A stretch of 64,000 nt of DNA. It comes from Cellvibrionaceae bacterium (GTDB lineage: Bacteria > Pseudomonadota > Gammaproteobacteria > Pseudomonadales > Cellvibrionaceae). Location: contig JBOEHK010000002.1 in the NCBI GenBank assembly GCA_050633885.1, positions 853,504-917,503 of the forward strand. The letters are read 5' to 3'. Each line of letters opens with the position of its first letter. The first letter of the stretch is position 1. The translations under genes and the position numbers were made by a program. Shown here piece by piece: positions 1 through 64,000 of the stretch. The notes under the pieces are model-generated. The model worked only from the letters and a program-made list of their open reading frames with translations, did no database searches and was not told where the DNA came from.

Positions 1-248
1 GGGCCACGATGAAAAGCTCGGTTTAGTTCACTACCGTCATTTTTGTCTGCGAACTCGCGAGCGATACCGTCAGCAAGAAAGTAAATATGATCAGGTACGA
101 TGCCTTGAACTTGTAGATATAAACCATTGTTAGCGTGCACTGCTTCAATGGATTCAGACAGTGCGAACCATGCAGACAGGCTAATTTTATTCTGGGGGTC
201 AAAGGAAGATTTTAATGTCGCGAATTCGACTTGATCTTGATGATTCAT
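1..248 (-). CDS. hypothetical protein, 5' part only (runs off window start); weak resemblance to a cNMP-binding/Crp-like N-terminal domain
   Basis: Own minus-strand translation from ATG at 248: MNHQDQVEFATLKSSFDPQNKISLSAWFALSESIEAVHANNGLYLQVQGIVPDHIYFLADGIAREFADKNDGSELNRAFHRG. It stays open to the window edge. Not in the supplied ORF track. Confidence 0.3.
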   Translation of the reverse strand, partial: MNHQDQVEFATLKSSFDPQNKISLSAWFALSESIEAVHANNGLYLQVQGIVPDHIYFLADGIAREFADKNDGSELNRAFHRG

Positions 249-385
249 ATATTAATACAGCTCTTTCATAACGAATTATCGAACAGTGAGTATCTACGTT
301 ATGTTGCAGCAGCTTCAATTCCTTTTGTGCTGATATAAAAGAAGTCCGACTTTGTAATTCTTTCAGTAGAACTTGTGAGTCTATT

Positions 386-421
386 CAGTAGCCAGTAGCC
401 AGTAGCCAGTCAGTTCAGTAG
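386..421. repeat. tandem heptamer CAGTAGC x3 followed by degenerate CAGT/CAGTT/CAGTAG units
   Basis: Read directly: cagtagc cagtagc cagtagc cagt cagtt cagtag. Lies in the divergent intergenic region upstream of the STAND/SARP regulator. Confidence 0.9.
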
Positions 422-676
422 ATAACCTTTGAGATATTAAATGTATTGTTAGATGCTAAATCTATTTGAAGCTTACACTTAGATTATCCACTGTCTTGAT
501 GATGCTTATTATTGACACAAAAGGTTACAACTAGGGTTACAGGTTTGCTAAAAGGGTTAACCAAGTCAAATATCGAAAATTTTTTAAACTGATAAAGGTA
601 CGACTGATTAGTTTTGACTTCTGAAATTAGGCTTCATTTTTTTAATTTAAGAAATTTTAAAAGGTAATGGGTAAGA

Positions 677-3600
677 ATGTTAAAAGCGAAATTTAGGCCG
701 CCAAAATTACAAGATGTTGTTGAGCGGCCGCGACTAACAAGTCGGATGTCTGAAGCTTCTAGATCAAAAAGTATTTGGATGACAGGAGCACCGGGCGCAG
801 GAAAAACAACGGCAACCTTGCAGTATTTGGAGTCGACAGGGGTTCCGTATTTTTGGTATCGATTGGATCAAGAAGATAGCACTCCCGCGGGGTTTTTTGA
901 AAGCGCGAAAGCTCTCACTGAAGGTCTTGGTCGAAGTCTCGATGGCCTCCCTAATTTTACATTATCAACGAGCGACAATATTTATCGTTTTGCACAAAGT
1001 TTTTTTGCCCAGCTTTTTGAAAATTGGCAAGCCCCCTTTTATTGCATCATTGACGATTATCCTGATGTGCCAAGTGATTCAGTTCTGCATCGATTAGTGG
1101 CAACTGCTATTGGTTGTTTGCCCAGTAACTGCCATATTATTGTGTTGAGTCGGACCTTGCCAAGAGGCGATTTGGTTAGGTTGCTCGTGAATCGAGACAT
1201 TGCGCTTATTGATAAGGATGAAATTTTATTTGATCAGGATGAGATGCATCGTTTTTTACATTCGAATGATATTCATGATGAGGAAGAAATTAAAAGAATA
1301 AGATCTCAAGCAAAAGGCTGGGTTGCTGGAGTCATTTTATTGTTACACGGAAAAAAAGATGTAGATATTAAATCTTTACCCGTTGATACCAATGACCATC
1401 AAATGCTCTTTGAGTATTTTGCAAGAGAAGAGTACAACAATTACGATGAAGAATTAAAAATAATTTTAAAAAACACATCGCTCCTTCCTCAGTTTAATTT
1501 AAGCATGGCTGAAGCTTTAGCCGGACTTCCGATAGAATCCGTTGAAAAATATTTAAATGAGCAGCATAAATCTGGGCATTTTGTTGAAAAAAGAGATGTG
1601 GATGGCGTGATCAAATATCAATACCATCCGTTGTATCGACATTTCTTGAAAGGAATGGGGCAGCAAGGGGCTAGCTCAAAAGAACAAAAAACGATTATGT
1701 TAAAAGCTGCGTCGTTAGCTATTGCTGATGACCAAATTGAAGTAGCTGCTAGTTTAATGGCCGGTGCTCAAGATTGGGATAATTTAATAACATTGTGTAT
1801 AGAGCAAAGTAATAATGTACTAGATAAAGGAAGGAGTGGTGAATTTTTATGGTGGGTAAACAAGATTCCAGATGAAAAGAAAGAACAGAGTCTTTGGTTG
1901 TTGCTATCTCAGGCTCGAGCACTTCATATGGAAAATAATACGAAGGCTTTAGATGTTTATCATAACGCTTTTAAGATTGCGCAATTGGATGAGGATGTGA
2001 ATGGAATCTTCACAGCTTGGGCTGGAATTTCGTTGATATATGTTACTGATTGGGGTGATCTACACAGAATAGACCGGCATTTAGAAATATTTGATCAATA
2101 CAAAAGTCGGTATGCTGAATGCAGTCAAAATGCAATAAAAGTTTTTAGTATTTGTGCATTGTGGTGGTGCGTTAATTGGCGAACGCCTGATAATTTTGAT
2201 TTTGAGCAATTAGAGAAAAACTCTGTTGCTATGTTACAGGAAAATAAAAATCCATCGCGGCGACTTCAATTGTGCTCAGCTTTAATGTGGCATTATTCCC
2301 TGCGAGGAAAATCTCACTACGCAGAATATGTTGAAGCCGTTGCTGTTCAAGATGTATTGCATCAGTCTATTGACCCTTTTGTTCTTTGGAATGCTAATAA
2401 TACTAAAAATTTATATTTTGCTATTGCCGGTAAGCTTGATGATGTTGACGCTGCGACAGCAGAGTCTAAAAGGTTTGCGAGTCGCTGGAGCTTTCCGAAG
2501 GGAGGGTTAGCGCAGTTTGAAATTGCTTATTCCCACCTTTTGGCAGGAGACGCTGATTCTGCAAAGGCATCAATGGAAAATATAAGGGCTGAGAATTTAG
2601 AGAAAACGTTAGAAAAAGCAGTCTACCAAGTCTGTCAGGGGTGGTATCTTTGTGAAGTTGAAGAATATGAAAAAGCCATATCGGTATTAGAGTCAGCTAA
2701 AAAAGATTGTGAACAGACAGGCTATGTTCTTGGTCTACATATATGTAATTATTTACAAGTTTTTGCTCATGCAGATCCTCCTGACACAGAAACCCCAGAC
2801 TTTTTTTTGAATCAATTAAAAACTATTCAGCAATATACTTTTTCTAAACATTTAGAGCTAAAAGTCTTGTTAGCTGAGGCATGGTTAAGCCTTAAAAATA
2901 ATGATGTGAATTGTACAGCCAATGAGAAAGTAAGGCTGGCTCTTGTTTTTGCAAGAGAAAATGGAATTATTAATTACTTTGGGAAACTGAGTAGCATGCT
3001 GTCTACAATTTATAGCTACGCGCTGAGTGAAAAAATAGAAATAGAGTATGTATTAAAATTAATCGCAATCCAGAAAATAAAACCTGATAATTTTGGTCGA
3101 GTTTTGCCTGACTGGCCTTGGTCCGTGCGGGTTAGCACGCTAGGTGAGTTCTCGATTATTGTCAATAATCGTGTGTTAGATCTATCTCGGCAATCGGCTA
3201 GGCCTTTACAGTTGTTAAAATTTTTAATCAGTCGTGCTCGTACGCCTATTCCAGTACCAGAGCTGATTGAGTCCTTATGGCCCGAATTAGATGGAGAGAA
3301 GGGTGCGAATAACTATAAAGTGACTCTATCAAGATTAAGAAAATTGATTGGAAAAGAAAGTGTCATCCAAAGCGATAATAAATTATTTCTTAGCAGGTCG
3401 CATTGTTGGATAGATGCATGGGTTGTACAAGGACTTGTTAAAAGAACTGAGACTGAAGAGTTTTGGCTAAATGAACAATTGAATCGTTCCCATCGATTGC
3501 TTGAACTGTGTCAAGGTGCTTTTTTACCTAACGACAGCGATTACTGGTTGGTTTCGTATCGTGATGATATTCATAAAGATTATCTAAGCTTATTAAGGTC

Positions 3601-3844
3601 AGTTGCTGAAGGTTTTGTGGAGAATGGAAAGTTTTCAGAAGCTATTGAATTAGGGCACAAGGGTTTATCGATAGACGATACCAGCGAGCCTATTTATAGC
3701 GCTATGATGACGGCATACAATAAATTAAATCAACAGGATGCGGTGAAAAAAATATACCAGCAATACCAACAAATACTACAATCAAGATACAGCATAGAGC
3801 CTTCGAGTAATATGAAACAGCATTATCAAACCATGATGGTTTAA
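677..3844 (+). CDS. large ATP-binding transcriptional regulator: MalT/LAL-like STAND NTPase N-domain, helical/TPR-like middle, C-terminal SARP module (OmpR/PhoB-type winged helix + BTAD)
   Basis: Walker A GAPGAGKTT after a MalT-like RPPKL..VERPRL leader. The C-terminus has VRVSTLGEFSIIVNNRVLDL..RPLQLLKFLISR..ELIESLWPE..KVTLSRLRKLIG (winged helix). This is followed by CQGAFLPNDSDYWLVSYRDDIHKDYLSLL...SEPIYSAMMTAY (BTAD-like). Confidence 0.8.
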   Translation: MLKAKFRPPKLQDVVERPRLTSRMSEASRSKSIWMTGAPGAGKTTATLQYLESTGVPYFWYRLDQEDSTPAGFFESAKALTEGLGRSLDGLPNFTLSTSDNIYRFAQSFFAQLFENWQAPFYCIIDDYPDVPSDSVLHRLVATAIGCLPSNCHIIVLSRTLPRGDLVRLLVNRDIALIDKDEILFDQDEMHRFLHSNDIHDEEEIKRIRSQAKGWVAGVILLLHGKKDVDIKSLPVDTNDHQMLFEYFAREEYNNYDEELKIILKNTSLLPQFNLSMAEALAGLPIESVEKYLNEQHKSGHFVEKRDVDGVIKYQYHPLYRHFLKGMGQQGASSKEQKTIMLKAASLAIADDQIEVAASLMAGAQDWDNLITLCIEQSNNVLDKGRSGEFLWWVNKIPDEKKEQSLWLLLSQARALHMENNTKALDVYHNAFKIAQLDEDVNGIFTAWAGISLIYVTDWGDLHRIDRHLEIFDQYKSRYAECSQNAIKVFSICALWWCVNWRTPDNFDFEQLEKNSVAMLQENKNPSRRLQLCSALMWHYSLRGKSHYAEYVEAVAVQDVLHQSIDPFVLWNANNTKNLYFAIAGKLDDVDAATAESKRFASRWSFPKGGLAQFEIAYSHLLAGDADSAKASMENIRAENLEKTLEKAVYQVCQGWYLCEVEEYEKAISVLESAKKDCEQTGYVLGLHICNYLQVFAHADPPDTETPDFFLNQLKTIQQYTFSKHLELKVLLAEAWLSLKNNDVNCTANEKVRLALVFARENGIINYFGKLSSMLSTIYSYALSEKIEIEYVLKLIAIQKIKPDNFGRVLPDWPWSVRVSTLGEFSIIVNNRVLDLSRQSARPLQLLKFLISRARTPIPVPELIESLWPELDGEKGANNYKVTLSRLRKLIGKESVIQSDNKLFLSRSHCWIDAWVVQGLVKRTETEEFWLNEQLNRSHRLLELCQGAFLPNDSDYWLVSYRDDIHKDYLSLLRSVAEGFVENGKFSEAIELGHKGLSIDDTSEPIYSAMMTAYNKLNQQDAVKKIYQQYQQILQSRYSIEPSSNMKQHYQTMMV

Positions 3845-3976
3845 ACTGAAATTCCAAGATACTCAATACGAAAAATTAATAGACGCTAAATTATTTACTA
3901 TTACGAAAGACTGCTATTGTGACAGATTGAAAAGTTTTTACTGGGGTAGCATCGTTAATTGTTTGTAAAAGATAAG

Positions 3977-4450
3977 TTATAAAAGATATGTTTCGTTGAT
4001 CGGAATAAAATTATTGGCGGAGTCAATTAACGTGTTTGCTGTTAGAGCAGGAACGCCATAAACAACTGTATTTGTATTGTCATCTTTTTTTATTTTTTCT
4101 AGTAAAAGATCAAAGTCTCCATCACCAGACAATAAAACCACTGTATCCACATTGTTTGCACAACTCATGACGTCGATAGCGATACCCACATCCCAATCCC
4201 CCTTGGCTGAGCCATCTGCTCTTTGAAGGAAAGGCTTTAGTTTGACAGTGAAGCCAATTTTTTTGAGAGCATTTTGAAATTGAAGTTGTTTCTCGTCGCC
4301 GCGGTGTATGGCGTAAGCATTTGCGATGACAATATCACCGAGTTTGTTGATTTCATTCCATAGATGACGATAGTTAAATTGCCGTTGGAAAGTTTCTTTC
4401 GTTGTATAATAAATGTTTTGTACATCTACAAAAATAGCAATTTTATTCAT
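3977..4450 (-). CDS. NYN (LabA-like, PIN-fold) domain protein
   Basis: MNKIAIFVDVQNIYY at the N-terminus and VVLLSGDGDF motif, typical of LabA-like NYN domains. Lies 52 nt downstream of rhlE on the same strand. Confidence 0.75.
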   Translation of the reverse strand: MNKIAIFVDVQNIYYTTKETFQRQFNYRHLWNEINKLGDIVIANAYAIHRGDEKQLQFQNALKKIGFTVKLKPFLQRADGSAKGDWDVGIAIDVMSCANNVDTVVLLSGDGDFDLLLEKIKKDDNTNTVVYGVPALTANTLIDSANNFIPINETYLL

Positions 4451-4502
4451 TCGACAGTCTTCCCAATCAATGATATTAACTGTGTTTTCTGTTTTTGACG
4501 AA

Positions 4503-5870
4503 TTATTTAGGCATCGCTATTGGTTTTCTTCGGCTCTGAGATGATGATTTTTTTTGCGTATTGTTCGAATTATTATTTTTCACAGTGTTGTTACTCTTCT
4601 TTTTACCATAAGGGCTATTTTTAGAGTCATTGCCACCGTACGTATTTTTTGAACGATTATTTGTTCGTTTTTTATGATTGTTTTGTGGTTTTTTCGGTGC
4701 TCTGACTCGGCGATTGAGATCTGATGCTGGAAGATCATGATCTGGTTCGTAACCGTCTATTATTTCTCGGGGCAGAATTTTTTGGATCAATCTTTCAATG
4801 TCCGAAAGAAGTTTAAACTCATCTGCACTGACTAAAGAAATAGCTTGGCCAGTTGCTCCAGCTCTGCCGGTGCGCCCGATACGATGAACGTAATCTTCTG
4901 GCACATTGGGTAAATCGAAATTGACCACTTGTGGCAGTTGATCAATATCCAAGCCTCTTGCAGCAATATCAGTAGCCACTAAAACGCGAACAGTGTTGCG
5001 TTTAAAATCTGCAAGCGCTTTTGTGCGAGCGCCTTGGCTTTTGTTTCCGTGAATAGCGGCAGCTTTAATTCCACCTTCATTAAGGTAGGTGGTTAACTTA
5101 TTCGCACCATGTTTTGTTTTACTAAACACCAGTACTTGTTGCCACTGGTTATCGACGATGAGCTCAAGAAGTAGCGAAGGTTTTTTCTTCTTCTCGACAG
5201 GGCATATCCATTGTTTGACGCTTTGGGCCGTGGAATTGGCGGGCGCAACTGAAATTTCTGCAGGGTTGTTGACTAAACCTTTTGCAAGTTTTCGTATGTC
5301 GTCAGAAAAAGTCGCTGAAAATAATAAATTTTGTCTTTTTTGAGGCAATAATTTGATCACTTTTTTAATGTCATGAATAAAGCCCATATCAAGCATGCGA
5401 TCGGCTTCATCCAAAATAAAGACCTCAACTTGGTTAAACTTGACGGCATTTTGATTAAAGAGATCAAGCAGTCTTCCGGGGGTGGCAACAAGAACATCGA
5501 CACCTTTTCGAAGCTTCATCATTTGAGGGTTTATTTTGACTCCGCCGAATACAACAGTAGATGTTAATGGTAAGTGTCGGCTATAAGTAGCGACGCTCTC
5601 ACCGACCTGTGCAGCGAGCTCACGGGTGGGTGTTAAGATTAATGTTCGAATATGATTTGAACGGACGCGCTCGCCATTGGAAAGTAGCTCGAGTAACGGG
5701 AGGGTAAATCCCGCTGTTTTACCTGTTCCCGTTTGTGCTGCCGCCATGACATCTCGGCCTTCCAGAATAAAAGGGATAGCTTTTTCTTGTATAGGTGACG
5801 GCGTGCTATAACCTTTTTCAGATACAGCTTTCAGAATTGGGTCAGATAAACCGAGGGAGGAAAAACTCAT
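4503..5870 (-). CDS. rhlE: ATP-dependent DEAD-box RNA helicase, RhlE-like, with basic N/K/S-rich C-terminal tail
   Basis: Motifs [12 protein letters not shown] ([13 protein letters not shown]), [13 protein letters not shown]. Start placed at [10 protein letters not shown] (ATG 5870). The ORF track extends to 5906. Confidence 0.9.
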
Positions 5871-6149
5871 ATAATATCTCAAATGGAATTGCGACTTGTC
5901 TATCAAGTCGCTTTGGCTGCGCAGCTTACCGGATAGGGGCTGCCAGCGCTATTAATTACGGTTATTCCCATTATTAATGTTTGGCGAAATTACGGGACTA
6001 AAATTGTGAAGATTATAGCGGCAGGGATTAGGCTTGAAGAGGTGAGACGTGTAAAAACAAAAATTTAACCGCAAAGCGAGAATTATTTCCTGGCTTAAAC
6101 GGTTAAGTCGGGAAATAAAAAGCAGTTGCTGGTTTTACCTTTATTAAAT

Positions 6150-8510
6150 TTAACGATTTTCTATTCGATTAAAATCAAAAATACCGGATTCAAGTGGTGA
6201 CATCATCTGTGCTTTTTTATAAAGCTCGTCACTAATTTTCCAAAAATACTGATCTGTTCTCCGTACGCCAAATCTATCTAAAAGTTGAGAGTAGTCAGCT
6301 TCACTTTCAATAGAGCTCATTAATTCAACCATCTCAGGAATTTCTTTTACTGAAACGCTTAATAAGGCATTAGGGTAAGCACCGATAAACCCGTTGGCAA
6401 TTGTTAAGGTGTCTTCATTTTTTAAGTGGCGGTCATCTTCAGAAAACATCGACGTAATATTGGTATATTTATTATTACTGAGTAATGTTAAAGCGCCGTA
6501 GCTTTCGATGTTAATAAAAAGAGATTGCGGAAGTATTGCGGCAGCGATACCTTCCACTTGATTTAATTTTTTAAGTGCCTCGATTGTCGATTCTGGAAGG
6601 TCTGATGCCTGAAGCTCGTACTTTTTGTGCGCTATAGCACCCCCGAGGTGAGTCTTTAATGCTTTGTATAACTCCAGTTTGGGTTGTTCTGTTGTATAGC
6701 GTTGAGACGTTTTGTCGGCATCTTCTTGAAAGTAAGCTTGAAAGTAATCTTCAACCTCATCAGTGGCATTTCGGTACCAATGGCTCACTTCGCTGGCTCG
6801 AGCTTCGTCGGGTAAAAATGCAAGAAAATTCATTTCAGATTCCATACGTAAAAAGTCCATATACATTCTTGTCATAGCCTGATGCGAAACGGTGCCAAAC
6901 ACATCAAAACCGGCGACTAATAAATAATGTATTCTTTCAAGAATGGGGTAATCAATAACCCAAGCCGTTTGAGGTGGTTCGCCCACAAGCCCCTGTAAAA
7001 CAGTTGCGCTATCAAAATGCCTAAATACCGTTAGCGCGGCATTTGGATTTTTTTTATCGCCATTCCAGATCATTGATAAACTATTTTGATTGGTACCTTC
7101 ATAGTGTTTTCGAACAAATTCTCCTTTTGCTTTTAGATAGCGCTGTTGTGATTTGGCATAGGTCCGCCAATGGCTGATGGACCAAAGGCCGCTTTCAGCC
7201 GCTGCTGGCATGCGTAAGTGTTTATCTTGCTTTGATAAAAATTGAGAAAATTCTTTTGTGTTCATTTCGCTAGGTGTGACAAAGAACACCCAAAAATTAT
7301 CTTGAATAACATTGAGTGCGATAGAGCCTCTACAGACAGCACCTTTGATAAAATTCATGATGGTGTATTGACCTTCGTCCAATAAAAACGAATGCCTGAT
7401 AAAAGCGGGGATTTCCTCGAATGTAATAAATGGATTAGATGCTTTTTCTATTTCATAGCTCGGGAGGTGAGTAACAGAATAGTCTGTTTCAAAAAACCAT
7501 TCTGTCCATTTTTGTTTTCTTGCTGCGTCTAACAAGTAAGGCATGTGTGTTTTGTCGATGATGCTGGAGGGGTCTTTCCATAATCGATAATAAACACGAC
7601 TTACCTTTGGATCATCGTAGGGGCGTCGAGTGCTAATTCGTTCAATGGATTGTCCGGGTGGTGTCTTCGAGCGAACTAATTTAAAAAAAGGTGTTTCATT
7701 GCCGCTGTCTTCAAAATATATGTGAGCTAGGTATAAGTGTTCAAATAGATAGCGTGAGACAACCCTTTCTTTTGTGGAGTCCCCGTTCAAAAAAGATTCC
7801 CATATTTCGATGTTGTTGAGAATATTTTTTGCTAAAGGTTTAGGTGTTCCTGATTTGGCGCCTTGAGCTAGCCAAGCATGAAGATCTGTATATTCCTGAT
7901 CTGGGATGTCTGGCATTCCAAAAGGCATACCCCATAAAGGCTTTTCTTCAGCAAAGCTGTTAAAGTTTTTGATGGTTGTACACTGTTGTTCTCGCTCTAA
8001 AGAAAAGTCAAAAGTGTCCGGTAATATTTTCCCATCGGGTAGCGGGTTTATTTTTTTGAGTTCAAGCATTCTCGCCATCAACCCCGCTTCTATGTTTTTT
8101 TCTGGAGAGTGCTGGTGTTCATTAATGACAGGGTGAAAATCAATTTCTCGCCATTCTGACGTTGTTTGTGCATCTTGAAATAACCGTGTTTGTCTTCCTT
8201 CCAGTAAACGACGACCGTTATAAACTCGCTCATCAATACCTCCTCGCAGTATCCCTTGATAAGACTCTAGTTTTAATTGGCAGGGAGCGTCGTAACAGCC
8301 ATGGCAAACAACACATCGCTTTTCCATGATAGGTCGGATATGTTGTTCGTAAGTAAGGGGTTGAGATTCTGAAGAAGTGTATTCAAGCGGATCTGAGGAG
8401 CCGAATAAGGAATCAAAATTCAGAGCTGAGATGGTAACGCATCCTATCAACAGTACAATGGCGAGACACAGAGTTGCGATACGCTTGTTAAAAAGTAATA
8501 AGATATTCAT
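6150..8510 (-). CDS. cti: fatty acid cis/trans isomerase (Cti), periplasmic haem c protein
   Basis: N-terminal signal/anchor, then CVVCHGCYDAPCQLKLESYQG (CXXCH haem motif plus the flanking Cti signature). Size is about 780 aa. Confidence 0.85.
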   Translation of the reverse strand: MNILLLFNKRIATLCLAIVLLIGCVTISALNFDSLFGSSDPLEYTSSESQPLTYEQHIRPIMEKRCVVCHGCYDAPCQLKLESYQGILRGGIDERVYNGRRLLEGRQTRLFQDAQTTSEWREIDFHPVINEHQHSPEKNIEAGLMARMLELKKINPLPDGKILPDTFDFSLEREQQCTTIKNFNSFAEEKPLWGMPFGMPDIPDQEYTDLHAWLAQGAKSGTPKPLAKNILNNIEIWESFLNGDSTKERVVSRYLFEHLYLAHIYFEDSGNETPFFKLVRSKTPPGQSIERISTRRPYDDPKVSRVYYRLWKDPSSIIDKTHMPYLLDAARKQKWTEWFFETDYSVTHLPSYEIEKASNPFITFEEIPAFIRHSFLLDEGQYTIMNFIKGAVCRGSIALNVIQDNFWVFFVTPSEMNTKEFSQFLSKQDKHLRMPAAAESGLWSISHWRTYAKSQQRYLKAKGEFVRKHYEGTNQNSLSMIWNGDKKNPNAALTVFRHFDSATVLQGLVGEPPQTAWVIDYPILERIHYLLVAGFDVFGTVSHQAMTRMYMDFLRMESEMNFLAFLPDEARASEVSHWYRNATDEVEDYFQAYFQEDADKTSQRYTTEQPKLELYKALKTHLGGAIAHKKYELQASDLPESTIEALKKLNQVEGIAAAILPQSLFINIESYGALTLLSNNKYTNITSMFSEDDRHLKNEDTLTIANGFIGAYPNALLSVSVKEIPEMVELMSSIESEADYSQLLDRFGVRRTDQYFWKISDELYKKAQMMSPLESGIFDFNRIENR

Positions 8511-8688
8511 AGGTATTCTTCGTTTGTGAGAGAAATATCAAGATAGTCACTGGCTAACAATACAATACGAAAGAAGTAGGATATCAGATTTACTGAGAAT
8601 GAATTGGTTCTTGTGAAGAAAATAAACAGGGGCTTAAAACAACCAGTGGAAAGGTTGTTTTAAGCAATGCGGTGCGACGGTGTGTCGA

Positions 8689-8892
8689 TTATTCTGTTGG
8701 AGAGAGCTCTCCAAATTTATTGTCGGTGGGAAGGGCTGGTTTAAATGCAATATGGCAACTTTCACAGATTGCTATCATATTATCTCCCGCCCTCCCGACA
8801 GCTTCCAAATCTCTCTCTTCGATTGCTGTTAGAGCTTTAGCTTCAGAGTCAGCTAGTTGACTAGAATATTCTTGCCAGCGGCTATCAGCGGA
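8689..8892 (-). pseudogene. C-terminal remnant of a class II (cytochrome c'/c556-like) c-type cytochrome, no usable start
   Basis: Own translation: SADSRWQEYSSQLADSEAKALTAIEERDLEAVGRAGDNMIAICESCHIAFKPALPTDNKFGELSPTE*. CXXCH lies near the C-terminus. The frame is closed by TGA at 8893-8895, and only 80 nt remain before the next gene. Confidence 0.4.
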
Positions 8893-8974
8893 TCAATACT
8901 ATTTAATTAAAAAAGGTAAAGTTAAGAATGTCGCGAGAGGTGAATATAATTGGCCGAGAGGAGGTTGATGATAA

Positions 8975-9871
8975 TTATTGAGAGGAAGGATACCGAATGG
9001 TAATGGGCAGTGGAGTTAAATACGAGTGTTTTTGCTCAGGTGTTAATGCGGTCAACGTGCCGAGCTTTTTATTAAAATCCTTGATGGCAGCAATTCTTCG
9101 GTCGTCCATTGGGTGAGTGGTCAATATTTCGGGTGTTATATTCTTGCCATGTATTTTTTTAAAAATAGAAAATATTTCATCGGCGCCAATAGCATGCCCA
9201 TAATGTTGATGTAAGGCTTTCATTGCTTCACTATCGGCTTCTGTTTCTTGATCTCGCCCAAATTTTAATGAAGTAATTAGGCCTACATTGCCAACAAGTC
9301 CTTGGGAAAAGCTACTGTCTCCAAATCCTGTTAGCGATGCAAGGGCAAGACCGATAGTAATGCCTCTTCCCAAAGAAACAATGGGATCTCGATGTTTGAT
9401 ATGAGCGATCTCATGACCTAGTACCATTGATAACGCATTTTCTGAAGAAAGCTTTTCTATGAGTCCGCGGAACATAAAGATGTGTCCGCCAAGTGTTGCG
9501 AACGCGTTCACGGTATCATCGTCGATATAATGGACTGTGATAGCCATGCCCTCGGGAAGTTCTTGATGTATTGATATTTTATTTGCTAGTTCTTGTAGAT
9601 AGCTTTCGATTTTTTCATGCTGTCTGTGTTGTTCAGAGTCACTGTCTTTTTTTTCTACATCGAATAATGTTGAGTTAAATTGTTTGGCTAGTTTAACTTC
9701 GGTTTCAAAAGGAATAAAACGTACTAAATACTCAGCAGCAAAAGCTAAAAAGACAACTAAGCAAATGACTCCAAGGCTAACAGCCGCTATTAACCACGCA
9801 AATTCTTTTAGTGGATGATCTGGAGAAACGTTGATCCCTTCTGGTATTTTAGGGTTGCGATAATTTGTCAT
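8975..9871 (-). CDS. M48 family zinc metallopeptidase, N-terminal TM anchor
   Basis: HEIAHIKHRD (HEXXH) plus downstream ETEADSEA. TM segment WLIAAVSLGVICLVVFLAF. Confidence 0.85.
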   Translation of the reverse strand: MTNYRNPKIPEGINVSPDHPLKEFAWLIAAVSLGVICLVVFLAFAAEYLVRFIPFETEVKLAKQFNSTLFDVEKKDSDSEQHRQHEKIESYLQELANKISIHQELPEGMAITVHYIDDDTVNAFATLGGHIFMFRGLIEKLSSENALSMVLGHEIAHIKHRDPIVSLGRGITIGLALASLTGFGDSSFSQGLVGNVGLITSLKFGRDQETEADSEAMKALHQHYGHAIGADEIFSIFKKIHGKNITPEILTTHPMDDRRIAAIKDFNKKLGTLTALTPEQKHSYLTPLPITIRYPSSQ

Positions 9872-9912
9872 TGTGTTTTATTTTTATCAATTCATTGTCT
9901 AATGATCAATCG

Positions 9913-10359
9913 TTATGATTTAGTGAGAGCCGTTCCGTAAGCATACACTTCTACGCTACCGACTTGTTGTTTCTTGCCTTTATAGATTGAGGCCGTTTCT
10001 AATTTGACATTGATGATCGTATCCGCTCCTACGGCTTTAGCTTTTGCTTTCATGCGTAAAATGGCTTCTCTGCGCGCTCGCTCAATAAGTGATTCGTAAG
10101 CACTGACTCTTCCACCCACTAAAGCCCTCAAGCTAGCGGCGATTTTTTTAAAGTAATCTATCGAAATCACAACATTTCCGCAGACGAGTGCAGAGTGGCA
10201 TTTTTCTGTTAAGTCATTTGGATAGCGCTTGGCAAAAGTGAGCACTTCCGATAGCTCGTCTTCTCTTTTTATAATGGAAGAAAAATGTCGCTTCTCAATC
10301 CACCGACCAGAAAGATAACCGATGATTAATAAAATAAGAAAAAAATAAATATTGTACAT
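9913..10359 (-). CDS. YbjQ/UPF0145 family protein with N-terminal TM helix
   Basis: C-terminal 100 aa are alignable by eye with the neighbouring YbjQ paralogue (SAYESLIERARREAILRMKAKAKAVGADTIINVKLETAS...YAYGTA). N-terminal MYNIYFFLILLIIGYL anchor. Confidence 0.7.
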   Translation of the reverse strand: MYNIYFFLILLIIGYLSGRWIEKRHFSSIIKREDELSEVLTFAKRYPNDLTEKCHSALVCGNVVISIDYFKKIAASLRALVGGRVSAYESLIERARREAILRMKAKAKAVGADTIINVKLETASIYKGKKQQVGSVEVYAYGTALTKS

Positions 10360-10416
10360 AACACAATTCTTCGGTTTATAAGAAAATATTTAATTGAGAT
10401 GGTGTTGGCTGAATCA

Positions 10417-10731
10417 TTATTCAAGCACCACAGCCGTTCCATAAGCAAAAAGTTCTGCCGCGCCTGCAGTGATGGATGATGTGGATAACCTGACGTTGAC
10501 GACAGCGTTAGCGCCAATGGCTTCTGCTTGTTGCTCCATTCTAGATAACGCTTCTTCCCGAGCTTCTGTTAACAGTTCAGTATAACCTTTCAGTTCGCCC
10601 CCAAAAATGTTCTTAAAGCCGGCCATTAGATCACGGCCAACATGCTTGGCGCGTACAGTGTTTCCTTGAACCATGCCAAGGTGTTCTTTGATTCGTCGCC
10701 CTGGAATCATTTCGATATTTGTAATTAACAT
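10417..10731 (-). CDS. YbjQ/UPF0145 family protein (soluble)
   Basis: MLITNIEMIPGRRIKEHLGMVQGNTVRAKH..GGELKGYTELLTEAREEALSRMEQQAEAIGANAVVNVRL..FAYGTAVV. Start chosen at MLITN; the track ORF starts at 10758. Confidence 0.75.
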   Translation of the reverse strand: MLITNIEMIPGRRIKEHLGMVQGNTVRAKHVGRDLMAGFKNIFGGELKGYTELLTEAREEALSRMEQQAEAIGANAVVNVRLSTSSITAGAAELFAYGTAVVLE

Positions 10732-11026
10732 AGAAGATTGCCTTGTGTTGATAAACAATAAAACGGTATAAAATGACTTACCTGTGATTATTGGTGTAAT
10801 ACAGTGTTGTGTCTATGAATAAAATGGTATGTGGTAAAGGTATATCTACCGGCTGGCGTTTTCTATCTTAGGGTGATCATAGGTGGAGTGATCTATTTTT
10901 AAACTCGTTAATACTCATTTAGAATTCAAGTGTTGTGAGAAAAATAAAAAAACGGCTCTATATTGGTAAGGAGCACCATAGAGCCGTAAAAGGTTGAATC
11001 AAATATGAGGGTATGAGAGGAAATGT

Positions 11027-11674
11027 TTAAGTGCTAGTTAGCCAGTTATTTTCAAGATTGTTGATAAATTCTTTTTTGATGCTTTTTAAATGGATACTTT
11101 TTTTATCCGTTAGCCATAGTGTCATCATCCCCCGCAGGCTAGCTATTAAAATGGTCGCTTGTTGTTGAGGATCTAAATCAGTTCGAATTTCTTCCTTATT
11201 GATCGCGTGTTCTATATGAAGCGTCAAGTTTTTAATAGCATGTTCGTTCATGTTGGAAATAAAAGGCTGTAATGCTTTGTTGGTCATTCCTTCAGAAATA
11301 ATTAATTGGAAGGCGAGCGTAATATGTGAGTCGTTTGACACACCCCAAAAATATTGGTCAATAACGGCATAAACCATATCAAGTCCATCGCAAATATCTG
11401 TTTTCTCCTTGAGGTTGCTATTGAATCGAGAGGCGATGTGATTGATGACTGAGATGAGAAGTTCGTTTTTTTTCCCAAAATGATGACTCGCTATGCCTCG
11501 GCTATAACCTGCCATTTCTCCTGCAGCTGCCAGCGTAAGCCCACTCAGCCCTTTGTCGGCGATTAATCGAGTGGCGGCTTCTGTAATTTTGCGTTCAGCC
11601 GTTTCTCGCCTTTCGGTTTGGGTGCGTCGAGACTGGGCTGGCTTAATGGATAAGGACGGCATTGATTCTCTCAA
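11027..11674 (-). CDS. TetR/AcrR family transcriptional regulator
   Basis: N-terminal HTH: ITEAATRLIADKGLSGLTLAAAGEMAGYSRGIASHHFGKKNELL. Divergent from the CMD/PQQ/VOC operon. Confidence 0.85.
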   Translation of the reverse strand: MRESMPSLSIKPAQSRRTQTERRETAERKITEAATRLIADKGLSGLTLAAAGEMAGYSRGIASHHFGKKNELLISVINHIASRFNSNLKEKTDICDGLDMVYAVIDQYFWGVSNDSHITLAFQLIISEGMTNKALQPFISNMNEHAIKNLTLHIEHAINKEEIRTDLDPQQQATILIASLRGMMTLWLTDKKSIHLKSIKKEFINNLENNWLTST

Positions 11675-11940
11675 AGATTTCTTAATGACCCCTTACGGGA
11701 TAATGGCGCTAACCCTTTTCATATTGGTTAATGGTCATGATTAGCGGCGGCTAATGGTTGTGGGTCATTGTATTCATAAGATGAATGTAACTTACTGGTT
11801 GACCAACAAGTATGTTATTCAGATAATAGCGTCTTGTCATCATTATTTTGAGTGACAAACCCATAAATATAATAAATGAACATACATTGCTTCAACTGAT
11901 CTCATTACTAATCAATTCGTTGAGCTTTTGGTTCTTCTCT

Positions 11941-11988
11941 TTTTGGTCGTAGTTTTGGTCGCAGTTATGGTCGTAGTTCTGGCCGTAG
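11941..11988. repeat. tandem 12-mer x4 (ttttggtcgtag / ttttggtcgcag / ttatggtcgtag / ttctggccgtag)
   Basis: Read directly. Lies 28 nt upstream of the CMD gene start, in the tetR-divergent promoter region. Confidence 0.9.
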
Positions 11989-12015
11989 CTTTATTATTTA
12001 TTCGACGCTAATGCC

Positions 12016-13395
12016 ATGTCTATTTCACTTTTTAAATCAGGGGTTGTTGTGAACACTACTCATATCAAAAGCACCGTTTCAGTTTTATCAAAACTTATTG
12101 TGGTTATTTTATACTTGAGCGTATTTGCATGTACAAAAAATACCGATGAAAAAGTAACACATACTTCGGATCCGATAAAAATTGAAAATGAAAAGACAAA
12201 TACAGCGGAAGTAACAGAACAGAATTCGTCATTCAATAATCACTTTTCAACGAGATTGAAAGTTCCCAGAATCAAACCACTACCTGTTGAGGGAAGATCA
12301 CCTGAGCAAATTGCTATGCTGGCAGATCGTCCAGATTACAATTTGTATAAAACGCTGGCCCATCATGTTGAATTGTATAATCACTGGACGCCCTTAGGTC
12401 GAGCATTATTAAATGGATCAAAAATACCTGCACGTGATAGAGAAATTATTATGTTGCGAATGGGTTGGCTGTGTCAGGCGGAATATGAATGGTCACAACA
12501 TGCTCGCATTGCAACAGCTGATGATGTGGGAATGACATATGATGAAGTTAAAAACATTGCTGCAAACCCCAATGGAAATATGTGGTCTGACTTTGAAAAA
12601 GCGTTAATGACAATGGTGGATGAATTGCGTTATGACGCGCTGATTAGTCAGAAAACCTGGAATGCATTAGCAACACGGTATGATAACCAACAAATTATGG
12701 ACGCATTATTTACGGCAGCTCAATACCAATTAGTGTCTATGCTACTGAATAGTACCGGCATTCAATTAGACCCTATATTAGAACATCGTTTGCCCACCGA
12801 TATTACCTTGCCTGCGTTGGCAGAAAAAACACATAGCGAACGTTTATCAGCACCAAGATTGGCGCCATTAAAAAATAGTGAGATGAGTGAAGAACAAAAA
12901 ACAATGATAACGCAGCAAACGCGAGAAGATGGTTCTGTTTTAAATCTTTATGCGACATTAATTCATCATCCAAGACTTTATGGTCCGCGCTATACATTCG
13001 GTCGTTATTTGTTACGAAAAACCAGTTTACCGGCCGCTACTCGCGAGTTATTGATTATGCGAACAGCGTGGTTAATTAATTCAGAATACGAATGGGCGCA
13101 TCATGTGTCTTTCGCAAAAGAGGCTGGCCTTAGCGATGAGCAAATAAAGAATATTACGGTAGGCGCAGATTCTCCCGTTTGGAATGAAGAGCAAAAAGCT
13201 GTGATAAGAGCAGCAAATGAATTACGAGAAGAAGCTTTTATTACAGACGCCACGTGGTCAACCTTGTTGAATTATTACGATACAAAGCAAATGGTAGAAA
13301 TATTATTCACTGTTGGTGGATACACGATGACAGGTTTAGCCGTCAATAGTTTTGGTGTTCAAGTGGAAGAGGGTTATCCATCTTTTCCAGAATAA
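12016..13395 (+). CDS. lipoprotein with two carboxymuconolactone decarboxylase (AhpD-like) domains
   Basis: Lipobox LSVFAC. Internal duplication visible: ...REIIMLRMGWLCQAEYEWSQHARIA... and ...RELLIMRTAWLINSEYEWAHHVSFA... Confidence 0.6.
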   Translation: MSISLFKSGVVVNTTHIKSTVSVLSKLIVVILYLSVFACTKNTDEKVTHTSDPIKIENEKTNTAEVTEQNSSFNNHFSTRLKVPRIKPLPVEGRSPEQIAMLADRPDYNLYKTLAHHVELYNHWTPLGRALLNGSKIPARDREIIMLRMGWLCQAEYEWSQHARIATADDVGMTYDEVKNIAANPNGNMWSDFEKALMTMVDELRYDALISQKTWNALATRYDNQQIMDALFTAAQYQLVSMLLNSTGIQLDPILEHRLPTDITLPALAEKTHSERLSAPRLAPLKNSEMSEEQKTMITQQTREDGSVLNLYATLIHHPRLYGPRYTFGRYLLRKTSLPAATRELLIMRTAWLINSEYEWAHHVSFAKEAGLSDEQIKNITVGADSPVWNEEQKAVIRAANELREEAFITDATWSTLLNYYDTKQMVEILFTVGGYTMTGLAVNSFGVQVEEGYPSFPE

Positions 13396-13509
13396 ACCTT
13401 AATGCTAAAACTTGAGTATTTATACATTAACATTGAGAAACTTAAGTGTTCAGAAAACTGCTCATTAAAAATGACCGTGAAAAAGAAACCGTAAAAAAGC
13501 AATCATAAA

Positions 13510-15813
13510 ATGAAAAATTTCACTATGAAAAAAATACATGTTAAAGCAACAGTTTTGGCCGCGACACTTCTATTGTCGGGGTTGCCACTCGCTGGAGCGC
13601 ATGCACAAACCGGCGCTCCAAATGGTGAATGGCATACTTGGGGTGGCGATTTAGGTTTTACTCGTTACGCTGACCTTGATCAGATCAATAAAAAAAATGT
13701 TGAAAAACTATCATTAGCATGGCGTTGGCAGTCATTACCTCACGGCAATCGCCCAGATAATAATTTGAAAGCAACCCCATTAATGATTGATGGTGTTTTG
13801 TATACGCCAACAGGCGTTCATCAGGCCGCAGCGTTAGATCCCGCGACAGGTGAAACGTTATGGGTCTTTTCTCCAGAGCCAGCTGATATCGGTGGACGAA
13901 ATCCCTCTTCGAGCAGTCGCTCTTTAGCGTATTGGACCGATGGAAAAAACAAACGACTTTTTCATAACACATTAGACGGCCGACTTATTTCGATTGATGC
14001 AAAAACGGGTGAAGCGGATCCTGCATTTGGAGAAAGTGGCTATATCATTTTAAAAAATCAACTAACTGATCGCGAAGTTCCTTTTGTGGGTTCTTCTTCT
14101 CCGCCAACAGTGGTGGGGGATGTTGTCGTTGCTCAAGTCGTTACTTATATCACTTCTCCCAACAAAGAAGCTCCACCGGGACATATTCGTGGTTATGATG
14201 TAAGAACGGGTGAGTTGTTGTGGACGTTTCATACTGTTCCGCAAAAAGGCGAATTCGGGAACGATACATGGGAAAAAGAATCGTGGAAGTACACTGGGAA
14301 TACCGGTGTGTGGACCATGATGAGCGCGGATGACGAAACGGGATATATTTACTTGCCGGTAGAAGCACCGTCTCATGATTTTTATGGCGGCCATCGATTG
14401 GGTGATAATTTATTTGCACAAAGTCTTGTGTGTTTGGATGCAAAAACAGGCAAACGTGTTTGGCATTACCAAATGGTTCATCATGGCTTGTGGGATTATG
14501 ATCCGCCGTCCGCACCGATACTGGGTGACATTGTAGTTGAGGGCAAAAAAATTAAAACCGTCACTCAATTAACAAAACAAGGCATGTCATTTGTTTTTAA
14601 TCGTGTCACTGGCGAACCGGTTTGGCCTATTGAAGAAAAGTCAGTACCACAATCTACCGTTCCAGGTGAACGAAGTGCGCCAACCCAGCCTTTTCCTACC
14701 AAGCCAGCACCTTATGTACCTCATGGTTATAGCGAAGAAAATTTAATTGGTTTTACTCCAGAGCTAAGAAAAGAAGCGATTAAAATTGCTGAGCAATATG
14801 TACGAGGCCCAATTTATACGCCGCCAACAAGAATTGATACCACCTCTAAAAATGGTACTCAAGGCACTTGGGTTCAACCCGGTTATGGTGGTGGTTCAAA
14901 CTGGAATGGCGGCGCATTTGATGTTGAAACGGGTTACATGTTTGTTCCTACTCGAAATAACGCGATGATTGCTCGCTTGGCACAAGCAGATCCTTCATTA
15001 ACGGATTGGGATTATATTCGAGCAACAACAATGACGGCTGAAGGACCACAAGGTTTGCCAATCGTTGCTCCACCTTGGAGTAAAGTAACAGCGACCGATA
15101 TGAATAAAGGTGAGCATGTATGGTGGCGAGCCATTGGCAGTGCGCCTGATAGTGTTCGTCATCATCCCGCGCTTAAAGGTTTGGATTTAGATTTTGACAA
15201 CATGGGTTATCCCGGCGTTAGACCAGTACCGCTAGTTACCAAATCATTATTCTTCATGGCGGAGAGCGGCAATTTAAGTGGTGATCCAGGTGGAAAGTTA
15301 TTTCGCGCCTACGATAAAGCAACCGGTAAAACCGTTGCAGAGATAGAGCTTCCCAGTAAAGTGTCTGGTGGGCCAATGACGTATCAGCACAAAGGCAAGC
15401 AATACATCGTGATGGCCATTGCCACACAAGAGCATCCCGCTGAATTAATTGCGTTAGCTTTGCCCGATAAAGGTAAAGAGAAAGAAAAAGGGAAAGCAAA
15501 AAAAGAAGTCCCTTCGCATTCGGCACTTGATTTCATTACACAGGGAACAGATGCGAAAGAGATTACAGCGTCCAAAGAAACACTTGAGCTTGGCCGTAAA
15601 GTGTTTGCAGAAACTTGCTCAATTTGTCACGGTGGGGCGGGTGAAGGTATGGCTGGAGGTGCGCCTGCATTATTCGGGATGACCGATTTAACCAATATAC
15701 TGCGAGCTGTTACACAAGGCGGTGTTGAAATGCCACCGATGAAACAAATGCTCACCGGTGAACAAATTGATGCCGTCAGTAAGTTTGTGGCTGTAGAGCT
15801 TAAAAGAGATTAA
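13510..15813 (+). CDS. soluble PQQ-dependent dehydrogenase with C-terminal cytochrome c domain (quinohemoprotein)
   Basis: Signal peptide ending AGAHA. Beta-propeller region is paralogous by eye to the membrane Gcd in this window (HHGLWDYDPPSAP vs HHDIWDYDVPSQP). A K/E-rich linker precedes CSICHG...MPPM (haem c). Confidence 0.8.
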   Translation: MKNFTMKKIHVKATVLAATLLLSGLPLAGAHAQTGAPNGEWHTWGGDLGFTRYADLDQINKKNVEKLSLAWRWQSLPHGNRPDNNLKATPLMIDGVLYTPTGVHQAAALDPATGETLWVFSPEPADIGGRNPSSSSRSLAYWTDGKNKRLFHNTLDGRLISIDAKTGEADPAFGESGYIILKNQLTDREVPFVGSSSPPTVVGDVVVAQVVTYITSPNKEAPPGHIRGYDVRTGELLWTFHTVPQKGEFGNDTWEKESWKYTGNTGVWTMMSADDETGYIYLPVEAPSHDFYGGHRLGDNLFAQSLVCLDAKTGKRVWHYQMVHHGLWDYDPPSAPILGDIVVEGKKIKTVTQLTKQGMSFVFNRVTGEPVWPIEEKSVPQSTVPGERSAPTQPFPTKPAPYVPHGYSEENLIGFTPELRKEAIKIAEQYVRGPIYTPPTRIDTTSKNGTQGTWVQPGYGGGSNWNGGAFDVETGYMFVPTRNNAMIARLAQADPSLTDWDYIRATTMTAEGPQGLPIVAPPWSKVTATDMNKGEHVWWRAIGSAPDSVRHHPALKGLDLDFDNMGYPGVRPVPLVTKSLFFMAESGNLSGDPGGKLFRAYDKATGKTVAEIELPSKVSGGPMTYQHKGKQYIVMAIATQEHPAELIALALPDKGKEKEKGKAKKEVPSHSALDFITQGTDAKEITASKETLELGRKVFAETCSICHGGAGEGMAGGAPALFGMTDLTNILRAVTQGGVEMPPMKQMLTGEQIDAVSKFVAVELKRD

Positions 15814-15863
15814 TACATCTAGTCGTAGAACAATAAATACAATAAAAAACGGAGAAGAAATGG

Positions 15864-16823
15864 ATGAAAATCTTAATGGTTAAAAGACTTAAAGCAATAA
15901 TGGCAATCGTTACCGTCGCTTTGTGCTCAGTTATATTGATTGGTTGCAGTCAAGAAAATAAAGAAATCACCACTGAAACATTGCAGCAAGACGTTGATAA
16001 GTTGGCCGAAGACATAAAAGGGATGGAGGATAAGCTAGAGGAAACGGCGACGTCTGTAGAAAAGCAAATACCTCAAACTGCCCATGTTATTGGCGCAGCA
16101 AAGTTAATTGTTGACGATCTAGTTGAAACGCAAAAGTTTTACGAAACAATGTTCGGCATGAAAGAAGTGCGTCGATATGATTATGATCTCGATACGTTTG
16201 AAGAAACGATTATGGGTTTTGAGAGTGGCGGAGCTACCTTGGCGCTTTTTGCTCCCAATGACAAGGTAGAGGTGCCTTTAAAAAAACCAGCCGCTCCTTT
16301 AGTGCTTATCTATACGCCTGAATTTGAAGCTGTCACTAAAAGAATTAAAGAGGCTAATTATCCTGTCAGAGTTTTCATGACCAAAGAAACGGGGCCGTTT
16401 AATATTGCTATTGCTCGTGACCCTAGTGGGAACGCTGTAGAAATTTTTGGACGTGATAATAATCAGTACGCCGTGGGTGGTTCGAAATTAATGGTTGATG
16501 ATCGCGTGGCAGCGGAAGAGTTTTATAAAGACATTCTAGACGCAACACCTCGAGATTATTATAAAACATCAACCTATGATGAAGTGATAGTTGTTTATGG
16601 GGATGGACCTTTCCACGCTTTGTATCAGCCGTTGAATGAAGCGCCATTACCTAAAAGTAGGTTCCCACAAACTGCTATCTATACGACTGATTTCGATGGT
16701 GTACTAGCAAAAATAGAAAAAAGAGGTTTGGGTTATCGAGAAGTAAAAACACAAACAGAAGGGCTGAGAATTATCATTGCTAAAGATACCGCTGGTAATG
16801 CGATAGAAATTATTAGTCGGTAG
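15864..16823 (+). CDS. lipoprotein with two VOC (glyoxalase/bleomycin-resistance/dioxygenase) domains
   Basis: Lipobox LIGCSQ. Two repeats of the VOC-like pattern (AKLIVDDLVETQKFYETMFGMKE...GNAVEIF and SKLMVDDRVAAEEFYKDILD...GNAIEII). Confidence 0.65.
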   Translation: MKILMVKRLKAIMAIVTVALCSVILIGCSQENKEITTETLQQDVDKLAEDIKGMEDKLEETATSVEKQIPQTAHVIGAAKLIVDDLVETQKFYETMFGMKEVRRYDYDLDTFEETIMGFESGGATLALFAPNDKVEVPLKKPAAPLVLIYTPEFEAVTKRIKEANYPVRVFMTKETGPFNIAIARDPSGNAVEIFGRDNNQYAVGGSKLMVDDRVAAEEFYKDILDATPRDYYKTSTYDEVIVVYGDGPFHALYQPLNEAPLPKSRFPQTAIYTTDFDGVLAKIEKRGLGYREVKTQTEGLRIIIAKDTAGNAIEIISR

Positions 16824-16876
16824 TTAAGCATACATCAGCTTCACAGTGCTGATTCGTGAAAGTATTTCAAATAAAA

Positions 16877-16911
16877 ACCGCGTATACCTAATGGTATCCG
16901 CGGTTTTTTTT
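16877..16911 (+). terminator. rho-independent terminator of the CMD-PQQ-VOC operon
   Basis: accgcgtatacc-taat-ggtatccgcggt hairpin (one mismatch) followed by T8. Confidence 0.8.
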
Positions 16912-17165
16912 GGTTCCTGTTTTATCAATTGATTATAGGTGACTGATTAGTTTAACCGAGTGTTTATAACTTAAGTTTATCAAAATGTGAAATAGATACT
17001 TAAATTTTATTTTAAGTACTTCAAAGCCATTTAAGTAAGTTTTATAATGTGAAGAAATGTCAGCCGCAATCTATAAAAGTTAGAAATAATATCGATCATT
17101 GTTTTTGGCTTTGATAAATAATAAATATAACAATCGTTCCTTATTGTAGGTTTTAGCAATATTTG

Positions 17166-17203
17166 ATTCGTGAAAGTTCAATTCGTGAAAGTTCAATTCG
17201 ATG
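17166..17203. repeat. tandem 15-mer attcgtgaaagttca x2 plus partial third unit
   Basis: Read directly. Lies about 115 nt upstream of the AraC-family gene. Shares the core attcgtgaaag with the 16-mer at 16846. Confidence 0.9.
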
Positions 17204-17315
17204 TTGATTCTTACCGCTAGCTTTCAAACTCAATAAGATTATCTGTTCTTCATCTAAAAGATTACAAAAACACGGATGTGTTTAATCAATAATAAATATA
17301 ACAAGAGAGGTGTCT

Positions 17316-18410
17316 ATGGATGTCAACTCAAAAATGATTCCTTTGGAATTGCACCCAATGGGATTTGTTGAAGCGTTTACACATTTTGGTGCGGACCTAG
17401 ACCAACTATTAGAAAAAACGCATATTAATCGAAATATGTTGGGCGCTAAAGGCGTAAAAATCTCATATCGACAACAATCTCAGTTAATCTCTAACGGTAT
17501 CTCGTTATGTAATCAGCCTGGTTTAGGATTGCTCGTGGGGCTGTATATGGATTGGAGTTATAACGGTACTGTCGGTTCAGTTGTTCACTGCAGCCCTAGT
17601 TTGAGGGAAGCTGGAGCGGCGATGCGTCGATATATTGTTATCGCCCAACCCTACTATGCAATGTATGTTGGTGAGCCCAATGTCTACATTGACGAAAATC
17701 AACAGCTGGTTAACCCCTTACGTTTTTTTGTGAATGAATCAGAAGACAAGGCTTTGTTTGAATTTGAGCTTGAGTATCGTTTAGCCGTGACATTAAGATT
17801 AATTGATGAATGTGGTAATAAAAATATCGATGATCCTTCAGTTCATCTTTACATTGATAGAAAAAAACCGTTGCATTCACACCTTTATGAAAAACTACCA
17901 GTGACAACAATTTCATTTGATTGTGAGCAAACGGCTATTTCAAGTCACTATTCTTTCTTTACTGAGACATGGCGAGAATTAAGACGCCCTAATTTTGATC
18001 GTCTTATGGCACAGTGTGAACAAGAACTGTCAGCAGCCAATGTAGAAACTTCTTTTTCCGCAAAAGTACGTTGGCATGTAGGTTTGTATTTTAATGAACA
18101 GGTCGGTCTAGAAACGATTGCTGGTTATTTATCAATGACTCCTAGAGCGCTCACACGAAAATTAGCGCTAGAGGGAACGAGCTTTAGAAATATTGTCCAC
18201 GAAGTGAGAATGGAATTGACGGCATTTCATTTACGTTCTTCTACTTTAAGCGTTGACCGAATTTCTGAGATTATGGGATTTTCAAGTCCATCAAGTTTGC
18301 GCAGAGCGGTTAAAAATTGGAGTGGAGAGACGGCAGGGCATCTAAGGTCATCTTCTGGTGGTGTTACTTCATCTGACGGGTTCAGTCAGTCTAGAGCTCC
18401 AATGCACTGA
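17316..18410 (+). CDS. AraC family transcriptional regulator
   Basis: C-terminal double HTH: LETIAGYLSMTPRALTRKLALEGTSFRNIVHEVRMELTAFHL...ISEIMGFSSPSSLRRAVKNWSG. ATG at 17316 lies behind an agagagg RBS; the track starts at GTG 17310. Confidence 0.85.
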   Translation: MDVNSKMIPLELHPMGFVEAFTHFGADLDQLLEKTHINRNMLGAKGVKISYRQQSQLISNGISLCNQPGLGLLVGLYMDWSYNGTVGSVVHCSPSLREAGAAMRRYIVIAQPYYAMYVGEPNVYIDENQQLVNPLRFFVNESEDKALFEFELEYRLAVTLRLIDECGNKNIDDPSVHLYIDRKKPLHSHLYEKLPVTTISFDCEQTAISSHYSFFTETWRELRRPNFDRLMAQCEQELSAANVETSFSAKVRWHVGLYFNEQVGLETIAGYLSMTPRALTRKLALEGTSFRNIVHEVRMELTAFHLRSSTLSVDRISEIMGFSSPSSLRRAVKNWSGETAGHLRSSSGGVTSSDGFSQSRAPMH

Positions 18411-18500
18411 TGACGTTCATCATCTGTGGGAATAGTTTGAATATTGTTTAATGATAAACATTGAAAAATAAAAAGAGACTATAAGAAATACTAAAAGACT

Positions 18501-19616
18501 ATGAAAAATTTAAAAAATATAGGGATCATTGGTTCTATTGCTGCTTTGTGCCTCATTGTTGTAGGGGTCGTCGTAATCCCTAGTGTTATTCAGGAAAAAA
18601 AATTAGCACATATAAAAGAATTCGTCTCTGATAAAAATTCAGAAACCAATAACATTGCGGAAGAGTGGGATTGGAATAAATTTTCGAATAAAGAAATTAA
18701 TACCGCTATTCAGAAGGCGGAAAATCGGGGCAAAGAAAATAAAGAAGAAAGTCATAATGAAGGAGCTTTTGAATTTGATGTGGTCGTTCTCTATTCTGCA
18801 TTAGCGACAGTAGGAATAGATGATAATGGAGAAGTCATTGTCGATAGCAAAGCTTTAGAGGCATTAGAAAATGCGTTTTCGACTCTGCCAGATGAGTTGA
18901 GTGATTCCGAAATGGAGGAGCTTTTACAGTTAATCAAAACAGGTTTGCCGGGAGTAGCGGGAGAACAAACAGCCGAGGTAGTAGATCGTTTTCAGCGATA
19001 TAAAATAGCAGAAAAAGATTTTAACTCGGTTATGCCGGAACCCAAAAATGTTGATGAAGCTTTAGCGCTGTTTGATAGAAAAGTTGCTTTACGTGAATCC
19101 ATTTTGGGTCTAGACGTGGCAGATAAATTATATTCGCAAGAGCAGGCACAATCGCGTCACATGTTGAAATTAATGGCGATTAGCGGCGACAAAACGTTAA
19201 GCAATGAGGAAAAGAAGGCTCAAATAGAAGCGTTTAATGCCGAAAGTGATTTGCTCATTAATAACTATTCGATGAAAAACCCACGTGATGAAGACATGGT
19301 GGAAAATAATGTGGTTATTTTGAGACAGTTGGGGGTCGATGAAACGAAAATATCAGCATATAGAATGGAACATTTAGGGGAAGAGAAAGCGTCTTTATTT
19401 ATTCAAGAAGAAGAAAATAAAAGAAATAAAAATATTATCTGGGCTGAAAGATATGCCAAATTTGTAAAAGAAAAGCAACAAATTATGTCAGCTGAATTAT
19501 CACAGGTAGACAAAAATGCTCAAGTCGAGGCTTTGTTAAGAGAGCATTATGATGCGTCTGAGTTAGAAAAAGCTCGCTTATATGATCAAAGCCAAGGAAA
19601 TGTGACTAAAGGATAG
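18501..19616 (+). CDS. lipase-specific foldase (Lif/lipase chaperone) family protein, TM-anchored
   Basis: N-terminal TM. Collinear by eye with ORF 31308..32432 (ALENAFSTLPDELSDSEMEELLQLIKTGLPGVAGEQTAEVVDRFQRYKIAEKDFN vs ALENGFMSLGPDLSQEAMSELQDLIRIGLPGEAGEQAANILENYYQFRLAEVDFN). Also LG.DVA..L(Y/F)..E.AQ and LS.EEKK motifs. Confidence 0.65.
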   Translation: MKNLKNIGIIGSIAALCLIVVGVVVIPSVIQEKKLAHIKEFVSDKNSETNNIAEEWDWNKFSNKEINTAIQKAENRGKENKEESHNEGAFEFDVVVLYSALATVGIDDNGEVIVDSKALEALENAFSTLPDELSDSEMEELLQLIKTGLPGVAGEQTAEVVDRFQRYKIAEKDFNSVMPEPKNVDEALALFDRKVALRESILGLDVADKLYSQEQAQSRHMLKLMAISGDKTLSNEEKKAQIEAFNAESDLLINNYSMKNPRDEDMVENNVVILRQLGVDETKISAYRMEHLGEEKASLFIQEEENKRNKNIIWAERYAKFVKEKQQIMSAELSQVDKNAQVEALLREHYDASELEKARLYDQSQGNVTKG

Positions 19617-19916
19617 TGAAATGAAGAGAGAAATGAAGAGTGAAATCAATAACCAAGAATTGGTTAAAAAACCTGACACCAAAAAATTGGGGTAAATTGA
19701 TGTCAGGGAAAAACAGTAAACAATAAAAGTCGAAATCCTTTAATCCATAGGTTGCTATTGTAGCGGTTCAAGACAGAGACCGGCTATCACATGAGAAACG
19801 TAAATTGATACAAAAGTGAATTTAGAGAAATAAAAATGAGACTAAGTGCGACATAGGGAAGGGTAAGTGATTTTTAAAGTGAGAATATAATATCGTCTAA
19901 TGATCAATGTATAACA

Positions 19917-19947
19917 TAAAAAAACCGAGGCAAGCTTCGGTTTTTTT
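19917..19947. terminator. bidirectional rho-independent terminator
   Basis: A8-ccgagg-caag-cttcgg-T7. Lies between convergent lif-like and oxidoreductase genes. Confidence 0.75.
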
Positions 19948-19988
19948 ATGGACTAAACTATCGGCTAAAATAAAAAGAAGAAGCCAAA

Positions 19989-21005
19989 TTATTCTTCAGC
20001 AATTTTGACAAGCTGTTTGCCGAAATTTTTACCTTTTAGTAATCCCCGGAATAACTCAGGTGCATTTTCTAAACCTTCACCAATGCATTCTTTAAATTTG
20101 ATTTTACCTTCTTTGATCCATTGACCCAATTGAGTTGACGCTTCTAACCAGCGATCATCCCACTCGGTGACGACAAAAAATCGGTGCTCTGGGACATGTT
20201 TGGCATCTTTGAAAATATGAAACGGCGTGCGAACTTGGCTCGCATCTTTTGCGTTGTAACCCGATACATATCCACAGATTGGGGCACGTGATCCAGGATT
20301 AAATAGCGTTGATACTGCTTCCGTTACAGCGCCGCCCACGTTTTCAAAATACACATCAACACCATTGGGGCAAGCGGCCGCCAATTTTTCTTCAAAATCT
20401 GCGGCTTTGTAATCGATGCAATCGTCGAAACCTAATTCATCTTTTACGTATGCGCATTTTTCTGGTCCACCGGCAACGCCTACCGCACGCAGTCCCAAAA
20501 TTTTTGCCATTTGACCAACGACTGAACCAACCGCACCAGAGGCAGCAGCAACGACTAATGTCTCGCCGGCTTTCGGTAAGCCAACTTCTGTTAATCCCCA
20601 ATATCCTGTTCGGCCAGGCATGCCAATAACGCCAAGGTGCATACTTAATGTTCCGTTATTTAAATCAACTGGGCGAAGTCTTGGGTCATCGGCGTCAGAT
20701 ATATAATGCGTTTGCCAGCCAGTATAAGCCGTAACGTAATCGCCAACTTTATATTTATCTGATTTGGAATCGACAATAACGCCAGCAGATTCAGCCGTAA
20801 TCACATCGCCAATTTTTAAAGGATCGACATAGGATTTTGTGTCATTCATTCGACCACGCATGTAAGGATCTAAAGACATCCATAATACTTTTATGGTGAC
20901 TTGATTGTCTTTTAGTTCTGGAAGCTCCTTCTCTTCAAAGCGAAAACAGCTATCGTCCGGTTCGCCTTCGGGTCTTTTTGCTAATACAACGCGTTGTGAC
21001 TTCAT
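19989..21005 (-). CDS. NADP-dependent oxidoreductase, MDR superfamily (YncB/CurA/LTB4-dehydrogenase-like)
   Basis: AASGAVGSVVGQMAK dinucleotide-binding motif. Start chosen at MKSQRVVLAKRP (ATG 21005, ggag upstream). Confidence 0.8.
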   Translation of the reverse strand: MKSQRVVLAKRPEGEPDDSCFRFEEKELPELKDNQVTIKVLWMSLDPYMRGRMNDTKSYVDPLKIGDVITAESAGVIVDSKSDKYKVGDYVTAYTGWQTHYISDADDPRLRPVDLNNGTLSMHLGVIGMPGRTGYWGLTEVGLPKAGETLVVAAASGAVGSVVGQMAKILGLRAVGVAGGPEKCAYVKDELGFDDCIDYKAADFEEKLAAACPNGVDVYFENVGGAVTEAVSTLFNPGSRAPICGYVSGYNAKDASQVRTPFHIFKDAKHVPEHRFFVVTEWDDRWLEASTQLGQWIKEGKIKFKECIGEGLENAPELFRGLLKGKNFGKQLVKIAEE

Positions 21006-21246
21006 TCTTTGGTACTCCACTAAACAGTTTGTGATCTAAAAAGTGCGAAAGATACTAGCCCAAAGTGTTCGTACTTAATAGTGTTTGATTTATTTGTTGC
21101 AAAAATAATGTGATTTTATATCGACAAGATTGCGATAAACGCCATAACGCCAACCTTGTTATTAATGTTCTTTATTATTGTAGATAGATCAGTGGGTGAC
21201 TCAAAAGTTCTTGCCTTGTCTGATGTTCTACTGCGATTGAAACCGT

Positions 21247-21786
21247 TTATTTTTCAATGTGTACTAATTCCATATTGAAAATTAGTAACTCGTTGCTACC
21301 GATCATTCTTCCAGCGCCTTTACAGCCGTAAGCTAAATGAGGCGGAATAGTCAGTATGCGTTGCTCACCCACAGACATGGTTAAAAGAGCTTCTGTCCAA
21401 CCTTTGATAACGCGAGCGACTTTAAATTGGAGAGGAATACCGCGATCTCTAGAGCTTTCTAACTTTTTTCCGGCAAGATTAAATAGCTCATAATGTGCGA
21501 CTACTTCATTTCGTGGTGATGGAATTGTTTTGCCGTCGCCGGATTTTTCGATGCGATATTGCAAGCCTGTTTTTGTGGTGATAACACCTTCTTTGGTTTT
21601 ATTCAGCGCTAAATATTCATTTGCTTTACGCAAGTTTTCTTGAGCGCCGGGCGCTCTGCATTGTTTACTTTGTTCAGCCGTTTCAGAAAAAACATGACAT
21701 GAAAGTAATAATAAAATAGCTGGCAGAAGGGCAAGAATAAATTTTTTGATTAAACGATATTGAGATAAAAAATATAAGTTCATCAA
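21247..21786 (-). CDS. FKBP-type peptidyl-prolyl cis-trans isomerase, exported
   Basis: Signal-like N-terminus. GLQYRIEKSGDG...VVAHYELFN..G..LESS...PLQFKVARVIKGWTEALLTMSVGEQRILTIPPHLAYG. Confidence 0.85.
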   Translation of the reverse strand: MMNLYFLSQYRLIKKFILALLPAILLLLSCHVFSETAEQSKQCRAPGAQENLRKANEYLALNKTKEGVITTKTGLQYRIEKSGDGKTIPSPRNEVVAHYELFNLAGKKLESSRDRGIPLQFKVARVIKGWTEALLTMSVGEQRILTIPPHLAYGCKGAGRMIGSNELLIFNMELVHIEK

Positions 21787-22007
21787 TTGCCATCTCTTTG
21801 CGAATAGTTTTTGGTAGGTAGGTGCTTAGTTTTAAATTGTCATTAGAGGCTGGCTATGATCCCTTATATAGGGTTAATTATCTATCATTTAGATTGTAAA
21901 TAACTGTTTGTGCTTATATTTTTAGATTAAAAATTCTGCTATATATATCTGCAAATCTCTATTTGTCACCTAATCCAATAATAAATTCTAATAATAAGGC
22001 AAGGCTT

Positions 22008-24374
22008 ATGGCTAGGCACTCTGTTAGTGTTGGTATTTCTATACGTTTGTTCTCCATTTTAATCTTCACAATAGCCGCAATTTTCCTGATAGGTAGCATT
22101 CAATTATTGAGTGCAGGAGGCAACCCTCTTTATTATTTTATAGCTGGAGCCTTACTGTGTTTGAGCGCCGTTTTATTATGGCTGGGCAAGCCTGAGGGTT
22201 CTTGGGTTTATGGTCTGGTTATTATTATTTCTTTACTGTGGGGCATTGTAACTGTGGGCATCAACCCTTGGGGTCTTTTACCGTGGTTTGTTGCTTATGC
22301 AGTACTCGGTCTCTGGTTGTTAATGCCATGGGTTAGGCGATCACTTTATCAAGGTAACCCACCATCATTATTTAAAAACCCTGTTACAAAAATTATTTCT
22401 TTTGTAGGGGTTATTACTGTTGGAATTGTTTTTTTTGTGGGTACACAATTTAGCGTTGATGAGTTAGTAGGCAACCGTTCTGCTAACCATAATGCAAATA
22501 CACAAACTGATTGGCCCAGCTATGGCAACAGTGCTGCAGGGACACGTTATTCTCCCGTCGACGACATTAATATCGACAATGTTGATCAACTTGAAGAAGT
22601 ATGGCGATTTAGAACAAAAGTGGGCGGGGTTGCAAAAGGAACGCCAACTCAAATGGGTGATCTTTTATATTCTTGTCATGGCGGCAATATAATTATTGCG
22701 CAAGATGCAGAATCAGGAAAAGAAGTTTGGAGACACGATCCTAACGTTGATGAATCAACCACAACACGATTACGTTACTTCACAACCACTTGCCGCGGCG
22801 TTTCTTATTACGAAGCACCAGCCGATTATAGTGGCGAATGCAAAACGCGCTTACTAACAGGTACAGCGGATGCGAGATTAATTGCTGTTGATGCACTCAC
22901 TGGAAAAAGTTGTCAAAACTTTGGTAACAATGGATCCGTTAATTTATTAAAAGATTTAGGCGAAGTGAAAGATTTATTTTATTTCGTCACATCACCTCCT
23001 GCGATTGTCAAAGGAAACGCAGTGCTCGGTGGATGGGTGATGGACAATAGAGAAATAAAAGAACCATCAGGGGTTGTACGAGCGTTCGATGCAATTACGG
23101 GCGAGTTTTCTTGGGCATGGGACATGGGGCGGCCTGGTGTTAACACCGAACCAAAAGAAGATGAAATATATACGCGCGGCTCTCCCAACGTGTGGAGTTT
23201 ATTTAGTGTCGATGAAGAGCGTGGCATGGTTTTCGCACCAACAGGGAATGAAACGCCTGATTACTTTGGCGCATTACGAAACCCTTCTTCAGAAAAATTT
23301 TCTAGCTCAGTCGTTGCACTGGATGGCGAAACCGGACATTTAATTTGGTCATTCCAAACGGTTCATCATGACATTTGGGATTACGATGTGCCTTCACAGC
23401 CGACATTAATAGATGTTCCCGATGAGAATGGACAATTAATTCCTGCCGTTCTTCAAGCAACAAAGCGCGGGGAAATTTTCATGTTAAATAGATTAACCGG
23501 CGAGCCGATTGCCGAAGTGGTAGAGAAAGCAGTATCACAAGATTCCGTTCCAGAAGAATGGACATCGCCTACGCAACCTTTTTCAGTGGGCTTACCCAAT
23601 TTCCGTGAACCAGAATTAACCGAAAATGATATGTGGGGTATTACGCCGCTTGATCAATTGTGGTGTCGAATTGAATTTAAAAAAATGCGCTACGAAGGAC
23701 ATTTTACTCCACCAACAACCGAATTTACTTTGCAATATCCGGGTAACGCTGGCGGTTTTAATTGGGGAAGTATTTCAGTCGATGAAGAAAAACATTTATT
23801 AATTGCAAACCCGATGATCATGGCGAATCGAACGCGATTGATTCCTAGAGCAGAAATGGATGCGGGCGCAAGAGGCTCGCAGCAAGCGGGAACGCCTTAC
23901 GGTTTTACAACGCAAGCTTTTTTATCGCCAATTGGCGTACCTTGCCAAAAACCACCTTACAGCGTATTGGCCGTTATAGATTTACAAACGAAAAAATTAT
24001 TATGGAAGCGTCCACTCGGAACAACAAATAAAATGGGACCTTTTGGCATCCCCGTTAAAATCCCTTTAACAATGGGTATTCCTTTAAGCGGCGGTACAGT
24101 TACTACGAGGGGCGGATTAATTTTTGTGGCAGGAACGATGGATGGGTTTATCAGGGCGTTCGACGTGAGAAATGGTGAAGAAGTTTGGCGCCGCACATTG
24201 CCACAAACCGCTCAGTCCACACCGATGAGTTATCTCTCGCCGAAAACTAAACAGCAAATGATTGTTGTCGTTGTTCCTGCGTTTGGTCGAGACTATGGTG
24301 GCGCTAGAGCGGAAACACCAGAAGATGAAGATCCAGAAGGTGGTTATATTATTGCTTACCGTTTAAAAAAATGA
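22008..24374 (+). CDS. gcd: membrane-bound PQQ-dependent dehydrogenase, glucose/quinate/shikimate family
   Basis: Five N-terminal TM helices followed by a PQQ propeller (VHHDIWDYDVPSQPTL). About 790 aa from ATG 22008; the track starts at TTG 21963. Confidence 0.85.
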   Translation: MARHSVSVGISIRLFSILIFTIAAIFLIGSIQLLSAGGNPLYYFIAGALLCLSAVLLWLGKPEGSWVYGLVIIISLLWGIVTVGINPWGLLPWFVAYAVLGLWLLMPWVRRSLYQGNPPSLFKNPVTKIISFVGVITVGIVFFVGTQFSVDELVGNRSANHNANTQTDWPSYGNSAAGTRYSPVDDINIDNVDQLEEVWRFRTKVGGVAKGTPTQMGDLLYSCHGGNIIIAQDAESGKEVWRHDPNVDESTTTRLRYFTTTCRGVSYYEAPADYSGECKTRLLTGTADARLIAVDALTGKSCQNFGNNGSVNLLKDLGEVKDLFYFVTSPPAIVKGNAVLGGWVMDNREIKEPSGVVRAFDAITGEFSWAWDMGRPGVNTEPKEDEIYTRGSPNVWSLFSVDEERGMVFAPTGNETPDYFGALRNPSSEKFSSSVVALDGETGHLIWSFQTVHHDIWDYDVPSQPTLIDVPDENGQLIPAVLQATKRGEIFMLNRLTGEPIAEVVEKAVSQDSVPEEWTSPTQPFSVGLPNFREPELTENDMWGITPLDQLWCRIEFKKMRYEGHFTPPTTEFTLQYPGNAGGFNWGSISVDEEKHLLIANPMIMANRTRLIPRAEMDAGARGSQQAGTPYGFTTQAFLSPIGVPCQKPPYSVLAVIDLQTKKLLWKRPLGTTNKMGPFGIPVKIPLTMGIPLSGGTVTTRGGLIFVAGTMDGFIRAFDVRNGEEVWRRTLPQTAQSTPMSYLSPKTKQQMIVVVVPAFGRDYGGARAETPEDEDPEGGYIIAYRLKK

Positions 24375-24569
24375 ATATTGTGACGTTCATCTATAAATAA
24401 TGCTATTCGGGCTGCTACCTTGGCCAATATCATTTATGCGATATATTTTATATTGATTTATTATAACTATTTTCTACTAGGAATCCCTACATAAGTGACT
24501 AAACTCTATTTATACGCTTCAGCATTTGAGCGCTAACGTATTGCTTCAAAGATTAAAACAGAATACTTT

Positions 24570-24617
24570 AAATAGAACATATACATTTAAATAAAACATA
24601 TACAATAGAATACATAC
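24570..24617. repeat. imperfect tandem ~18-mer (aaatagaacatatacattt / aaataaaacatatacaat / agaatacatac)
   Basis: Read directly, immediately upstream of the esterase start codon. Confidence 0.7.
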
Positions 24618-24626
24618 GAGAAACAC

Positions 24627-26321
24627 ATGTTGAAAATATATTCTGGGAGTTGCTCTCACCTAATATTCAAAGTTTTTTCTTTAATAACTGTAATTAGTTT
24701 AATGAGCGTACTGTTCGTTACTAACTCATTTGCCTTTTCCAAAAAACATTATAAAGCCGACACAGTTGAAACAGAATTTGGCCCCGTGCAAGGTGTTCCA
24801 ACTTTTTATGGAACAAAATACTTGGGGCTTCCTTATGCGGCTTCTCCGGAAGGTGATTTAAGATGGCGTGCGCCAGTCGATCCAGAAATTTGGACTACTC
24901 CGCTAGTCGCAGATACATTTGGTCCGAACTGTCCACAAACGGCTTCACCATTTGGTTTGCCGAGTGTTACAGAAGATTGTTTGTCATTAAATATTTATCA
25001 ACCACGAGATTTTTATTTAAGAAAACATTCTCGCGGTTCTTTTTCTTTGTTTCGAGATGCTCGATATTCACAAAAATTTTCTAAACGATTAAAACCTGTG
25101 ATGGTTTGGATTCATGGCGGCGCTTTTCAATACGGCGAAGGGCAAGATTGGGACCCCGCAAAATTAGTTAAGCAGGGTGTTGTCGTTGTAACATTAAATT
25201 ATCGATTGGGCGCACTGGGTTTTTTAGCTCATCCTGAATTATCAGAGAGCTCTCCAAATGGTGTGTCGGGTAATTACGGTATTCTCGACCAGCAAAAAGC
25301 ATTGCGTTGGGTAAAAAATAATATTGTACGTTTTGGCGGTGATCCAGATAACGTCACAATATTTGGCGAATCAGCTGGAGGTTTAAGCGTACATACGCAT
25401 TTAGTTTCCCCAGAATCAGAAAGTTTATTTCATCGTGCGATTATTCAAAGTGGCGCTTACGCATTAGCGCCGCCGGAGTTGTCAACGTGGGAATTTTTAG
25501 GCACTGGCATTGCAGCGAACATGGGTTGCTCAGAACAAGTCACTGATGATGTTGCTGATTGTTTAAGACATTTATCGGTTGAAGACATTTTAAATGGACA
25601 AGATCCAGGAGCAGTGGGTTATTTACCCAATGTAGATGGACTTACATTGCCCATGACAATAATTGGAGCATTGCAAACCGGACAGTTTCATCGTGTACCT
25701 GTTATTCAAGGGAGTAATAATGATGAATACACGTTGTTTACTTCGTTGTTATTTGAGTTAGCCGGTACACCCATCACAGAGGCATTTTATCCAACCGCAA
25801 TCAATATTGGTTTAGGAATTCCCCAAGAAGCGATTCCATTGGTAACAGCACAATATCCATTAGAAAACTATGACACACCCGCACAAGCATTATCTGCTAT
25901 CGGTACGGATGTATTATTTGCTTGCCCTGCACAAACCTCAGCGCAATTATTATCACAATATGTTCCCACTTATAGTTATGAATTTAACGATAAAAACGCG
26001 CCACAAATTTATTTGCCCTCGGTCAGTTTTCCCTACGGCGCTTATCATGTAGCGGAAGTTCAATATTTAATGGAGCCTAAAAATCCATTCCCTATGGAAC
26101 CGTTAAATAGAAAGCAGCGACGGCTATCGAGGCAGATGGTTAATTACTGGACGAGCTTTGCTCGCTTTGGTTTACCGTTGCATCATGCAGCGCCTTTCTG
26201 GAACTCGTACGATGTGAATTCACAAACCGTACAATCCTTGCAACCACCGCGTATAAATTCCACCAGCGATTTTAATCTTCGCCACAAATGTGATTTTTGG
26301 GCTGGCTTAATGACTCAATAA
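24627..26321 (+). CDS. carboxylesterase/lipase type B family, secreted
   Basis: Signal peptide, WIHGGAF oxyanion region, FGESAGG nucleophile elbow. Confidence 0.9.
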   Translation: MLKIYSGSCSHLIFKVFSLITVISLMSVLFVTNSFAFSKKHYKADTVETEFGPVQGVPTFYGTKYLGLPYAASPEGDLRWRAPVDPEIWTTPLVADTFGPNCPQTASPFGLPSVTEDCLSLNIYQPRDFYLRKHSRGSFSLFRDARYSQKFSKRLKPVMVWIHGGAFQYGEGQDWDPAKLVKQGVVVVTLNYRLGALGFLAHPELSESSPNGVSGNYGILDQQKALRWVKNNIVRFGGDPDNVTIFGESAGGLSVHTHLVSPESESLFHRAIIQSGAYALAPPELSTWEFLGTGIAANMGCSEQVTDDVADCLRHLSVEDILNGQDPGAVGYLPNVDGLTLPMTIIGALQTGQFHRVPVIQGSNNDEYTLFTSLLFELAGTPITEAFYPTAINIGLGIPQEAIPLVTAQYPLENYDTPAQALSAIGTDVLFACPAQTSAQLLSQYVPTYSYEFNDKNAPQIYLPSVSFPYGAYHVAEVQYLMEPKNPFPMEPLNRKQRRLSRQMVNYWTSFARFGLPLHHAAPFWNSYDVNSQTVQSLQPPRINSTSDFNLRHKCDFWAGLMTQ

Positions 26322-26385
26322 CATTGGCCAATACCACTGACTTCAACAAATTGCCAAACTTTTTTAGGTGCATCCATTCGCTGTA
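26273..26385 (+). repeat. 113-bp direct repeat, left copy (last 49 nt of esterase gene plus 64 nt downstream)
   Basis: Matches 30566..30678 with 3 mismatches by my count. Weaker similarity continues for about 25 nt. Confidence 0.95.
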
Positions 26386-26633
26386 ACACAATGCATTCTA
26401 GGGGAAATGTGTTTACAAATTTTATAGCAGGCAATGTTTTAATGCTGGTGATATTAAAACTATTATTATTTGCGAAAATTATTTGCCCGTATTTGTTAAT
26501 CAAGACTCGATTCTCCGTCTTCGACTAATTCTTGATAGCAATAAATGTAGCTTGTGACACTCCATTACTTTGCAGACTTTCGACACATAATCCAGCGCCT
26601 TATTAACGCTTTATCAAACTAATCATAACCACT

Positions 26634-27107
26634 TCAATCATCACCATCACTTGATGACGAACTATCGTCAGACTCATCGCTGTATTTTCTATCAATGAAG
26701 GTTGAGTCTGAATAATTTCCTGTATCGTCATGAGTAACAAGTGCTTGATCCGCGGCTAATTCATACATCTGAGCTCTGTCTTCCTCGATTGATTCAAATA
26801 AGTCAAGGGTTGTAAAAGATTGATATTCTTCCCTAAAGCAAATATTAGAGACTTCATTGCGAAGAGATACGTAATTGAATGTTGTGTTTTTTTTCTTGCA
26901 GTATTCTTTAAACGATATTTTGTTGGTATAAATCGCCATAGCGTATTCTTTGTATTTGTCACTTAATTGATAGGTTTCGAAAAGGTTATTCATTTCGTCA
27001 AGTGTGTAAGCATCACGAATACCAAACTCTTTATCGAGGTAAAAGGGCAGTGTTCTTGCGTAGAATTTTATTGCGTTTTTTCTTCTATACCTTTCGAGCC
27101 ATTTCAT
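26634..27107 (-). CDS. hypothetical protein with strongly acidic Ser/Asp C-terminal tail
   Basis: 157-aa ORF, MKWLERYRRKNAIKFYARTLPFYLDKEF... ending DESDDSSSSSDGDD. No catalytic motif recognised. Confidence 0.5.
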   Translation of the reverse strand: MKWLERYRRKNAIKFYARTLPFYLDKEFGIRDAYTLDEMNNLFETYQLSDKYKEYAMAIYTNKISFKEYCKKKNTTFNYVSLRNEVSNICFREEYQSFTTLDLFESIEEDRAQMYELAADQALVTHDDTGNYSDSTFIDRKYSDESDDSSSSSDGDD

Positions 27108-27457
27108 AATAGCGTCCTCTTGGGTCGATTTTTGATTTGCTTTTATCCAAGCTCATTATTGATTTATAAGTAACCTATTCATAGTCTGAAATACGCGTAC
27201 GTTACTGAATTGCAGACTTTTCGTTACTAACTCAAACCTATCTTTATGGATTGAAAAACAGACTGCAATGATTTTGAGAAAATATTTAAGTTATTGATTT
27301 GTATGTAATAAATATTACGATCAATCACTTGTTCGTAGCGAGGTGGCGCGAAATTCATCGTATTTCTTTTTGGGGAATGTCGTTAAAATCAAGTAAGCTA
27401 GCTTACGTTTAAAGAGCTGTTGATGGCTGAAAACGATTGGATCAAAGAGGAGTTTTT

Positions 27458-29122
27458 ATGCTGCCCGATTTAATGAATGGAAATGATGTTTTTAAAAGCG
27501 GTATACGAGCAGTCAATCACAACGAGGACCTGTCCCCTTTAAAAACATGGCTGCAACAACGAATTTCGACGACAGGCAGAGAAACGCTTCCTGCGTGGGC
27601 TGAAGTGTTGACGGCTATATTAACCTTGATAGAAGTACGCCTAGAAGAAAAAGAAAACCCAACGCTCTTTTTTGAAACGCACATCATTGCTCGACAAGTT
27701 CGGCGTCAGCGAAATGACGAAAAAATTCAAACGCGATTTGTAACCGATGAAATGGGACGTTTGAATAAACACCTTAGCGATTACATTGAATCGTCTTCCA
27801 CATTGACAGAAGGTAGTAATACATCGGTTGTCGTAATTGGTTGGTGTCTCGATAACGATAAACGAGGAATCGGGGTGGGAGTGACCGACTCTCGAACAGC
27901 GGCAATGCTTTTTTCTGGTGATCTAGATAGACCTATTCTCGGGCTACATATTAGTCGTTTGAAAAAGTTTACAAATTCTTTAACGCAAGGAATGGCCAAT
28001 TCAACATTATCCTTATTACTAATCACTGTTATCTTAATGCTTGGCACATATATTTTTCAAACTCATTGGAAAAAATCAAGCGGAGTGATTGAAAATATTC
28101 TACAAGAAAAATATTTGCGATGCGGTGTAGATGGGTCGCTGCGCCACTTCTCGATGTTTAATGATGCCGAGCAAACATGGTGGGGCATTGATGTTGAAAT
28201 GTGTAAGGCAATTGCGACGGGAATAGGTGTTAAGCCCTATTTCTATAAAGTAGATAATTCCCGATTTGATCTTCGGCTAGAAACAATAGAAAAGAGAGAC
28301 CTGCATATCTTATTTAGAAACACATCGCATACGGTGACTAGAGATTTAAAAGAAGGATTTTATTTTGGACCTTATTACTTTTACGAGCGGGAATATTTTT
28401 TGGATTTAGTTGGTCCGAAGAGTAATAAGCCGGTTACGGATAAAGAGCTTTTTGGAAAACGTGTTTGTGTGAAGCCGGGCAGTTCAAATGAAGCAACATT
28501 AAAAAGTATTGCTGACGGTATTGAGTTGAAGTTGATTGTGAAGGGGGTTGATGGTCGGGAATTTAATAATAATTTTCAGCTGTTGAAGCTGCTGAGAGAA
28601 TCAGCAGAACCTATCTGCGATTATGTATTTGGCAATTATTATGTACTTAAGCAGTTAAACAGTGATCAGCAAGTTCGTAATAATTTTTCTTTTCCTATGC
28701 GTTCCTATACGAATTCACGACTTGATCCACTGGCAGCGGTATTACCTAGAGATGAAGCTTGGCGTGAGGTTGTTAGCTATATTATTTATGTGCTGATACA
28801 AGCAGATGAGATGAATATTAATTCATATAATGTTGATCATATTAAAGTGAATGGCAGTAAACGGCAAAAAGATTTTTTGAAAGGTATTGGAATGCAATCT
28901 TTAAATTTGCCTGAAAATTGGGTTTACAATTTGCTATCAACATCTGGCAGCTACGATGAAATTTATTATCGATCTTTTGCGTGCGATTATGCTGATTGTC
29001 CTAAGCCTGCCCAGAGTGATTGGGATCAAAAGCTTCGACAATTAAACAACCAGCGCTGGCCGAACTACGCCTTTGATGAAAGCGATGATAAACCTGGCTT
29101 GTTATTTACGCCGACTTTTTAG
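27458..29122 (+). CDS. membrane-anchored protein: unknown ~190-aa cytoplasmic domain, one TM helix, AapJ/BztA-like type-3 periplasmic solute-binding domain
   Basis: ATG 27458 behind aagaggag. TM LSLLLITVILMLGTYIF. The C-terminal 350 aa are collinear with my recollection of general L-amino-acid SBPs (LRCGVDG..W.GIDVEMCKAIA...RNTSHTVTRD...DPLAAVLPRDEAWREVVSYIIYVLIQADEMNINSYNVD...WVYNLLSTSGSYDEIY...GLLFTPTF). Confidence 0.65.
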   Translation: MLPDLMNGNDVFKSGIRAVNHNEDLSPLKTWLQQRISTTGRETLPAWAEVLTAILTLIEVRLEEKENPTLFFETHIIARQVRRQRNDEKIQTRFVTDEMGRLNKHLSDYIESSSTLTEGSNTSVVVIGWCLDNDKRGIGVGVTDSRTAAMLFSGDLDRPILGLHISRLKKFTNSLTQGMANSTLSLLLITVILMLGTYIFQTHWKKSSGVIENILQEKYLRCGVDGSLRHFSMFNDAEQTWWGIDVEMCKAIATGIGVKPYFYKVDNSRFDLRLETIEKRDLHILFRNTSHTVTRDLKEGFYFGPYYFYEREYFLDLVGPKSNKPVTDKELFGKRVCVKPGSSNEATLKSIADGIELKLIVKGVDGREFNNNFQLLKLLRESAEPICDYVFGNYYVLKQLNSDQQVRNNFSFPMRSYTNSRLDPLAAVLPRDEAWREVVSYIIYVLIQADEMNINSYNVDHIKVNGSKRQKDFLKGIGMQSLNLPENWVYNLLSTSGSYDEIYYRSFACDYADCPKPAQSDWDQKLRQLNNQRWPNYAFDESDDKPGLLFTPTF

Positions 29123-29505
29123 TATGTGTCGACAAATGACGATCACAGAAAGTAGAAATGCAAAAAACGCCGAATAGAAAATCGTTCGAATTTTATACCT
29201 TGATCGTAAATATCTCGTCATCATGTTGTTACGAAAAATAATATATTGATCTGCAAATCAATAAGTTATGGTGAGATGTAGAATGTTTATTGTATTTTTA
29301 TTTGGTCATTAATGATGAGGTGATTTGTTACTAATTGATGTTTTCGTTGTAACGATGTGCTGTTTTAGCCTTTCGTTCTCACTGTTGAGTGGTTAATACT
29401 ATTTTTGCTCGATGAAATAAATAGTGTTTGTTGAGGTGCTGTGGCTCTAGTTTTGTTGGTGGCCATTTGCAAGTCAGTATGAGGTTTAACAACTAGGAGG
29501 TTTGC

Positions 29506-29655
29506 ATGAATAAGCTAAAGAAATACTTATTGTTACCAGTATGCTTTTTTTCAGCAACTTTATATTCTAATGAGATGGTGAATAGCAACGAGCATGCTAA
29601 CAATCTAAAAAAAATAATGTATACACTTGATGAGTTAGAAAAAAACATAGTTTGA
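29506..29655 (+). other. short ORF encoding a signal peptide, probably the displaced 5' end of the TPM-domain gene (other frame)
   Basis: aggagg RBS 5 nt upstream. MNKLKKYLLLPVCFFSATLYSNE... ends at TGA 29653-29655. It overlaps the open TPM frame across an A7 run (29639-29645). Confidence 0.5.
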
Positions 29656-30371
29656 CTGCATTTCAACTAAATTTCTTGCGTGAGTCAGAAGTATTTAAAG
29701 ATAGTGAAAAAATAGGCCTGTCAGATTATTATCTGACCATGATGGAGGGTCAAATGTATGGCGCTTATGCCAAGTTAGGTTTTCCAATATATTCGGATAA
29801 AAATAAATTTGTTCAGGACAATTCAACGGTATTATCAATCGAAGAAAAAAATACAGCTGAAAAAATAATAAGTAAATTATTGTCTGAAAAAAATATACCT
29901 ATCGTTGTAGTGACGCTGAATTCACTAGGGGAATATACCGCGAACAATGTGTCTTTATCGCAATATTCTATAGAACTTTTCAATCATTGGGGTATTGGTT
30001 CTGTTAACTATAACTATGGAATATTGTTACTGCTGACGACAGATGATGGAGCGGTGAATATCACGCTCGGTAAAGCATGGCCTGATAACTATGATGTGAT
30101 TTCACAAAATATCGTAGATAGTGTAATTGCGCCTAAAATTAATCGTAATGAAATGGCTTCTGGAATAATGGATGGACTTGCTCAACTTGAAAATATGGCG
30201 AGAGAAATACCTGTCTACCCGATGAATGTCGAATATGGCCCTAAAGGCAATATAGGTGACGCAATTACCGCTTACGTGGCTTTTATTTTTATTTTACTGG
30301 CAATTGGCTTATGCGCAAAGAAAGATGAAAAAGATAAGGAAAAACAAAAGCCTCCTGCAAGCGAAAAGTAA
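29652..30371 (+). CDS. TPM (TLP18.3/Psb32/MOLO-1) domain protein with C-terminal TM helix; lacks its own signal peptide in this frame
   Basis: FVQDNSTVLSIEEKNTAEKIISKLLSEKNIPIVVVTL...GILLLLTTDDGAVNITLG pattern typical of TPM domains. TM AYVAFIFILLAIGL. The frame is open from 29634. Confidence 0.6.
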   Translation: MTAFQLNFLRESEVFKDSEKIGLSDYYLTMMEGQMYGAYAKLGFPIYSDKNKFVQDNSTVLSIEEKNTAEKIISKLLSEKNIPIVVVTLNSLGEYTANNVSLSQYSIELFNHWGIGSVNYNYGILLLLTTDDGAVNITLGKAWPDNYDVISQNIVDSVIAPKINRNEMASGIMDGLAQLENMAREIPVYPMNVEYGPKGNIGDAITAYVAFIFILLAIGLCAKKDEKDKEKQKPPASEK

Positions 30372-30455
30372 ATAGCGATTATAATTTTAATGATCCACGG
30401 GATGCTAGCAGTACAAGTAGTGTGTGTTAGTCAGTGCATTAACTGTCTGCGGGGT

Positions 30456-30497
30456 GGTCGCGGAGATAATGGTCGCGGAAATAATAGTGGCGGTACT
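30456..30497. repeat. tandem 15-mer ggtcgcgga(g/a)ataat x2 plus partial unit
   Basis: Read directly. Lies in the in-frame extension beyond the TPM stop codon. Confidence 0.85.
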
Positions 30498-30565
30498 CTC
30501 TCCACTCGTGCCAGCTTTAGCAAAACTGACAGAGCTAACCGTCGTCGAAGGTCATTCGGTGACTT

Positions 30566-30678
30566 CCAGCGATTTTAATCTTCGCCACAAGTGTGATTTT
30601 TGGGCTGGCTTAATGACTCAATAACATTGGCCAGTAACACTGACTTCAACAAATTGCCAAACTTTTTTAGGTGCATCC
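30566..30678 (+). repeat. 113-bp direct repeat, right copy (orphan esterase 3' fragment)
   Basis: Encodes ...SDFNLRHKCDFWAGLMTQ*, identical to the esterase C-terminus. No upstream esterase sequence. Confidence 0.95.
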
Positions 30679-30738
30679 TTAGCGATGTGACATAATGCGT
30701 CCCAATTATTGATCACGAGAATTTAATCGGGCGAATTC

Positions 30739-30960
30739 ATGAAAGAAATCATCATTAACAAAGAGCCAGTCGAATTATTTAAGATTTTAAAGTTTGAAGG
30801 TTTAACCTCAACTGGTGGCGAAGCCAAATTATTAATTGGTGACGGGCAAGTATTGGTCAACGGAGAAGTAGAAACACGGAAAAGCAGAAAGATGGTGGCA
30901 GGCGATACCATCACATTCGCGAATGAAACATTTACACTTAAGCTTGATGAGGAAGCTTAA
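30739..30960 (+). CDS. ybcJ: S4-domain RNA-binding protein, YbcJ family
   Basis: 73 aa: LFKILKFEGLTSTGGEAKLLIGDGQVLVNGEVETRKSRKMVAGDTITF. Confidence 0.8.
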   Translation: MKEIIINKEPVELFKILKFEGLTSTGGEAKLLIGDGQVLVNGEVETRKSRKMVAGDTITFANETFTLKLDEEA

Positions 30961-30998
30961 ATATAAAATTCTTGTTTGATATTGTTTAAATTTTTTCT

Positions 30999-31024
30999 CT
31001 GTGACATAAATATTTATGTCACAG
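30999..31024. promoter_or_regulatory. perfect 26-nt palindrome ctgtgacataaat|atttatgtcacag, candidate operator (or T-tract-less hairpin)
   Basis: Verified self-complementary base by base. Lies 39 nt after ybcJ and about 285 nt before lif2. Confidence 0.4.
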
Positions 31025-31307
31025 CATCTGTTAATGGAGAATCCTTTGTTAATGAAAAATCCTTGCACTGAGAGTGTTTGATACTAACTTTAAAGAAACA
31101 GAGTTTTAAACGGCTCTGAGATAAAAGTCTCATCTATTCACGAATATACCCCAATTTTCATATCATAGAACACTTTTTTGGGTTTACTCTGAGAAGTGGG
31201 TTGTTTATGCTTCTTAAATACAGCTCCTCGTTTTATGACTCAAATGCCATAAAACATAAAAATTGCTATAAAAAAGCGCCATGAAAAATAAAAAATGGAG
31301 AAATCCA

Positions 31308-32432
31308 ATGAAAAAATCTGTATTGATTTCTAGTTTTTTGACGGTGGTCGTCATTGGTGGCTTGGCATATTGGCTGCTGTCAGATAAGAACGCACCAGGG
31401 TCTATGTCGGCTGAGGTGGTGAACAATCAAGATAAAAATCCCAATGCTATTGCAAATAAATGGCAATGGGAAAATTTTTCCAGCGATAAGTCCGTAGCCA
31501 ACTCTGATGCAAAAAAAACGGAAACCAAAACCAAAACGGAAAAGAAACCATCTGATCTAGAGGGCCAAGTATCTTACGATGTAATAGAAATCTATAATCT
31601 TTTACAGTCCATCACACTTGATGAAACCGGTGGTGTAATACCTGATGAAACCGCAAAGCAAGCGCTAGAAAACGGCTTCATGAGCTTGGGACCCGATCTT
31701 AGTCAGGAGGCAATGTCTGAGCTACAAGACTTGATTCGCATTGGCTTGCCAGGTGAAGCAGGAGAACAAGCCGCTAATATTTTAGAAAACTATTATCAAT
31801 TTCGCTTAGCAGAAGTGGATTTTAATCAACAGATGGCTAACGCTTTACCTGCATCCGAAGCGGAGTCGGGACAAATGGCTGATACATTATCGGCCGCTGC
31901 TCAATATGAAAAGTTAGTACAGTTACGACGTGATTTTCTCGGTGATGATGTAGCTAATCAATTATTCGCGGTGGAAGATACGCAAGCAAAACATATGTTT
32001 GCTGCCATTGAAATTCAGCAAAATACTGATTTATCCGACGAAGAAAAACAAAAGCAACTAACGACTTTACAAGCGGAATTAAATAACAACTTAATTTCCT
32101 TGGGACAGTTAGAGCCAGAAGAAGCGGCAACAGAACAAGTGCAGCGCCTGCGTAATCAAGGTGCGCCAAGTGAAGAAATTTACACCGCTCGAGAAGCTAT
32201 TTTAGGAACTGAGAGCGCGCAAGAACTCGCTGCTGCTGATCGTGAAGAGGCTCGATGGCAAAATCGTTTTGAAGGGTTTTGGCAAGCACGCCAAGATGTG
32301 ATGGAAGCCGGATTAGATGAAGCCGAACGTGAACGTCAGCTCTCGCAATTGCTCGATCAGTATTTTAGCCCTGAAGAGCGAGAGCGGGCGCGAGTGACCA
32401 GTATTAATTGGCAAGCGAGAGATTCACAATAA
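31308..32432 (+). CDS. lipase-specific foldase (Lif) family protein, TM-anchored
   Basis: TM VLISSFLTVVVIGGLAYWLL. Lif-like blocks ...LIRIGLPGEAGEQAANILENYYQFRLAEVDF...LVQLRRDFLGDDVANQLFAVEDTQAKHMF..IQQNTDLSDEEKQKQLTTLQAEL. Start chosen at MKKSVL. Confidence 0.7.
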   Translation: MKKSVLISSFLTVVVIGGLAYWLLSDKNAPGSMSAEVVNNQDKNPNAIANKWQWENFSSDKSVANSDAKKTETKTKTEKKPSDLEGQVSYDVIEIYNLLQSITLDETGGVIPDETAKQALENGFMSLGPDLSQEAMSELQDLIRIGLPGEAGEQAANILENYYQFRLAEVDFNQQMANALPASEAESGQMADTLSAAAQYEKLVQLRRDFLGDDVANQLFAVEDTQAKHMFAAIEIQQNTDLSDEEKQKQLTTLQAELNNNLISLGQLEPEEAATEQVQRLRNQGAPSEEIYTAREAILGTESAQELAAADREEARWQNRFEGFWQARQDVMEAGLDEAERERQLSQLLDQYFSPEERERARVTSINWQARDSQ

Positions 32433-32552
32433 ATTAAAAGCCAGAGCGAAGAGGCTGAGTACTTGATAATTGTTACTCAAAAACCTCTTAAGATTTTCTA
32501 ACCGTTTTTTAATAGTCTCCGATTAATTTTCTAACAACATGCCAATAACTTT

Positions 32553-34139
32553 CTAATAACTTCGCCGTGTTCGCATTAACATCAGCATTAATATCAACCC
32601 AAGAAAAGAAACAAACCAGTAAGGGAAGCGACTGTAAAACGTCGTGCTGGTCTTTCCTTTTTCAGATGCCTGAAAAGGAACATCCAATAAGTAACCTGCG
32701 ATTTCTTGGTGATCTGTTTGTAATAGCGAGCGACCATTAGGCGCTAATACACCACCTAATCCATTATTCATCACATGTACGAGTGGACGACGGTTTTCCA
32801 CACTACGCAACACCGACGCACTCATGTGTTGGTAGGGAACTCGCGTGTTACCAAACCAACCATTGTTCGATTGCACGGTAAAGATATCGCCTCCAGTGAC
32901 GTCGGTGGAGGCGGCGACAAATCGGGGAAAAATAATTTCGAAGCAAATAAACGGCTTAATAGACGCGTTGCCAACATTAAAAATCGTCGGCGCTGAGCCT
33001 GCACTGTATCTGCCGAAAAACTCTCCTAAATAATACCGCGTCCAACGATTAATGCTGTCGGAATTCTCAAACAGAGGCAAATACTCAGCCATAGGAATAC
33101 GTTTTATTTTTTGGTATTTACCCATCGGCTTTCCCGTCTCGTCGAGAAAGGTTGAAGTATTAAAATTCCGCATCCTATCAACGTTTTTTTCTTGTTCGAA
33201 AGATTGAAACAGCAATGAACTTTCCAACTTGGCGACTTGTTTTTGGTAAGCGTCTTTCACAAACGCTTCTGTGTAATATTGTTTATTCCGCAATTCGGGC
33301 CAGATCACGAGCTCAGCTCCAGCCGCTACTAATTGCTCCGTTAAATCCATCTCGATGGGATAGCTTAAACTATAACCGGGGCGAGGGTCAGGTGTGCCAA
33401 TAGTCGGTGGTTCGTTGGTTTGCACCAAGCCTATTTTTAGTGTGTCCCATGACGCCATTTTACTGTCCCAATAATGTAAACTGAGCACACCATAAATAAA
33501 CCAACTAACAATCAGGGCGTATGCGGCCAATGCACTTCGCTGAAAAAATACTGCACGACCGATCAATGCTTGCGCGATGAATACATTGACAATCCCCACA
33601 ATAAAATCCAGACCACTTACGCCAGTAATATCTGTCGCTTGTAATGCCACCAAAAATTCACTTTGTGCATTACCAATCTGCCAGGGAAATAGCGTAGGGT
33701 AAAACGCAAAAACGAGTGCGAGAACAGTAGGAAACGCCCACAAGATAGCGTTATTATTTCGGCCAGTGGGGTTTAGATTTTGGGTCAAATAATGAGTTAA
33801 TGAGGCAACAAGAGCGAATATTTGCGCGCAGTAAAACCAGTAGATCGATGCCAGACCAACACTGTGAATAAACGAATAGGCTCTAAATAGCCGAATAAAC
33901 TCCGCCATCCAATAAGTAGACAAGCCAAAAGCTAAAAGCCCAGTGAGTAGTCCAAACCAGTAAGCTTGCCAAACGCTGCGACACTGTTGCAAGCCAATTA
34001 AAAATGGCACAAAAGCAATCCACCCCAACAAATAAAACTCAGGATATAACGCTGATATAGCAGACAAAATGGCACAGCTTAACGCTGCCACTGGAATCCA
34101 AAAAACAGGATGCGACCAAACTGAAGTCGTTTTATTCAT
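32553..34139 (-). CDS. apolipoprotein N-acyltransferase (Lnt)-like protein, probable paralogue
   Basis: Multi-TM N-domain plus CN-hydrolase domain. Putative triad: E (VIWPEL), K (YQKIKRIPMAEYLP), C (FICFEIIFP). ATG 34139 overlaps the upstream stop in ATGAATAA. Confidence 0.75.
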   Translation of the reverse strand: MNKTTSVWSHPVFWIPVAALSCAILSAISALYPEFYLLGWIAFVPFLIGLQQCRSVWQAYWFGLLTGLLAFGLSTYWMAEFIRLFRAYSFIHSVGLASIYWFYCAQIFALVASLTHYLTQNLNPTGRNNNAILWAFPTVLALVFAFYPTLFPWQIGNAQSEFLVALQATDITGVSGLDFIVGIVNVFIAQALIGRAVFFQRSALAAYALIVSWFIYGVLSLHYWDSKMASWDTLKIGLVQTNEPPTIGTPDPRPGYSLSYPIEMDLTEQLVAAGAELVIWPELRNKQYYTEAFVKDAYQKQVAKLESSLLFQSFEQEKNVDRMRNFNTSTFLDETGKPMGKYQKIKRIPMAEYLPLFENSDSINRWTRYYLGEFFGRYSAGSAPTIFNVGNASIKPFICFEIIFPRFVAASTDVTGGDIFTVQSNNGWFGNTRVPYQHMSASVLRSVENRRPLVHVMNNGLGGVLAPNGRSLLQTDHQEIAGYLLDVPFQASEKGKTSTTFYSRFPYWFVSFLGLILMLMLMRTRRSY

Positions 34140-34875
34140 TGACTGCGCTCTCATCTAGTTTTTCTGGAAAGCGAGCTTGCATATCAAGCAGTGCTTGTTT
34201 TTTTTCCGCTTCAGTGAGGTTGCCATCATTCCGAATTTGCAGACTGGTAGACATCATGATTGCAATGCGTCGCTGATCAAAAAACATTTTTTTTGCGACT
34301 GTTTTGCCTAACAGCTCATCTTGTAATTGAAATAATTCTGCATAGTTTGGAGGCTCGTTAGCCGTTAGTTTATCTTCCGCTAATGTATTCGCGGTATTTT
34401 TTTCCCACCAACGCTGCTCCATTTCTTTGTAATGTTTGAGTGCGGGTAGCAGCGTCATAAATTGCTGGCTCGCGGTTTTGCCAAACTGTTTTTCAAATAA
34501 AAAAGCCATACGCGCCAGTTGTAATTCCAGCAGTTGACCATCCATAACAGCAATGGCTTCCACCATCGCCGACTCCAACGTTGCATCGATTTTCAAATTA
34601 CCCTCTGCGTCGATTTGCAACTCACTCCAAGCGGCTTCAGCGAATGTAAAATCGAGATCGGCAATATCAGCAGGCAAGGGAGCAATCGAAAAGGTTTGAA
34701 CAATGTCGTCGTCGAAACTGTCTGCACTCTGCCACCAAACTAAAGCGCCAACGACCACGGCAAAAACAATGAGAATAATGCGCTGCTGAAACATAGAATG
34801 TTGACTAATGGCGAGTGCTGGAGCCTTATCTGTTGAGGGGGGATCATTGGTAACTAATGGCATCGTAAACCGCAT
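34132..34875 (-). CDS. short Lif-like (lipase chaperone family) TM-anchored protein
   Basis: TM IILIVFAVVVGALVWW. The C-terminal half is collinear with the other two Lif ORFs (LFQLQDELLGKTVAKKMFFDQRRIAIMMSTSLQIRNDGNLTEAEKKQALLDMQARFPEKL). Confidence 0.55.
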   Translation of the reverse strand: MRFTMPLVTNDPPSTDKAPALAISQHSMFQQRIILIVFAVVVGALVWWQSADSFDDDIVQTFSIAPLPADIADLDFTFAEAAWSELQIDAEGNLKIDATLESAMVEAIAVMDGQLLELQLARMAFLFEKQFGKTASQQFMTLLPALKHYKEMEQRWWEKNTANTLAEDKLTANEPPNYAELFQLQDELLGKTVAKKMFFDQRRIAIMMSTSLQIRNDGNLTEAEKKQALLDMQARFPEKLDESAVNE

Positions 34876-35017
34876 AATTAAAAGTGAAAAATGTTGAAGG
34901 TATTGAATCTAAATTCGTTATTGTAGTGTGCAGATTTATTATTGGCTTCATCGTACCAGTCATTTGACACCAGACTTTTCACGAATCAGCACACTTTACC
35001 TTAACTTAGGTGCAAAA

Positions 35018-35062
35018 CTATTAAGTCTCGACAATTTAAGTCTTAACAGTTTAAGTGTTAAC
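35018..35062. repeat. tandem 15-mer x3 (ctattaagtctcgac / aatttaagtcttaac / agtttaagtgttaac)
   Basis: Read directly. Lies in the divergent promoter region between the Lif-like/Lnt-like operon and the hydrolase gene. Confidence 0.9.
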
Positions 35063-35403
35063 AATCCCGTGAAAATTAGCATTACTTAGCTATAACAAAG
35101 TGTATTAATAGAGTATTTGAGTATATTTCAGTGAAACTAACAAACGACTAATCAGCCATTCAAATAGATTTGATACTGGAGTTACCACTTCTACTAAAAA
35201 TTCGGAGGTCGAGCAATATTTGTTCAAAAAAAGATTATCTAGAATATCCCTACAGTCGATTGATAAAAAATAGCAAATACAATCTTTCTGTAATAAATAA
35301 TAAATTAGGTCCCGAATTTCAGCGCTCACAGAGAAGAATAGCAATTCCCAAATCGCTGAGTTTAGGCACTCACTCATTTTGGCTAGAAAAGAAGGGTAAC
35401 AAT

Positions 35404-36096
35404 ATGAATATTAAAAGTTTACTTATTGGCGGCACAGCAATCTTGGCATGCGGCTTGATGGCTTCAACTGCATTTGCAGGCAATCCAAGCGGTGGTAGTA
35501 GCTGCAGCGTCAGCCGTACAACTGGTTCAGGTGCTGTATTTTATGTTCCAAGTGGTGGTAATGGTACTTACAACATCCTAGCTTGGGGTAATGGTACTGG
35601 TGGTGGTTCAAGCACTTACCGTGGTTTATTAGAAGCTGCTGCAGAAGAGTGTGTTTTGGTAGCCGCTGCGACAACTGCTAGCTCAGGAAGTGGTAGAGAC
35701 GTAGAAAGTGCACTTAACCAAGCGAAGAGCCGTTATAGCAGCATCGTTGGTTCAAATCCTAAAGTGTGTACTTCTGGTCACTCACAAGGTGGTGGTGGAG
35801 CTTTCAACGCTGCAAATCGTACGGATGCAGACTGCGTAATTGCGGTTCAACCTGACACTGTTTACACGACTAGTATCTCTCGACCTGTATCAAGCAGCAC
35901 AGATGTTGTTTGTATCTTCAGTACAGGTGATACGTTAGCGCCAGCGCTTCCGTTCAACGCATCAAACTGCCGTCGTAACTCAACTCGTTACTCACAAGAA
36001 ACAACATCGGGTTCTCACTTTGCACCAACATCTGGAACAGGTGGAGCAGCCGGTGCTGAAATGAGAAACTACATCAGAGACTGGTTAGTTAACTAA
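35404..36096 (+). CDS. small secreted alpha/beta hydrolase with cutinase/PETase/dienelactone-hydrolase-type motifs
   Basis: ATG 35404. Signal peptide MNIKSLLIGGTAILACGLMASTAFA. Nucleophile elbow GHSQGGGGAF, acid FSTGDTLAP, histidine SGSHFAPT. The upstream part of track ORF 35170.. is discounted. Confidence 0.65.
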   Translation: MNIKSLLIGGTAILACGLMASTAFAGNPSGGSSCSVSRTTGSGAVFYVPSGGNGTYNILAWGNGTGGGSSTYRGLLEAAAEECVLVAAATTASSGSGRDVESALNQAKSRYSSIVGSNPKVCTSGHSQGGGGAFNAANRTDADCVIAVQPDTVYTTSISRPVSSSTDVVCIFSTGDTLAPALPFNASNCRRNSTRYSQETTSGSHFAPTSGTGGAAGAEMRNYIRDWLVN

Positions 36097-36140
36097 TCAC
36101 TGTTAGTTTTTTGTTTCAATAATTTTTGTTTTAATGAAAG

Positions 36141-36169
36141 CCTCAACCTTTATGGTTGGGGTTTTTTTA
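36141..36169 (+). terminator. rho-independent terminator after the hydrolase gene
   Basis: cctcaacc-tttat-ggttgggg followed by T7. Confidence 0.8.
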
Positions 36170-36225
36170 TTTGTGGTTTAAGCTGTAGTTTTAGTCTTTT
36201 ATGGTGAAAACGGTAAGGAAATAAG

Positions 36226-36996
36226 ATGAGCAATATGATCAATGTTGTGGCGATATTTTTGATGAGCGTTGTACTCATTAGTGGCTGCGGCGAACAGCCA
36301 TCATCGGCGAACATTACAGATATAAATACAGATGTAAAAATAAAAAAACCAATAGATGAAAAAAAACACGGTTTTCAATCGCTAGAAGATCGATTTAGTT
36401 ATGCCTATGGTGCTGACTTGGCAGAAAAATTTAAAGCGGAAGGCATTGAATTAAATGTCGATATTCTAGCGACCGCAATGCGAGATGCATTTAAAGGCGG
36501 CGAAATGAAAATGCCTGATGACGAAGTCATCGCTACACTTGCACTTTATCAAAAAATATTTTTGAAGAAGAAAGAAGAACAAAAAGCCATCGCTGCTGAA
36601 AAAAACAAAAAAGAAGGCAAAGTATTTTTAGCTGAAAATGCCAAAAAAGAAGGCGTAGTCATCACAGAAAGTGGCTTGCAGTACAGAGTAATCACAGCCG
36701 GTGATGGCGGCTATAAACCGAAATTTAATGATGAAGTACAAGTGCATTATCGCGCAACGTTTACCGATGGCACCGAATTCGATAGCACTCACAAGCGCGG
36801 TGAGCCTTATAGCGTCAAAGCTAAAATGCTGATTGACGGTTGGGCCGAAGCGCTTCAGCTAATGACAGCAGGCGCCAAATGGGAATTAACGATACCGGCA
36901 GAACTTGCTTATGGCGAAGAAGGCCAGGATCCCTATATCGGACCAAATGCCGTACTGATTTTTGAAGTGGAATTGCTTGAAATTGAAGAGGGATAA
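36226..36996 (+). CDS. fkpA: FKBP-type peptidyl-prolyl isomerase, FkpA/Mip-like lipoprotein
   Basis: Lipobox LISGCG, dimerisation-helix region, FKBP domain GLQYRVITAGDG...[15 protein letters not shown]...[26 protein letters not shown]. Confidence 0.9.
   Translation: MSNMINVVAIFLMSVVLISGCGEQPSSANITDINTDVKIKKPIDEKKHGFQSLEDRFSYAYGADLAEKFKAEGIELNVDILATAMRDAFKGGEMKMPDDEVIATLALYQKIFLKKKEEQKAIAAEKNKKEGKVFLAENAKKEGVVITESGLQYRVITAGDGGYKPKFNDEVQVHYRATFTDGTEFDSTHKRGEPYSVKAKMLIDGWAEALQLMTAGAKWELTIPAELAYGEEGQDPYIGPNAVLIFEVELLEIEEG
36755..36983 (+). repeat. 229-bp direct repeat, left copy (3' end of intact fkpA)
   Basis: Collinear with 39520..39748 at a constant offset of 2765 nt. I count 8 mismatches, all at third codon positions. 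Confidence 0.95.
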
Positions 36997-37255
36997 AAAG
37001 CCGTCACAATAAGTTCACAATTATCGGGTGATACCATTATATTTTCTGGTTTAATTTAGAGGCCTAAATTTAGAAGTTTAGAAGTTTAAGTTTGGTGCGA
37101 TGAGTAGATTTGATTTAGCTGTTTTTTACTAATTAAAAACGGAGTATAAAAATTGTATTCTCGGCGAAAACTCTTTGTCGCTAGGTGCAAGTTCTTCGCT
37201 TTAAACTCTTCAACGCAAACTCTTCAACTCAAATTTTTCTTTGCAAGAAGCATAA

Positions 37256-38524
37256 TCATTCCTCGACAGAAAACGGATTTAAAAATTGCCGCTTCCAAAG
37301 CAACTGTCGATCAACTTCATTTAATTCCGCTTCATCACAAACCGATTGCCAGTTTTTCTCAATAATAATTTTTTGATGTTCAAAAATCGCATAGGCTTCA
37401 TCTTTCTTGAGTAAAAAATTTTTCGCAGCAGATAAACATGTTTTGAACTGGCTTAAATTATTTTCGCCAATAATCCGCATAGCTTGACCAGCCTCATTGC
37501 CCAAGCGTCCTTGAGGGCAGATATCATAGGCGGGAGTTAAACTTAAATGTTTTCCATCCCAAAACGCCGCATGGTTTCGGGCATGATCGTCAGTATTGCC
37601 ACATAAAATATTGAACAATAATCGCGAGAACAATTCTTTGAGTGTATCTTTAGGTTCAATAAATCGATGGCGAATAATTTCAGCTAATGTTTCATAACTG
37701 GCGTAGCGCGCCATCATGTCATCTAACCCAAATAAGGTGAGGGCAGAGACCATGGGTTGCCGCGTCCAGTCTTTGCCATTAAATTTCCTATCGAAACGCT
37801 CAATGAGCACAATATCTTTATTGGCTGCTTTCACCATTTTCACTGGCGCAACATTAATGCCGGCCAGTTTTGCCAAGCGCATAGCGATAAATTCCGCTTT
37901 CACCACGCTGTACAAATCATTCGTAGCAGAAAATTTAGCAATATATTTTGTGTCTTTTTCTTCGATTAACGCCTTAGGGCGTGCTCCGCCAATCGAGCTA
38001 CCATGAAAGAGCGCCTGATCTAATTCTGGCCGGAGAGGTATACCTTTCTCAACGCGCTCCGCTGATTGCATCAATTCTTCAATACTGACATTTTTTGCGA
38101 AGCGTGGAATATATTCAGTGGGAGATTGCTGAAAGTCCAAAGCACCAATCCGATCAGAGCCGGACTCTAAAAGGTAGGTCAGTTCATCAAGTGTAGCCGT
38201 ATCGGTATTCGCACCTTTTAAACCGAGTTTTTTATTAATAATCACTCGGCGCCCCCAAGCATCAGGAGCGCCATCACGAATACAACCTGGTATTTTTAAT
38301 CCATTCAAATTAGAAAGCACGCCCGCTTTTAATGGCAACTCAGGTTCGTAGATAGACATAGCTGGCGGAGTATCTTTAATACGCTCCAAATAACTTTTAC
38401 CGTAGTTAAATAAAAGCGCATCGCCATCGGCTTCAAGTTTTCCTGCGACCACAGGTTTTATTTCATTAGGTAGCCAGATCCAGACATAGCTTTCTTTGTA
38501 TTGGTTGTTAGAAGTCATCGTCAA
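37256..38524 (-). CDS. hipA: HipA-family serine/threonine kinase toxin (type II TA)
   Basis: About 420 aa. HGSSIGGARPKA (P-loop-like), CGNTDDHARNHA catalytic loop. 17-nt overlap with the upstream HTH gene. Confidence 0.85.
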   Translation of the reverse strand: MTMTSNNQYKESYVWIWLPNEIKPVVAGKLEADGDALLFNYGKSYLERIKDTPPAMSIYEPELPLKAGVLSNLNGLKIPGCIRDGAPDAWGRRVIINKKLGLKGANTDTATLDELTYLLESGSDRIGALDFQQSPTEYIPRFAKNVSIEELMQSAERVEKGIPLRPELDQALFHGSSIGGARPKALIEEKDTKYIAKFSATNDLYSVVKAEFIAMRLAKLAGINVAPVKMVKAANKDIVLIERFDRKFNGKDWTRQPMVSALTLFGLDDMMARYASYETLAEIIRHRFIEPKDTLKELFSRLLFNILCGNTDDHARNHAAFWDGKHLSLTPAYDICPQGRLGNEAGQAMRIIGENNLSQFKTCLSAAKNFLLKKDEAYAIFEHQKIIIEKNWQSVCDEAELNEVDRQLLWKRQFLNPFSVEE

Positions 38525-38852
38525 CTACCTTCATTTTTTTACGGGCTTTTTGAGGAAGTAGAGCGAGCTTCTCTTCGGTTTCTTTAATGTGTCTCGCCAA
38601 CGTCAATGAAGATGGATCAGCATCGAAAAGATTCACCCCGACAATAGCCGCCACTTCGAACACAGCTCCGATCTCACATTTCAAATCGCCTTTTTCAATA
38701 CGCTGAAGCATACTTCTAGAAATTCCAACTCGTTCAGCTACCTCTTGAGCGCTTAACCGACGCTCTAATCTGGCGGCACGAATGAGCCCCGAGAGAAGCG
38801 TGATCGCTTCTTCGGTATAACGTGAATATGAACGTGTCACTGATTTTGGCAT
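38508..38852 (-). CDS. hipB: XRE-family HTH antitoxin (HipB-like)
   Basis: LSAQEVAERVGISRSMLQRIEKG helix-turn-helix. Lies upstream of hipA and overlaps it. Confidence 0.8.
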   Translation of the reverse strand: MPKSVTRSYSRYTEEAITLLSGLIRAARLERRLSAQEVAERVGISRSMLQRIEKGDLKCEIGAVFEVAAIVGVNLFDADPSSLTLARHIKETEEKLALLPQKARKKMKVVDDDF

Positions 38853-38872
38853 TTTGTCTTACATATAAGTCA

Positions 38873-38993
38873 ATAAACCGCCAATCGGTTTATATGTGAA
38901 CCATATACTAGATCATGGTTGAAAAGCGATCAAGCTATAAATGGTTCATAAAAGACCCATTAAGCTATCTATTGGTTTATATGTAACCCATAT
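38873..38993. promoter_or_regulatory. candidate hipBA operator region: inverted repeat ataaaccg-N5-cggtttat and 20-nt direct repeat ggtttatatgt(g/a)a(a/c)ccatat
   Basis: Inverted repeat at 38873-38893. Direct repeats at 38887-38906 and 38974-38993, read directly. Confidence 0.35.
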
Positions 38994-39058
38994 TGATTGT
39001 TTCAACAAAGGAGCCGAAGTTATGAAGTTGTTGATTGGTGGGCCACTAGCTAGTACTA

Positions 39059-39436
39059 ATGAGCGGTGAATTAAATACGATGGACGATCAGATACGTGAA
39101 GATATATTGAATGAAGCTGCAAGAAATTATTATAACGACAAAAATTTGGTTGAAAGATTAAGGCGGCGAGTTAAAAGAAAATTTGGATCACTCGTCGATA
39201 AATCAGAAATCAATGACACAATTATTCTTTCAAAAAACATCTATGAAAGTGTGAAAGCACTTTTGCCTAATTTTACAGAAAGTAATAAAACAGCCTTCGC
39301 TGATCCACAAGACATTAATTATGATTTCCTCGCCAAAGCAGTACACGAAAAATCTCTTTCAAATAAAAATCAGTTTAATCTCGATGATATTCATCAAGTA
39401 GTGAATTGGGTCATTTATTGGGAGTATCTTAGGTGA
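39059..39436 (+). CDS. hypothetical protein
   Basis: 125-aa ORF divergent from hipB. No motif recognised. Confidence 0.4.
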   Translation: MSGELNTMDDQIREDILNEAARNYYNDKNLVERLRRRVKRKFGSLVDKSEINDTIILSKNIYESVKALLPNFTESNKTAFADPQDINYDFLAKAVHEKSLSNKNQFNLDDIHQVVNWVIYWEYLR

Positions 39437-39487
39437 TTTATTTTCCCGAGTTTAATAATTTATTTGAGGCTGTAAATTTAGGGGGGG

Positions 39488-39519
39488 TAGACTTGAATCA
39501 AGTTTCTCTGACCCCTTGA
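39488..39519 (+). repeat. 32-nt direct repeat copy A (taga.. gaatcaagtttctctgaccc ..ttga), preceded by a G7 run
   Basis: Exact 20-nt core shared with 42567..42586. Abuts the fkpA' homology boundary. Confidence 0.85.
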
Positions 39520-39520
39520 C

Positions 39521-39764
39521 AACGTTTACCGACGGCACTGAATTCGATAGCACCCACAAGCGCGGTGAGCCTTATAGCGTCAAAGCTAAAATGCTGATTG
39601 ACGGTTGGGCCGAAGCGCTTCAGCTAATGACAGCAGGCGCCAAATGGGAATTAACGATACCGGCAGAACTTGCTTATGGCGAAGAAGGCCAAGATCCCTA
39701 TATTGGACCAAATGCCGTGTTGATTTTTGAAGTGGAACTGCTTGAAATAGAGAAAGAGAAATGA
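39521..39764 (+). pseudogene. orphan 3' fragment of fkpA (last ~76 codons plus a divergent tail)
   Basis: Encodes [77 protein letters not shown], identical to the FkpA C-terminus. No N-terminal two thirds. Confidence 0.85.
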
Positions 39765-39919
39765 AAAAAAACACCGCTCAATAAGCGCCTTATCAATTCG
39801 GTGTTTGGGGGGGAGTCGTAGATGAGATTTTTTGGAAAAAATAATCGAGATTGTTGTTTTGTAAATAGTTCTGATATTAAAGCCTCATCCGACACCTGTT
39901 AATTAATAACTTATCAGTA

Positions 39920-40498
39920 TTAACGAGGAAAGAAAATTTCTTGTGTTCTTCCCGTGCGAATTAAGGCAGCCATAAGCGATATAAAGAGGGCAGGATTTTT
40001 TTCTAACACGGCGAGTCGATCTAAATATTCTTTAATATAACCTTTAATTAAGAAAAGAATCATATCGTAGCCTCCCATATCATTTCGTAATCGACGCCAC
40101 AGTGTTGGACAGTTTTGATTCAGCTGGCGGCTTTCCTGTGCTGCAACACCTGCCCAACCATTAGCTTTTAACAATAAAAACATTACTGCTCCTAAGCCAC
40201 CACGCCCCTGCTTGGCACTTTTGCGAATACTTGTGAGCCGACGCTTCACACGCATATCATTTTTTGCTTGAGTCATAATTTTTTTTGTGATTTTGGTAGC
40301 CAAAATCACGGCAATAGATCGCGCTAACCGCTTACCAACTTGTTTTCCTATTAAACGCTGCCCTTTAGTGTTTATAAAGTTCGCCGCCGCATTCGTATTA
40401 ACACTTTCCCATGCCACACCGAGTACTTTCCTTGCAACACAGTCAATTTCAACTGTGTCTATACCATCAGGAAATAGAAGAGCTCCATTCTCGATCAT
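39920..40498 (-). CDS. hypothetical protein; probably the C-terminal part of a gene split by a frameshift
   Basis: The frame is open for 147 nt upstream of its ATG (back to 40645) and overlaps the tail of ORF 40579..41016. Confidence 0.4.
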   Translation of the reverse strand: MIENGALLFPDGIDTVEIDCVARKVLGVAWESVNTNAAANFINTKGQRLIGKQVGKRLARSIAVILATKITKKIMTQAKNDMRVKRRLTSIRKSAKQGRGGLGAVMFLLLKANGWAGVAAQESRQLNQNCPTLWRRLRNDMGGYDMILFLIKGYIKEYLDRLAVLEKNPALFISLMAALIRTGRTQEIFFPR

Positions 40499-40578
40499 AC
40501 TTTGAAGTGTATCTTCAGGTATCAGCGAAACATATTCATCAATGACCGCAAAGACTAGTTGAAATAGAGGATTCTCTG

Positions 40579-41016
40579 CTAAGTTAAGCTCGAAATTAGC
40601 AATGTTTGATACACTAAACTTAACAACAGAGTAAAGAGCGTAGTTTCACCTCCCACAGTCTGAACACCTACAATACCTGAAGCACCAAGACCTTCGGCCG
40701 TGCGCTCTACACCGCTACCTAGTACTTCCCCTTGTCGAATAGTTTGATGATGAATTCCATCAATAACACCCGAAGCAAATGGTGAAACTGCGTCGGCATA
40801 ATTCAAAAATTCGTGGTAGGTTGTTTCGTGTTTCATTGCTCGATAAGAAGGAGTATGGCATCCGAAGTTGCACTCCTGCCATCGTTTTTCTATTTGAGCT
40901 TGCGTTTGAAGAGGGTTAATACTAGAAAATTTAGCTGCGTTATATCCTTGTAAGTATCGTTTGACACCTAGCTCACTAACGAGGTCCCCATTGTGTTCCA
41001 TTGACATATCAGTCAT
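40579..41016 (-). CDS. hypothetical protein; probably the N-terminal part of the same split gene
   Basis: Starts 9 nt after the upstream lipoprotein gene ends. No motif recognised. Confidence 0.4.
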   Translation of the reverse strand: MTDMSMEHNGDLVSELGVKRYLQGYNAAKFSSINPLQTQAQIEKRWQECNFGCHTPSYRAMKHETTYHEFLNYADAVSPFASGVIDGIHHQTIRQGEVLGSGVERTAEGLGASGIVGVQTVGGETTLFTLLLSLVYQTLLISSLT

Positions 41017-41025
41017 CCTTTTTAT

Positions 41026-41574
41026 TTATTGCACCATCATCTTTAAAAAGTCATTTTGCTTTTCATTTACATTTTTTCTTAATCCTTCCGGAGTGTTATA
41101 AACCACAACTCTCTGCGCACTTGCAGTGCTTGGAAAAAATACTTCAATTGTATAGTCTGCCAGGTTTGGCTCAGGCGTTTTAACTTTCGCAAACAATCCT
41201 TGAAACCCTTCTCGATCAACTTCACCAAAATCAATCTTTGCGGATTCCCTTATTTCTCCATCTGGGAGAGAAGATGAGACATGAAGTTTAAGGAAATATT
41301 CCTTTGCGTTTTCTTCATCAAATGTATTGGTATTAGTGGAATGAACAGTTACTAATGATCCCTCATTTGTAATGATGCTTGTATCCTTACCTCCGTACCG
41401 ATTGTCTGCAACTTCAAATGCTTCCCACTCGACGGGTAGCATGAAATCAACTTGAAATCCCGTATCATTTTCCCCTGTAGAGACAGGCTCAGATTCCGGT
41501 TTTGAACACCCAGCAGTAGCGGTGCACAATATAATTAAAAAAAAGAGTAAATTTAACTTGGCAAGATTAATCAT
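41026..41574 (-). CDS. hypothetical lipoprotein
   Basis: Lipobox TATAGCSK after a hydrophobic leader. Confidence 0.55.
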   Translation of the reverse strand: MINLAKLNLLFFLIILCTATAGCSKPESEPVSTGENDTGFQVDFMLPVEWEAFEVADNRYGGKDTSIITNEGSLVTVHSTNTNTFDEENAKEYFLKLHVSSSLPDGEIRESAKIDFGEVDREGFQGLFAKVKTPEPNLADYTIEVFFPSTASAQRVVVYNTPEGLRKNVNEKQNDFLKMMVQ

Positions 41575-41859
41575 AGATTTTTGAGGATAAGCTACGGATT
41601 TTGGGGTTTATAGAATGGATATTGAGTAGCTTAGTGAGGCAGCATTATTTCAAATCCGTTTGTATTATGAATATATTTCCTGCGCTGAATATACCTGATC
41701 CTCTAACGTGTATGAAGCCGTTTCCTATGCTTTTTCATTAAATAACCTAAATTAATGAGAACAAGATCACTGTCGGCCAGAAAACAGACATGCAGTGCCG
41801 ACTACTCAATGCCTGCAGTAATAAATGGGGGCAAATAAGACGTAAATATTTTTGTTTGT

Positions 41860-42516
41860 CTACCGCACGTTAAACCGTAAAACGGTTTTTAATTTTTCGG
41901 GCGCTGTTTTCCTTAAATCCGAAAGGTAAATTTCTCGGTGAATTTTAGAAAGACGGGTAAGGCCTTTTTGTTTAGCAAATGCTTCCATTTCACTAAAGCT
42001 TGCCGGCTCGTCGGCAAACTTTCCTACGTGTAACATCTGCACGCATTTCCCTTCGGTTACTTTATGAAATTTGATTTTGTCGTAAAGAGGGTTTGGCTTT
42101 TTCTTTTTTACAATATCAAACATTTCGGCATAGATAGCGTCATCCACAAAGTCTGGTTGGCGGAGCATAATCTCGTAAACAAGGTCATCGGGGTTGATGA
42201 TGCCGGTAAAATTCTCTCTCGCTTCTACTTTAATATCCCAAACGCCTTCTAATGGATACACCGTAAAATCTTGATAGCCTTTGGGCTTTTTGGTTTGTTT
42301 TTTCAGCGTCATTTTTATGGTGTAGGCGAGAGGGTACAAAGCCCTGATATGCTCTTGGAAGAAAGCACTGTTTGGATTGCCTTCTCCGCTGATAGAAATA
42401 AATTTGAATTCAGGAATATTAACTACCTCGGGTTTTCTTTTGGGAAGATAGAATTGTTTTTCCTGTTTTCGCCATTCGTGTTTGTCAGACATGATTGTTC
42501 TTTTTATATTTTCCAA
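41860..42516 (-). CDS. GyrI-like small-molecule-binding domain protein
   Basis: YPLEGVWD...GKCVQMLHVGKFADEPASFSEMEAFAKQKGL...HREIYLSDLRKTAPEKLKTVLR pattern. Confidence 0.65.
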   Translation of the reverse strand: MENIKRTIMSDKHEWRKQEKQFYLPKRKPEVVNIPEFKFISISGEGNPNSAFFQEHIRALYPLAYTIKMTLKKQTKKPKGYQDFTVYPLEGVWDIKVEARENFTGIINPDDLVYEIMLRQPDFVDDAIYAEMFDIVKKKKPNPLYDKIKFHKVTEGKCVQMLHVGKFADEPASFSEMEAFAKQKGLTRLSKIHREIYLSDLRKTAPEKLKTVLRFNVR

Positions 42517-42559
42517 TTTTAATAATTTATTTTAGATTGTAGATATAAGGGAGTTGGTT

Positions 42560-42591
42560 TAGATTAGAATCAAGTTTCTCTGACCCTTTGA
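42560..42591 (+). repeat. 32-nt direct repeat copy B
   Basis: tagattagaatcaagtttctctgaccctttga. Lies between the GyrI-like gene start and the ftsH stop. Confidence 0.85.
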
Positions 42592-42647
42592 TCGGTTTTA
42601 TTTTGGTGTCCTCATTGAATCAAAAGCCACAGCTAACAAGCTGCACT

Positions 42648-44546
42648 TTATTTTGATTTTTCCACATTATCGCGTTTCAAAATCTCTTCAATCATCCCAA
42701 GATCCAACGTCTCTTTATTCAGCAACGCTTCCACCAACTTATCTAAATCCCAACGATGCTCCAATAAAACATCTATGGTTGTTTGTTCTGCTTCTTTGAT
42801 GATTCGGTGAATTTCTTGATCGATTTTTCGGGCGGTTTCTTCACTAAAATCTTTTTCTTGTTGTATTTCGTAACCTAAAAAAGGATGTTCGGTGCCGACT
42901 TTGTAATGAATCGGGCCGATGGTGTCGCTCATGCCCCATTGTGTGACCATCATTTTTGCAAGATGGGTTGCTTGTTCTAAATCGTTTGATGCGCCAGAAC
43001 TCATATCATCTAATACCATTTTTTCGGCAACGCGTCCGCCGAGCATGACAGACAATCGCGTTTCTAAATAAGCTTGCGTGTAGTTGTGACGATCTTCTTG
43101 GGGGAGTTGTTCTGTTGCACCTAACGCTCGACCGCGTGGAATAATTGATACTTGCCGAAGTGGATCGCTGTTCGGTAAAAATAATGCGGCGATGGCGTGG
43201 CCGCTTTCGTGTACGGCGGTTCGTTTTCTTTCGGAGGGATTTAATAAATCTTTTCTTTCTGAACCCATGATGACTTTGTCGTGGGCTTGATTAAAATCTT
43301 CTCGCGTGACGATGTCAGCTTTCCGGCGGGCGGCAGAAAGCGCGGCTTCGTTGACGAGGTTGGCTAAGTCGGCGCCCGAAAATCCTACAGTCATACTCGC
43401 CAGCTCTTTTAAGTCGACATCGAGTGCGATGGGAACTTTTCGGGTGTGTACTTTTAATATGTCGATTCTTGCATTTTGTTGCGGAAGTTCGAGAGTGACT
43501 TTTCTGTCAAAGCGGCCGGGTCTTAATAGGGCGGGGTCGAGTACATCGGGGCGATTGGTTGCGGCTAGAACGACAACGACTTCGTCTGCGGTAAAGCCAT
43601 CCATTTCGGCCAGTATTTGATTTAAGGTTTGTTCTCTTTCGTCGTTACCGCCACCGAGTCCGGTGCCGCGAACGCGTCCGACGGAATCTATTTCGTCAAC
43701 AAAAATTAAGGCGGGTGCTTTGTTTCTCGCTTCTTTAAACATGTCGCGAACACGTGATGCGCCAACGCCGACAAACATTTCGATAAATTCTGAGCCACTA
43801 ATACTAAAAAAAGGAACACCCGCTTCGTGTGCTGTCGCTTTGGCGAGCATGGTTTTACCAGTGCCGGGTGGGCCCATTAATAAAATACCTCGTGGCATTT
43901 TTGCGCCAAGCTTTTTAAACTCATCAGGATTTTTTAGAAAATCGATAATTTCTTGTAAGTCTTGTTTTGCACCTTCGACACCAGCGACATCGTCGTAACC
44001 AATTTCATTATCTTTTGTTTCAAATAAGCGCGCTTTGGATTTTGAAAAACCAAATAGGCCGTCTTTGCCGCCACCGCCGCCCATGCGTTGTTGTAACATT
44101 CTGCTGGAGTAAACAAAAAATGCGAGAATTAAAAGCCAAGGGACAATGCCAATTAATATTTGAAACCATTGCGGTTCGGCCGATGATTTGGCGACGATGT
44201 TGACTTCGTGTGTTTCGAGTAGGGGTAATAGGTCGGTGTCGTTGGTTGCGGGTAATACTGTGCGAAATTCTTTGGGTTTGTTGATGTCGTCGCTGCTGTA
44301 CACTCCAAGTATTTGATCGCCTTTGAAGGTGACGGTTGCTACTTGGTTTGTTGTGACGGCGTTTTTAAATTCAGTGTAAGAAATTTCTGTGGTTTTGGAA
44401 CTCGATAAACCGGAGAAAATGGAATAAACAGCGAAGACCATCATGAGCCATATTAATGTGTGCGCATCAAATGGGTGAGGTGCTTTAGGCGGTATGGGGT
44501 CTGAATGATTGCCTGTGTTTTTATTTTGCTCTTCGCTGTTTGTCAT
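42648..44546 (-). CDS. ftsH: ATP-dependent zinc metalloprotease FtsH (possibly a paralogue, non-canonical context)
   Basis: Two N-terminal TM helices, [44 protein letters not shown]. Confidence 0.9.
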
Positions 44547-44565
44547 AACATCTCATTTTAATTGT

Positions 44566-45609
44566 TTAGAGGATGGATGATTTTATGTCTTCATGTTGTT
44601 CGGGTTGTAAACGTGGACCAAATTGCGTGACCAGTTTTGCGGCAGCCGCGCTGGCTAGATTGCCGGCAGTTTCAAAATGATGGCCTTGTGTAATGGCCGA
44701 TAAAAAAGCACCGGCAAATAAATCGCCTGCGCCGTTTGTATCAATTGCTTTTACGGGATGTGATTTGATGTTGATGTATTTGTCGCCATCAAATAATAAT
44801 GCACCTTCGGCACCGAGTGTGATGGCAAAACTGTTGGCGATGGTTTTTAATTTTTCGGCGGCATCATTAATTGTTTTTGTTTCTGTAAAGCCCATGGCTT
44901 CGTCGCCATTACAAAATAATAAATCGACTTTGTTGCCGATCATTTCTTTTAGTCCATCACCAAAAAATTGAACCATGGCGGGGTCAGATAGGCTCAGTGA
45001 TGTTTTTACATTGGCTTGTTCGGCAATTTCTCGCAATTTTATGGCGGCTGCTTTTCCTGTTGGTGATGAGACGAGATAGCCTTCGATATAAACGTACTCA
45101 GAATTTTTGACGGCGTCTTCATGTATTTCATTGATTGATAATGTTTCGCTGATGCCAAGATAGGTGTTCATGGTTCTTTCGGCATCGGGTGTGATCATGA
45201 CTAAACATTTTCCGGTAATGCCTGTTTCAAGTTTGCCGCTGTGGTGGTAATCGACGCCAGCATTTTTTAAGTCATTGAGGTAAAACGCTCCGTTTTCATC
45301 GTCGGCTACTTTACAGGAATAAAAGCTGTTGCTGCCGAAATAGCTTGCCGCGATGATGGTGTTGCAAGCGGAGCCGCCAGATGCACGCTTAGAGGCGATA
45401 AGGTGATCAGAAAGTTGATCCATCAGTTGGTGTTGGCGTTCTTCATCGACTAATGTCATCACACCTTTGTCTATGTTGTATTGCGATAGATCATGATCAT
45501 TGACTTCTATTTCTGTATCGACGAGTGCCGCGCCAATGCCGTAGATGTGATATTGCTTTGCTGTCATAAGTTTGCCTGTTTTTGCGTTATGTTGGCTGTA
45601 GATTGCCAT
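44566..45609 (-). CDS. PfkB-family carbohydrate/nucleoside kinase (adenosine kinase-like)
   Basis: GIGAALVD N-terminal motif and DTNGAGDLFAGAFL. Alternative start at MTAKQY (45567). Confidence 0.75.
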   Translation of the reverse strand: MAIYSQHNAKTGKLMTAKQYHIYGIGAALVDTEIEVNDHDLSQYNIDKGVMTLVDEERQHQLMDQLSDHLIASKRASGGSACNTIIAASYFGSNSFYSCKVADDENGAFYLNDLKNAGVDYHHSGKLETGITGKCLVMITPDAERTMNTYLGISETLSINEIHEDAVKNSEYVYIEGYLVSSPTGKAAAIKLREIAEQANVKTSLSLSDPAMVQFFGDGLKEMIGNKVDLLFCNGDEAMGFTETKTINDAAEKLKTIANSFAITLGAEGALLFDGDKYINIKSHPVKAIDTNGAGDLFAGAFLSAITQGHHFETAGNLASAAAAKLVTQFGPRLQPEQHEDIKSSIL

Positions 45610-45882
45610 ATTTGTTTGAGAAAGTACGTATATCTTAAAAACCCGATATTATCCGGATTTATGGCCTAGGGATAAAGCGTTGTCGAAGGGTTCTTGAAAT
45701 AATATAAGAGTTCTCGAAAAAAATGATTTAGACCAGTAAACTCACTGATTGTATTGAATGTTTCAAACGGCATTGCGTTAAATTGCGCTAAGAGGATACA
45801 AACTAATCCCGTTTGTTGATGTCTATTTTGCGTGTTGTTGTCAGTGATCATTTAAGCCAGTCCTAAGAAGTTAGCCCTATAT

Positions 45883-48252
45883 ATGCCTAAAGCTACAAAG
45901 AAATCCCCCGTTAAAAAGAAGTCTGTTGGTCGTGGTAAAACGACTCGAAAACGTTCGGTTAAAAATACCTCACAGCGAGCTTGGTATAACCCGCTTCGCT
46001 GGTGGAAGGTGTGGCTGGGTTTGTTGTCGGTGTGTTTTGTTGTTTTTGGTTTGGGTGTTGCTTATCTCGATCATGTTGTGCGCTCAAAGTTTGACGGAAA
46101 GAAATGGTCGTTACCGGCCCGTGTTTTTGCGAGACCGTTAGAGCTTTATGAAGGGCTGACCATTAATCGTGATCAACTCATTGCGGAATTAGAAGCGTTG
46201 GGTTATCAAAAGAGTCGACAGCCGACAAAACCAGGGTTGTTTTCGTCAACGGTTTTTGGTGTCAGTGGTTATACACGTGGTTTTTCTTTTTGGGATAAAG
46301 ATGAAAAAGCGCAAGGCTTTAGAGCTTATCTTGTGGGAAATACTATTTCGCGATTAGATGATTTGAATGGGAATTCATTGCCCATCGTTCGTTTTGAGCC
46401 GCAAGAGATTGGTGGTATTTATCCCGGTAAGAATGAAGATCGTTCGTTAGTGCGCTTGCAAGATATTCCGCCTATTTTAGGTCAGGCATTGATTGCTGTA
46501 GAAGATCGGTATTTTCTTGAGCATCATGGTGTTTCTCCGCGTGCAATTGTACGTGCGGCTATTGCGAATATTCGTTCAGGCAGTGTGGTTCAGGGGGGAA
46601 GCACCTTAACGCAACAACTGGTTAAAAACTTTTATTTAAGTCGGACGCAAAGCTTTTCGCGAAAATTAATTGAAGCGATTATGTCGTTGCAATTGGATTT
46701 TTATTACAGCAAAGCTGAAATTTTAGAAACTTATATTAATGAGGTTTATTTGGGGCAAGCGGGTGCCAGAGCTATTCATGGTTTTGCTTTGGGTTCGCAA
46801 CATTATTTTCGGCAACCGCTGAACGAATTAAAACTGCATCAAATTGCCTTGTTGGTGGGCGAGGTGAAGGGAGCGTCTTACTATAATCCTTGGAAGCGGC
46901 CGAAGCGAGCAAAAGAGCGTCGTGATTTGGTGTTGCAGATTATGAATAAGTCAGAATTAATTTCTGATGAAGAAATGAAAGCCGCTCAACAGTTGCCTTT
47001 AGATGTTGTCGATCAACCCAAAAATAGTCTTTATGAATATCCAGCCTTTATTGATTTGGTGAAACGGCAGTTAAAAGTCAATTATAAAGAAGAAGATTTA
47101 CGCAGTGAGGGCTTGCGTCTTTTTACGACGTTATCTCCTACTGTTCAGCGTTCTGCACAAAAAGCATTGACCGATCGATTAAAAAAATTGGAAGAAGATT
47201 TTGGTGTGAATGATGACGAGTTGCAAGGCGCTGTGGTTGTCACGGGTGTGGGTAGTGGTGAGGTTTTAGCGTTGGTGGGTGATCGCAATAGCGGTTTTAT
47301 GGGCTTTAATCGCGCACTGTCGGCTAAAAGATCGATTGGCTCTCTGGCAAAACCTGCCGTATTTTTAACAGCGCTTTCTCATCCAGAAAAATATTCTTTA
47401 GTGTCTAAAATTGATGATGAGCCGATAAGTATTGCGGGAGATAATGGTGATTTGTGGCAGCCGCAAAATTTTTCTCGTCAATCTCATGGTGAAGTCACCG
47501 TACTTGAAGCCTTGGCGTTATCGTATAATCAAGCCACGGCCCGTTTAGGTATGTCCGTGGGTATTGAGTCCGTCGTGAAGACAATGAATGATTTAGGTGT
47601 TGATGAAAAAATCCCGCCGTTACCGTCTTTGTTTTTAGGTGCAATTGATTTAACTCCGTTCCAAGTCAGTAATGTGTATCAAACGATTGCATCAGAAGGT
47701 GTGCATACGCCACAGAGAGCTATTCGTTATGTTCTCGATGCGAAGGGAGTTCCGCTTAATCGATATCCATTGGACTCTCAAACTCGATTTTCTCCCGAGA
47801 CGGTTCATGTTTTAAATTTTGGATTGCAAACAACGATGCGTTCAGGAACAGGGCGCTCAGCCTATCAAATATTACCCAGTGATCTTAACGTGGCGGGAAA
47901 GACAGGAACGTCTAATGAGCAACGTGACAGTTGGTTTGCTGGTTTTAGTAGTGATCATTTGGCGGTTGTTTGGGTTGGCCGTGATGATAATGGGCCGACG
48001 CCTTTAACGGGTGCGACTGGCGCATTAAAAGTGTGGTCTGATTTAATGGTGTCGATTCCTACTCGTCCGATTACGCCGCTAAGAACACCTAATGTGAGTT
48101 ATTACAATGTAAATTTAAACGATAGCACTGTCGTAAATGAGAGGTGCGCTTCTGGAATTGCGATTCCATTTATTCACGGCAGTGAGCCAAAACAGTTGGG
48201 CAAATGTAAAAGATTGTCTTCATTTGATAAAACGACGCTTTTTGAGGAATAA
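45883..48252 (+). CDS. mrcB: penicillin-binding protein 1B (bifunctional glycosyltransferase/transpeptidase)
   Basis: Basic N-tail plus TM, EDRYFLEHHGV and GGSTLTQQLVKN (GT51), SIGSLAKP (SxxK), SYN, KTGTS. Confidence 0.9.
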   Translation: MPKATKKSPVKKKSVGRGKTTRKRSVKNTSQRAWYNPLRWWKVWLGLLSVCFVVFGLGVAYLDHVVRSKFDGKKWSLPARVFARPLELYEGLTINRDQLIAELEALGYQKSRQPTKPGLFSSTVFGVSGYTRGFSFWDKDEKAQGFRAYLVGNTISRLDDLNGNSLPIVRFEPQEIGGIYPGKNEDRSLVRLQDIPPILGQALIAVEDRYFLEHHGVSPRAIVRAAIANIRSGSVVQGGSTLTQQLVKNFYLSRTQSFSRKLIEAIMSLQLDFYYSKAEILETYINEVYLGQAGARAIHGFALGSQHYFRQPLNELKLHQIALLVGEVKGASYYNPWKRPKRAKERRDLVLQIMNKSELISDEEMKAAQQLPLDVVDQPKNSLYEYPAFIDLVKRQLKVNYKEEDLRSEGLRLFTTLSPTVQRSAQKALTDRLKKLEEDFGVNDDELQGAVVVTGVGSGEVLALVGDRNSGFMGFNRALSAKRSIGSLAKPAVFLTALSHPEKYSLVSKIDDEPISIAGDNGDLWQPQNFSRQSHGEVTVLEALALSYNQATARLGMSVGIESVVKTMNDLGVDEKIPPLPSLFLGAIDLTPFQVSNVYQTIASEGVHTPQRAIRYVLDAKGVPLNRYPLDSQTRFSPETVHVLNFGLQTTMRSGTGRSAYQILPSDLNVAGKTGTSNEQRDSWFAGFSSDHLAVVWVGRDDNGPTPLTGATGALKVWSDLMVSIPTRPITPLRTPNVSYYNVNLNDSTVVNERCASGIAIPFIHGSEPKQLGKCKRLSSFDKTTLFEE

Positions 48253-48339
48253 CACGACAGTTCATTTTTACAAAAGATGTTCTAATCACTTATGATGCAT
48301 GGCGATATTATTGTTGTGTTTTTTTAGTTGTGTTTCTTT

Positions 48340-48361
48340 CGTTGTTAGATCGTTGTTAGAT
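48340..48361. repeat. tandem 11-mer cgttgttagat x2
   Basis: Read directly, 17 nt upstream of the TPR lipoprotein start. Confidence 0.85.
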
Positions 48362-48377
48362 TTTTGTAGAGTTTTTT

Positions 48378-48788
48378 ATGTTGTCATCTGCCCGTTTTTA
48401 TTTTTGTTTCGTTTTTATTTTATTGGTAAGTCTTTTAGGTTGTGTGCAGCAATCTTCAATTGAACCGTCTGAGATTCAAATAGAAGACACCCGTTCTCAA
48501 GAAGGACGCCCAAGCTCTTCTCGCGCTGTCGATAACATGATCATGGAGTCCAAGAGGCTGTTAGCCAATGGCGAGTGGGAAAGCGCTATTGCGATGGCAG
48601 AGCGTGGTATGCGAATTGATAGGCGAGTACCTGAGTTGTATCTTATTTTGGCTGAAGGCTACAAAGGATTAAACGATATGACGAGGGCTCAGCAGTTTGC
48701 ACAGCAAGGGCTTAGATATGTTGGAGAAGAGAATAACCAAGAAGTGGTTGAGAGCTTGAGGCATCTAGAAGGGTTGAAAACTCAATAG
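48378..48788 (+). CDS. small TPR lipoprotein adjacent to mrcB, LpoP-like candidate
   Basis: Lipobox SLLGCV, Ser/Glu-rich linker, TPR-like helices (WESAIAMAERGMRIDRRVPELYLILAEGYKGLNDMTRAQQFAQQGL). Confidence 0.5.
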   Translation: MLSSARFYFCFVFILLVSLLGCVQQSSIEPSEIQIEDTRSQEGRPSSSRAVDNMIMESKRLLANGEWESAIAMAERGMRIDRRVPELYLILAEGYKGLNDMTRAQQFAQQGLRYVGEENNQEVVESLRHLEGLKTQ

Positions 48789-49234
48789 TCCTTAATCCTT
48801 CGATTTGTTCGTTTTTGAACGGGCTAATTGAGTAAAAAAGGGACAGTGTTGGGTCTGGCTCTGGTATGTCTAGTCGGTTGTTTTATTTCATATTTCTATT
48901 TGTCGTGCGGGTCGTAGTTTGGGTTGCAAGCTGGATTGCAGTATAGGCTTACAATGAGTTGTTCTGTCTATAAGTGCGCCTAGCGGTCATTCAGCCCCTT
49001 GAATCACCCTCTCAGCCACCGTATTTTATGACCTAGTTCTCCTTTAATGCTAGTATTTGACTGTTTTGAATCCCCTTAGCTTCAATAATTACAGCGGCTG
49101 GGCCATCGCTGAACTATTATTAATCAAACGTGCTAAGTAATAGAAAAAATATGGCAAAGTCCTTCATCATTCGTCAAATAGCTTCCTTGATGATGATTTA
49201 CGAATAGTAATGGTTAACTCTAACTTGGAATATT

Positions 49235-51751
49235 ATGAACGATAACCGTCATGACTCTACTAATTCACACCTTTCTTCGGTTGGTCAGTATCCAGAAGCG
49301 GCTGTGATTGAGCACTTAAAAAGATGCCAGAAAATTGCTGCTGAACACTCAGAAGATATTTTTAAGCATTTTGCCGCGGCGTTAGACGCCAAATTATTGG
49401 AGTTTTCTGATAGCGCAAAAACAAATCAGGAAGTGAGCCGATTACAAGATACCGTCAGAGAGTTTCGCTCCAAGAATAAAGAATTGCAGCGTCATTTTAT
49501 TAATCACTTGGCTGATGGTTTTGTTAAATTTAAATCTAAAAAATTAAATACAAAAACTGGCGAAGATAAGTATAAAAGCGATATGTTATCGCTGGTCGAT
49601 AATTCAGATTTAGAAGAAACTATTGCAGTGTCTTCGGTTGTTCATCGTGCTGATGAACATTATGGCGAGACTTTGTGGTATTTGAATCAACGCTTTGGTG
49701 TTTTGAATGGCGGCGAATCAGTTTCAGAAACAAATAACCCGATTAGCCCTATACAGTTTTGTGAATCCCTGCGGAAAGCGCTAAAAGTATTATCGGTTGA
49801 TACTAAAGCCAAAATTATTACTTACAAAGTGTTTGATAAAGAATTTATCAGTCGTATTGGTAGTGTGTTTGCTGAGTTGAATCAGTATTTTGCAAGAGAA
49901 AAAATTCTTCCTAATCTAAGATATGACGCCTCTTTAGCGCGAGCCTCACAAGCAAACGCCAGTGCAGATTTATCTCTGCCAAGTTTTGAAGAAGCGGTAC
50001 AGAGCGATCAAGGTTATGCTCAGCAAGAGACAGAAGTTTCGTTGCCACAATCACACACACAGCAGCCTCAACCACAGCGATCTCCATTTCAATCACAACC
50101 ATTACCAGCATCAAATATTGTTGCGACACCAGATTCAAATGCGTCTCCCGGTGAATACCAAGGCGGTCTTGTAGATGCGATTAAAATTTTACAAAATCAT
50201 ATTAATACTGTGACAGGTGGCGCTCCATCATCTGGGCCGCAAGGTATTGTTCAAAACACAGCTCCTCCACCACAATCGTTAAGTAATCCTCAAGTACAGC
50301 CAGCTGACAGTGCGGTTGCAAGCGCGGGAGGTGCAGCTGCACCCGGTGGAATGGTGGCTACGGGTTCAGTTTATTCAAATAATCAATTAGTGTCAGCGCT
50401 GCAAAATTTGCAAACGCAAGCATTTACCTCAACAGCGGGCTTAGTGGATACGCCTACAGGTGAGATGCAAGCTATTACGCCTCAAACAATTGAGGCAGTG
50501 AATCAAAATCTTGTTAATCAGTTACAAGAAGAAGCAGAAGACGGAAAAGTTGATGAAGTGGATATGCACACCATTGAATTGGTGGGTATGTTGTTTGAGT
50601 ACATGCTGTCTGATGACCATCTTCCCGATTCAATTAAAGCAATTTTAAGCTATTTGCATACGCCATTCTTAAAAGTAGCTTTTTTAGATAAAACTTTTTT
50701 TGAGAAAACTGAACATCCTGCACGTTTGTTATTAAACGCTCTTGCCGAGGCTGGCACCAAGTGGGTGAGTAATGATGGCACGTCGCAATATGAAATTTAT
50801 ACGAAAGTTAAACAAGTTGTTTCAAAAGTTTTAGAAGATTTTGATAAAGATGTCCGCTTGTTTGCGGAATTACTTTTAGAGTTTAGTTCTTATGTTAAGA
50901 AAATTTCTCGTCGCCAAGACCTTATGGAAAAACGGGCGATGGAGAAAGTTCAAGGAGAAGAAAAACTCCGTGAAGTAAAAATGCGAGTTAACAAAGAAGT
51001 GCGCTCACGAACCGACGGCAAAGAATTACCATCAGCTGTTCTGCTTCTCTTGTTGCAACCTTGGTCAGATTATCTGGCATTTTTATTATTACGTTATGGT
51101 GATCAATCAGAGCTGTGGGGGAAAGCAATTAGTGCCGTTGATGATTTGTTGTGGAGTATTCAGGCTAAGACTGACCCCGCTGAAAAAGCTCGCCATGAAG
51201 ATTTATTGGATGATTTGCTCGATACGATTGATAGCGGTTTTGAAACTATCGGCTATGATCAAGCTAAGGGTAAAAAATTAGTAGAAGCCATAGTTTCATT
51301 ACAGCAAATGGCTTTACAGAGCCAAGAAATAGAAGTTGCACCAGAACCAGAACGCGAAAAACTGGAGTCTATGGCCGCAGAGAAAGCAGGGCATACAGAT
51401 GAACTGCTAGAAGATGCGACACCAGAAGAAGCGAAGATGGTTGAAAACTTGAAGATGATTGAGTTTGGAACATGGTTTGAATTTGAAGGTGGAAAGCGCT
51501 TAAAGGTGGCTTGGTATAACTCTAAAACAATGCACTACATGCTTGTCGATCAAATGGGAAAAAAAGTGGCGATGCAATCGGGATTAGAGTTGGCTAGAGG
51601 TATGTTGTCTGGTGAAACAAAAGTGATTGCTGGAAGTTCGAAACCATTCTTTGAGCGTGCATTAGAAAATATTTTCCAAAACCTCAATGCAAAAGCTGAA
51701 GCGTTAAGCGCTGACGACTCAGAGTTAGAGGAAACACAGATAGAGGATTAA
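49235..51751 (+). CDS. DUF1631 family protein with central Pro/Gln-rich low-complexity region
   Basis: Block ELVGMLFEYMLSDDHLPDSIKAILSYLHTPFLKVAFLDKTFFEKTEHPARLLLNALAEAG matches my recollection of the DUF1631 signature. Confidence 0.65.
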   Translation: MNDNRHDSTNSHLSSVGQYPEAAVIEHLKRCQKIAAEHSEDIFKHFAAALDAKLLEFSDSAKTNQEVSRLQDTVREFRSKNKELQRHFINHLADGFVKFKSKKLNTKTGEDKYKSDMLSLVDNSDLEETIAVSSVVHRADEHYGETLWYLNQRFGVLNGGESVSETNNPISPIQFCESLRKALKVLSVDTKAKIITYKVFDKEFISRIGSVFAELNQYFAREKILPNLRYDASLARASQANASADLSLPSFEEAVQSDQGYAQQETEVSLPQSHTQQPQPQRSPFQSQPLPASNIVATPDSNASPGEYQGGLVDAIKILQNHINTVTGGAPSSGPQGIVQNTAPPPQSLSNPQVQPADSAVASAGGAAAPGGMVATGSVYSNNQLVSALQNLQTQAFTSTAGLVDTPTGEMQAITPQTIEAVNQNLVNQLQEEAEDGKVDEVDMHTIELVGMLFEYMLSDDHLPDSIKAILSYLHTPFLKVAFLDKTFFEKTEHPARLLLNALAEAGTKWVSNDGTSQYEIYTKVKQVVSKVLEDFDKDVRLFAELLLEFSSYVKKISRRQDLMEKRAMEKVQGEEKLREVKMRVNKEVRSRTDGKELPSAVLLLLLQPWSDYLAFLLLRYGDQSELWGKAISAVDDLLWSIQAKTDPAEKARHEDLLDDLLDTIDSGFETIGYDQAKGKKLVEAIVSLQQMALQSQEIEVAPEPEREKLESMAAEKAGHTDELLEDATPEEAKMVENLKMIEFGTWFEFEGGKRLKVAWYNSKTMHYMLVDQMGKKVAMQSGLELARGMLSGETKVIAGSSKPFFERALENIFQNLNAKAEALSADDSELEETQIED

Positions 51752-51754
51752 AAT

Positions 51755-52111
51755 ATGCAAGATTCAAGCTCGCCATCCAATAAACGAACCTTGCGACGGA
51801 ATTATTTGTCGGACCCCATTAATGTGTATGACCGACCTAGCCAGTCTTTTTTAGGTCGGCTTGTGAATATACATTCGGAAGGTCTTCTGATTATGGGAAA
51901 TTATCCCTTTGAAGAGGGGCGAGTCTATGAAATAGAACTGAATTTACCTGAGGCCGTTAACAGTAAAACAAAAATATCTTTAGGTATTGATTGTTTGTGG
52001 ACTCAAACAGAAGACGGTAATGTCGCTTATTGGGCGGGCTGTAGAATTATTGATATTTCTGATGATACTATCGCCGACCTTGATGTGTTAATTGAGAAGT
52101 TTGGGGAGTAA
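51755..52111 (+). CDS. PilZ-like domain protein, apparently degenerate c-di-GMP motifs
   Basis: 118 aa. LRRNYL where RxxxR is expected, and NIHSEG where (D/N)xSxxG is expected. Starts 3 nt after the DUF1631 stop. Confidence 0.45.
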   Translation: MQDSSSPSNKRTLRRNYLSDPINVYDRPSQSFLGRLVNIHSEGLLIMGNYPFEEGRVYEIELNLPEAVNSKTKISLGIDCLWTQTEDGNVAYWAGCRIIDISDDTIADLDVLIEKFGE

Positions 52112-52150
52112 ACCAAACTTTTGCAATAAGACGTCCCGCAGAGTTGTTTG

Positions 52151-53338
52151 CTAATTATTTTTTTTGAGTAATTCTCTTATTGAATGCGCCAGTCGTTTTA
52201 TCCCTATCTCTATGGTTTCTTCATCTACGCATGAATAATTCAATCGCAATGTGTTCACGCCGGTCTTATTAATATAGAACGGGTCTCCCGGTACAAATAA
52301 CACTTTTTCTTTGGCGGCTAATTGAAATAGATCTAGCGCGCTTATATTTTTTGGCAGTGTTGCCCATAAAAACATGCCACCTTCCGGTCTTGTAAAGCTC
52401 ACTTCTTTTGGAAAATATTTTTCTAAACATTGGATCATGGTATTTTTTTGATTGCCATAGGATTTGATGATTGTTTCTATGTGCTTGTTTAGATCGCAAT
52501 CCGTTAAATATTGATGAATGATGCATTGGCTTAATTGATTGGTGTGTAGATCTGAAGCTTGCTTTGCGATGATGAGCTTTTCCATTAAGTCATCAGGGGC
52601 AACGATCCAGCCAATACGAAAGCCGGGTACTACTGTTTTAGAAAAAGAGCCTAATAAAATTGTGTTGTCAGGCATCAAGGCTTTAAAGGATGTTTGAGTG
52701 TCACCTTCAAAACGTAAATCTCCGTAAGGATTGTCTTCAATTAAAAAGCAATCGGTTCCTTTAACTGTGTCTGCGATTAACTGTCGATTTGCATTGGGAT
52801 AAGTGATTCCTGAGGGATTTTGAAAGTTTGGAACGGTATAAATTAATTTTGGTTGCTCGTGAGCCACCGCATATTTTAGCTTGTCGAGATCCATACCTTC
52901 AGCGTTAACAGGAATTGGTAGAAATCTTGGGCGATATAATGAGAACGCTTGAATGGCGCCCAAATAACCCGGCTCTTCAATAATTAATCCATCGTTATCA
53001 TTGATTAAAGTTTTTCCTAGTAAATCTAGGCCTTGCTGAGAACCGCTGGTAATTAAAATCGATTCTACCGGTATTGATAGACCTTGTTGTGCATATTGTT
53101 GGGCGATGTATTCTCTTAAGGGTAAGTAGCCTTCGGAATTACTGTATTGCAAAACATCTTTGCCAATGGTTTCGAAGACTTTGTTTGTCGCATCTTGAAT
53201 TCCGTCAATAGGAAATAATTCTCGATTAGGCAGCCCACCAGCAAAAGAAATTGTTCCCGGTTGTAGAGCGTCTTTCAGAATTTCCCGAATAAATGATCGG
53301 GGTACATCGGTTACTCTGTCGGCAAATAGTTTATTCAT
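52151..53338 (-). CDS. PLP-dependent aminotransferase, class I/II
   Basis: GSFSKTVVPGFRIGW (PLP lysine), NPSG, about 395 aa. Confidence 0.8.
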   Translation of the reverse strand: MNKLFADRVTDVPRSFIREILKDALQPGTISFAGGLPNRELFPIDGIQDATNKVFETIGKDVLQYSNSEGYLPLREYIAQQYAQQGLSIPVESILITSGSQQGLDLLGKTLINDNDGLIIEEPGYLGAIQAFSLYRPRFLPIPVNAEGMDLDKLKYAVAHEQPKLIYTVPNFQNPSGITYPNANRQLIADTVKGTDCFLIEDNPYGDLRFEGDTQTSFKALMPDNTILLGSFSKTVVPGFRIGWIVAPDDLMEKLIIAKQASDLHTNQLSQCIIHQYLTDCDLNKHIETIIKSYGNQKNTMIQCLEKYFPKEVSFTRPEGGMFLWATLPKNISALDLFQLAAKEKVLFVPGDPFYINKTGVNTLRLNYSCVDEETIEIGIKRLAHSIRELLKKNN

Positions 53339-53389
53339 ATTTTTATTTTTAATTTTTTTTTCAGTTTAAAATTTTCATTGAAGAAAATA

Positions 53390-54673
53390 TTATCGCAAAG
53401 CGGCAAACGATTTTTTTGCAGCATCAAGCGTTTTTTGAATATCAATGTCAGAGTGAGCCTTTGACATGAATCCTGCTTCATAGGAGGCGGGAGCTAGGTT
53501 TACACCGTTATCAAGCATGAGGTGGAAAAATTGATTAAAGCGTTCGGTGTTACCGTTGATGACTTGGTCGTAGCGAGTCACTTTTTTCTCGTCGGTAAAA
53601 AATATTCCAAACATTGTACCAACATGGTTGGTTGTAAAAGGTATCCCCGCTTCGTCTGCAAGCTGTTGCATTCCGTTCATCAGTTTTTCTGTCGCGGCAA
53701 AAATAGATTTGTAAAAGTTGGGTGCTGATATTAGTTCAAGATTTTTTAAACCTGCACGCATGGCGATGGGATTTCCCGAGAGAGTACCTGCTTGGTAAAT
53801 GGGACCCAAAGGCGCAATCTGTTCCATGATTTCTTTTTTTCCACCGAAAGCACCAACGGGCATTCCGCCACCGATTACTTTTCCTAATGTGGTAATGTCT
53901 GGTTCGATATTGTAATGCCCTTGTGCTCCATCTAGAGCGACACGAAACCCTGTCATTACTTCATCAAAAATTAACAAAGCACCAGATTTTGTACATTCTT
54001 CGCGAAGGGCTTCTAGAAAGCCAGGTACTGGTGGAATGCAATTCATGTTGCCTGCAACTGGCTCAACAATGATACAAGCGACTTCGTCACCATATTTTTT
54101 AAACGCTTCTTTGGCTTCTTCAATGTTGTTGTAAGACAAAGTGATAGTATGTTGTGTTAGCGAGGAGGGAACACCGGGAGAGCTAGGAACGCCGAGTGTT
54201 AGCGCACCAGAGCCTGCTTTGACTAATAATGAGTCGGAGTGACCGTGATAACAACCCTCAAATTTTATGATTTTATCTCGTCCCGTATAGCCTCTTGCTA
54301 AACGAATTGCACTCATGGTTGCTTCCGTTCCTGAACTTACAAATCGAATTAAATCCATACTGGTATAAATAGAGCAAATTTTTTCGGCTAGTTCAGTTTC
54401 TAGTGCTGTGGGTGCTCCAAAGCTTAATCCAAAATCCATTTGATCTTTGACGACTTGAATGACGTCGGGGTGAGCGTGTCCTAAAATCATGGGGCCCCAA
54501 GATTGAACGTAATCAATGTAGCGGCGATCATCTTCATCGAAAATGTATGCGCCTTTTGCAGATTTAATAAACAAAGGCGTTCCGCCAACGGCTTTAAATG
54601 CGCGAACAGGCGAGTTAACGCCACCTGGAATAATATGTTGTGCTTTTGCAAAAAGTTCTTCTGAATGAGTCAT
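53390..54673 (-). CDS. hemL: glutamate-1-semialdehyde 2,1-aminomutase
   Basis: [37 protein letters not shown]. Confidence 0.95.
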
Positions 54674-54749
54674 GAAAATTCTCTGGACGTGTTAAAAATG
54701 ATTCAAAAAATAAGGGTAATAATTCATTGAGTGTGTGCTTTATCTCTTA

Positions 54750-55397
54750 TCATCTCTCATTAAACAAAGATTGATATAAGCGTGTTTGTTTTTCAATTGT
54801 TCGGTTATGGCTTGCGCTTGGTAATACGCATCTAGAAAATAGATCGTTGCTAATAGCAATGCTATCTACACCTGCGGCAATAAGCTGGGAAGCATTATCG
54901 TCGTTGATGCCTCCAATGGCTACAATGGGCTTGTTCAGTATTTTTTTAGCTTCAGCAATCAGAGAAATTGGAGCTGGTAATGCTGCTGGTTTTGTCTGTG
55001 AAGGAAAAAAACGTCCGAAAGCAACGTAAGATGCTCCTGCTTTTATTGCATCTTGTGCCAGAGATAGCGAATCATGACAAGTTGACCCAATAATTGCTTG
55101 AGAGCCTAAAGCTTTTCTCGCTTTTTCAATAGTCTCATCATCCTGTCCAAGATGAACGCCGTCGGCTCTAATAATTTCAGCCAGTTCTATTGAATCATTG
55201 ATAATGAGGCGAGCGTTATAGCGATCGCAGAGAGTTCGAAGTAACTTCCCTTGTTGGATTTTGTCAGCAAAATCTAGATGTTTGTTTCTGTATTGTAATA
55301 GAGAGCAACCACCCTCTAGAGTAGCTTCGGCTTTAGCCGCGAAGCTTTCTCCTTGCATACATTCTTCGTTAGTAATGGCGTATAAACCGGTGATCAC
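54750..55397 (-). CDS. thiE: thiamine-phosphate synthase
   Basis: GLYAITN, LLQYRNK, GVHLGQDD, IVAIGGI. Confidence 0.9.
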   Translation of the reverse strand: MITGLYAITNEECMQGESFAAKAEATLEGGCSLLQYRNKHLDFADKIQQGKLLRTLCDRYNARLIINDSIELAEIIRADGVHLGQDDETIEKARKALGSQAIIGSTCHDSLSLAQDAIKAGASYVAFGRFFPSQTKPAALPAPISLIAEAKKILNKPIVAIGGINDDNASQLIAAGVDSIAISNDLFSRCVLPSASHNRTIEKQTRLYQSLFNER

Positions 55398-55614
55398 AAG
55401 TCGTTAATCTATTAAAAATAAAAAGTATTAAAAATACGGTTAGGATTCTGTAAAAGTTCACAGTGAGTAAATAGAAGCTATGGATTGTATCATGAGTCTT
55501 GGGCGGGACAGTTAATTCTTGATAGCGAATTAAGTGGGATTTTGCTTTAGGTAATAGGAATGAATAGCGAATTTGGAAGGAGCGGAAATAACGACGCTGT
55601 CTTCCACTCTTTTT

Positions 55615-56442
55615 TTAGGAGATATTTCGCTTTTGTCCTTGCGAGGCTTTGTTGGCCCAATGCATACGATTGGGTATTTGCCGTCCCATACCAAGTCTGC
55701 GAGAAGCGGCCAGTGCTTCCCAGGTGAATTGTTGGGCTTGCTGCACGGCTTCTTCTACTCGAATTCCATGAGCAAGATAGGAAGAAATACTGGCTGATAA
55801 TGTCGCGCCAGCTCCATGGCTCAGCATTTTTAAGCGTGGCCAATCATAATGTTTGACGACACGTCTATTTGCATAAAGTGTGTTGCCGTAGTTGTCGGCT
55901 GTTCGAACAGAGCCACTAACCATGACGTAATCACAACCCGTTTCTAAAATTTCATGAGCGCAGGCATCTACGGTGTCAGCTTGTCGGGCGAATTGTTGTG
56001 CTTCTACGCTATCGGGAGTAGCGATGGTTGTCATTGGCAGTAAAAGCGCTTGAGTTGCTCGAATGATTCCTGGTGTATTGAACAATTCGTTACTGAATTC
56101 TGCGATCACTGGGTCGAGGATGACAGGAATGTCGGGATAATCACAGAGAATGGCGTGTATAGCCTCAACGTTTTCTACGGTTGCCATCATACCAATCTTA
56201 ATCGCTCTGACAGGCATGTCTTCGAGGATGGCTCTGGTCTGCTCAATCAGAAAACCAGTTTCTGTAGCAATAATATCTTTGAGTGACTGTGTGTCTTTAG
56301 CGCAGACAGCGGTAATAATGGGTGTGCAATGGCATCCCAAACTGGAAGCGGTTTCTATGTCGGCCTGAATGCCAGAACTACCGGTAGGATCATGGCTAGA
56401 TAAGCTAATGATGACTGGGGTTTGGTCGGCATAGTGGTTCAT
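55615..56442 (-). CDS. thiD: hydroxymethylpyrimidine/phosphomethylpyrimidine kinase
   Basis: SSHDPTGSSGIQADIET, IKIGMM, HGAGATLSASI. Confidence 0.9.
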   Translation of the reverse strand: MNHYADQTPVIISLSSHDPTGSSGIQADIETASSLGCHCTPIITAVCAKDTQSLKDIIATETGFLIEQTRAILEDMPVRAIKIGMMATVENVEAIHAILCDYPDIPVILDPVIAEFSNELFNTPGIIRATQALLLPMTTIATPDSVEAQQFARQADTVDACAHEILETGCDYVMVSGSVRTADNYGNTLYANRRVVKHYDWPRLKMLSHGAGATLSASISSYLAHGIRVEEAVQQAQQFTWEALAASRRLGMGRQIPNRMHWANKASQGQKRNIS

Positions 56443-56700
56443 ACAGTGACTTCTCTTTGTTGCTTTCCTGTTGTTTTTTATTTATTGCTAATTGAGCTTT
56501 CTTTTGACTGCGTTATTCGACTTTGGATGGTAGAGCTTGGCATATTATTTAAATAGCAAAGATTAGCCTAACCGAAAAGAAATAGGTTTCTTGAGTCTAA
56601 CACAGCATTCAGATTTTGCCGGTCGAATAGGCAATTAAATTAAAAAAAGAGGGGGTCAACAGTTCACAGGTTCTTGTCGTCGCCTTAATAGCGTTGGTGG

Positions 56701-57120
56701 TTAAAACGGCTGCACTTCGACTAATATGATGGCGCCTAACAAAAGAAAAACAGGCAATTCATTAAAGACTCTATACCAGATGTGTGTACGAATCGTCCCG
56801 CCGTTAGCAAGTTGATAAGTGATGCGTGCGCAAACAATATGGTAAATGATAAGGATCACAACTAACGCAAGTTTGGCGTGAAACCAACCAGCACTCATGT
56901 AGTATTCAGGGTTGTAGGCCGTTAACCAAATGCCAAAAACGATGGTTAGGATTGGCCAAGGAATCGAGAAACGTAATAGTTTCCGCTGCATTTGGTTGAG
57001 ATGGTTTCGCGTTTCATCATTGTTTGCGATTGCAAAATTTACAAACAGTCGTGGCAAATAAAAAATACAAGCAAACCAGCAGACTACAAAAAAAATGTGA
57101 AAAGTTTTTACCCAAAGCAT
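56701..57120 (-). CDS. hemJ: protoporphyrinogen IX oxidase HemJ (UPF0093 family membrane protein)
   Basis: MLWVKTFHIFFVVCWFACIFYLPRLFVNF signature. Four TM helices, 139 aa. Confidence 0.85.
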   Translation of the reverse strand: MLWVKTFHIFFVVCWFACIFYLPRLFVNFAIANNDETRNHLNQMQRKLLRFSIPWPILTIVFGIWLTAYNPEYYMSAGWFHAKLALVVILIIYHIVCARITYQLANGGTIRTHIWYRVFNELPVFLLLGAIILVEVQPF

Positions 57121-57211
57121 GGTGTTACCTTTTTTTAAACGTTAAAAATTATTATTTAGAAATAACAACTCGATTAATGAAGCGCTTAAAATTAGACAGC
57201 GATAAAAGTCT

Positions 57212-58996
57212 TTATCGGCTGTAATAGTTTTCTATCATATCGTTAGTGATAACGCCTAGTACAGAGGAGCGACGATTAGTGTTTTGTCTTTCAATATAAA
57301 CAACCTCACCATTAACTTGTTTAAGTTTTTGACGAACTTCAAAAAGGTTAGCTCTTTGATGCAATGGATGCATTTTGTAGCGTTGCCCAGGTATTTCTTT
57401 CAGGCTAAAAGAAATATTTTCGTCTTCCGATTTTTTCAGGATATCTTGAGAGGGGGTTTCTAGAAACTGCGAGAGGTCAGCGGCTCGAAGTAAAAATACA
57501 TCGGCATCTTCCTCCTCGATAACAATCCACTGTGGTCTTTTTGATAGAAGCTCTTTTCCTTCGTCTGCCGAGATGGTCGCTTTGCTCATCACAAAGTCTG
57601 TGCTCATAACACTCCAAACACCGACTCTGCTTAACACTTGCCGATCGGGTTCAGATTTTAACGGTGTGCCGGCAGTACGCATTTGTGCGACAAAAATGCT
57701 TTCACACTTGAAAACTTGCTGGGTTATGACGCAAGCGACAACGATTACCATCATGCTGGGGAAAATAATATTGGGATTATAAGTCAGTTCGAGTACAGCC
57801 ATAAGTGCTGCTAGGGGGGCATTCAGTACGGCTCCCATCATGGCCGCCATTCCGATAGTGACGTAAAAGCCAGCGTTGGATGCTTGATCTGGATTTAGAT
57901 GATTTCCAATGATACCTAGAATGCCTCCTAAGCATCCGCCAATGACCAAGCATGGACCTATAAGTCCACCGGGAATCCCTAGTCCTGTACTGACGGCAGT
58001 TGCTGTTAATTTTGCGATCACGATGACAACGAGTATTCTTAAGCTCATTTCACCTAGCATGGCTGAGTTCAAAGAGTCATAGCCAAGGCCGAGAATTTGT
58101 GGCGCAAAAAGGGCAAGTAATCCGGTGACCAATCCGATGAGTGTGAACCGAAAGATAATGGGCAATGATCGCCCTCGACTAACAATGAGTTGGAGCTGTA
58201 GGAAGGCAGCTGCAAAAACCGCAATCACTAATCCTGCTAAAGCCATGTAAGGGAGTTCCCATAAGCTTTTCATTTCAATAGCGCTGACCGAAAGGCTTGA
58301 ACTTGTTCCAAAAGCTAACTGGCTAATTACAGCTCCAGAAGCGGAGGCGAGAATGATCGGGATGAAGCCTGTAATTGTGTATTCCATCAAAACAACCTCC
58401 ATTGCGAAAATAACACCAGCGATGGGGGTGTTAAATGAGGCTGAAATGGCCGCTGCAACACCGCATCCGACGAGAATGCGCAAACTATTATTAGGAAGTT
58501 GTAGCCATTGACCGAGCAAGCTCGCTGCTCCAGCGCCTAAATGCACTGCAGGACCTTCGCGTCCGACGGATTGGCCGGTGATTAGGCTGGCAGCTCCGCC
58601 AAAAAATTGCACTATTACGTTTCTAAGCGGCATTTGTCCCTGGTGATGATGAAGTCGATCGAGGACGTGGCTTACGCTAACGGATCGATCTTGGGGTTTT
58701 AGGAAATGGAAAATAATGCCAATAGTGATTGCACCCAAAAAAGGTAAGAAAAAATGCCATGCGATAGGGAGGCTTTCGAAGTTATCGTTTCCGTCAGGCA
58801 GTAAAAAATGCAGAGGGGTGTCAATAAGGATTCGAAAGGCGACGATCAGTAGCGCTGCCGCTACTCCGCTGATGAAACCGAGAAGTGTCAGTTGAGGTAG
58901 GGCATCAATGTAGGCGAGGCTATGGCGAAAGTCATCGACTCTCTTTTGAGTGGCTTGATGCAGTGTTTGTAAAAATGATTCGTTTTTATCTGGCAT
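57212..58996 (-). CDS. ClC-family chloride channel/antiporter with C-terminal CBS-like region
   Basis: GREGPAVHLGA, GIPGGLIGP, multi-TM. Confidence 0.85.
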   Translation of the reverse strand: MPDKNESFLQTLHQATQKRVDDFRHSLAYIDALPQLTLLGFISGVAAALLIVAFRILIDTPLHFLLPDGNDNFESLPIAWHFFLPFLGAITIGIIFHFLKPQDRSVSVSHVLDRLHHHQGQMPLRNVIVQFFGGAASLITGQSVGREGPAVHLGAGAASLLGQWLQLPNNSLRILVGCGVAAAISASFNTPIAGVIFAMEVVLMEYTITGFIPIILASASGAVISQLAFGTSSSLSVSAIEMKSLWELPYMALAGLVIAVFAAAFLQLQLIVSRGRSLPIIFRFTLIGLVTGLLALFAPQILGLGYDSLNSAMLGEMSLRILVVIVIAKLTATAVSTGLGIPGGLIGPCLVIGGCLGGILGIIGNHLNPDQASNAGFYVTIGMAAMMGAVLNAPLAALMAVLELTYNPNIIFPSMMVIVVACVITQQVFKCESIFVAQMRTAGTPLKSEPDRQVLSRVGVWSVMSTDFVMSKATISADEGKELLSKRPQWIVIEEEDADVFLLRAADLSQFLETPSQDILKKSEDENISFSLKEIPGQRYKMHPLHQRANLFEVRQKLKQVNGEVVYIERQNTNRRSSVLGVITNDMIENYYSR

Positions 58997-59198
58997 GGAG
59001 TCGCTGCTAAGTCTATTTTGAGGATGTTTTACTTTCGGAATGAGTCAACAAAACTTATTATATGTCGTTCAGCCTTTTTTGATGCTCTTGGTTTCAAGTC
59101 ATTATTGAAATATGTCAGTTGGAACCTATTTCAATAATAATTGAGAAAGTTTGAATTCATTCTTTAGGTCAATCAGTTTTAGGAACGAGGAGTATACA

Positions 59199-60263
59199 GT
59201 GATTAAGGTTGGAATCGTTGGTGGCACAGGATATACAGGTGTCGAATTGTTACGGTTGTTGTCCCAACACCCTGAAGTAAAACTTAGCTGTATTACATCA
59301 CGCAGTGAGGCAGGCAAGTCTGTCGCTGAGTTGTATCCAAGTCTACGAGGTCATGTTGATTTAGCCTTTACGGTGCCCGATACCGATGAATTAATGTCTT
59401 GTGATGTAGTTTTCTTTGCAACACCGCATGGTGTTGCACAAGCTATGTTACCAAGCTTATTGCCTGATTTGTTGAATGATAATGCTGCTAGCGGTCCTAA
59501 AGTGATTGATATATCTGCAGACTTTCGAATTAGAGATCAAGATATCTGGGAGCAATGGTATGGACAGGCCCATGCTTGTCCGCAAATGATTAATCAAGCT
59601 GTATACGGTTTACCTGAAATTAATCGAGAAAAAATTAAATCTGCAAAACTGATTGCTAACCCCGGTTGTTATCCAACGGCAGTGACATTGGGGTTGCTCC
59701 CTTTGGTTGAACAAGGGCTAATCGAAGCAAATCATCTCATTGCCAGTGCTGCGTCTGGTGTTAGTGGAGCGGGTAAAGGGGCTAAGGTCGATAATTTATT
59801 TTCAGAGGTCAGTGATAGCTACAAAGCGTATGCAGTAACGGGGCATCGACACTTACCAGAAATTGAACAAACTCTAAATGATGTAAAAGCGAAAGGGATG
59901 TCGGATCCTCGAATCACATTTGTCCCTCACCTATTACCGATAATTCGAGGAATGCAGGCGAGTTTGTATGCTAACCTCCTAGATACAGACGTTGATTTAC
60001 AGGCACTGTATGAGGAGCGATACAAAGATGAGCCTTTTGTTGATGTGCTTCCTTATGGTGAGGTGCCGCAAACTAGGACTGTAAAAAGTTCTAATATGTG
60101 CCGCCTGTCTGTGTTTCGACCACAAGGGCGCGATACAGTTGTAGTTCTTTCTGTGATCGATAATCTGACAAAAGGAGCTTCAGGCCAAGCTGTTCAATGT
60201 ATGAATTTGATGTTTGGTTTTGAGGAGTCCTTAGGTATCAATCAAATAGCAGTGATGCCTTAG
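59199..60263 (+). CDS. argC: N-acetyl-gamma-glutamyl-phosphate reductase
   Basis: [20 protein letters not shown] (active-site Cys). GTG 59199 lies behind gaggag; the track ORF starts at 59151. Confidence 0.9.
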
Positions 60264-60307
60264 TATAATTCTTTTTTTATCTGTTAAATTTTTTGGATCT
60301 CTTTTTA

Positions 60308-61048
60308 ATGTCAGTAGTGAAAGGTACTAAATCTCCTCGGCTAGTAGTGGTCCCTTATCGGCCTTACTTAAAAGCAATTGTTTTTATTGTTGCAATTGCC
60401 GCCATTTTGGTTGTTGGTGCTTTCAGTTTTTTTATCGGTAAAGAAGTTGGTGCCGGGGTTGGACAAAAGGCCATTGTCGAACGTGATCAATTACGAAAGA
60501 GTTATCAGGAAAAAGAAAAGGAAGCTGAAGAGCTGTCCCAGCAAGTAGCGAATCTGTCTTTGGCAAGTGAAGTGGATAAAACGTCTAATGAAGAAGTTAG
60601 AAATCAAATTATTCAGCAGAAAGAGCAAATAGCGGCGTTAGAAGAAGACATTACTTTTTACCGAAGTTTAATGTCGCCAGCTGACAATAAAAAAGGTTTA
60701 ACGATCGGTTCTGTGAATATATTGTCCACAGGTGTTGCTAGGCAATTTGATTTTAAAATTGTTATTCAGCAGCTAGTAACTAATCATCAATTATTAAACG
60801 GTTCCTTAAACGTGAATGTGATTGGCCGTGAGGCCGGTATTTCTCGAATCCTGCCTTTAAAGGATTTGACTACTCTGGTTGATACGACAGATATAAAATT
60901 ACGATTTAAATACTTTCAAGATATTAAAGGGCGCTTGGAATTGCCTATAGGTTTTGAAGCAGAGCGTATAGAAATCATTGCTAAATCGTCAGGTAAAAAC
61001 GGGTCAATGGTTGAGAAAAATTTCGGTTGGCTGGTTGAAGAAAATTAA
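60308..61048 (+). CDS. TM-anchored coiled-coil protein of unknown function (conserved argC-bactofilin-erpA neighbourhood)
   Basis: TM IVFIVAIAAILVVGAFSFF, then a heptad-rich segment. Start chosen at MSVVKG. Confidence 0.55.
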   Translation: MSVVKGTKSPRLVVVPYRPYLKAIVFIVAIAAILVVGAFSFFIGKEVGAGVGQKAIVERDQLRKSYQEKEKEAEELSQQVANLSLASEVDKTSNEEVRNQIIQQKEQIAALEEDITFYRSLMSPADNKKGLTIGSVNILSTGVARQFDFKIVIQQLVTNHQLLNGSLNVNVIGREAGISRILPLKDLTTLVDTTDIKLRFKYFQDIKGRLELPIGFEAERIEIIAKSSGKNGSMVEKNFGWLVEEN

Positions 61049-61100
61049 TCCATAAAATAATTTATATGTAGATCTGTAATTATGAATAATAGAGGTTCCA

Positions 61101-61523
61101 ATGGGAAAGCTCGTCGGTAACACAGCGACAACTCTGATAGCACGCGGTACGGAAATAGTTGGTGATATTCACTTTTCTGGGACATTGCATGTTGAGGGTA
61201 TTCTTCGGGGAAATGTTGTTGCTAAGGAAGGAAGCAATGCTCATTTAGATATTCAAGAGCATGGTGTTATCGAAGGTCAAGTGCACGTTCCTACTGTCCG
61301 TATTGATGGGAGAGTTATTGGAGATGTCGTATCAACAAAACACGTTGAGCTTGCAGCAAAAGCTCAGATCGAAGGTAACGTTCACTATCACCTCATCGAA
61401 ATGGTAAAGGGATCGCAAGTGAATGGGAGTCTCGTATATGGAGGAGGCTCTGATGCAACAACCTCTGTCGTATCAGAGCCTTCTACAAACTTGGAGGATT
61501 CTTCGTCTCCAGGTTTATTGTAA
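61101..61523 (+). CDS. bactofilin (polymer-forming cytoskeletal protein)
   Basis: Repeating beta-helix pattern GTEIVGDIHFSGTLHVEGILRGNV...IEGQVHV..IDGRVIGDV...IEGNVHY. Confidence 0.8.
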   Translation: MGKLVGNTATTLIARGTEIVGDIHFSGTLHVEGILRGNVVAKEGSNAHLDIQEHGVIEGQVHVPTVRIDGRVIGDVVSTKHVELAAKAQIEGNVHYHLIEMVKGSQVNGSLVYGGGSDATTSVVSEPSTNLEDSSSPGLL

Positions 61524-61726
61524 GCTGGCATGAATTTAATGAATGGCGAGATGTTTTTCCGAGAGAAATATTTGGCGTTGTCAGTTTCATTATCATCATT
61601 CAATGAGCTTATTTTTATACATTTTCTTAAACAGCTTGATCAAGCTGTTCTCTTCCATGGATAATGCCTGAACTCCCGCAGTTTTTGTTCGTCGTGCGGG
61701 GTGAATGAATTGAGGTATTTAACAGC

Positions 61727-62080
61727 ATGGCTACGACAGAAACATTTGTACCGGAACCGTTAATGATCACGTCTGGTGCGGTGGCAAAGATAAAAGAACT
61801 TGTTGAAGAAGAAGGTAATGACGCACTTAAATTACGTGTATTTGTTACTGGTGGAGGTTGTTCCGGTTTTCAATATGGTTTTGCCTTTGAGGAAGTCACT
61901 TCTGAAGATGACATGATTGTTGAGAAGGGTGGCATCAAGGCTATTATCGATTCCATGAGCTACCCCTATTTAATGGGTGCTGAAGTGGATTATGAAGAAG
62001 GCTTGCAGGGATCAAAGTTTGTTGTTCATAACCCAAATGCATCTTCTACATGTGGTTGTGGCGAGTCATTTTCTATCTAG
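61727..62080 (+). CDS. erpA: iron-sulfur cluster insertion protein ErpA
   Basis: [11 protein letters not shown] and C-terminal CGCGESFSI. Confidence 0.95.
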
Positions 62081-62099
62081 GCTAGACTAAAGGAGTTAG

Positions 62100-63218
62100 T
62101 TAGGCTTGGTAAATCCCACCTAAAATCACCGATTTATTTGCGCCTGTTACGTTTGGCAGATTTCCAAATGCTCTGTCTATCGTTTGTTTGGCTAGCCAAG
62201 CAAACGCCGCACCTTCTACCCAGTCTGGGCCGATGCCTAGTTTTTCTGTTGTGTCGACAGTGAACGTCGGTAGTAATTCCGAAAGTCGGTTCATTAATTG
62301 TAAATTGTGCGCTCCGCCTCCACAAACATATAGCTCACCGCTCTCTATTGATAACTGTTGTATTTCATTTGAAATACTGACTGCTGTTAATTCTAGTAGT
62401 GTAGCTTGAACATCTTTGGAATTTATTTTCTCTTCAAGTTCTAAAATTAATTCCAGCCAAGGTAGCGTAAACACTTCTCTTCCTGTGCTTTTAGGCGCGG
62501 GTTCCTTGAAATAATCATGGTCTAGTAATCGCTTCAGAAGGTGTTGGTTGACTCGGCCAGATTCAGCCCATTTCCCACTTTTGTCGTAGGGTAGGTTTTT
62601 CTTTTTGTAAATCCAGTCATCCATTAGGGCATTGCCAGGCCCCGTATCGTAACCAATAGTTTTGTTTTTGTTTGAAAGAACCGTAATGTTTGAGATGCCG
62701 CCGATATTTAAAATGATTCGGTCGATATGTTGCGAAGAAAAAACTGACTCATGGAAAGCTGGAACTAAGGGGGCTCCTTGACCGCCGGCTGCCATATCAC
62801 GTCGCCGGAAATCAGCAACTGTCGTGATGCTTGTGTTTTCTGCAATGGTGTTTGGGTCAGCAATTTGCAAAGTGAAAGGTCTGGAAAGGGAACCTTCTGG
62901 CCGATGCCGAATAGTTTGCCCATGGCTTCCTATTGCAGAAATTTGTGTTCTTTTTAGCCCTGCTTTTTGTATTAGTTCGTTAGCGGCTTCTGCAAATATT
63001 TCACCAAGCTTTTGGTCTAACACTCCCATTTTGTCTATTTCATTGTCGCCAGGGAGCATTAAATTTTTTATTTTTTTGGTTATTTTTTTTGAGAAAGGAT
63101 AGGTAAAAGCATCAATTAACATTGGACCTTCGTTTTGAAAATCCAGCAGAACGGCATCAATGCCATCGACACTGGTACCTGAAATCAAACCAATGAAAAA
63201 AGAGCGAGAGCTTTGCAT
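62100..63218 (-). CDS. anmK: anhydro-N-acetylmuramic acid kinase
   Basis: GLISGTSVDGIDAVL, NIGGISN, DTGPGNALMD. Confidence 0.9.
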   Translation of the reverse strand: MQSSRSFFIGLISGTSVDGIDAVLLDFQNEGPMLIDAFTYPFSKKITKKIKNLMLPGDNEIDKMGVLDQKLGEIFAEAANELIQKAGLKRTQISAIGSHGQTIRHRPEGSLSRPFTLQIADPNTIAENTSITTVADFRRRDMAAGGQGAPLVPAFHESVFSSQHIDRIILNIGGISNITVLSNKNKTIGYDTGPGNALMDDWIYKKKNLPYDKSGKWAESGRVNQHLLKRLLDHDYFKEPAPKSTGREVFTLPWLELILELEEKINSKDVQATLLELTAVSISNEIQQLSIESGELYVCGGGAHNLQLMNRLSELLPTFTVDTTEKLGIGPDWVEGAAFAWLAKQTIDRAFGNLPNVTGANKSVILGGIYQA

Positions 63219-63244
63219 GATATTTTCTCGCTGCGGCTCTTGGT

Positions 63245-64000
63245 TTAGTTGATAAGGTTGGTTGGTTCGATTAATGCCAGCATGCGAGACTGGTGGAATT
63301 TATCTAGCTGGGCAATGATTGGCTGCGCTTGTTTTTTGAATGCAACTAATTCAGCATCAGCTATAGATTTTGCTTTTGGGAGCTTGTTGACAATAGTGCG
63401 AGGGTTTCTGTGAACGCCGTTGACTAAAAACTCATAGTGCAAATGTGGTGCGGTTGAATATCCTGTTGACCCAACAGTGCCGATAGTTTGTTTTTGAGTG
63501 ACTCGCTGTCCTTTTTTCACATAACGCTTATGAAGATGTAAATACTTTGTTTGAATATTACTGTTGTGTTGAACAATGACATAGTTGCCATTCGCTTTTG
63601 AGTAGCTGGACGCTATCACTTTTCCATCCCCAGGTGCCCAAACAGGTGTGCCACGGTTGGCTGCATAATCTGTTCCGCGGTGAGGTTTTATTCTTTTGCT
63701 AATGGGGTGTAATCGACGTGGATTAAAGTTAGAGCTGATACGGCGAAAATCTAACGGAGCACGTAGAAAATCTTTGCGCATACTTTTGCCGTCCGGTGTG
63801 AAGTAATGAGTTTTGCCGTTGTCGTCAAGATAGCGAACTGCACGGAAAGACTTTCCTTGATTGATGAACTCTGCTGCAAGTATGTCGCCGTAGCCAATAC
63901 GCTCACCGTCTAAAAATTTTTCCTCATAAAGTACTTTGAAGCTATCGCCTTTACGAATGTCTAGCGCGAAATCGATATCCCAACCAAAAATGTTCGCAAG
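63245..64000 (-). CDS. M23 family peptidoglycan metalloendopeptidase, 3' part (runs off window end)
   Basis: HRGTDYAA and GSTGYSTAPHLHYE zinc motifs. The frame is open from 63781 up to the window edge. Confidence 0.85.
   Translation of the reverse strand, partial: LANIFGWDIDFALDIRKGDSFKVLYEEKFLDGERIGYGDILAAEFINQGKSFRAVRYLDDNGKTHYFTPDGKSMRKDFLRAPLDFRRISSNFNPRRLHPISKRIKPHRGTDYAANRGTPVWAPGDGKVIASSYSKANGNYVIVQHNSNIQTKYLHLHKRYVKKGQRVTQKQTIGTVGSTGYSTAPHLHYEFLVNGVHRNPRTIVNKLPKAKSIADAELVAFKKQAQPIIAQLDKFHQSRMLALIEPTNLIN

Follow-up and report, generated by a model that had tools for sequence, protein, structure and literature searches.

A three-gene islet without a recombinase that may alternate between a chromosomal and a circular form in a member of the Cellvibrionaceae

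Introduction

The e14 cryptic prophage and phage 21 insert in the 3' end of icd in Escherichia coli (icd/icdC) and carry a near-identical copy of that end. These are prophages of 15-40 kb with their own integrase beside the att site, and the coding differences that they introduce are synonymous. The CIMEs of Streptococcus thermophilus, which derive from ICEs, are att-flanked islands without recombination or transfer genes; they share att sites with their cognate ICE and form a circle if the cognate integrase acts in trans.

A further arrangement, 'insertion with long target duplication', has been described for restriction-modification units (Nobusato et al. 2000, Gene 259:99; Furuta, Abe and Kobayashi 2010, NAR 38:2428, PMC2853133). 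It is defined by an insert of <20 kb, a repeat of >30 bp that aligns to a target present once in a relative's genome, and the absence of a mobility gene (PMC2853133); the restriction and modification genes were a search criterion of Furuta et al. 2010 and not a mechanistic requirement. In the cycle that the authors proposed, insertion leads to amplification via the repeats and to release; for this last step the paper itself states that evidence was lacking (PMC2853133). More generally, small islets without a recombinase, lying between long duplications of a gene end, recur in genome comparisons, and their route of entry or exit has never been shown.

Here we analyze such a locus in a 64,000-nt stretch (the window) of a Cellvibrionaceae genome, GCA_050633885.1. 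The locus provides two states of one islet, an integrated copy on a 920-kb contig and a closed 4,303-bp circle with the reciprocal junction from a related community. It resembles an insertion with long target duplication in its size (~4.2 kb, <20 kb), in having no integrase or transposase in or beside the islet, and in its 113-nt repeat (~136 nt with the tail, >30 bp), which aligns to the relatives' single-copy target. As is often the case in those systems, the repeat overlaps the 3' end of a gene, and the G+C content of the insert is off the genome average. It differs in that the cargo is not restriction-modification, so that it makes no double-strand break of its own, in that one repeat copy has a diverged tail and looks element-borne rather than a pure target duplicate, and in that a closed circular form was recovered.

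Results

The direct repeat that flanks the islet

The target gene encodes a carboxylesterase (PF00135) and occupies positions 24627-26321 on the plus strand, with the stop codon at 26319-26321. Its open reading frame is intact up to the stop despite the islet; the start codon is uncertain, as the listed 564-aa ORF was not found in the protein collection and the real start may differ. A repeat search recovered a two-copy direct repeat, both copies on the plus strand, at 26263-26375 and 30566-30678. The copies lie 4303 nt apart, are identical at 110 of 113 positions (97%), and comprise the last 59 nt of the esterase gene, including the stop codon, and 54 nt of spacer. This is not a chance match. 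Neither BLAST of the whole genome against itself nor a scan for exact 22-mers revealed a third copy in the genome. An initial annotation, made from the sequence by itself, had already noticed the repeat, which is real. It had placed the right copy correctly and the left copy 10 nt too high (at 26273-26385), and its division into 49 nt of gene and 64 nt of downstream sequence has to be replaced by 59 and 54, the esterase ending at 26321. Its count of three mismatches holds, as does its description of the coding one as a synonymous AAA/AAG difference.

That coding mismatch, SNP1, is A/G at 26288/30591 in a lysine codon; SNP2 (26331/30634) is A/G and SNP3 (26334/30637) is C/A. The left, attL-like copy has the ancestral-type AAA at 26288 and the circle's alleles at 26331 and 26334. 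The right, attR-like copy contains a displaced 20-codon esterase 3' fragment (30566-30624) with a sharp left edge and has a derived G at 30591. A 42-nt block (26289-26330, plus strand) that includes the esterase stop codon is the same in both copies, and a 10-nt palindrome, ATTGGCCAAT, spans its 3' edge at 26323-26332. For RecA, identity blocks of these sizes, 42 nt and 113 nt, are short.

Beyond the 113-nt block a weaker similarity continues, as the initial annotation had stated for about 25 nt. Over this 23-nt continuation, 26376-26398 and 30679-30702 share 15 of 21 ungapped positions (binomial p = 1e-4), and at 71% identity the tail is more diverged than the 97% block (Fisher p = 5e-4). Homology between the two sides past 26398 was tested and was not significant. 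The right tail (30679-30702, plus strand) is host-type, with 18/21 positions identical to the sister-species spacer. The left tail (26376-26398, plus strand) is diverged, with 15/21 positions identical to the right tail and 14/21 to the outgroup spacer, and we read it from these alignments as the putative element-borne end of the homology. The repeat search found no inverted repeat at the islet ends. There is no hairpin or core-like structure in the repeat, whose single-strand fold is no better than that of shuffled sequences (z = 0.28). Inspection of the tails by eye for dif-like 28-bp sites revealed a partial XerC-arm-like GTGACATAA and no XerD arm.

Islet DNA and gene content

The islet-specific DNA (26399-30565, ~4.2 kb) is absent from the corresponding sites of relatives and low in G+C, with 36.8% over 26376-30565 vs 41.0-41.6% in the flanks. 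The DNA between the repeats is foreign in composition and was probably acquired horizontally. Domain searches returned the gene content that the initial annotation had described, namely a 157-aa acidic-tailed protein, an SBP fusion and a TPM-domain protein. The first, a DUF6559 protein encoded on the minus strand (26634-27107), has an acidic Ser/Asp tail and an all-alpha fold that had no match among solved structures, and no relative of >35% identity was found among 1.84 billion representative proteins. The SBP_bac_3 fusion protein (27458-29122, plus strand; 554 aa as in the collection) consists of an uncharacterized N-terminal cytoplasmic domain and an SBP_bac_3 domain of the AapJ-like type, with a single predicted transmembrane helix between them; one full-length homolog (41% identity) occurs across 276 other genomes of the family. 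The TPM-domain protein (PF04536; 29652-30371, plus strand; 239 aa) ends in a C-terminal transmembrane segment. Its ORF is overlapped by 4 nt (TTGA) by a 49-codon ORF (29506-29655, plus strand) that encodes a signal-peptide-like product and has the same sequence in an independent metagenomic contig (L038, see below). A 15-nt tandem repeat, TGGTCGCGGAAATAA, is present in 2.6 copies at 30455-30493 (plus strand), ends 73 nt upstream of the right repeat and may serve as a binding site for a protein; the motif does not recur at the other islet end or in the hipBA islet. The right-hand backbone neighbour is a ybcJ-like S4-domain RNA-binding protein (30739-30960, plus strand).

The initial annotation had seen no recombinase in the islet, and none was found by sequence or fold: no tested islet ORF of at least 49 aa had a recombinase domain in Pfam, NCBIfam, PHROGs, PADLOC or fold searches, and no PF00589 or PF00239 match occurs anywhere in the window. 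The islet ORFs contain no transposase domain and no Rep domain, there is no iteron array beyond the one 2.6-copy 15-mer, and the islet had no match in a phage collection or in 72,556 plasmid records. We considered and rejected an integron gene cassette (no attC-type hairpin at a fold z of 0.28, no integrase nearby), a transposon or insertion sequence (no terminal inverted repeat, a duplication of 113 nt, no transposase domain) and an integrated small plasmid (no Rep domain, iteron array or plasmid match).

Empty sites in related species

The comparison with empty sites that the initial annotation had proposed yielded two sister lineages in which the esterase-ybcJ site is empty. Both in a sister species of the same genus (G001; esterase ortholog 86% identical) and on five contigs of a third species, the esterase is followed directly by ybcJ across a spacer of ~150 nt, without the islet and with the repeat sequence in a single copy. 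The spacer is colinear with the left-flank and right-flank sequence and scar-free. These comparisons support reading the window segment as an insertion relative to the empty site. SNP1 is AAA in 6/6 outgroup sequences, as in the left copy, a polarity that rests on a single synonymous site; at SNP2 and SNP3 the outgroups give no polarity. Taken with the tail matches to the outgroup, SNP1 suggests that the left copy reads host-left and element-right and the right copy element-left and host-right, and it is from this pattern that we infer which repeat copy was element-borne.

A circular form in a metagenome

Contig JBFPEA010010191.1 of GCA_041156705.1 (L038), from the metagenome of a plastic-degrading culture, is 4,324 bp long. 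Since its ends overlap by exactly 21 nt, it closes to a circle of 4,303 bp, a length equal to the repeat spacing, that is, the islet plus one repeat copy. The contig breaks inside the SBP gene, at window position 28344, and links the TPM side to the DUF6559 side via a single repeat copy. Only four differences, two SNPs in the islet and two in the repeat, separate it from window positions 26376-30678. Its junction combines the SNP1 allele of the right copy with the SNP2 and SNP3 alleles and the tail of the left copy, and this is the hybrid that a reciprocal crossover between the two copies would be expected to leave. The circular form is known from this single contig, and a tandem duplication would give the same junction; the contig appears to represent a free circle rather than a tandem array, and the islet probably still moves.

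Metagenome co-occurrence was scored on five testable islet proteins, drawn from both islets, and three adjacent backbone proteins. DUF6559, TPM, HipA, HipB and ORF125 were each found both on the window's contig and on one contig of the GCA_041156705.1 metagenome, and ybcJ, cutinase and fkpA on the window's own contig only, the 90% cluster of ybcJ having a single member. As regards assembly, a graph cycle is present in the integrated form as soon as k is 21, and an isolated loop would need pruned flanks. A low-frequency non-replicating circle should not out-assemble the host chromosome, and the assembler could, in principle, have produced the integrated state by threading a free circle into the chromosome.

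The fkpA/hipBA islet and other elements of the genome

A second islet of the same layout, as the initial annotation had indicated, lies 6 kb away at fkpA/hipBA and is also missing from the sister species. In a self-comparison of the genome, which the initial annotation had proposed as a search for additional duplications of gene 3' ends, this islet was the only other long, near-identical chromosomal pair duplicating a gene end. No motif common to both islets' repeats was found, and the repeats differ in length (113-136 nt for the esterase islet vs 232 nt for the hipBA islet); because of this, a single shared site-specific recombinase is not indicated. The common insertion mechanism suggested by the initial annotation is thus retained in a general sense only: it is plausible that in both cases a circle recombines with the target gene through a copy of its end that the circle carries. 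The coincidental duplication that the initial annotation had set against its own reading, an invariant segment with no other examples, is not what we observe, since the site is polymorphic and the islet also has a circular form.

The hipBA crossover appears to lie <=13 nt from the repeat edge, too short a distance for RecA, which points to a site-specific or illegitimate joint. In GCA_041156705.1 the hipBA islet is integrated, on a linear contig with flank, and in the plastic-degrading consortium it is joined to 69 nt that match the fkpA of a different species exactly.

The genome has nine PF00589 and four PF00239 matches and a conjugative plasmid. The recombinase gene nearest to the islets is ~300 kb off on the contig, and none lies inside or adjoining either islet. 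A tRNA-targeting integrase island of the same genome (C1:697350-736971) offers an internal contrast, displaying the look of an integrase-borne island in this organism. Like the islet, it is flanked by direct repeats from the 3' end of its target gene, in this case 31 nt of a tRNA; however, it is 39.6 kb long, has a tyrosine recombinase gene ~700 nt from attL, and its repeat is short and exact.

Discussion

We consider it on balance probable that 26376-30565 is an acquired three-gene islet, devoid of a recombinase, that alternates between the integrated state and a 4,303-bp circle, or possibly a tandem amplification, by Campbell-type crossover. The homology that the circle carries, to the final 59 nt of the esterase gene and the spacer after it, would span ~136 nt. 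One reciprocal crossover with the chromosomal esterase end would place the islet between the esterase and ybcJ, keep the esterase gene whole and leave the homologous segment as a direct repeat on both sides, and the reverse crossover would release the circle. The exchange would fall in the 42 nt around the esterase stop codon that the copies share without a mismatch. The enzyme would not be islet-encoded, the recombination being done by the host or by an unlinked recombinase. Of these, homologous recombination by the host (RecA-type) seems somewhat more likely than an unlinked site-specific recombinase, because the repeats of the two islets have no common motif and the esterase repeat has no hairpin or core-like structure. 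A 97% block beside a 71% tail is as expected if repeated exchange homogenises the crossover zone. We infer the direction of these events. How the element first captured the esterase fragment, with its sharp edge at 30566, lies outside this account.

If host functions alone move the cassette, this would be a very simple horizontal route for cargo between related bacteria that share a habitat, and such cassettes would escape annotation pipelines that look for integrases. A more tentative and in our view doubtful extension is that both islets are recombinase-free mobile cassettes, each with a duplicate of the end of a housekeeping gene, forming circles by host recombination, spreading between co-resident species and re-entering at the homologous end. 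If true, they would represent the 'release and reinfection' cycle put forward, but never observed, by Kobayashi's group for restriction-modification units, extended to unrelated cargo and caught in a natural plastic-degrading consortium.

A possible, though not a favoured, alternative to Campbell-type exchange is a CIME-like or decayed e14-type element, in which the repeats would be attL and attR sites used by a tyrosine or serine recombinase. This enzyme would have been lost from the islet and would act in trans, the long homology serving only to rebuild the esterase 3' end. Like e14, the islet carries the end of its target gene, leaves the gene intact with a displaced fragment on the far side and a synonymous coding difference, and has a circular form with a hybrid attP junction (in one contig, L038); like a CIME, it is flanked by att-type direct repeats and has no recombination or transfer genes. 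The duplicated 3' end, sharp inner edge and circular form make up the classic integrase footprint, and a stand-alone, well-assembled circle suits efficient enzymatic excision better than rare RecA events. The recombinase matches and conjugative plasmid elsewhere in the genome, the hipBA crossover seemingly at the extreme edge of its repeat and the 15-nt tandem repeat near the right end, which could be an arm-type site, point the same way. However, the islet measures 4.2 kb and, unlike e14, has no tyrosine or serine recombinase at either end, the nearest to either islet being the gene ~300 kb away. Unlike a CIME, it has no cognate element with the same att site in the genome, as the 113-mer has no other copy there. 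The repeats of the two islets are unrelated and lack a common core motif, so that two different trans enzymes would be required. The esterase repeat has neither an inverted-repeat core nor significant structure, and the tandem motif is not repeated on the other arm. Unlike in e14, the host supplies most of the functional coding end of the esterase, since the crossover position maps to the surroundings of its stop codon.

The remaining explanations dispense with mobility or with the integrated copy. It is unlikely that a single insertion with long target duplication left the locus as a static scar, with both copies stemming from the recipient's target in a break-repair insertion and the islet being immobile. 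The layout agrees with the operational definition of Furuta et al. 2010 (PMC2853133), and the left and right tails share two derived states against the outgroup, which suggests that both copies come from the window's own lineage, but the 12-fold divergence gap between block and tail is unlike simple decay after one duplication. The circular contig would then be an assembly artefact or a tandem amplification, whereas it is self-closing, breaks 2 kb from the repeat and has no flank sequence, the integrated hipBA islet in the same assembly forms a linear contig with flank, and backbone genes at distances of 60 nt to 6 kb are missing from GCA_041156705.1. We regard as very unlikely an islet ancestral to the genus that the sister lineages lost by deletion between the repeats, which would make the empty sites secondary. 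Low G+C, orphan-like and patchily distributed genes and an empty-site spacer colinear with both flanks and without scars argue against it, as does the partial esterase fragment, since such a sharp-edged fragment arises only by insertion or duplication; yet repeat recombination would restore exactly the single-copy arrangement of the sister and third species, and there is no deeper outgroup with esterase-ybcJ synteny, so polarity is not strictly proven. Least credible of all is a misassembly in which the element exists only as a free circle, a small plasmid sharing ~136 nt with the chromosome, which the assembler placed in the esterase-ybcJ spacer. The window copies are indeed exact hybrids of attB and the attP of L038 across the 42-nt shared block, but any k >43 or any long read resolves this pairing, the searches found neither a replication gene nor a plasmid relative, the contig spans 920 kb in an assembly of 28 contigs that is 99.96% complete, and the hipBA islet is integrated in the same manner and occurs together with flank in a second, independent assembly.

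Direct repeats of the esterase gene end flank the islet

The islet, about 4.2 kb of DNA between a carboxylesterase gene and ybcJ that carries a DUF6559 gene, an SBP_bac_3 fusion gene and a TPM gene, lies between the copies of one 113-nt direct repeat. The repeat search placed these copies, which are 97% identical, at 26263-26375 and 30566-30678, with a spacing of 4,303 nt. The esterase ORF (PF00135, E = 1e-110) spans 24627-26321 with its stop codon at 26319-26321, and the repeat therefore comprises the final 59 nt of the gene and 54 nt of the spacer. The islet between direct repeats described in the initial annotation is thus confirmed with a 10-nt correction: the right copy had been placed correctly, whereas direct reading of the sequence showed the left copy to have been placed 10 nt too high, and the earlier split into 49 nt of gene and 64 nt of downstream sequence was wrong.

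The annotation had also counted three mismatches, the only coding one being synonymous, and had seen weaker similarity past the repeat end; the sequence bears out both points. The coding mismatch at 26288/30591 (A/G) exchanges AAA for AAG, and the others are at 26331/30634 (A/G) and 26334/30637 (C/A). Beyond the 113-nt block a tail of similarity continues for about 23 nt (15/21 ungapped, p = 1e-4), and its divergence significantly exceeds that of the block (mismatches 6/21 versus 3/113, Fisher p = 5e-4). Homology suspected by eye between the left islet end past 26398 and the spacer upstream of ybcJ in the same-genus sister genome G001 was rejected, as local alignment against shuffles gave z ~0. 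A perfect 10-nt palindrome, ATTGGCCAAT, lies at 26323-26332 directly 3' of the esterase stop in the left copy, and is also found in the probable circular form described below. The right copy reads ATTGGCCAGT at this position and lacks the perfect palindrome because the 26331/30634 mismatch falls inside it.

The islet occupies a site that is empty in related genomes

In G001 (Cellvibrionaceae bacterium PBSAgamm1) the genes follow one another as gcd, esterase, ybcJ, lif, lnt, and 146 nt separate esterase from ybcJ. The site is likewise empty in a third, closely related species, represented by five contigs from a set of metagenome assemblies (GCA_041156545, -625, -665, -705 and -865). The comparison with relatives that had been proposed as a check thus returned esterase followed by ybcJ without the islet in all six sequences, and a multiple alignment shows the empty site running colinear with the left flank in the window as far as the repeat, and past the repeat with the right flank.

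The G+C content of the islet is 36.8%, compared with 41.0-41.6% in the flanks and 40.5% in the genome. Among 1.84 billion representatives no relative of DUF6559 exceeds 35% identity, and the islet DNA has no relatives in the plasmid and phage collections. For the membrane-tethered SBP fusion, a search of 5.8 billion sequences returned only six relatives at about 40% identity; one full-length homolog is present among 276 other genomes of the family. These relatives lie in unrelated neighborhoods, without flanking repeats and with a different divergent partner, PF27765. The three islet genes are therefore not a conserved module, and the idea of such a module elsewhere was rejected. The homologs at about 40% identity are located in sequences L035 (6516-9686), L036 (7029-9677) and L037 (5715-8400). 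Their partner is always a divergent PF27765 (UCP032817-like) membrane protein with a Cys/Gly-rich tail, whose place is taken in the window by the unrelated DUF6559 gene; one of these loci adjoins JetABC.

A contig closing on itself carries a hybrid repeat copy

Exact look-up of the DUF6559 protein led to one foreign contig, L038 (JBFPEA010010191.1, 4,324 bp, metagenome GCA_041156705.1). Its gene order is that of the islet in circular permutation: the C-terminal part of the SBP fusion, TPM, the repeat, DUF6559 and the N-terminal part of the SBP fusion. The first 21 nt of L038 are identical to its last 21 nt, so that joining its ends gives 4,303 bp, a length equal to the repeat spacing. After rotation it differs from window positions 26376-30678 at four sites only (26479, 28453, 30634 and 30637). 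Two of these, 26479 and 28453, are SNPs within the islet, and L038 is therefore an independent sequence. A 49-codon signal-peptide-like ORF (29506-29655) overlaps the TPM ORF (29652-30371) by 4 nt (TTGA), and gene callers score the two as separate overlapping genes. As L038 has the same overlap, this split is not a sequencing error of the window's assembly.

The single repeat copy of L038 has G at the first mismatch, as in the right copy, A and C at the second and third, as in the left copy, and the left tail. These alleles make it the product expected of a reciprocal crossover between both window copies within a 42-nt block of identity (26289-26330) that includes the esterase stop codon. The codon at the first mismatch is AAA in 6/6 outgroup sequences, as in the left copy, and identity to the outgroup is 18/21 for the right tail and 14/21 for the left. 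On the simplest reading, the empty chromosomal site (attB) would have carried AAA, then G and A, and the right tail; the circle's copy (attP) would have carried AAG, then A and C, and the left tail, which is exactly the state of L038; and the window's left and right copies would be the hybrids attL and attR.

We consider it probable that this attP-type junction is real, whether in a circle or in a tandem array. Tandem amplification (islet-repeat-islet) would be expected to produce the same junction. The circle reading draws on one contig, and the 21-nt overlap suggests assembly with k = 21, at which identical blocks of 30-42 nt already give a cycle in the graph. The break in L038, however, lies 2 kb from the repeat and the contig carries no flank sequence, which points to an isolated cycle, unlike a repeat-bounded unitig. 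Each of the five islet proteins that could be tested in a collection of 15 billion proteins (DUF6559, TPM, HipA, HipB and ORF125, with HipA and HipB from the hipBA islet near fkpA) is found on two contigs, the window's and that of the GCA_041156705.1 metagenome. The backbone proteins ybcJ, cutinase and fkpA, encoded 60 nt to 6 kb away, are found there on the window's own contig only, and the 90% cluster of ybcJ has one member. Since the flanks of a lone integrated copy should assemble equally well, the missing backbone argues against an islet present there only as one integrated copy. No contig with attB or attR was recovered from this metagenome by exact look-ups of backbone proteins, and a scan of metagenome contigs gave no match to the core pattern.

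The hipBA islet, in its integrated form, was assembled in GCA_041156705.1 as a linear contig with flank (L039, window 36686-39516), which also speaks for a real junction in L038. From 36755 onward L039 agrees with the window at every position, whereas its first 69 nt (window 36686-36754) match the fkpA of the third species at 69/69 positions and the window at 67/69. Given this switch and the 97-98% conservation of fkpA between species at the contig start, L039 represents either a true junction in that species or a graph chimera. Two third-species contigs, taken from two further metagenomes, stop at one and the same base, equivalent to window position 36772 and 18 nt inside the fkpA repeat, which hints at a branch at the fkpA site in those communities. 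Either the third species also has an integrated hipBA islet, or something else makes the assemblies branch there.

Gene-end duplications and recombinases in the genome

Whole-genome self-BLAST and an exact 22-mer scan detected no third repeat copy in the 3.68-Mb assembly. The same scans, which had been suggested as a source of further gene-3'-end duplications, yielded, apart from the esterase repeat, a single long chromosomal pair of near-identical copies in which a gene end is duplicated, that of the fkpA/hipBA islet 6 kb downstream. None of the remaining nearby direct repeats qualifies, being intergenic, in a plasmid leading region or at a tRNA island. Some are intergenic repeats within small-gene arrays. 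Contig C17 (40,034 bp) resembles a conjugative plasmid and carries a set of VirB-type transfer genes together with ParAB, SSB and a serine recombinase. Several direct repeats of 150-190 nt lie between genes in its leading region (97% for the pair 24095-24284 and 28618-28807, for example), and none of them is a gene-end duplication. On contig C1 a 39.6-kb island (697350-736971) lies between exact 31-nt direct repeats of a tRNA 3' end (...GGTTCAAGTCC...CACCA), with a tyrosine recombinase (PF00589) gene at 698086, about 700 nt from its attL. This is a textbook integrase island, and provides an internal contrast to the recombinase-less islet in the same genome.

The genome has nine PF00589 and four PF00239 matches, with none in the window. 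The three islet genes and five small ORFs contain no recombinase, transposase, Rep or defense domain in Pfam, NCBIfam, PHROGs or PADLOC searches, and fold searches with DUF6559 and the SBP fusion agree, so that the lack of a recombinase noted at the outset holds. The AlphaFold model of DUF6559 is an all-helical bundle (pLDDT 85.6) without a significant PDB match (best E = 2.2), that of the SBP fusion has matches to periplasmic amino-acid-binding proteins alone, and the small ORFs have no Pfam match. A defense or phage identity was likewise rejected, PADLOC returning nothing and PHROGs only a weak SBP match. There are no inverted repeats at the islet ends by repeat search, and an attC-like or otherwise structured site is not indicated (DNA fold of the repeat, z = 0.28; no Rfam family match). 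A 15-nt tandem repeat, TGGTCGCGGAAATAA, is present in 2.6 copies at 30455-30493 and stops 73 nt before the right repeat begins; we rejected it as an arm-type site, as no other copy within 2 mismatches occurs in the window and none near the hipBA islet.

The initial annotation had interpreted the two islets as products of a common mechanism, possibly with a shared recombinase. This interpretation is partly supported. A single shared site-specific recombinase is not indicated, as the best word common to the 113-nt and fkpA repeats is 9 nt, the chance level, leaving no candidate recombination core; a common mechanism is plausible only in a general sense. The view of an insertion without a recombinase holds: the islet is indeed inserted foreign DNA, and a circular form is probable.

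Possible routes of insertion and relation to known systems

The gene-end duplication, the single diverged tail, the hybrid copies and the reciprocal circle together have the layout of Campbell-type integration, by which a circle with about 136 nt of target homology would enter the chromosome. Both host recombination and a trans-acting recombinase fit this layout, the former being somewhat more likely in our judgment. Host homologous recombination as the driver of exchange, to which we give somewhat less than even weight, is favored by several observations: the islet has no recombinase, the repeats have no core that is shared or structured, the two islets differ in repeat length, and there is the 97% block beside a 71% tail, as would result from recurrent exchange in a crossover zone. 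An unlinked site-specific recombinase, acting as for CIMEs or e14, receives less weight from us; in its favor, the identity blocks are short (at most 42 nt), the circle is apparently abundant relative to its backbone, and in the hipBA islet no more than 13 nt separate the repeat edge from the first left-copy alleles. The heterogeneity between block and tail makes it less likely that the recipient's own sequence underwent a strict long target duplication. The two tails share two derived states relative to the outgroup, and the element-borne copy therefore arose within the window's lineage. How a sharp-edged esterase fragment (edge at 30566) entered the element lies outside the proposed explanation.

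Furuta et al. 2010 (PMC2853133) delimited insertion with long target duplication by an insert below 20 kb, a repeat above 30 bp matching a single-copy target in a related genome, and the lack of a mobility gene. The islet agrees in size, repeat and lack of a mobility gene, but does not carry the restriction-modification cargo of that set. Its replacement-end logic is that of e14 and phage 21 at icd, which, however, encode their own integrase. CIMEs also lack an integrase, but they depend on a cognate element that shares their att site; no such element was found for the islet. Furuta et al. hypothesized a cycle of insertion, amplification and release, the last without experimental evidence (PMC2853133). 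L038 is a candidate observation of the release step, or of amplification, and the value added by this islet is that both states of the cycle exist as sequences.

What the first reader, a model, noticed from the sequence alone, without database searches (positions are those of the whole stretch)
32553..36096. Lif-like foldase translationally coupled to an Lnt-like N-acyltransferase, divergent from a compact cutinase/PETase-motif secreted hydrolase
Seen in sequence:
- ORF 34132..34875 has a TM anchor and a C-terminal half collinear with the two longer Lif-family ORFs. It ends inside ATGAATAA, which starts ORF 32553..34139.
- ORF 32553..34139 has a multi-TM domain plus a CN-hydrolase domain, with Lnt-like E (IWPE), K (KRIPMAEYLP) and C (FICFE).
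- Across a 528-bp divergent region containing a 3x15-nt tandem repeat lies a 231-aa secreted hydrolase. It has GHSQGGGG, GDTLAP and SHFAP.

Established knowledge: Lif foldases normally sit in an operon with family I.1/I.2 lipases, and housekeeping lnt normally follows ybeX/corC. Neither context applies here.

Inference: this may be a dedicated module in which a membrane foldase and an acyltransferase mature, acylate or anchor the neighbouring hydrolase or another exported substrate. I do not know of a described Lif-Lnt pairing.
Basis: partly seen in the sequence, partly recalled or inferred. Interest (0 to 1): 0.7.

Follow-up and report, generated by a model that had tools for sequence, protein, structure and literature searches.

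The report
Foldase-coupled Lnt paralog beside cutinase
A marine bacterium carries a second-type copy of the enzyme that normally adds the last fatty acid to lipoproteins. Its gene is fused in an overlapping pair to a shortened lipase-folding chaperone and always sits beside a small PETase-like esterase, an arrangement conserved in many bacteria and not described in the papers searched.

Summary
ORF 32553-34139 (-) is a complete Lnt-family protein. ORF 34132-34875 (-) is a truncated Lif foldase that overlaps it by 8 nt (ATGAATAA). ORF 35404-36096 (+) is a compact secreted relative of the Pseudomonas mendocina cutinase and type III PETases.

The arrangement recurs in every lineage examined. Every Lnt of this clade has a short Lif-like gene directly upstream, usually overlapping it. 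Each also has a full-length or mid-length Lif nearby (none within reach in L015 and L106, not assessable in L011) and a small secreted esterase, either PmC-type or GDSL. A sister genome carries two such pairs on one contig. Eighty canonical lnt loci have corC/ybeX (59/80) and no Lif (0/80).

The clade keeps the Lnt catalytic E-K-C triad. It never has the Trp equivalent to E. coli W237, which is needed only for transfer to apolipoprotein.

The best reading is an accessory acyltransferase with Lnt-like first-step chemistry and a different acceptor, coupled to a foldase-derived adaptor within an esterase maturation module. What it acylates is unknown. I could not check whether a canonical lnt exists elsewhere in this genome. 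I found no literature on this pairing. It is a new variant of known kinds, of moderately high interest.

The parts
32553..34139 (-). Lnt-family paralog (528 aa; alternative start at 34154). It has an N-terminal multi-TM LNT_N domain, a periplasmic CN-hydrolase domain and a C-terminal TM helix. The catalytic residues are E282, K344 and C399.
   Evidence: Family hits. Residue alignment. Hydropathy. It falls in a clade separate from canonical Lnt.
34132..34875 (-). Truncated Lif foldase (247 aa; NCBI aa starting at 34863). It has a TM anchor at residues 28-52, a linker, and the N-terminal part of the Lif fold (MD1 plus the start of the extended helical domain). It lacks the C-terminal ~115 residues of full-length Lifs. 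It overlaps the Lnt start by 8 nt.
   Evidence: Pfam. Homologues. Profile-profile match. Overlap. Model and fold search. Family of mostly short proteins.
34876..35403 (.). Divergent 528-bp intergenic region. It contains a window-specific 3x15-nt tandem repeat (35021-35065) and a strongly conserved block at about 35170-35240 upstream of the hydrolase.
35404..36096 (+). Compact secreted alpha/beta hydrolase (230 aa) of the PmC / type III PETase lineage. It has a Sec signal peptide and a Gly/Ser tail. The predicted triad is S127 (GHSQGG), D176 and H205. Six Cys residues are invariant.
   Evidence: Homologues and alignment. Profile versus PDB: (2fx5, E 1e-19). Model. Fold search: (9hl5, 9k0h and 2fx5 on top).
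36136..36166 (+). Terminator-like hairpin (13 pairs) with a T run after the hydrolase gene.
36226..36996 (+). FkpA/Mip-type FKBP peptidyl-prolyl isomerase (256 aa) with a lipobox (LISGC). It is conserved next to the hydrolase in all Cellvibrionales-type loci and in Marinobacter.
31281..32432 (+). Full-length Lif foldase (383 aa, TM anchor), convergent with the Lnt paralog. It is conserved in this position in the related loci that extend far enough (L011 ends before it can be assessed; Alkalilimnicola L015 has none within reach).
   Evidence: Pfam PF03280 at 1.3e-29. Synteny. Match to PDB 2es4_D at 6e-20.
17310..19616 (+). AraC-type regulator (17310-18410) followed by a second full-length Lif (18501-19616). 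In a sister genome this pair flanks a second short-Lif/Lnt-paralog/GDSL-lipase module, which is absent here.

Best explanation
ORFs 34132-34875 and 32553-34139 encode a two-part inner-membrane machine. One part is a truncated lipase-specific foldase: a TM anchor plus the client-binding N-terminal Lif domains. The other is an accessory Lnt-family acyltransferase. Their genes overlap, which suggests translational coupling.

The pair belongs to a conserved periplasmic maturation module for a small, disulfide-rich, secreted cutinase-type esterase. The module also contains a full-length Lif steric chaperone and an FkpA-type prolyl isomerase.

Proposed mechanism:
1. The Lnt paralog takes an acyl chain from a membrane phospholipid onto Cys399, as Lnt does.
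2. It passes the chain to an acceptor other than a diacylglyceryl-cysteine apolipoprotein.
3. The Lif-derived partner supplies or positions that acceptor. The acceptor is most plausibly the Lif-bound esterase or something bound with it.

What is shown: domain identities, intact catalytic residues, loss of the residues linked to the apolipoprotein step, gene overlap, and conserved synteny.

What is inferred: physical complex formation, the esterase being the Lif client, and the identity of the acyl acceptor.
For: - The Lnt architecture and the E/K/C triad are conserved, as are E343, E389, W415 and F416.
- The equivalents of E. coli W237, W148 and Q233 are never W, W or Q in 42 clade members. 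In 34 canonical Lnts they are 27/34, 32/34 and 29/34. W237 is reported as essential only for the transfer step to the apolipoprotein (10.1101/497412).
- The short ORF is a Lif homologue covering only the N-terminal part. It belongs to a family of mostly 180-260-aa proteins: 243 representatives, and 139 of the best 150 are under 300 aa.
- A short Lif lies directly upstream of the Lnt paralog in every lineage examined, and in most of them the two genes overlap. These are the window, L001, L005, L007, L009, L011, L014, L012, L098, L099 and L114; in L015 there is a 62-nt gap.
- Every such locus has a PmC-type or GDSL esterase within about 3 kb. All but L015 and L106 (none found) and L011 (contig ends before it can be assessed) also have a longer Lif.
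- Flanking genes differ between lineages, so the core is kept by selection.
- A sister genome has two paralogous short-Lif/Lnt pairs 10 kb apart on one contig.
- In 80 canonical lnt loci, ybeX is adjacent in 59 and Lif in none. No ybeX lies near any paralog.
- In an NJ tree the Lif-linked Lnts form their own clade.
Against: - No experiment or complex prediction links the proteins physically.
- The hydrolase has no conserved lipobox.
- Its Gly-rich N-terminal tail is equally present in relatives without an Lnt paralog.
- Very close hydrolase homologues in Marinobacter sp. M1N3S26 sit with FKBP only, with no Lif or Lnt within 9 kb.
- Only 6-7 of 42 long metagenomic loci with full-size PmC-like genes have the Lnt paralog or Lif nearby. 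The pair is therefore not obligatory for this esterase family.
- Characterised type III PETases were studied as recombinant enzymes, and the papers I checked by word search never mention a chaperone or foldase.
- I could not show that a canonical lnt exists elsewhere in this genome.
- The NJ tree has no support values.
Confidence: 0.45

Rival explanations
1. The acceptor is a membrane lipid, not a protein. The Lnt paralog would transfer acyl chains from phospholipid to an amine- or hydroxyl-bearing lipid such as phosphatidylethanolamine or a lysophospholipid. This would remodel or protect the cell's own membranes while lipolytic enzymes pass through the periplasm. The short Lif would tie this activity to the presence of the esterase.
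For: - The natural Lnt acceptor is itself a diacylglyceryl-linked primary amine, so a lipid amine is chemically close (established knowledge of Lnt).
- The association holds for two unrelated esterase folds, alpha/beta and GDSL. That fits a generic response to lipolytic cargo better than recognition of one protein's N-terminus.
- No conserved acceptor-like feature was found in the esterases.
- The region is rich in periplasmic lipid-acting enzymes, including a fatty acid cis/trans isomerase.
Against: - No direct evidence.
- It does not explain why the partner is specifically a client-binding fragment of a foldase.
- No bacterial Lnt-family enzyme is known to me to use a lipid acceptor.
Confidence: 0.2
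2. It is simply the organism's housekeeping apolipoprotein N-acyltransferase, and its neighbours are incidental envelope-biogenesis genes.
For: - It passes the NCBIfam lnt equivalog cutoff, 201 versus 132.9 bits.
- NCBI annotates it as Lnt.
- No other lnt lies in the 64-kb window.
- I could not examine the rest of the genome.
Against: - A sister genome has two such genes, 34% identical, on one contig, each with its own short Lif.
- The clade is only about 20% identical to E. coli Lnt and lacks the W237 and W148 equivalents.
- None of the loci has the ybeX context found at 59 of 80 canonical loci.
- The clade is patchily distributed and always co-located with Lif and esterase genes.
Confidence: 0.1
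3. It is a specialised Lnt for a subset of true lipoproteins. Candidates include the lipobox-bearing FkpA-type isomerase encoded next to the hydrolase, or lipoprotein lipases encoded elsewhere.
For: - The window FKBP (LISGC) and the L001 FKBP have lipoboxes.
- An FKBP gene lies near both module types.
Against: - FKBP homologues in L014 and L097 have no lipobox by the simple pattern used. The L007 FKBP also failed the strict pattern, but it does begin MLVLTAACMGGCG, so a variant lipobox cannot be excluded there.
- L015 and L098 have no FKBP nearby.
- Loss of the apolipoprotein-step Trp argues against a diacylglyceryl-Cys acceptor.
Confidence: 0.1
4. There is no catalytic role. The Lnt paralog would serve only as a membrane scaffold or receptor for Lif-family chaperones, or the adjacency would reflect co-regulation only.
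For: Nothing specific. Synteny alone cannot prove catalysis.
Against: - The catalytic triad and surrounding active-site residues are almost invariant across 42 divergent members. That indicates selection for catalysis.
- Start/stop overlap occurs in most lineages.
Confidence: 0.05

Closest known systems
Apolipoprotein N-acyltransferase Lnt (E. coli b0657; NCBIfam TIGR00546)
   Same: - Same two-domain architecture, LNT_N multi-TM plus CN-hydrolase.
- Same catalytic E-K-C triad, and conserved E343, E389, W415 and F416 equivalents.
- Similar hydropathy layout.
   Different: - About 20% identity to E. coli Lnt.
- Separate clade in the NJ tree.
- The W237, W148 and Q233 equivalents are replaced by a clade-specific P-x-P-G-[YF]-S-x-x-Y-P segment.
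- No ybeX/corC context.
- Always preceded by a short Lif gene.
- Up to two copies per genome.
Lipase-specific foldases Lif/LipH/LipB (Pfam PF03280; PDB 2ES4, 9G8U, 6GSF)
   Same: - N-terminal TM anchor and helical periplasmic domain.
- Profile-profile match at 98.3% probability, and the top fold matches are foldases.
- The two long ORFs in the window are ordinary full-length members.
   Different: - The short ORF lacks the C-terminal ~115 residues, that is, the later extended helical domain and the second mini-domain.
- It is co-transcribed with an Lnt paralog instead of following a family I.1/I.2 lipase gene.
- No I.1/I.2 lipase is present in the window.
Type III PETases / Pseudomonas mendocina cutinase PmC, HaloPETase1, dsPETase05 (PDB 2FX5, 9HL5, 9K0H)
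   Same: - G-H-S-Q-G nucleophile motif, WGNGTG oxyanion region and Ser-Asp-His triad.
- Best sequence-profile and fold matches (motif described in PMC13396203).
   Different: - About 45 residues shorter at the C-terminus, so it also lacks the C-terminal disulfide reported for type III PETases (PMC13396203).
- Six invariant Cys residues instead.
- The Tyr reported as essential in type III enzymes (QPY) is an invariant Asp here (QPDT).
- No Pfam hit.
- Activity on any polyester is untested.
Second Lnt homologues in Actinobacteria (Streptomyces Lnt2; mycobacterial Ppm1 Lnt domain), from my own knowledge
   Same: They are precedents for extra or fused Lnt-family proteins whose role is not plain housekeeping N-acylation.
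   Different: Different phylum, no Lif partner and no esterase neighbourhood. I did not test any relationship here.
Lipid-anchored type II secretion substrates (Klebsiella pullulanase PulA; rhombosortase/GlyGly-CTERM proteins such as VesB), from my own knowledge
   Same: They are a functional analogy only. Exported hydrolases are lipid-modified at the inner membrane so that they stay on the cell surface after secretion.
   Different: The chemistry and enzymes differ: the Lgt/Lsp/Lnt pathway acting on a lipobox Cys, or rhombosortase acting at the C-terminus. Nothing here shows that the esterase is lipidated.

Membership tests
Apolipoprotein N-acyltransferase (Lnt) | LNT_N membrane domain plus CN-hydrolase domain, scoring above the family cutoff | tested here: met
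   PF20154 at 1.9e-16, PF00795 at 1.4e-15, and TIGR00546 at 201 bits against a cutoff of 132.9.
Apolipoprotein N-acyltransferase (Lnt) | Catalytic triad Glu-Lys-Cys (E. coli E267, K335, C387) | tested here: met
   E282, K344 and C399 align with the triad. In the clade they are conserved in 42/42, 41/42 and 41/42 members.
Apolipoprotein N-acyltransferase (Lnt) | Residue needed for the second step, transfer to the apolipoprotein (E. coli W237), and the neighbouring portal Trp W148 | tested here: not met
   W237 is Trp in 27/34 canonical Lnts and 0/42 clade members. W148 is Trp in 32/34 and 0/42. The role of W237 is taken from 10.1101/497412.
Apolipoprotein N-acyltransferase (Lnt) | Usual genomic context downstream of ybeX/corC | tested here: not met
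   ybeX is adjacent in 59/80 canonical loci. There is no YbeX homologue in the window or in ten paralog loci.
Apolipoprotein N-acyltransferase (Lnt) | N-acylates diacylglyceryl-Cys apolipoproteins, and is the sole essential copy | not testable with these tools
   Testing this needs the whole genome and biochemistry. The genome scans returned only unrelated canonical loci.
Lipase-specific foldase (Lif, PF03280), short ORF | Significant match to the family model | tested here: inconclusive
   The single sequence scores 24.8 bits against a cutoff of 25.7. Many orthologues carry a precomputed PF03280 hit.
Lipase-specific foldase (Lif, PF03280), short ORF | Homology to bona fide Lifs by profile and by fold | tested here: met
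   hhalign gives 98.3% probability, E 1e-14. The top four Foldseek matches are 2es4_E, 9g8u_B, 2es4_D and 6gsf, although their E-values are weak (0.055-0.98).
Lipase-specific foldase (Lif, PF03280), short ORF | Complete foldase, including the C-terminal mini-domain that clasps the lipase | tested here: not met
   The alignment ends at Lif383 residue 269 of 383. Members of the short family are mostly 180-260 aa.
Lipase-specific foldase (Lif, PF03280), short ORF | Encoded in an operon with a family I.1/I.2 lipase | tested here: not met
   It is followed by the Lnt paralog. No I.1/I.2 lipase was found among the window ORFs scanned.
Type III PETase / PmC cutinase group | G-H-S-Q-G motif, Ser-Asp-His triad, and closest sequence and fold similarity to 2FX5, 9HL5 and 9K0H | tested here: met
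   The motif definition comes from PMC13396203.
Type III PETase / PmC cutinase group | Subsite Tyr (Tyr150 in R75estA numbering) and the C-terminal disulfide | tested here: not met
   QPY is replaced by an invariant QPDT. The C-terminal ~45 residues are absent (features).
Type III PETase / PmC cutinase group | Polyester or PET hydrolysis | not testable with these tools
   This needs an enzyme assay.

The most novel reading that the evidence does not exclude
The short-Lif/Lnt-paralog pair is a lipobox-independent protein lipidation machine. The foldase-derived adaptor would hold a Sec-exported, signal-peptidase-I-processed esterase at the inner membrane. The Lnt paralog would acylate its free N-terminus or another amine from phospholipid, giving a lipid-anchored cutinase or lipase. 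That enzyme would stay on the cell surface or on vesicles at oil or polymer interfaces.
Probability: 0.15. Interest if true: 0.9.

Novelty: new variant of a known kind. Interest (0 to 1): 0.65.

Why it matters
Lnt is regarded as a single-purpose housekeeping enzyme, and Lif as a private chaperone of family I lipases. This work finds a distinct Lnt clade that is consistently paired, by overlapping genes, with a truncated Lif and embedded among cutinase/PETase-like and GDSL esterases.

That points to a second job for Lnt chemistry in the periplasm. It also points to a broader client range for Lif-type foldases.

There is a practical side. Marine PmC/type III PETase-like enzymes are being mined for plastic recycling. 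Their native maturation factors (Lif, FkpA, the Lnt paralog) may matter for expression, localisation or activity, and the papers I checked do not mention them.

The module also offers a route into the open question of how Lif-bound clients are handed on.

Tried and rejected
- Exact-sequence look-ups of the two window proteins found nothing, because gene callers used other starts.
- The first genome-contig scan, with the short Lif alone, found no relatives.
It was useless for finding a second lnt in carrier genomes, but I re-used it as a control set.
- Hydrolase as a lipoprotein: the lipobox-like ILAC in its signal peptide is not conserved. 11 of the 35 aligned sequences have a Cys there, and carriers of the pair such as Gilvimarinus lack it. 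Rejected.
- Gly/Ser-rich N-terminal tail as a mark of Lnt-linked esterases: it is equally present without the paralog. Rejected.
- The 3x15-nt repeat as a conserved regulatory element: it is absent from the sister loci. Rejected.
- Rfam and tRNA scans of the window found nothing.
- Nine literature searches for Lnt with Lif/foldase/chaperone, or PETase/polyesterase with Lif, found nothing relevant.
- The profile of the short Lif against PDB sequences found no significant hit. Only profile-profile and fold comparison showed the relationship.

Full report
**What is there**

The window comes from a Cellvibrionaceae metagenome-assembled genome: an identical protein carries NCBI tag ACRBCS_07890 on a 919,872-bp contig. 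The region contains these genes.

| Coordinates | Strand | Gene |
|---|---|---|
| 30739-30960 | + | small S4_2 protein |
| 31281-32432 | + | full-length Lif foldase, PF03280 at 1.3e-29 |
| 32553-34139 | - | Lnt-family gene: LNT_N, CN_hydrolase, TIGR00546 at 201 bits (cutoff 132.9) |
| 34132-34875 | - | 247-aa ORF with one TM helix |
| 34876-35403 | . | 528-bp divergent gap |
| 35404-36096 | + | 230-aa secreted hydrolase with no Pfam or NCBIfam hit |
| 36136-36166 | + | terminator-like hairpin |
| 36226-36996 | + | FkpA-type FKBP isomerase with a lipobox |

The stop codon of the short ORF and the start codon of the Lnt gene share ATGAATAA. A second full-length Lif (18501-19616) follows an AraC regulator. 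No canonical lnt, no ybeX/corC and no family I lipase were found in the window ORFs scanned.

**The short ORF is a truncated Lif**

On its own it scores 24.8 bits on PF03280, just below the 25.7 cutoff. Forty-three homologues were found at 48-100% identity, many with precomputed PF03280 hits.

- Their profile matches a profile of full-length Lifs at 98.3% probability, E 1e-14. Short-ORF residues 74-241 align with residues 99-269 of the 383-aa Lif.
- The full-length profile in turn hits the Burkholderia glumae foldase 2ES4_D at 6e-20.
- An AlphaFold model (pLDDT 77) shows a TM helix at 28-52 followed by helices.
- The top four PDB fold matches are all lipase foldases, including the isolated MD1 domain of the P. 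aeruginosa foldase, although their E-values are weak.
- An exhaustive profile search finds 243 representatives. Of the best 150, 139 are shorter than 300 aa.

Short Lifs are therefore a family, not an accident of this genome. They keep the anchor and the N-terminal client-binding part, and they lack the C-terminal ~115 residues.

**The Lnt-like protein**

E282, K344 and C399 align with E. coli E267, K335 and C387. E352, E401, W428 and F429 match E343, E389, W415 and F416. The hydropathy layout mirrors E. coli Lnt.

Identity to E. coli Lnt is only about 20%, and 23-27% to canonical-type database hits. Relatives that share its gene context range from 34% to 79%. In a neighbour-joining tree without support values, these relatives form a clade apart from canonical Lnts.

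| E. coli residue | Canonical Lnts with that residue | Lif-linked clade with that residue |
|---|---|---|
| W237 | 27/34 | 0/42 |
| W148 | 32/34 | 0/42 |
| Q233 | 29/34 | 0/42 |

In place of the W237 loop, the clade has a conserved P-x-P-G-[YF]-S-x-x-Y-P segment. W237 is reported to be essential only for the second step, transfer of the acyl chain to the apolipoprotein (10.1101/497412). The sequence thus suggests that thioester formation is retained and the acceptor has changed. That is inference.

**The hydrolase**

About 424 homologues were found; the 120 listed are 67-93% identical, a tighter range than its neighbours show. In 35 aligned sequences the invariant features are GHSQGGGG (S127), D176, H205, WGNGTGG and six Cys residues.

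- The family profile hits the P. mendocina lipase/cutinase 2FX5 at 1.2e-19. It hits HaloPETase1 (9HL5) and dsPETase05 (9K0H) at about 1e-17.
- The AlphaFold model (pLDDT 78) has the same three structures as top fold matches, at E about 1e-13.
- G-H-S-Q-G is the motif described for type III PETases (PMC13396203).
- The window protein is about 45 residues shorter at the C-terminus than full-size type III PETases.
- It has an invariant Asp where type III enzymes have an essential Tyr.

Polyester activity should therefore not be assumed.

**Conservation of the arrangement**

The five-gene core is FKBP <- hydrolase <- | -> short Lif -> Lnt | <- Lif. It recurs with different flanking genes in these places:

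- two sister Cellvibrionaceae lineages (L001-L006);
- a further MAG (L007);
- two metagenomic lineages (L009, L011; in L011 the contig ends before a Lif could be assessed);
- Gilvimarinus sp. F26214L (L014).

Other forms of the module also occur.

- Alkalilimnicola ehrlichii keeps the trio of hydrolase, short Lif (profile E 6.5e-22) and Lnt.
- A Tara Marinobacter contig has a 189-aa short Lif (E 1e-5) overlapping an Lnt paralog. A Lif, an AraC regulator and a full-size type III PETase-like gene are convergent with it, in the order esterase -> AraC -> Lif.
- GC-rich metagenomic relatives (L099-L104, L114) again combine the PmC-like esterase, AraC, Lif, the Lnt paralog and an abutting short Lif-like ORF. 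L106 has the Lnt paralog beside the esterase, but no Lif was detected there.
- One locus (L143) has esterase -> Lif like a classical lipase-foldase operon.
- Sister genome GCA_041156625.1 carries a second module 10 kb away on the same contig. It runs short Lif (256 aa) -> Lnt (583 aa, 34% identical) -> GDSL lipase, then two Lifs and an AraC. In the window only the AraC-Lif end of that module remains.

As a control, 80 canonical lnt loci have ybeX adjacent in 59 and a Lif, this hydrolase or this FKBP in none.

**Limits of the association**

- Marinobacter sp. M1N3S26 has two copies of the compact hydrolase around an FKBP gene, with no Lif or Lnt within 9 kb.
- Of 42 long metagenomic loci with full-size PmC-like genes, only 7 have a Lif and 6 have the Lnt paralog.

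From the Lnt-paralog side the link is invariable in the sample. From the esterase side it is lineage-specific.

**Mechanism**

I consider it most likely (0.45) that the pair is an accessory membrane machine within an esterase maturation module. FkpA and the full-length Lif would fold the disulfide-rich esterase. The short Lif, tethered beside the Lnt paralog, would bind the same client or its complex. The paralog would transfer a phospholipid-derived acyl chain to a non-canonical acceptor.

The identity of the acceptor is open. The idea that it is the esterase itself is weakened in two ways.

- There is no conserved lipobox.
- The Gly-rich N-terminal tail is not specific to Lnt-linked esterases.

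A lipid acceptor, meaning membrane remodelling or self-protection, is a serious rival (0.2). It would explain why unrelated esterase folds share the module. Plain housekeeping Lnt (0.1) is disfavoured by the duplicated pairs, the lost Trp residues, the missing ybeX context and the patchy distribution. It could not be excluded, because the rest of the genome was out of reach.

**Novelty**

Nine literature searches combining Lnt with Lif, foldase or chaperone, and PETase or polyester hydrolase with Lif, returned nothing relevant. Word searches of three recent type III PETase papers found no mention of chaperones, foldases or acyltransferases. Each component belongs to a known family. The coupled short-Lif/Lnt-paralog unit and its tie to PmC-type esterases appear to be undescribed. 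I rate it a new variant of known kinds, with interest 0.65.

Noticed in passing
window 36755-36986 and 39520-39751: A 232-nt direct repeat (96% identical) duplicates the 3' end of the FKBP gene. It brackets hipA (37256-38524), a hipB-like HTH gene (38508-38852) and an unassigned ORF (39059-39436). This looks like an inserted toxin-antitoxin cassette with duplication of its target.
   Followed up: partly
window ~35170-35240: A non-coding block upstream of the hydrolase is nearly identical in the window and two sister loci, although the adjacent short-Lif protein is only about 60% identical. It could be a conserved promoter/operator or leader. No Rfam family matches.
   Followed up: partly
window 19617-19988; L012 6238-10933: A sister genome has a second short-Lif/Lnt-paralog/GDSL-lipase/Lif module between the ADH gene and Lif371. 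The window has only 372 bp there, so the module was lost here or gained in the sister genome.
   Followed up: partly
window 6150-26321: There is a cluster of periplasm-directed lipid and alcohol enzymes. It includes a fatty acid cis/trans isomerase (6150-8510), two PQQ dehydrogenases (13510-15813, 21963-24374), a COesterase-family carboxylesterase (24627-26321), a zinc ADH and a second FKBP. This suggests an ester/alcohol catabolism island around the module.
   Followed up: no
L097 7108-9705 (Marinobacter sp. M1N3S26): Two copies of the compact hydrolase flank an FKBP gene, with no Lif or Lnt nearby. M. lacisalsi also has adjacent tandem copies, judged from locus tags.
   Followed up: partly
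L143 9929-11866: A PmC-like esterase gene is followed about 80 nt later by a Lif gene on the same strand. This is a classical lipase-foldase layout with a cutinase-type enzyme in the lipase position.
   Followed up: no
L004 9115-10314: In one sister assembly the Lnt paralog was called as only 399 aa, although tblastn covers the full 528 residues at 79% identity. This may be a frameshift, an assembly error or a start-calling artefact.
   Followed up: no
window 39920-41574: Three consecutive minus-strand ORFs (192, 145 and 182 aa) have no Pfam match. They lie next to the hipBA insertion.
   Followed up: no
window 677-3844: A 1055-aa ORF has an N-terminal NPHP3_N-like NTPase region and C-terminal Trans_reg_C/BTAD domains, so it looks like a STAND-type transcriptional regulator.
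   Followed up: no

Follow-up and report, generated by a model that had tools for sequence, protein, structure and literature searches.

The layout in which an insertion provides a replacement end for the gene that it enters has been known since the 1980s from the E. coli prophage e14, and the arrangement of e14 and icdC has been described (PMC13626634). At icd, e14 and phage 21 lie within the 3' part of a housekeeping gene, supply it with a diverged, functional end, and leave the native end as a truncated pseudo-copy on the far side of the insert. When measured as a control in E. coli K-12, the repeat shared by icd and icdC spans 165 nt; its two copies differ at 12 positions, of which 10 are synonymous and 2 are Asp-to-Glu changes, and the homology starts abruptly, with 11 identical nt before the first difference. 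The locus considered here, a 2.8-kb islet in fkpA of a Cellvibrionaceae bacterium, has the same layout, including the abrupt start of homology at the promoter-proximal edge. However, e14 is an element of 15.2 kb that carries intE and xisE, whereas the fkpA islet contains no recombinase. Also unlike e14, the far end of the islet copies a resident intergenic element, and the centre of its repeat is long and homogenised.

Cis-mobilisable elements (CIMEs), for example those at the 3' end of fda in Streptococcus thermophilus, are left by the accretion and decay of ICEs. They are small, lie at the 3' end of a gene between direct repeats, lack integration and transfer genes of their own, and can be moved only by the integrase of a related element. 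The fkpA islet is likewise small, bounded by direct repeats at a gene's 3' end, and free of integration genes. However, the repeats of a CIME are att cores only some tens of bp long, whereas the islet repeat is a 232-nt replacement gene end, and no cognate ICE or IME was found in the public collections searched.

Insertion by homology can also produce such an anatomy. Known examples of Campbell-type or homology-facilitated (HFIR) events are the integration of plasmids by a single crossover, the duplicated 3'-CS of complex class 1 integrons, and HFIR in Acinetobacter and Streptococcus; in a Campbell-type insertion, a conversion tract is expected around the crossover. As in these cases, the islet is bracketed by a duplicated shared segment, with one homologous junction and one novel junction, a structure that needs no dedicated recombinase. 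However, natural HFIR usually deletes recipient DNA and uses 3-8 nt of microhomology, whereas the islet shows a duplication and no visible microhomology. In its cargo, the islet resembles the type II HipBA systems that stabilise islands and cassette arrays: its hipB and hipA genes overlap in a canonical operon that is preceded by repeats.

The features of the locus are listed below, with positions counted from the first letter of the window, the whole 64,000-nt stretch of DNA that was analysed.

36226..36996, plus strand: fkpA, intact, encoding an FKBP-type peptidyl-prolyl isomerase, an FkpA/Mip-like lipoprotein (Pfam FKBP_N and FKBP_C)
36755..36986, plus strand: R1, the upstream repeat copy, which is the functional fkpA 3' end
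36997..37242, no strand: spacer between the fkpA stop and hipA; its first 30-60 nt are homologous, with gaps, to the tail that follows R2
37256..38518, minus strand: hipA, HipA-family Ser/Thr kinase toxin, 420 aa from ATG (Pfam HipA_C and Couple_hipA)
38508..38852, minus strand: hipB, XRE-type HTH antitoxin (Pfam HTH_3/HTH_31)
38871..38993, no strand: hipBA upstream region, with two 36-nt direct repeats, each with a palindrome (repeat family D3)
39059..39436, plus strand: orf125, hypothetical protein of 125 aa
39437..39519, plus strand: element A, the right end of the islet, ending in the 25-mer GAATCAAGTTTCTCTGACCCCTTGA
39520..39751, plus strand: R2, the downstream repeat copy, without the first 177 codons, inside a remnant ORF (39516-39764)
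39920..41016, minus strand: homologue of a 361-aa conserved hypothetical gene, the first gene of the resident interval
42503..42591, plus strand: element B, resident paralogue of A, between a GyrI-like gene and ftsH

R1 and R2 form a direct repeat that aligns without gaps over 232 nt, at a constant offset of 2765, and spans the final 76 codons of a lipoprotein gene of the FkpA/Mip type. The two copies differ at nine positions, each of which is synonymous (dS 0.20, dN 0), and the 76 encoded residues are identical. A preliminary description of this DNA had recognised the silent divergence and the identical residues; it had counted 8 differences in a repeat of 229 bp, which is correct within 36755-36983, but the ungapped repeat is longer and includes a ninth difference at 36984 (ATT/ATA). 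It had also placed every difference at a third codon position, which is wrong for two first-position Leu changes, at 36955 (CTG/TTG) and 36973 (TTG/CTG). The left edge of the homology is abrupt: position 36754 is G and 39519 is A, there is no similarity farther left, and to the right the first 13 nt are identical before the first difference occurs. Past 36986 the C-termini diverge (EEG-stop versus EKEK-stop), and gapped similarity extends about 30-60 nt beyond the stop codons. R1 provides the last 76 codons and the stop of the intact fkpA, whose product has an LISGC lipobox, as read from the sequence, and is 79% identical in amino acids to the FkpA of a Cellvibrionaceae MAG (P0001).

Since all nine differences are silent, neutral decay of a duplicate formed in situ is rejected, as the preliminary description had argued; the probability of the pattern is about 0.001 if only R1 is constrained and about 3e-5 if neither copy is. 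Thus, R1 and R2 have both been under purifying selection. Polarising the differences with an outgroup is uninformative: four match R1, four match R2, and one matches neither.

Relative to its relatives, the locus carries an insertion. The comparison of occupied and empty sites that had been proposed earlier shows a syntenic site that is empty in one related species, represented by three assemblies (L001/L005, which are the same contig, L003, and L004), and in a second species, L014. The gene order at the empty site is lnt, a 250-aa gene, a 229-aa gene, fkpA, the 361-aa gene, a lipoprotein gene, and ftsH, and R2 with its tail lines up collinearly with the fkpA end of the relatives and the DNA that follows it. 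R2 is the native fkpA 3' end, displaced and now a dead remnant that is contiguous with the ancestral downstream DNA. Because the syntenic relatives lack the insert, R1 probably came in with the islet, together with hipA, hipB, and orf125. A scan of a genome collection returned two loci, both empty, and in none of the 80 loci from a metagenome scan (best 86% amino acid identity) was the fkpA end duplicated or truncated, so that no second occupied fkpA site was found in either set. Exact look-ups of FkpA, HipA, orf125, and the lipoprotein retrieved only the window's own contig and two short contigs (one metagenome). None of the sequences searched represents a donor genome in which fkpA, hipBA, orf125, element A, and ftsH follow one another in that order.

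An independent metagenome contig of 2831 bp (L006, GCA_041156705.1) matches window positions 36686-39516 at 99.93% identity, so that the islet and the join between upstream fkpA and R1 both have independent support. It differs from the window by only two SNPs, both just upstream of R1; R1 and the islet are identical. L006 stops 3 nt before R2, so the junction of the islet with R2 is seen in the window's contig alone.

Between the two repeat copies lie hipA, hipB, and orf125, the three genes that had been named earlier. HipA is full length relative to 120 homologues and is 85-89% identical in amino acids to HipA of Cycloclasticus, Paraglaciecola, Eionea, and others, while HipB falls in a 90% identity cluster with 28 members from several genera. 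The hipB stop and the hipA start overlap by 11 nt (38508-38518). With a kinase that has an N-terminal coupling domain and an upstream, overlapping HTH gene, the pair is predicted to be a type II HipBA toxin-antitoxin system, and the 36-nt palindrome-bearing repeats upstream are candidate HipB operators. Alignments to five other genomes set the limits of the horizontally shared hipBA module at 37243-38994. This module is 82-84% identical in nucleotides in unrelated genera, where it is present on a plasmid-like contig or beside a decayed integrase; in L008 and L011 it adjoins decayed P4-type integrase fragments. Its occurrence in unrelated genera in mobile contexts indicates that it is mobile cargo. 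The plasmid and phage databases contained distant hipA genes only. orf125 has no Pfam or PADLOC match and no family; among 1.84 billion representative proteins it has just 16 remote relatives, and the contexts of the best of these are contigs of less than 1 kb. In the spacer between fkpA and hipA there is a weak element-B-like stretch at about 37049-37130, and the spacer has no match elsewhere.

A search for signs of mobility extended the earlier observation that the islet has no integrase or transposase to the whole window. No Pfam match to either was found in the islet ORFs or in the neighbouring ORFs tested; the remaining ORFs of the window, judged by eye only, include no recombinase and look like housekeeping genes. 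The islet also has no similarity to the integrase fragments that adjoin hipBA in other genomes. A transposon or insertion sequence is rejected, as there is no transposase and there are no terminal inverted repeats, and a diverged duplication of 232 nt is not a target-site duplication. No tRNA, tmRNA, or known RNA that could have served as a target is present in the window.

The right end of the islet is informative about its source. Element A is cut after TTGA and joined straight to R2, with no fkpA homology left of the join and no microhomology at it. Its resident paralogue, element B, marks the far end of the resident fkpA-ftsH interval; the two are 77.5% identical over 89 aligned columns and share the 25-mer with one mismatch. 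The window holds two good copies of this 25-mer, both inside the fkpA-ftsH interval; the 25-mer occurs exactly in L001, which has two good and two weaker copies. The A/B paralogy and the R1/R2 homology together mean that each unit has an fkpA end at its start and the same element at its finish, and, with its right end paralogous to ftsH-adjacent sequence, the islet resembles the fkpA-ftsH interval of another lineage. The 25-mer is not a genome-wide REP or MITE, since only two good copies are present in 64 kb and none in viral contigs, and it is not an integron cassette, since there is no intI, no attC-like R''/R' cores are visible by eye, and it folds no better than shuffled sequence.

The differences between R1 and R2 are not spread evenly. 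By segment they number 3/35, 0/137, and 6/60, so that a centre of 137 identical nt lies between flanks that are about 10% diverged (P for the maximum gap, 0.0008). Compared with L001, the same three segments have 4, 14, and 8 differences in R1 and 3, 14, and 9 in R2. Such an identical centre between diverged flanks indicates homologous recombination or gene conversion: the mosaic is what a conversion tract leaves behind, not the trace of an integrase crossover of 6-8 bp. A later conversion of one copy by the other would produce the same mosaic as conversion during the crossover.

The best explanation, which is given about an even chance, is that the islet (36755-39519) is foreign DNA that entered the last third of fkpA as a Campbell-type insertion made by host recombination. 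Most simply, it would be another lineage's interval from the fkpA 3' end to ftsH, with hipA, hipB, and orf125 in place of the resident genes; this probable donor arrangement is read from the paralogy of A with B and of R1 with R2. The insert would have brought its own, independently evolved last 76 codons, which now complete fkpA, and shifted the resident end 2765 nt downstream. To begin, element A, cut after TTGA, would be joined illegitimately to fkpA at CAACG, either on circularisation of the fragment or as the end without homology in a homology-facilitated event. The other junction would then be made inside the fkpA homology by host (RecA-type) homologous recombination, and the insertion would presumably depend on RecA. 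The identity of the central 137 nt would stem from this recombination or from later conversion of one copy by the other. Finally, hipBA may hold the islet as an addiction module, counter-selecting its loss by R1 x R2 recombination. The locus does have one junction in shared homology, a second that is a novel join without homology, and a conversion or heteroduplex tract within the duplicated segment. Counting against this explanation, a join without microhomology is unusual for RecA-independent illegitimate joins in bacteria, and the anatomy is indistinguishable from that of e14/icd. The preliminary description had favoured an element that targets a gene's 3' end and carries a replacement end, with homology-driven acquisition as its alternative. 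The e14-like anatomy and the empty site agree with the former; however, the lack of a recombinase in 64 kb, the A/B homology, and the 137-nt homogenised block do not, and these fit the alternative at least as well.

An integrase-driven element with a fixed site in fkpA, comparable to e14 or phage 21, is possible, if doubtful. Its integrase and excisionase would have been deleted or would act in trans, the islet would be a remnant or a cis-mobilisable satellite with hipBA as surviving addiction cargo, and the core, roughly CAACGTTTACCGA, would fall at codons 177/178, inside the near-palindrome ATCGcgcAACGTTtacCGAT. The bracketing 3'-end repeat, the purifying selection on both copies, and the empty site are all found at fkpA, and the mainly synonymous differences and abrupt start of homology resemble those of the e14 control; however, no element-encoded tyrosine or serine recombinase, nor a remnant of one, is found in the islet or the window, and 80 metagenome loci, the genome collection, and viral contigs yielded no relative in which an integrase accompanies a duplicated fkpA end. 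Integrases typically target conserved sequence, and the site codes for HYRATFTDG, the FKBP motif with the highest conservation. The join of A to R2 without microhomology and the decayed P4-type integrase fragments beside hipBA in L008 and L011 also favour an integrase, but the paralogy of the islet's far end with the ftsH-proximal element is left unexplained, and the homogenised block needs an additional gene conversion. A second species pair bears on the site itself. Between L014 and L001, divergence of about 10% (5-20%) changes to 100% identity between L001 positions 10561 and 10562, at most 5 nt from the equivalent of the R1/R2 start (10566). The chance of such a coincidence is roughly 0.01, estimated from a 50-nt resolution in a 20-kb locus multiplied by a few mappable landmarks. 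However, the identical tract extends over more than 10 kb and includes the core genes ftsH and pfkB, so it does not itself constitute an element; a chimeric assembly might also account for it. The L006 SNPs likewise stop just before R1. Together, these two boundaries would favour a recurrent, site-defined process over a single event, which does not predict either of them; a Campbell-type or HFIR insertion would not be expected to recur at this site in a different species. It is unlikely, but conceivable, that codons 177/178 of fkpA are a recurrent recombination point in several Cellvibrionaceae species. A recombinase-free, hipBA-stabilised cassette could then travel between lineages with nothing but a portable, functional fkpA end as its homology arm, or an unseen element could mobilise the adjacent chromosome in one direction, in a lateral-transduction-like or Hfr-like manner, giving tracts of more than 10 kb from the site, as in L014/L001.

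An old duplication of the fkpA end in situ, which predated the split of the lineages, with R2 kept clean by repeated conversion and the cargo replaced over time, is improbable. The unconverted flanks of R1 and R2 indeed show 9 differences in 95 nt, a divergence similar to that between the flanks of either copy and L001 (12 in 95 nt), and the homogenised centre demonstrates that gene conversion does occur. However, the fkpA end is single in both related species, which lack the insert, the flanks of the dead copy have no non-synonymous changes or indels in 95 nt, and the A/B paralogy is not accounted for. Least probable is an assembly artefact that stitched two strain variants of the fkpA end into one contig. 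In its favour, the junction of the islet with R2 is seen only in the window's contig, as L006 fails to reach it; yet no k-mer is common to both sides of that join, so an assembler would have had no path across it. In addition, L006 independently contains the junction from upstream fkpA through R1 into the islet, L013 matches the downstream region at 100% identity, and the source contig is 919,872 bp long.

The fkpA islet differs from the e14 layout in that no recombinase is present. If insertion was driven by homology, the locus would be a clean natural example of a replacement gene end that arose without an integrase, in which an alternative allele of a variable interval was captured in tandem and held by a toxin-antitoxin pair; such capture may be how elements of the e14 kind begin to form. 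If insertion was site-specific, fkpA would join icd, dusA, trmE, guaA, and prfC as a protein-gene target, and an undiscovered element in marine Cellvibrionaceae would be indicated. Under either explanation, deletion by R1 x R2 recombination is predicted to give a chimeric but functional fkpA and to be counter-selected by hipBA, and mosaic boundaries in related genomes are expected at the same nucleotide position. In practical terms, the locus is of modest importance.

The homologue of the 361-aa gene, with which the resident interval begins, is split by one frameshift near 40645: in a tblastn search with the L001 protein, aa 4-120 match in frame -2 and aa 121-361 in frame -1. The same sequence is present in the independent contig L013.

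The 3' end of fkpA is present twice in the window. A repeat search and direct comparison reveal a gap-free direct repeat with an offset of 2765, whose upstream copy, R1, lies at 36755-36986 and whose downstream copy, R2, lies at 39520-39751. R1 opens the islet (36755-39519). The genes are as given in the preliminary description:

36226-36996, fkpA, with FKBP_N and FKBP_C domains and a lipobox
37256-38518, minus strand, hipA
38508-38852, minus strand, hipB
orf125, a 125-aa ORF of no family

Homology between the copies starts abruptly. To the left of R1 is the remainder of fkpA (...CATTATCGCG/CAACG, the slash marking the repeat start), and to the left of R2 is unrelated sequence (...GACCCCTTGA/CAACG). 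The fkpA position at which the repeat starts encodes a conserved FKBP motif, HYRA/TFTDG, and is enclosed by a near-palindrome, ATCGcgcAACGTTtacCGAT. Past 36986 the C-termini diverge (EEG-stop vs EKEK-stop), and gapped similarity extends some tens of nt beyond the stops. A second short FKBP-type isomerase gene (179 aa, 21247-21786, minus strand), 15 kb upstream, is too diverged to have a part in the repeat.

The closest public genomes are Cellvibrionaceae metagenome-assembled genomes (MAGs), whose FkpA is 79% identical to that of the window: PBSAgamm1 (L001/L005, the same contig, JAILXR010000001.1), the identical loci L003 and L004 of two further assemblies, and L014 (contig JBFPEF010000091.1), which is a second species ~10% diverged from L001. 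Their gene order is lnt, a 250-aa gene, a 229-aa secreted protein, fkpA, a 361-aa gene, a lipoprotein, a variable segment, ftsH and pfkB, with synteny throughout and with the 361-aa gene directly after fkpA in every case. Since R2 and its tail are collinear with the fkpA end and downstream DNA of these relatives, the site is occupied in the window and empty in the relatives, the comparison that had been suggested as a check. R2 is thus the displaced resident end, and R1 to 39519 the insertion. In the window, the conserved 361-aa hypothetical gene right after R2 (39920-41016, minus strand) carries a single frameshift near 40645, making it either a pseudogene or a case of programmed frameshifting; the same frameshift is present in L013, a metagenome contig that equals 40017-42706 exactly. 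In more distant relatives (L020-L031 and L002, metagenome and genome loci with FkpA 55-70% identical), the block of lnt, 229-aa secreted protein and fkpA is kept. There synteny stops at the fkpA stop in every case, and thus the DNA after fkpA has long been variable.

An assembly artefact is very improbable. The window belongs to a contig of 919,872 bp. The junction of upstream fkpA, R1 and islet is reproduced in a contig from another metagenome (L006, 2831 bp, GCA_041156705.1), which equals 36686-39516 with 2 mismatches. This contig stops 3 nt short of the junction between the islet and R2, so that the latter is seen without its coverage; however, a misjoin there is unlikely because the two sides share no sequence.

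R1 and R2 differ at 9 of 232 nt, all synonymous, and their 76 common codons contain 50.7 synonymous sites, giving dS(JC)=0.20 and dN=0. An earlier count of 8 differences in 229 nt holds within that span. Their description as third-position changes throughout does not, since 36955 and 36973 are first-position Leu changes. With mutations placed randomly at the observed 8 transitions to 1 transversion, nine synonymous changes out of nine have P = 2.6e-5 if neither copy is constrained and P = 1.1e-3 if R1 is constrained and R2 drifts. Because the silent-only pattern is so improbable without constraint, the differences in both copies were acquired under purifying selection, in agreement with the original proposal that both evolved as functional ends. 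An old in-situ duplication of the fkpA end we consider improbable.

The differences are also unevenly placed: the first 35 nt contain 3, the central 137 nt none and the last 60 nt 6, with P=0.0008 for so long a gap when 9 differences are distributed over synonymous-capable sites. Compared with L001, R1 has 4, 14 and 8 differences in these segments and R2 has 3, 14 and 9; thus, the centre is not intrinsically invariant. The R1 and R2 flanks are almost as distant from each other as from another species. The central 137 nt have been homogenised. Such a centre would be the expected trace of a RecA-type crossover with heteroduplex repair, or of gene conversion that took place later between the direct repeats; it would not result from a 6-8-bp integrase exchange alone.

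The far end of the islet also resembles resident sequence. Its last 83 nt, element A (39437-39519), align over 89 columns at 77.5% identity with element B (42503-42591), which is located at the far end of the resident interval, between a GyrI-like gene and ftsH. The core of both is a 25-mer, GAATCAAGTTTCTCTGACCCCTTGA, with only two sites in the window, 39495-39519 and 42567-42591. The 25-mer is conserved exactly in L001 and L014, where an 886-aa ATPase gene separates it from ftsH and has its stop 15 nt before the 25-mer; a weaker copy is present in those genomes on the far side of a YafO toxin-antitoxin cassette. The layout is therefore upstream fkpA, [R1-hipA-hipB-orf125-A'], [R2-361aa-lipoprotein-GyrI-B], ftsH, where A' is the islet's copy of the element; it is cut after TTGA, and the next base is the first of R2, with no visible microhomology at the join. 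This reads as two tandem units, each opening with an fkpA end and closing with the same element, and the islet resembles another allele of the complete fkpA-ftsH interval. It is not obvious why the far end of a dedicated integrative element should contain a copy of the ftsH-proximal resident element; an fkpA-ftsH segment from another lineage would carry one.

The 25-nt motif has the form GAATCAAGTTTCTCTGACCC(C/T)TTGA with an internal inverted repeat, GAATCAAG...CTTGATC. All its occurrences are within the fkpA-ftsH interval, at gene-module borders, and it is perfectly kept between genomes whose coding DNA is only ~80% identical; a role as recombination site or operator is possible. In L001, its sites at 14026-14050 and 12767-12792 bracket the YafO cassette. 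A module of the lipoprotein and 361-aa genes (L001 10937-12766) is 91% nt identical to positions 9260-11088 of a Logan contig, L015, where the surroundings are wholly different (BLUF, DUF6174 and FadBA genes, without fkpA or ftsH). Since the module occurs in this other neighbourhood and, in L001, the shared segment borders at one end on the weaker B-like motif, the module may itself be mobile.

Within the islet, orf125 is nearly an orphan, and hipBA with its upstream repeats (37243-38994) is the sole segment common to other genomes, among them Cycloclasticus, Paraglaciecola and Eionea (82-84% nt identity; HipA 85-89% aa identity). Two of these loci (L008, L011) have the module beside decayed P4-type integrase fragments, downstream of groEL. 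In a third, L098, the contig is plasmid-like and also contains ThsB-TIR genes, a caspase-like peptidase, a resolvase, ParA and an IS66 transposase. Given these mobile contexts, hipBA is mobile cargo. The positions concerned are 2652-4510 in L098/L099 and 7151-7451 in the Cycloclasticus locus L008, where the P4-type integrase fragments are immediately downstream of groEL; in Eionea flava (L007 7216-7375), at least 14 tandem copies of the octamer GCTGAACT precede the hipBA copy.

The islet is a foreign insertion inside fkpA that brought a functional, independently evolved replacement end, and the native end persists as a remnant. It has no recombinase of its own: no integrase or transposase domain, as first reported, and no resolvase domain was found with Pfam in the islet ORFs, nor in the neighbours tested. 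The other ORFs of the 64-kb window, read by eye, are housekeeping-like, and the window has no counterparts of the integrase fragments seen beside hipBA elsewhere.

To one account of its arrival we give about an even chance. The inserted DNA would come from the fkpA-ftsH interval as present in another lineage, with host homologous recombination acting across the fkpA homology and the other junction being an illegitimate join. By analogy with toxin-antitoxin modules in islands, hipBA might then hold the islet against deletion between the 232-nt repeats. The alternative, which we regard as possible but doubtful, is a decayed or cis-mobilisable element resembling e14 and dependent on an unseen integrase. 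In E. coli K-12, icd and the icdC pseudogene lie on either side of e14 (PMC13626634). Over its last 165 nt, icd has 12 differences from icdC, of which 10 are synonymous and 2 are Asp-to-Glu, and homology starts abruptly. The fkpA locus shares this anatomy, and to that extent the initial reading of an element carrying a replacement gene end stands. However, the insert is shorter (2.8 kb against 15.2 kb) and lacks a counterpart of intE/xisE, and its far end, with the copy of the ftsH-proximal element, and its mosaic repeat centre are also different.

A structure of this kind is already known, and its moderate interest comes mainly from the recurrence of the same nucleotide position as a boundary in another species. 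Across the left 10.5 kb, L014 and L001 differ by 5-20% in each 100 nt, up to a final mismatch at L001 10561. Beyond it, from 10562 to the locus end (20774), identity is 100% over more than 10 kb, a stretch that takes in the 361-aa gene, the YafO cassette, the 886-aa ATPase gene, ftsH and pfkB; along the entire locus, L003 and L004 do not differ from L001. The identical tract represents either a very recent inter-species transfer or a chimeric contig. The equivalent of the repeat start in L001 is 10566, within 5 nt of the switch. By our own estimate, the chance of hitting this landmark is ~1%, given a boundary resolution of ~50 nt, a 20-kb locus and a few alternative landmarks. Possibly, the donor of the tract had foreign DNA at the same fkpA position, so that homology with the recipient started exactly there. 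It is also possible that the R segment is common to both species and the contig is chimeric across it, or that the coincidence is due to chance. Either of the first two readings would mean that the fkpA position has been used repeatedly, and the coincidence would argue for a site-defined process. The only differences between L006 and the window, 36708 and 36727, are just upstream of R1, with 0 in the next 2789 nt. As they are 19 nt apart and near the contig end, they would lend such a process little weight. Together with the end of L006 3 nt before R2, they may be a sign that strains in that metagenome are heterogeneous at both junctions.
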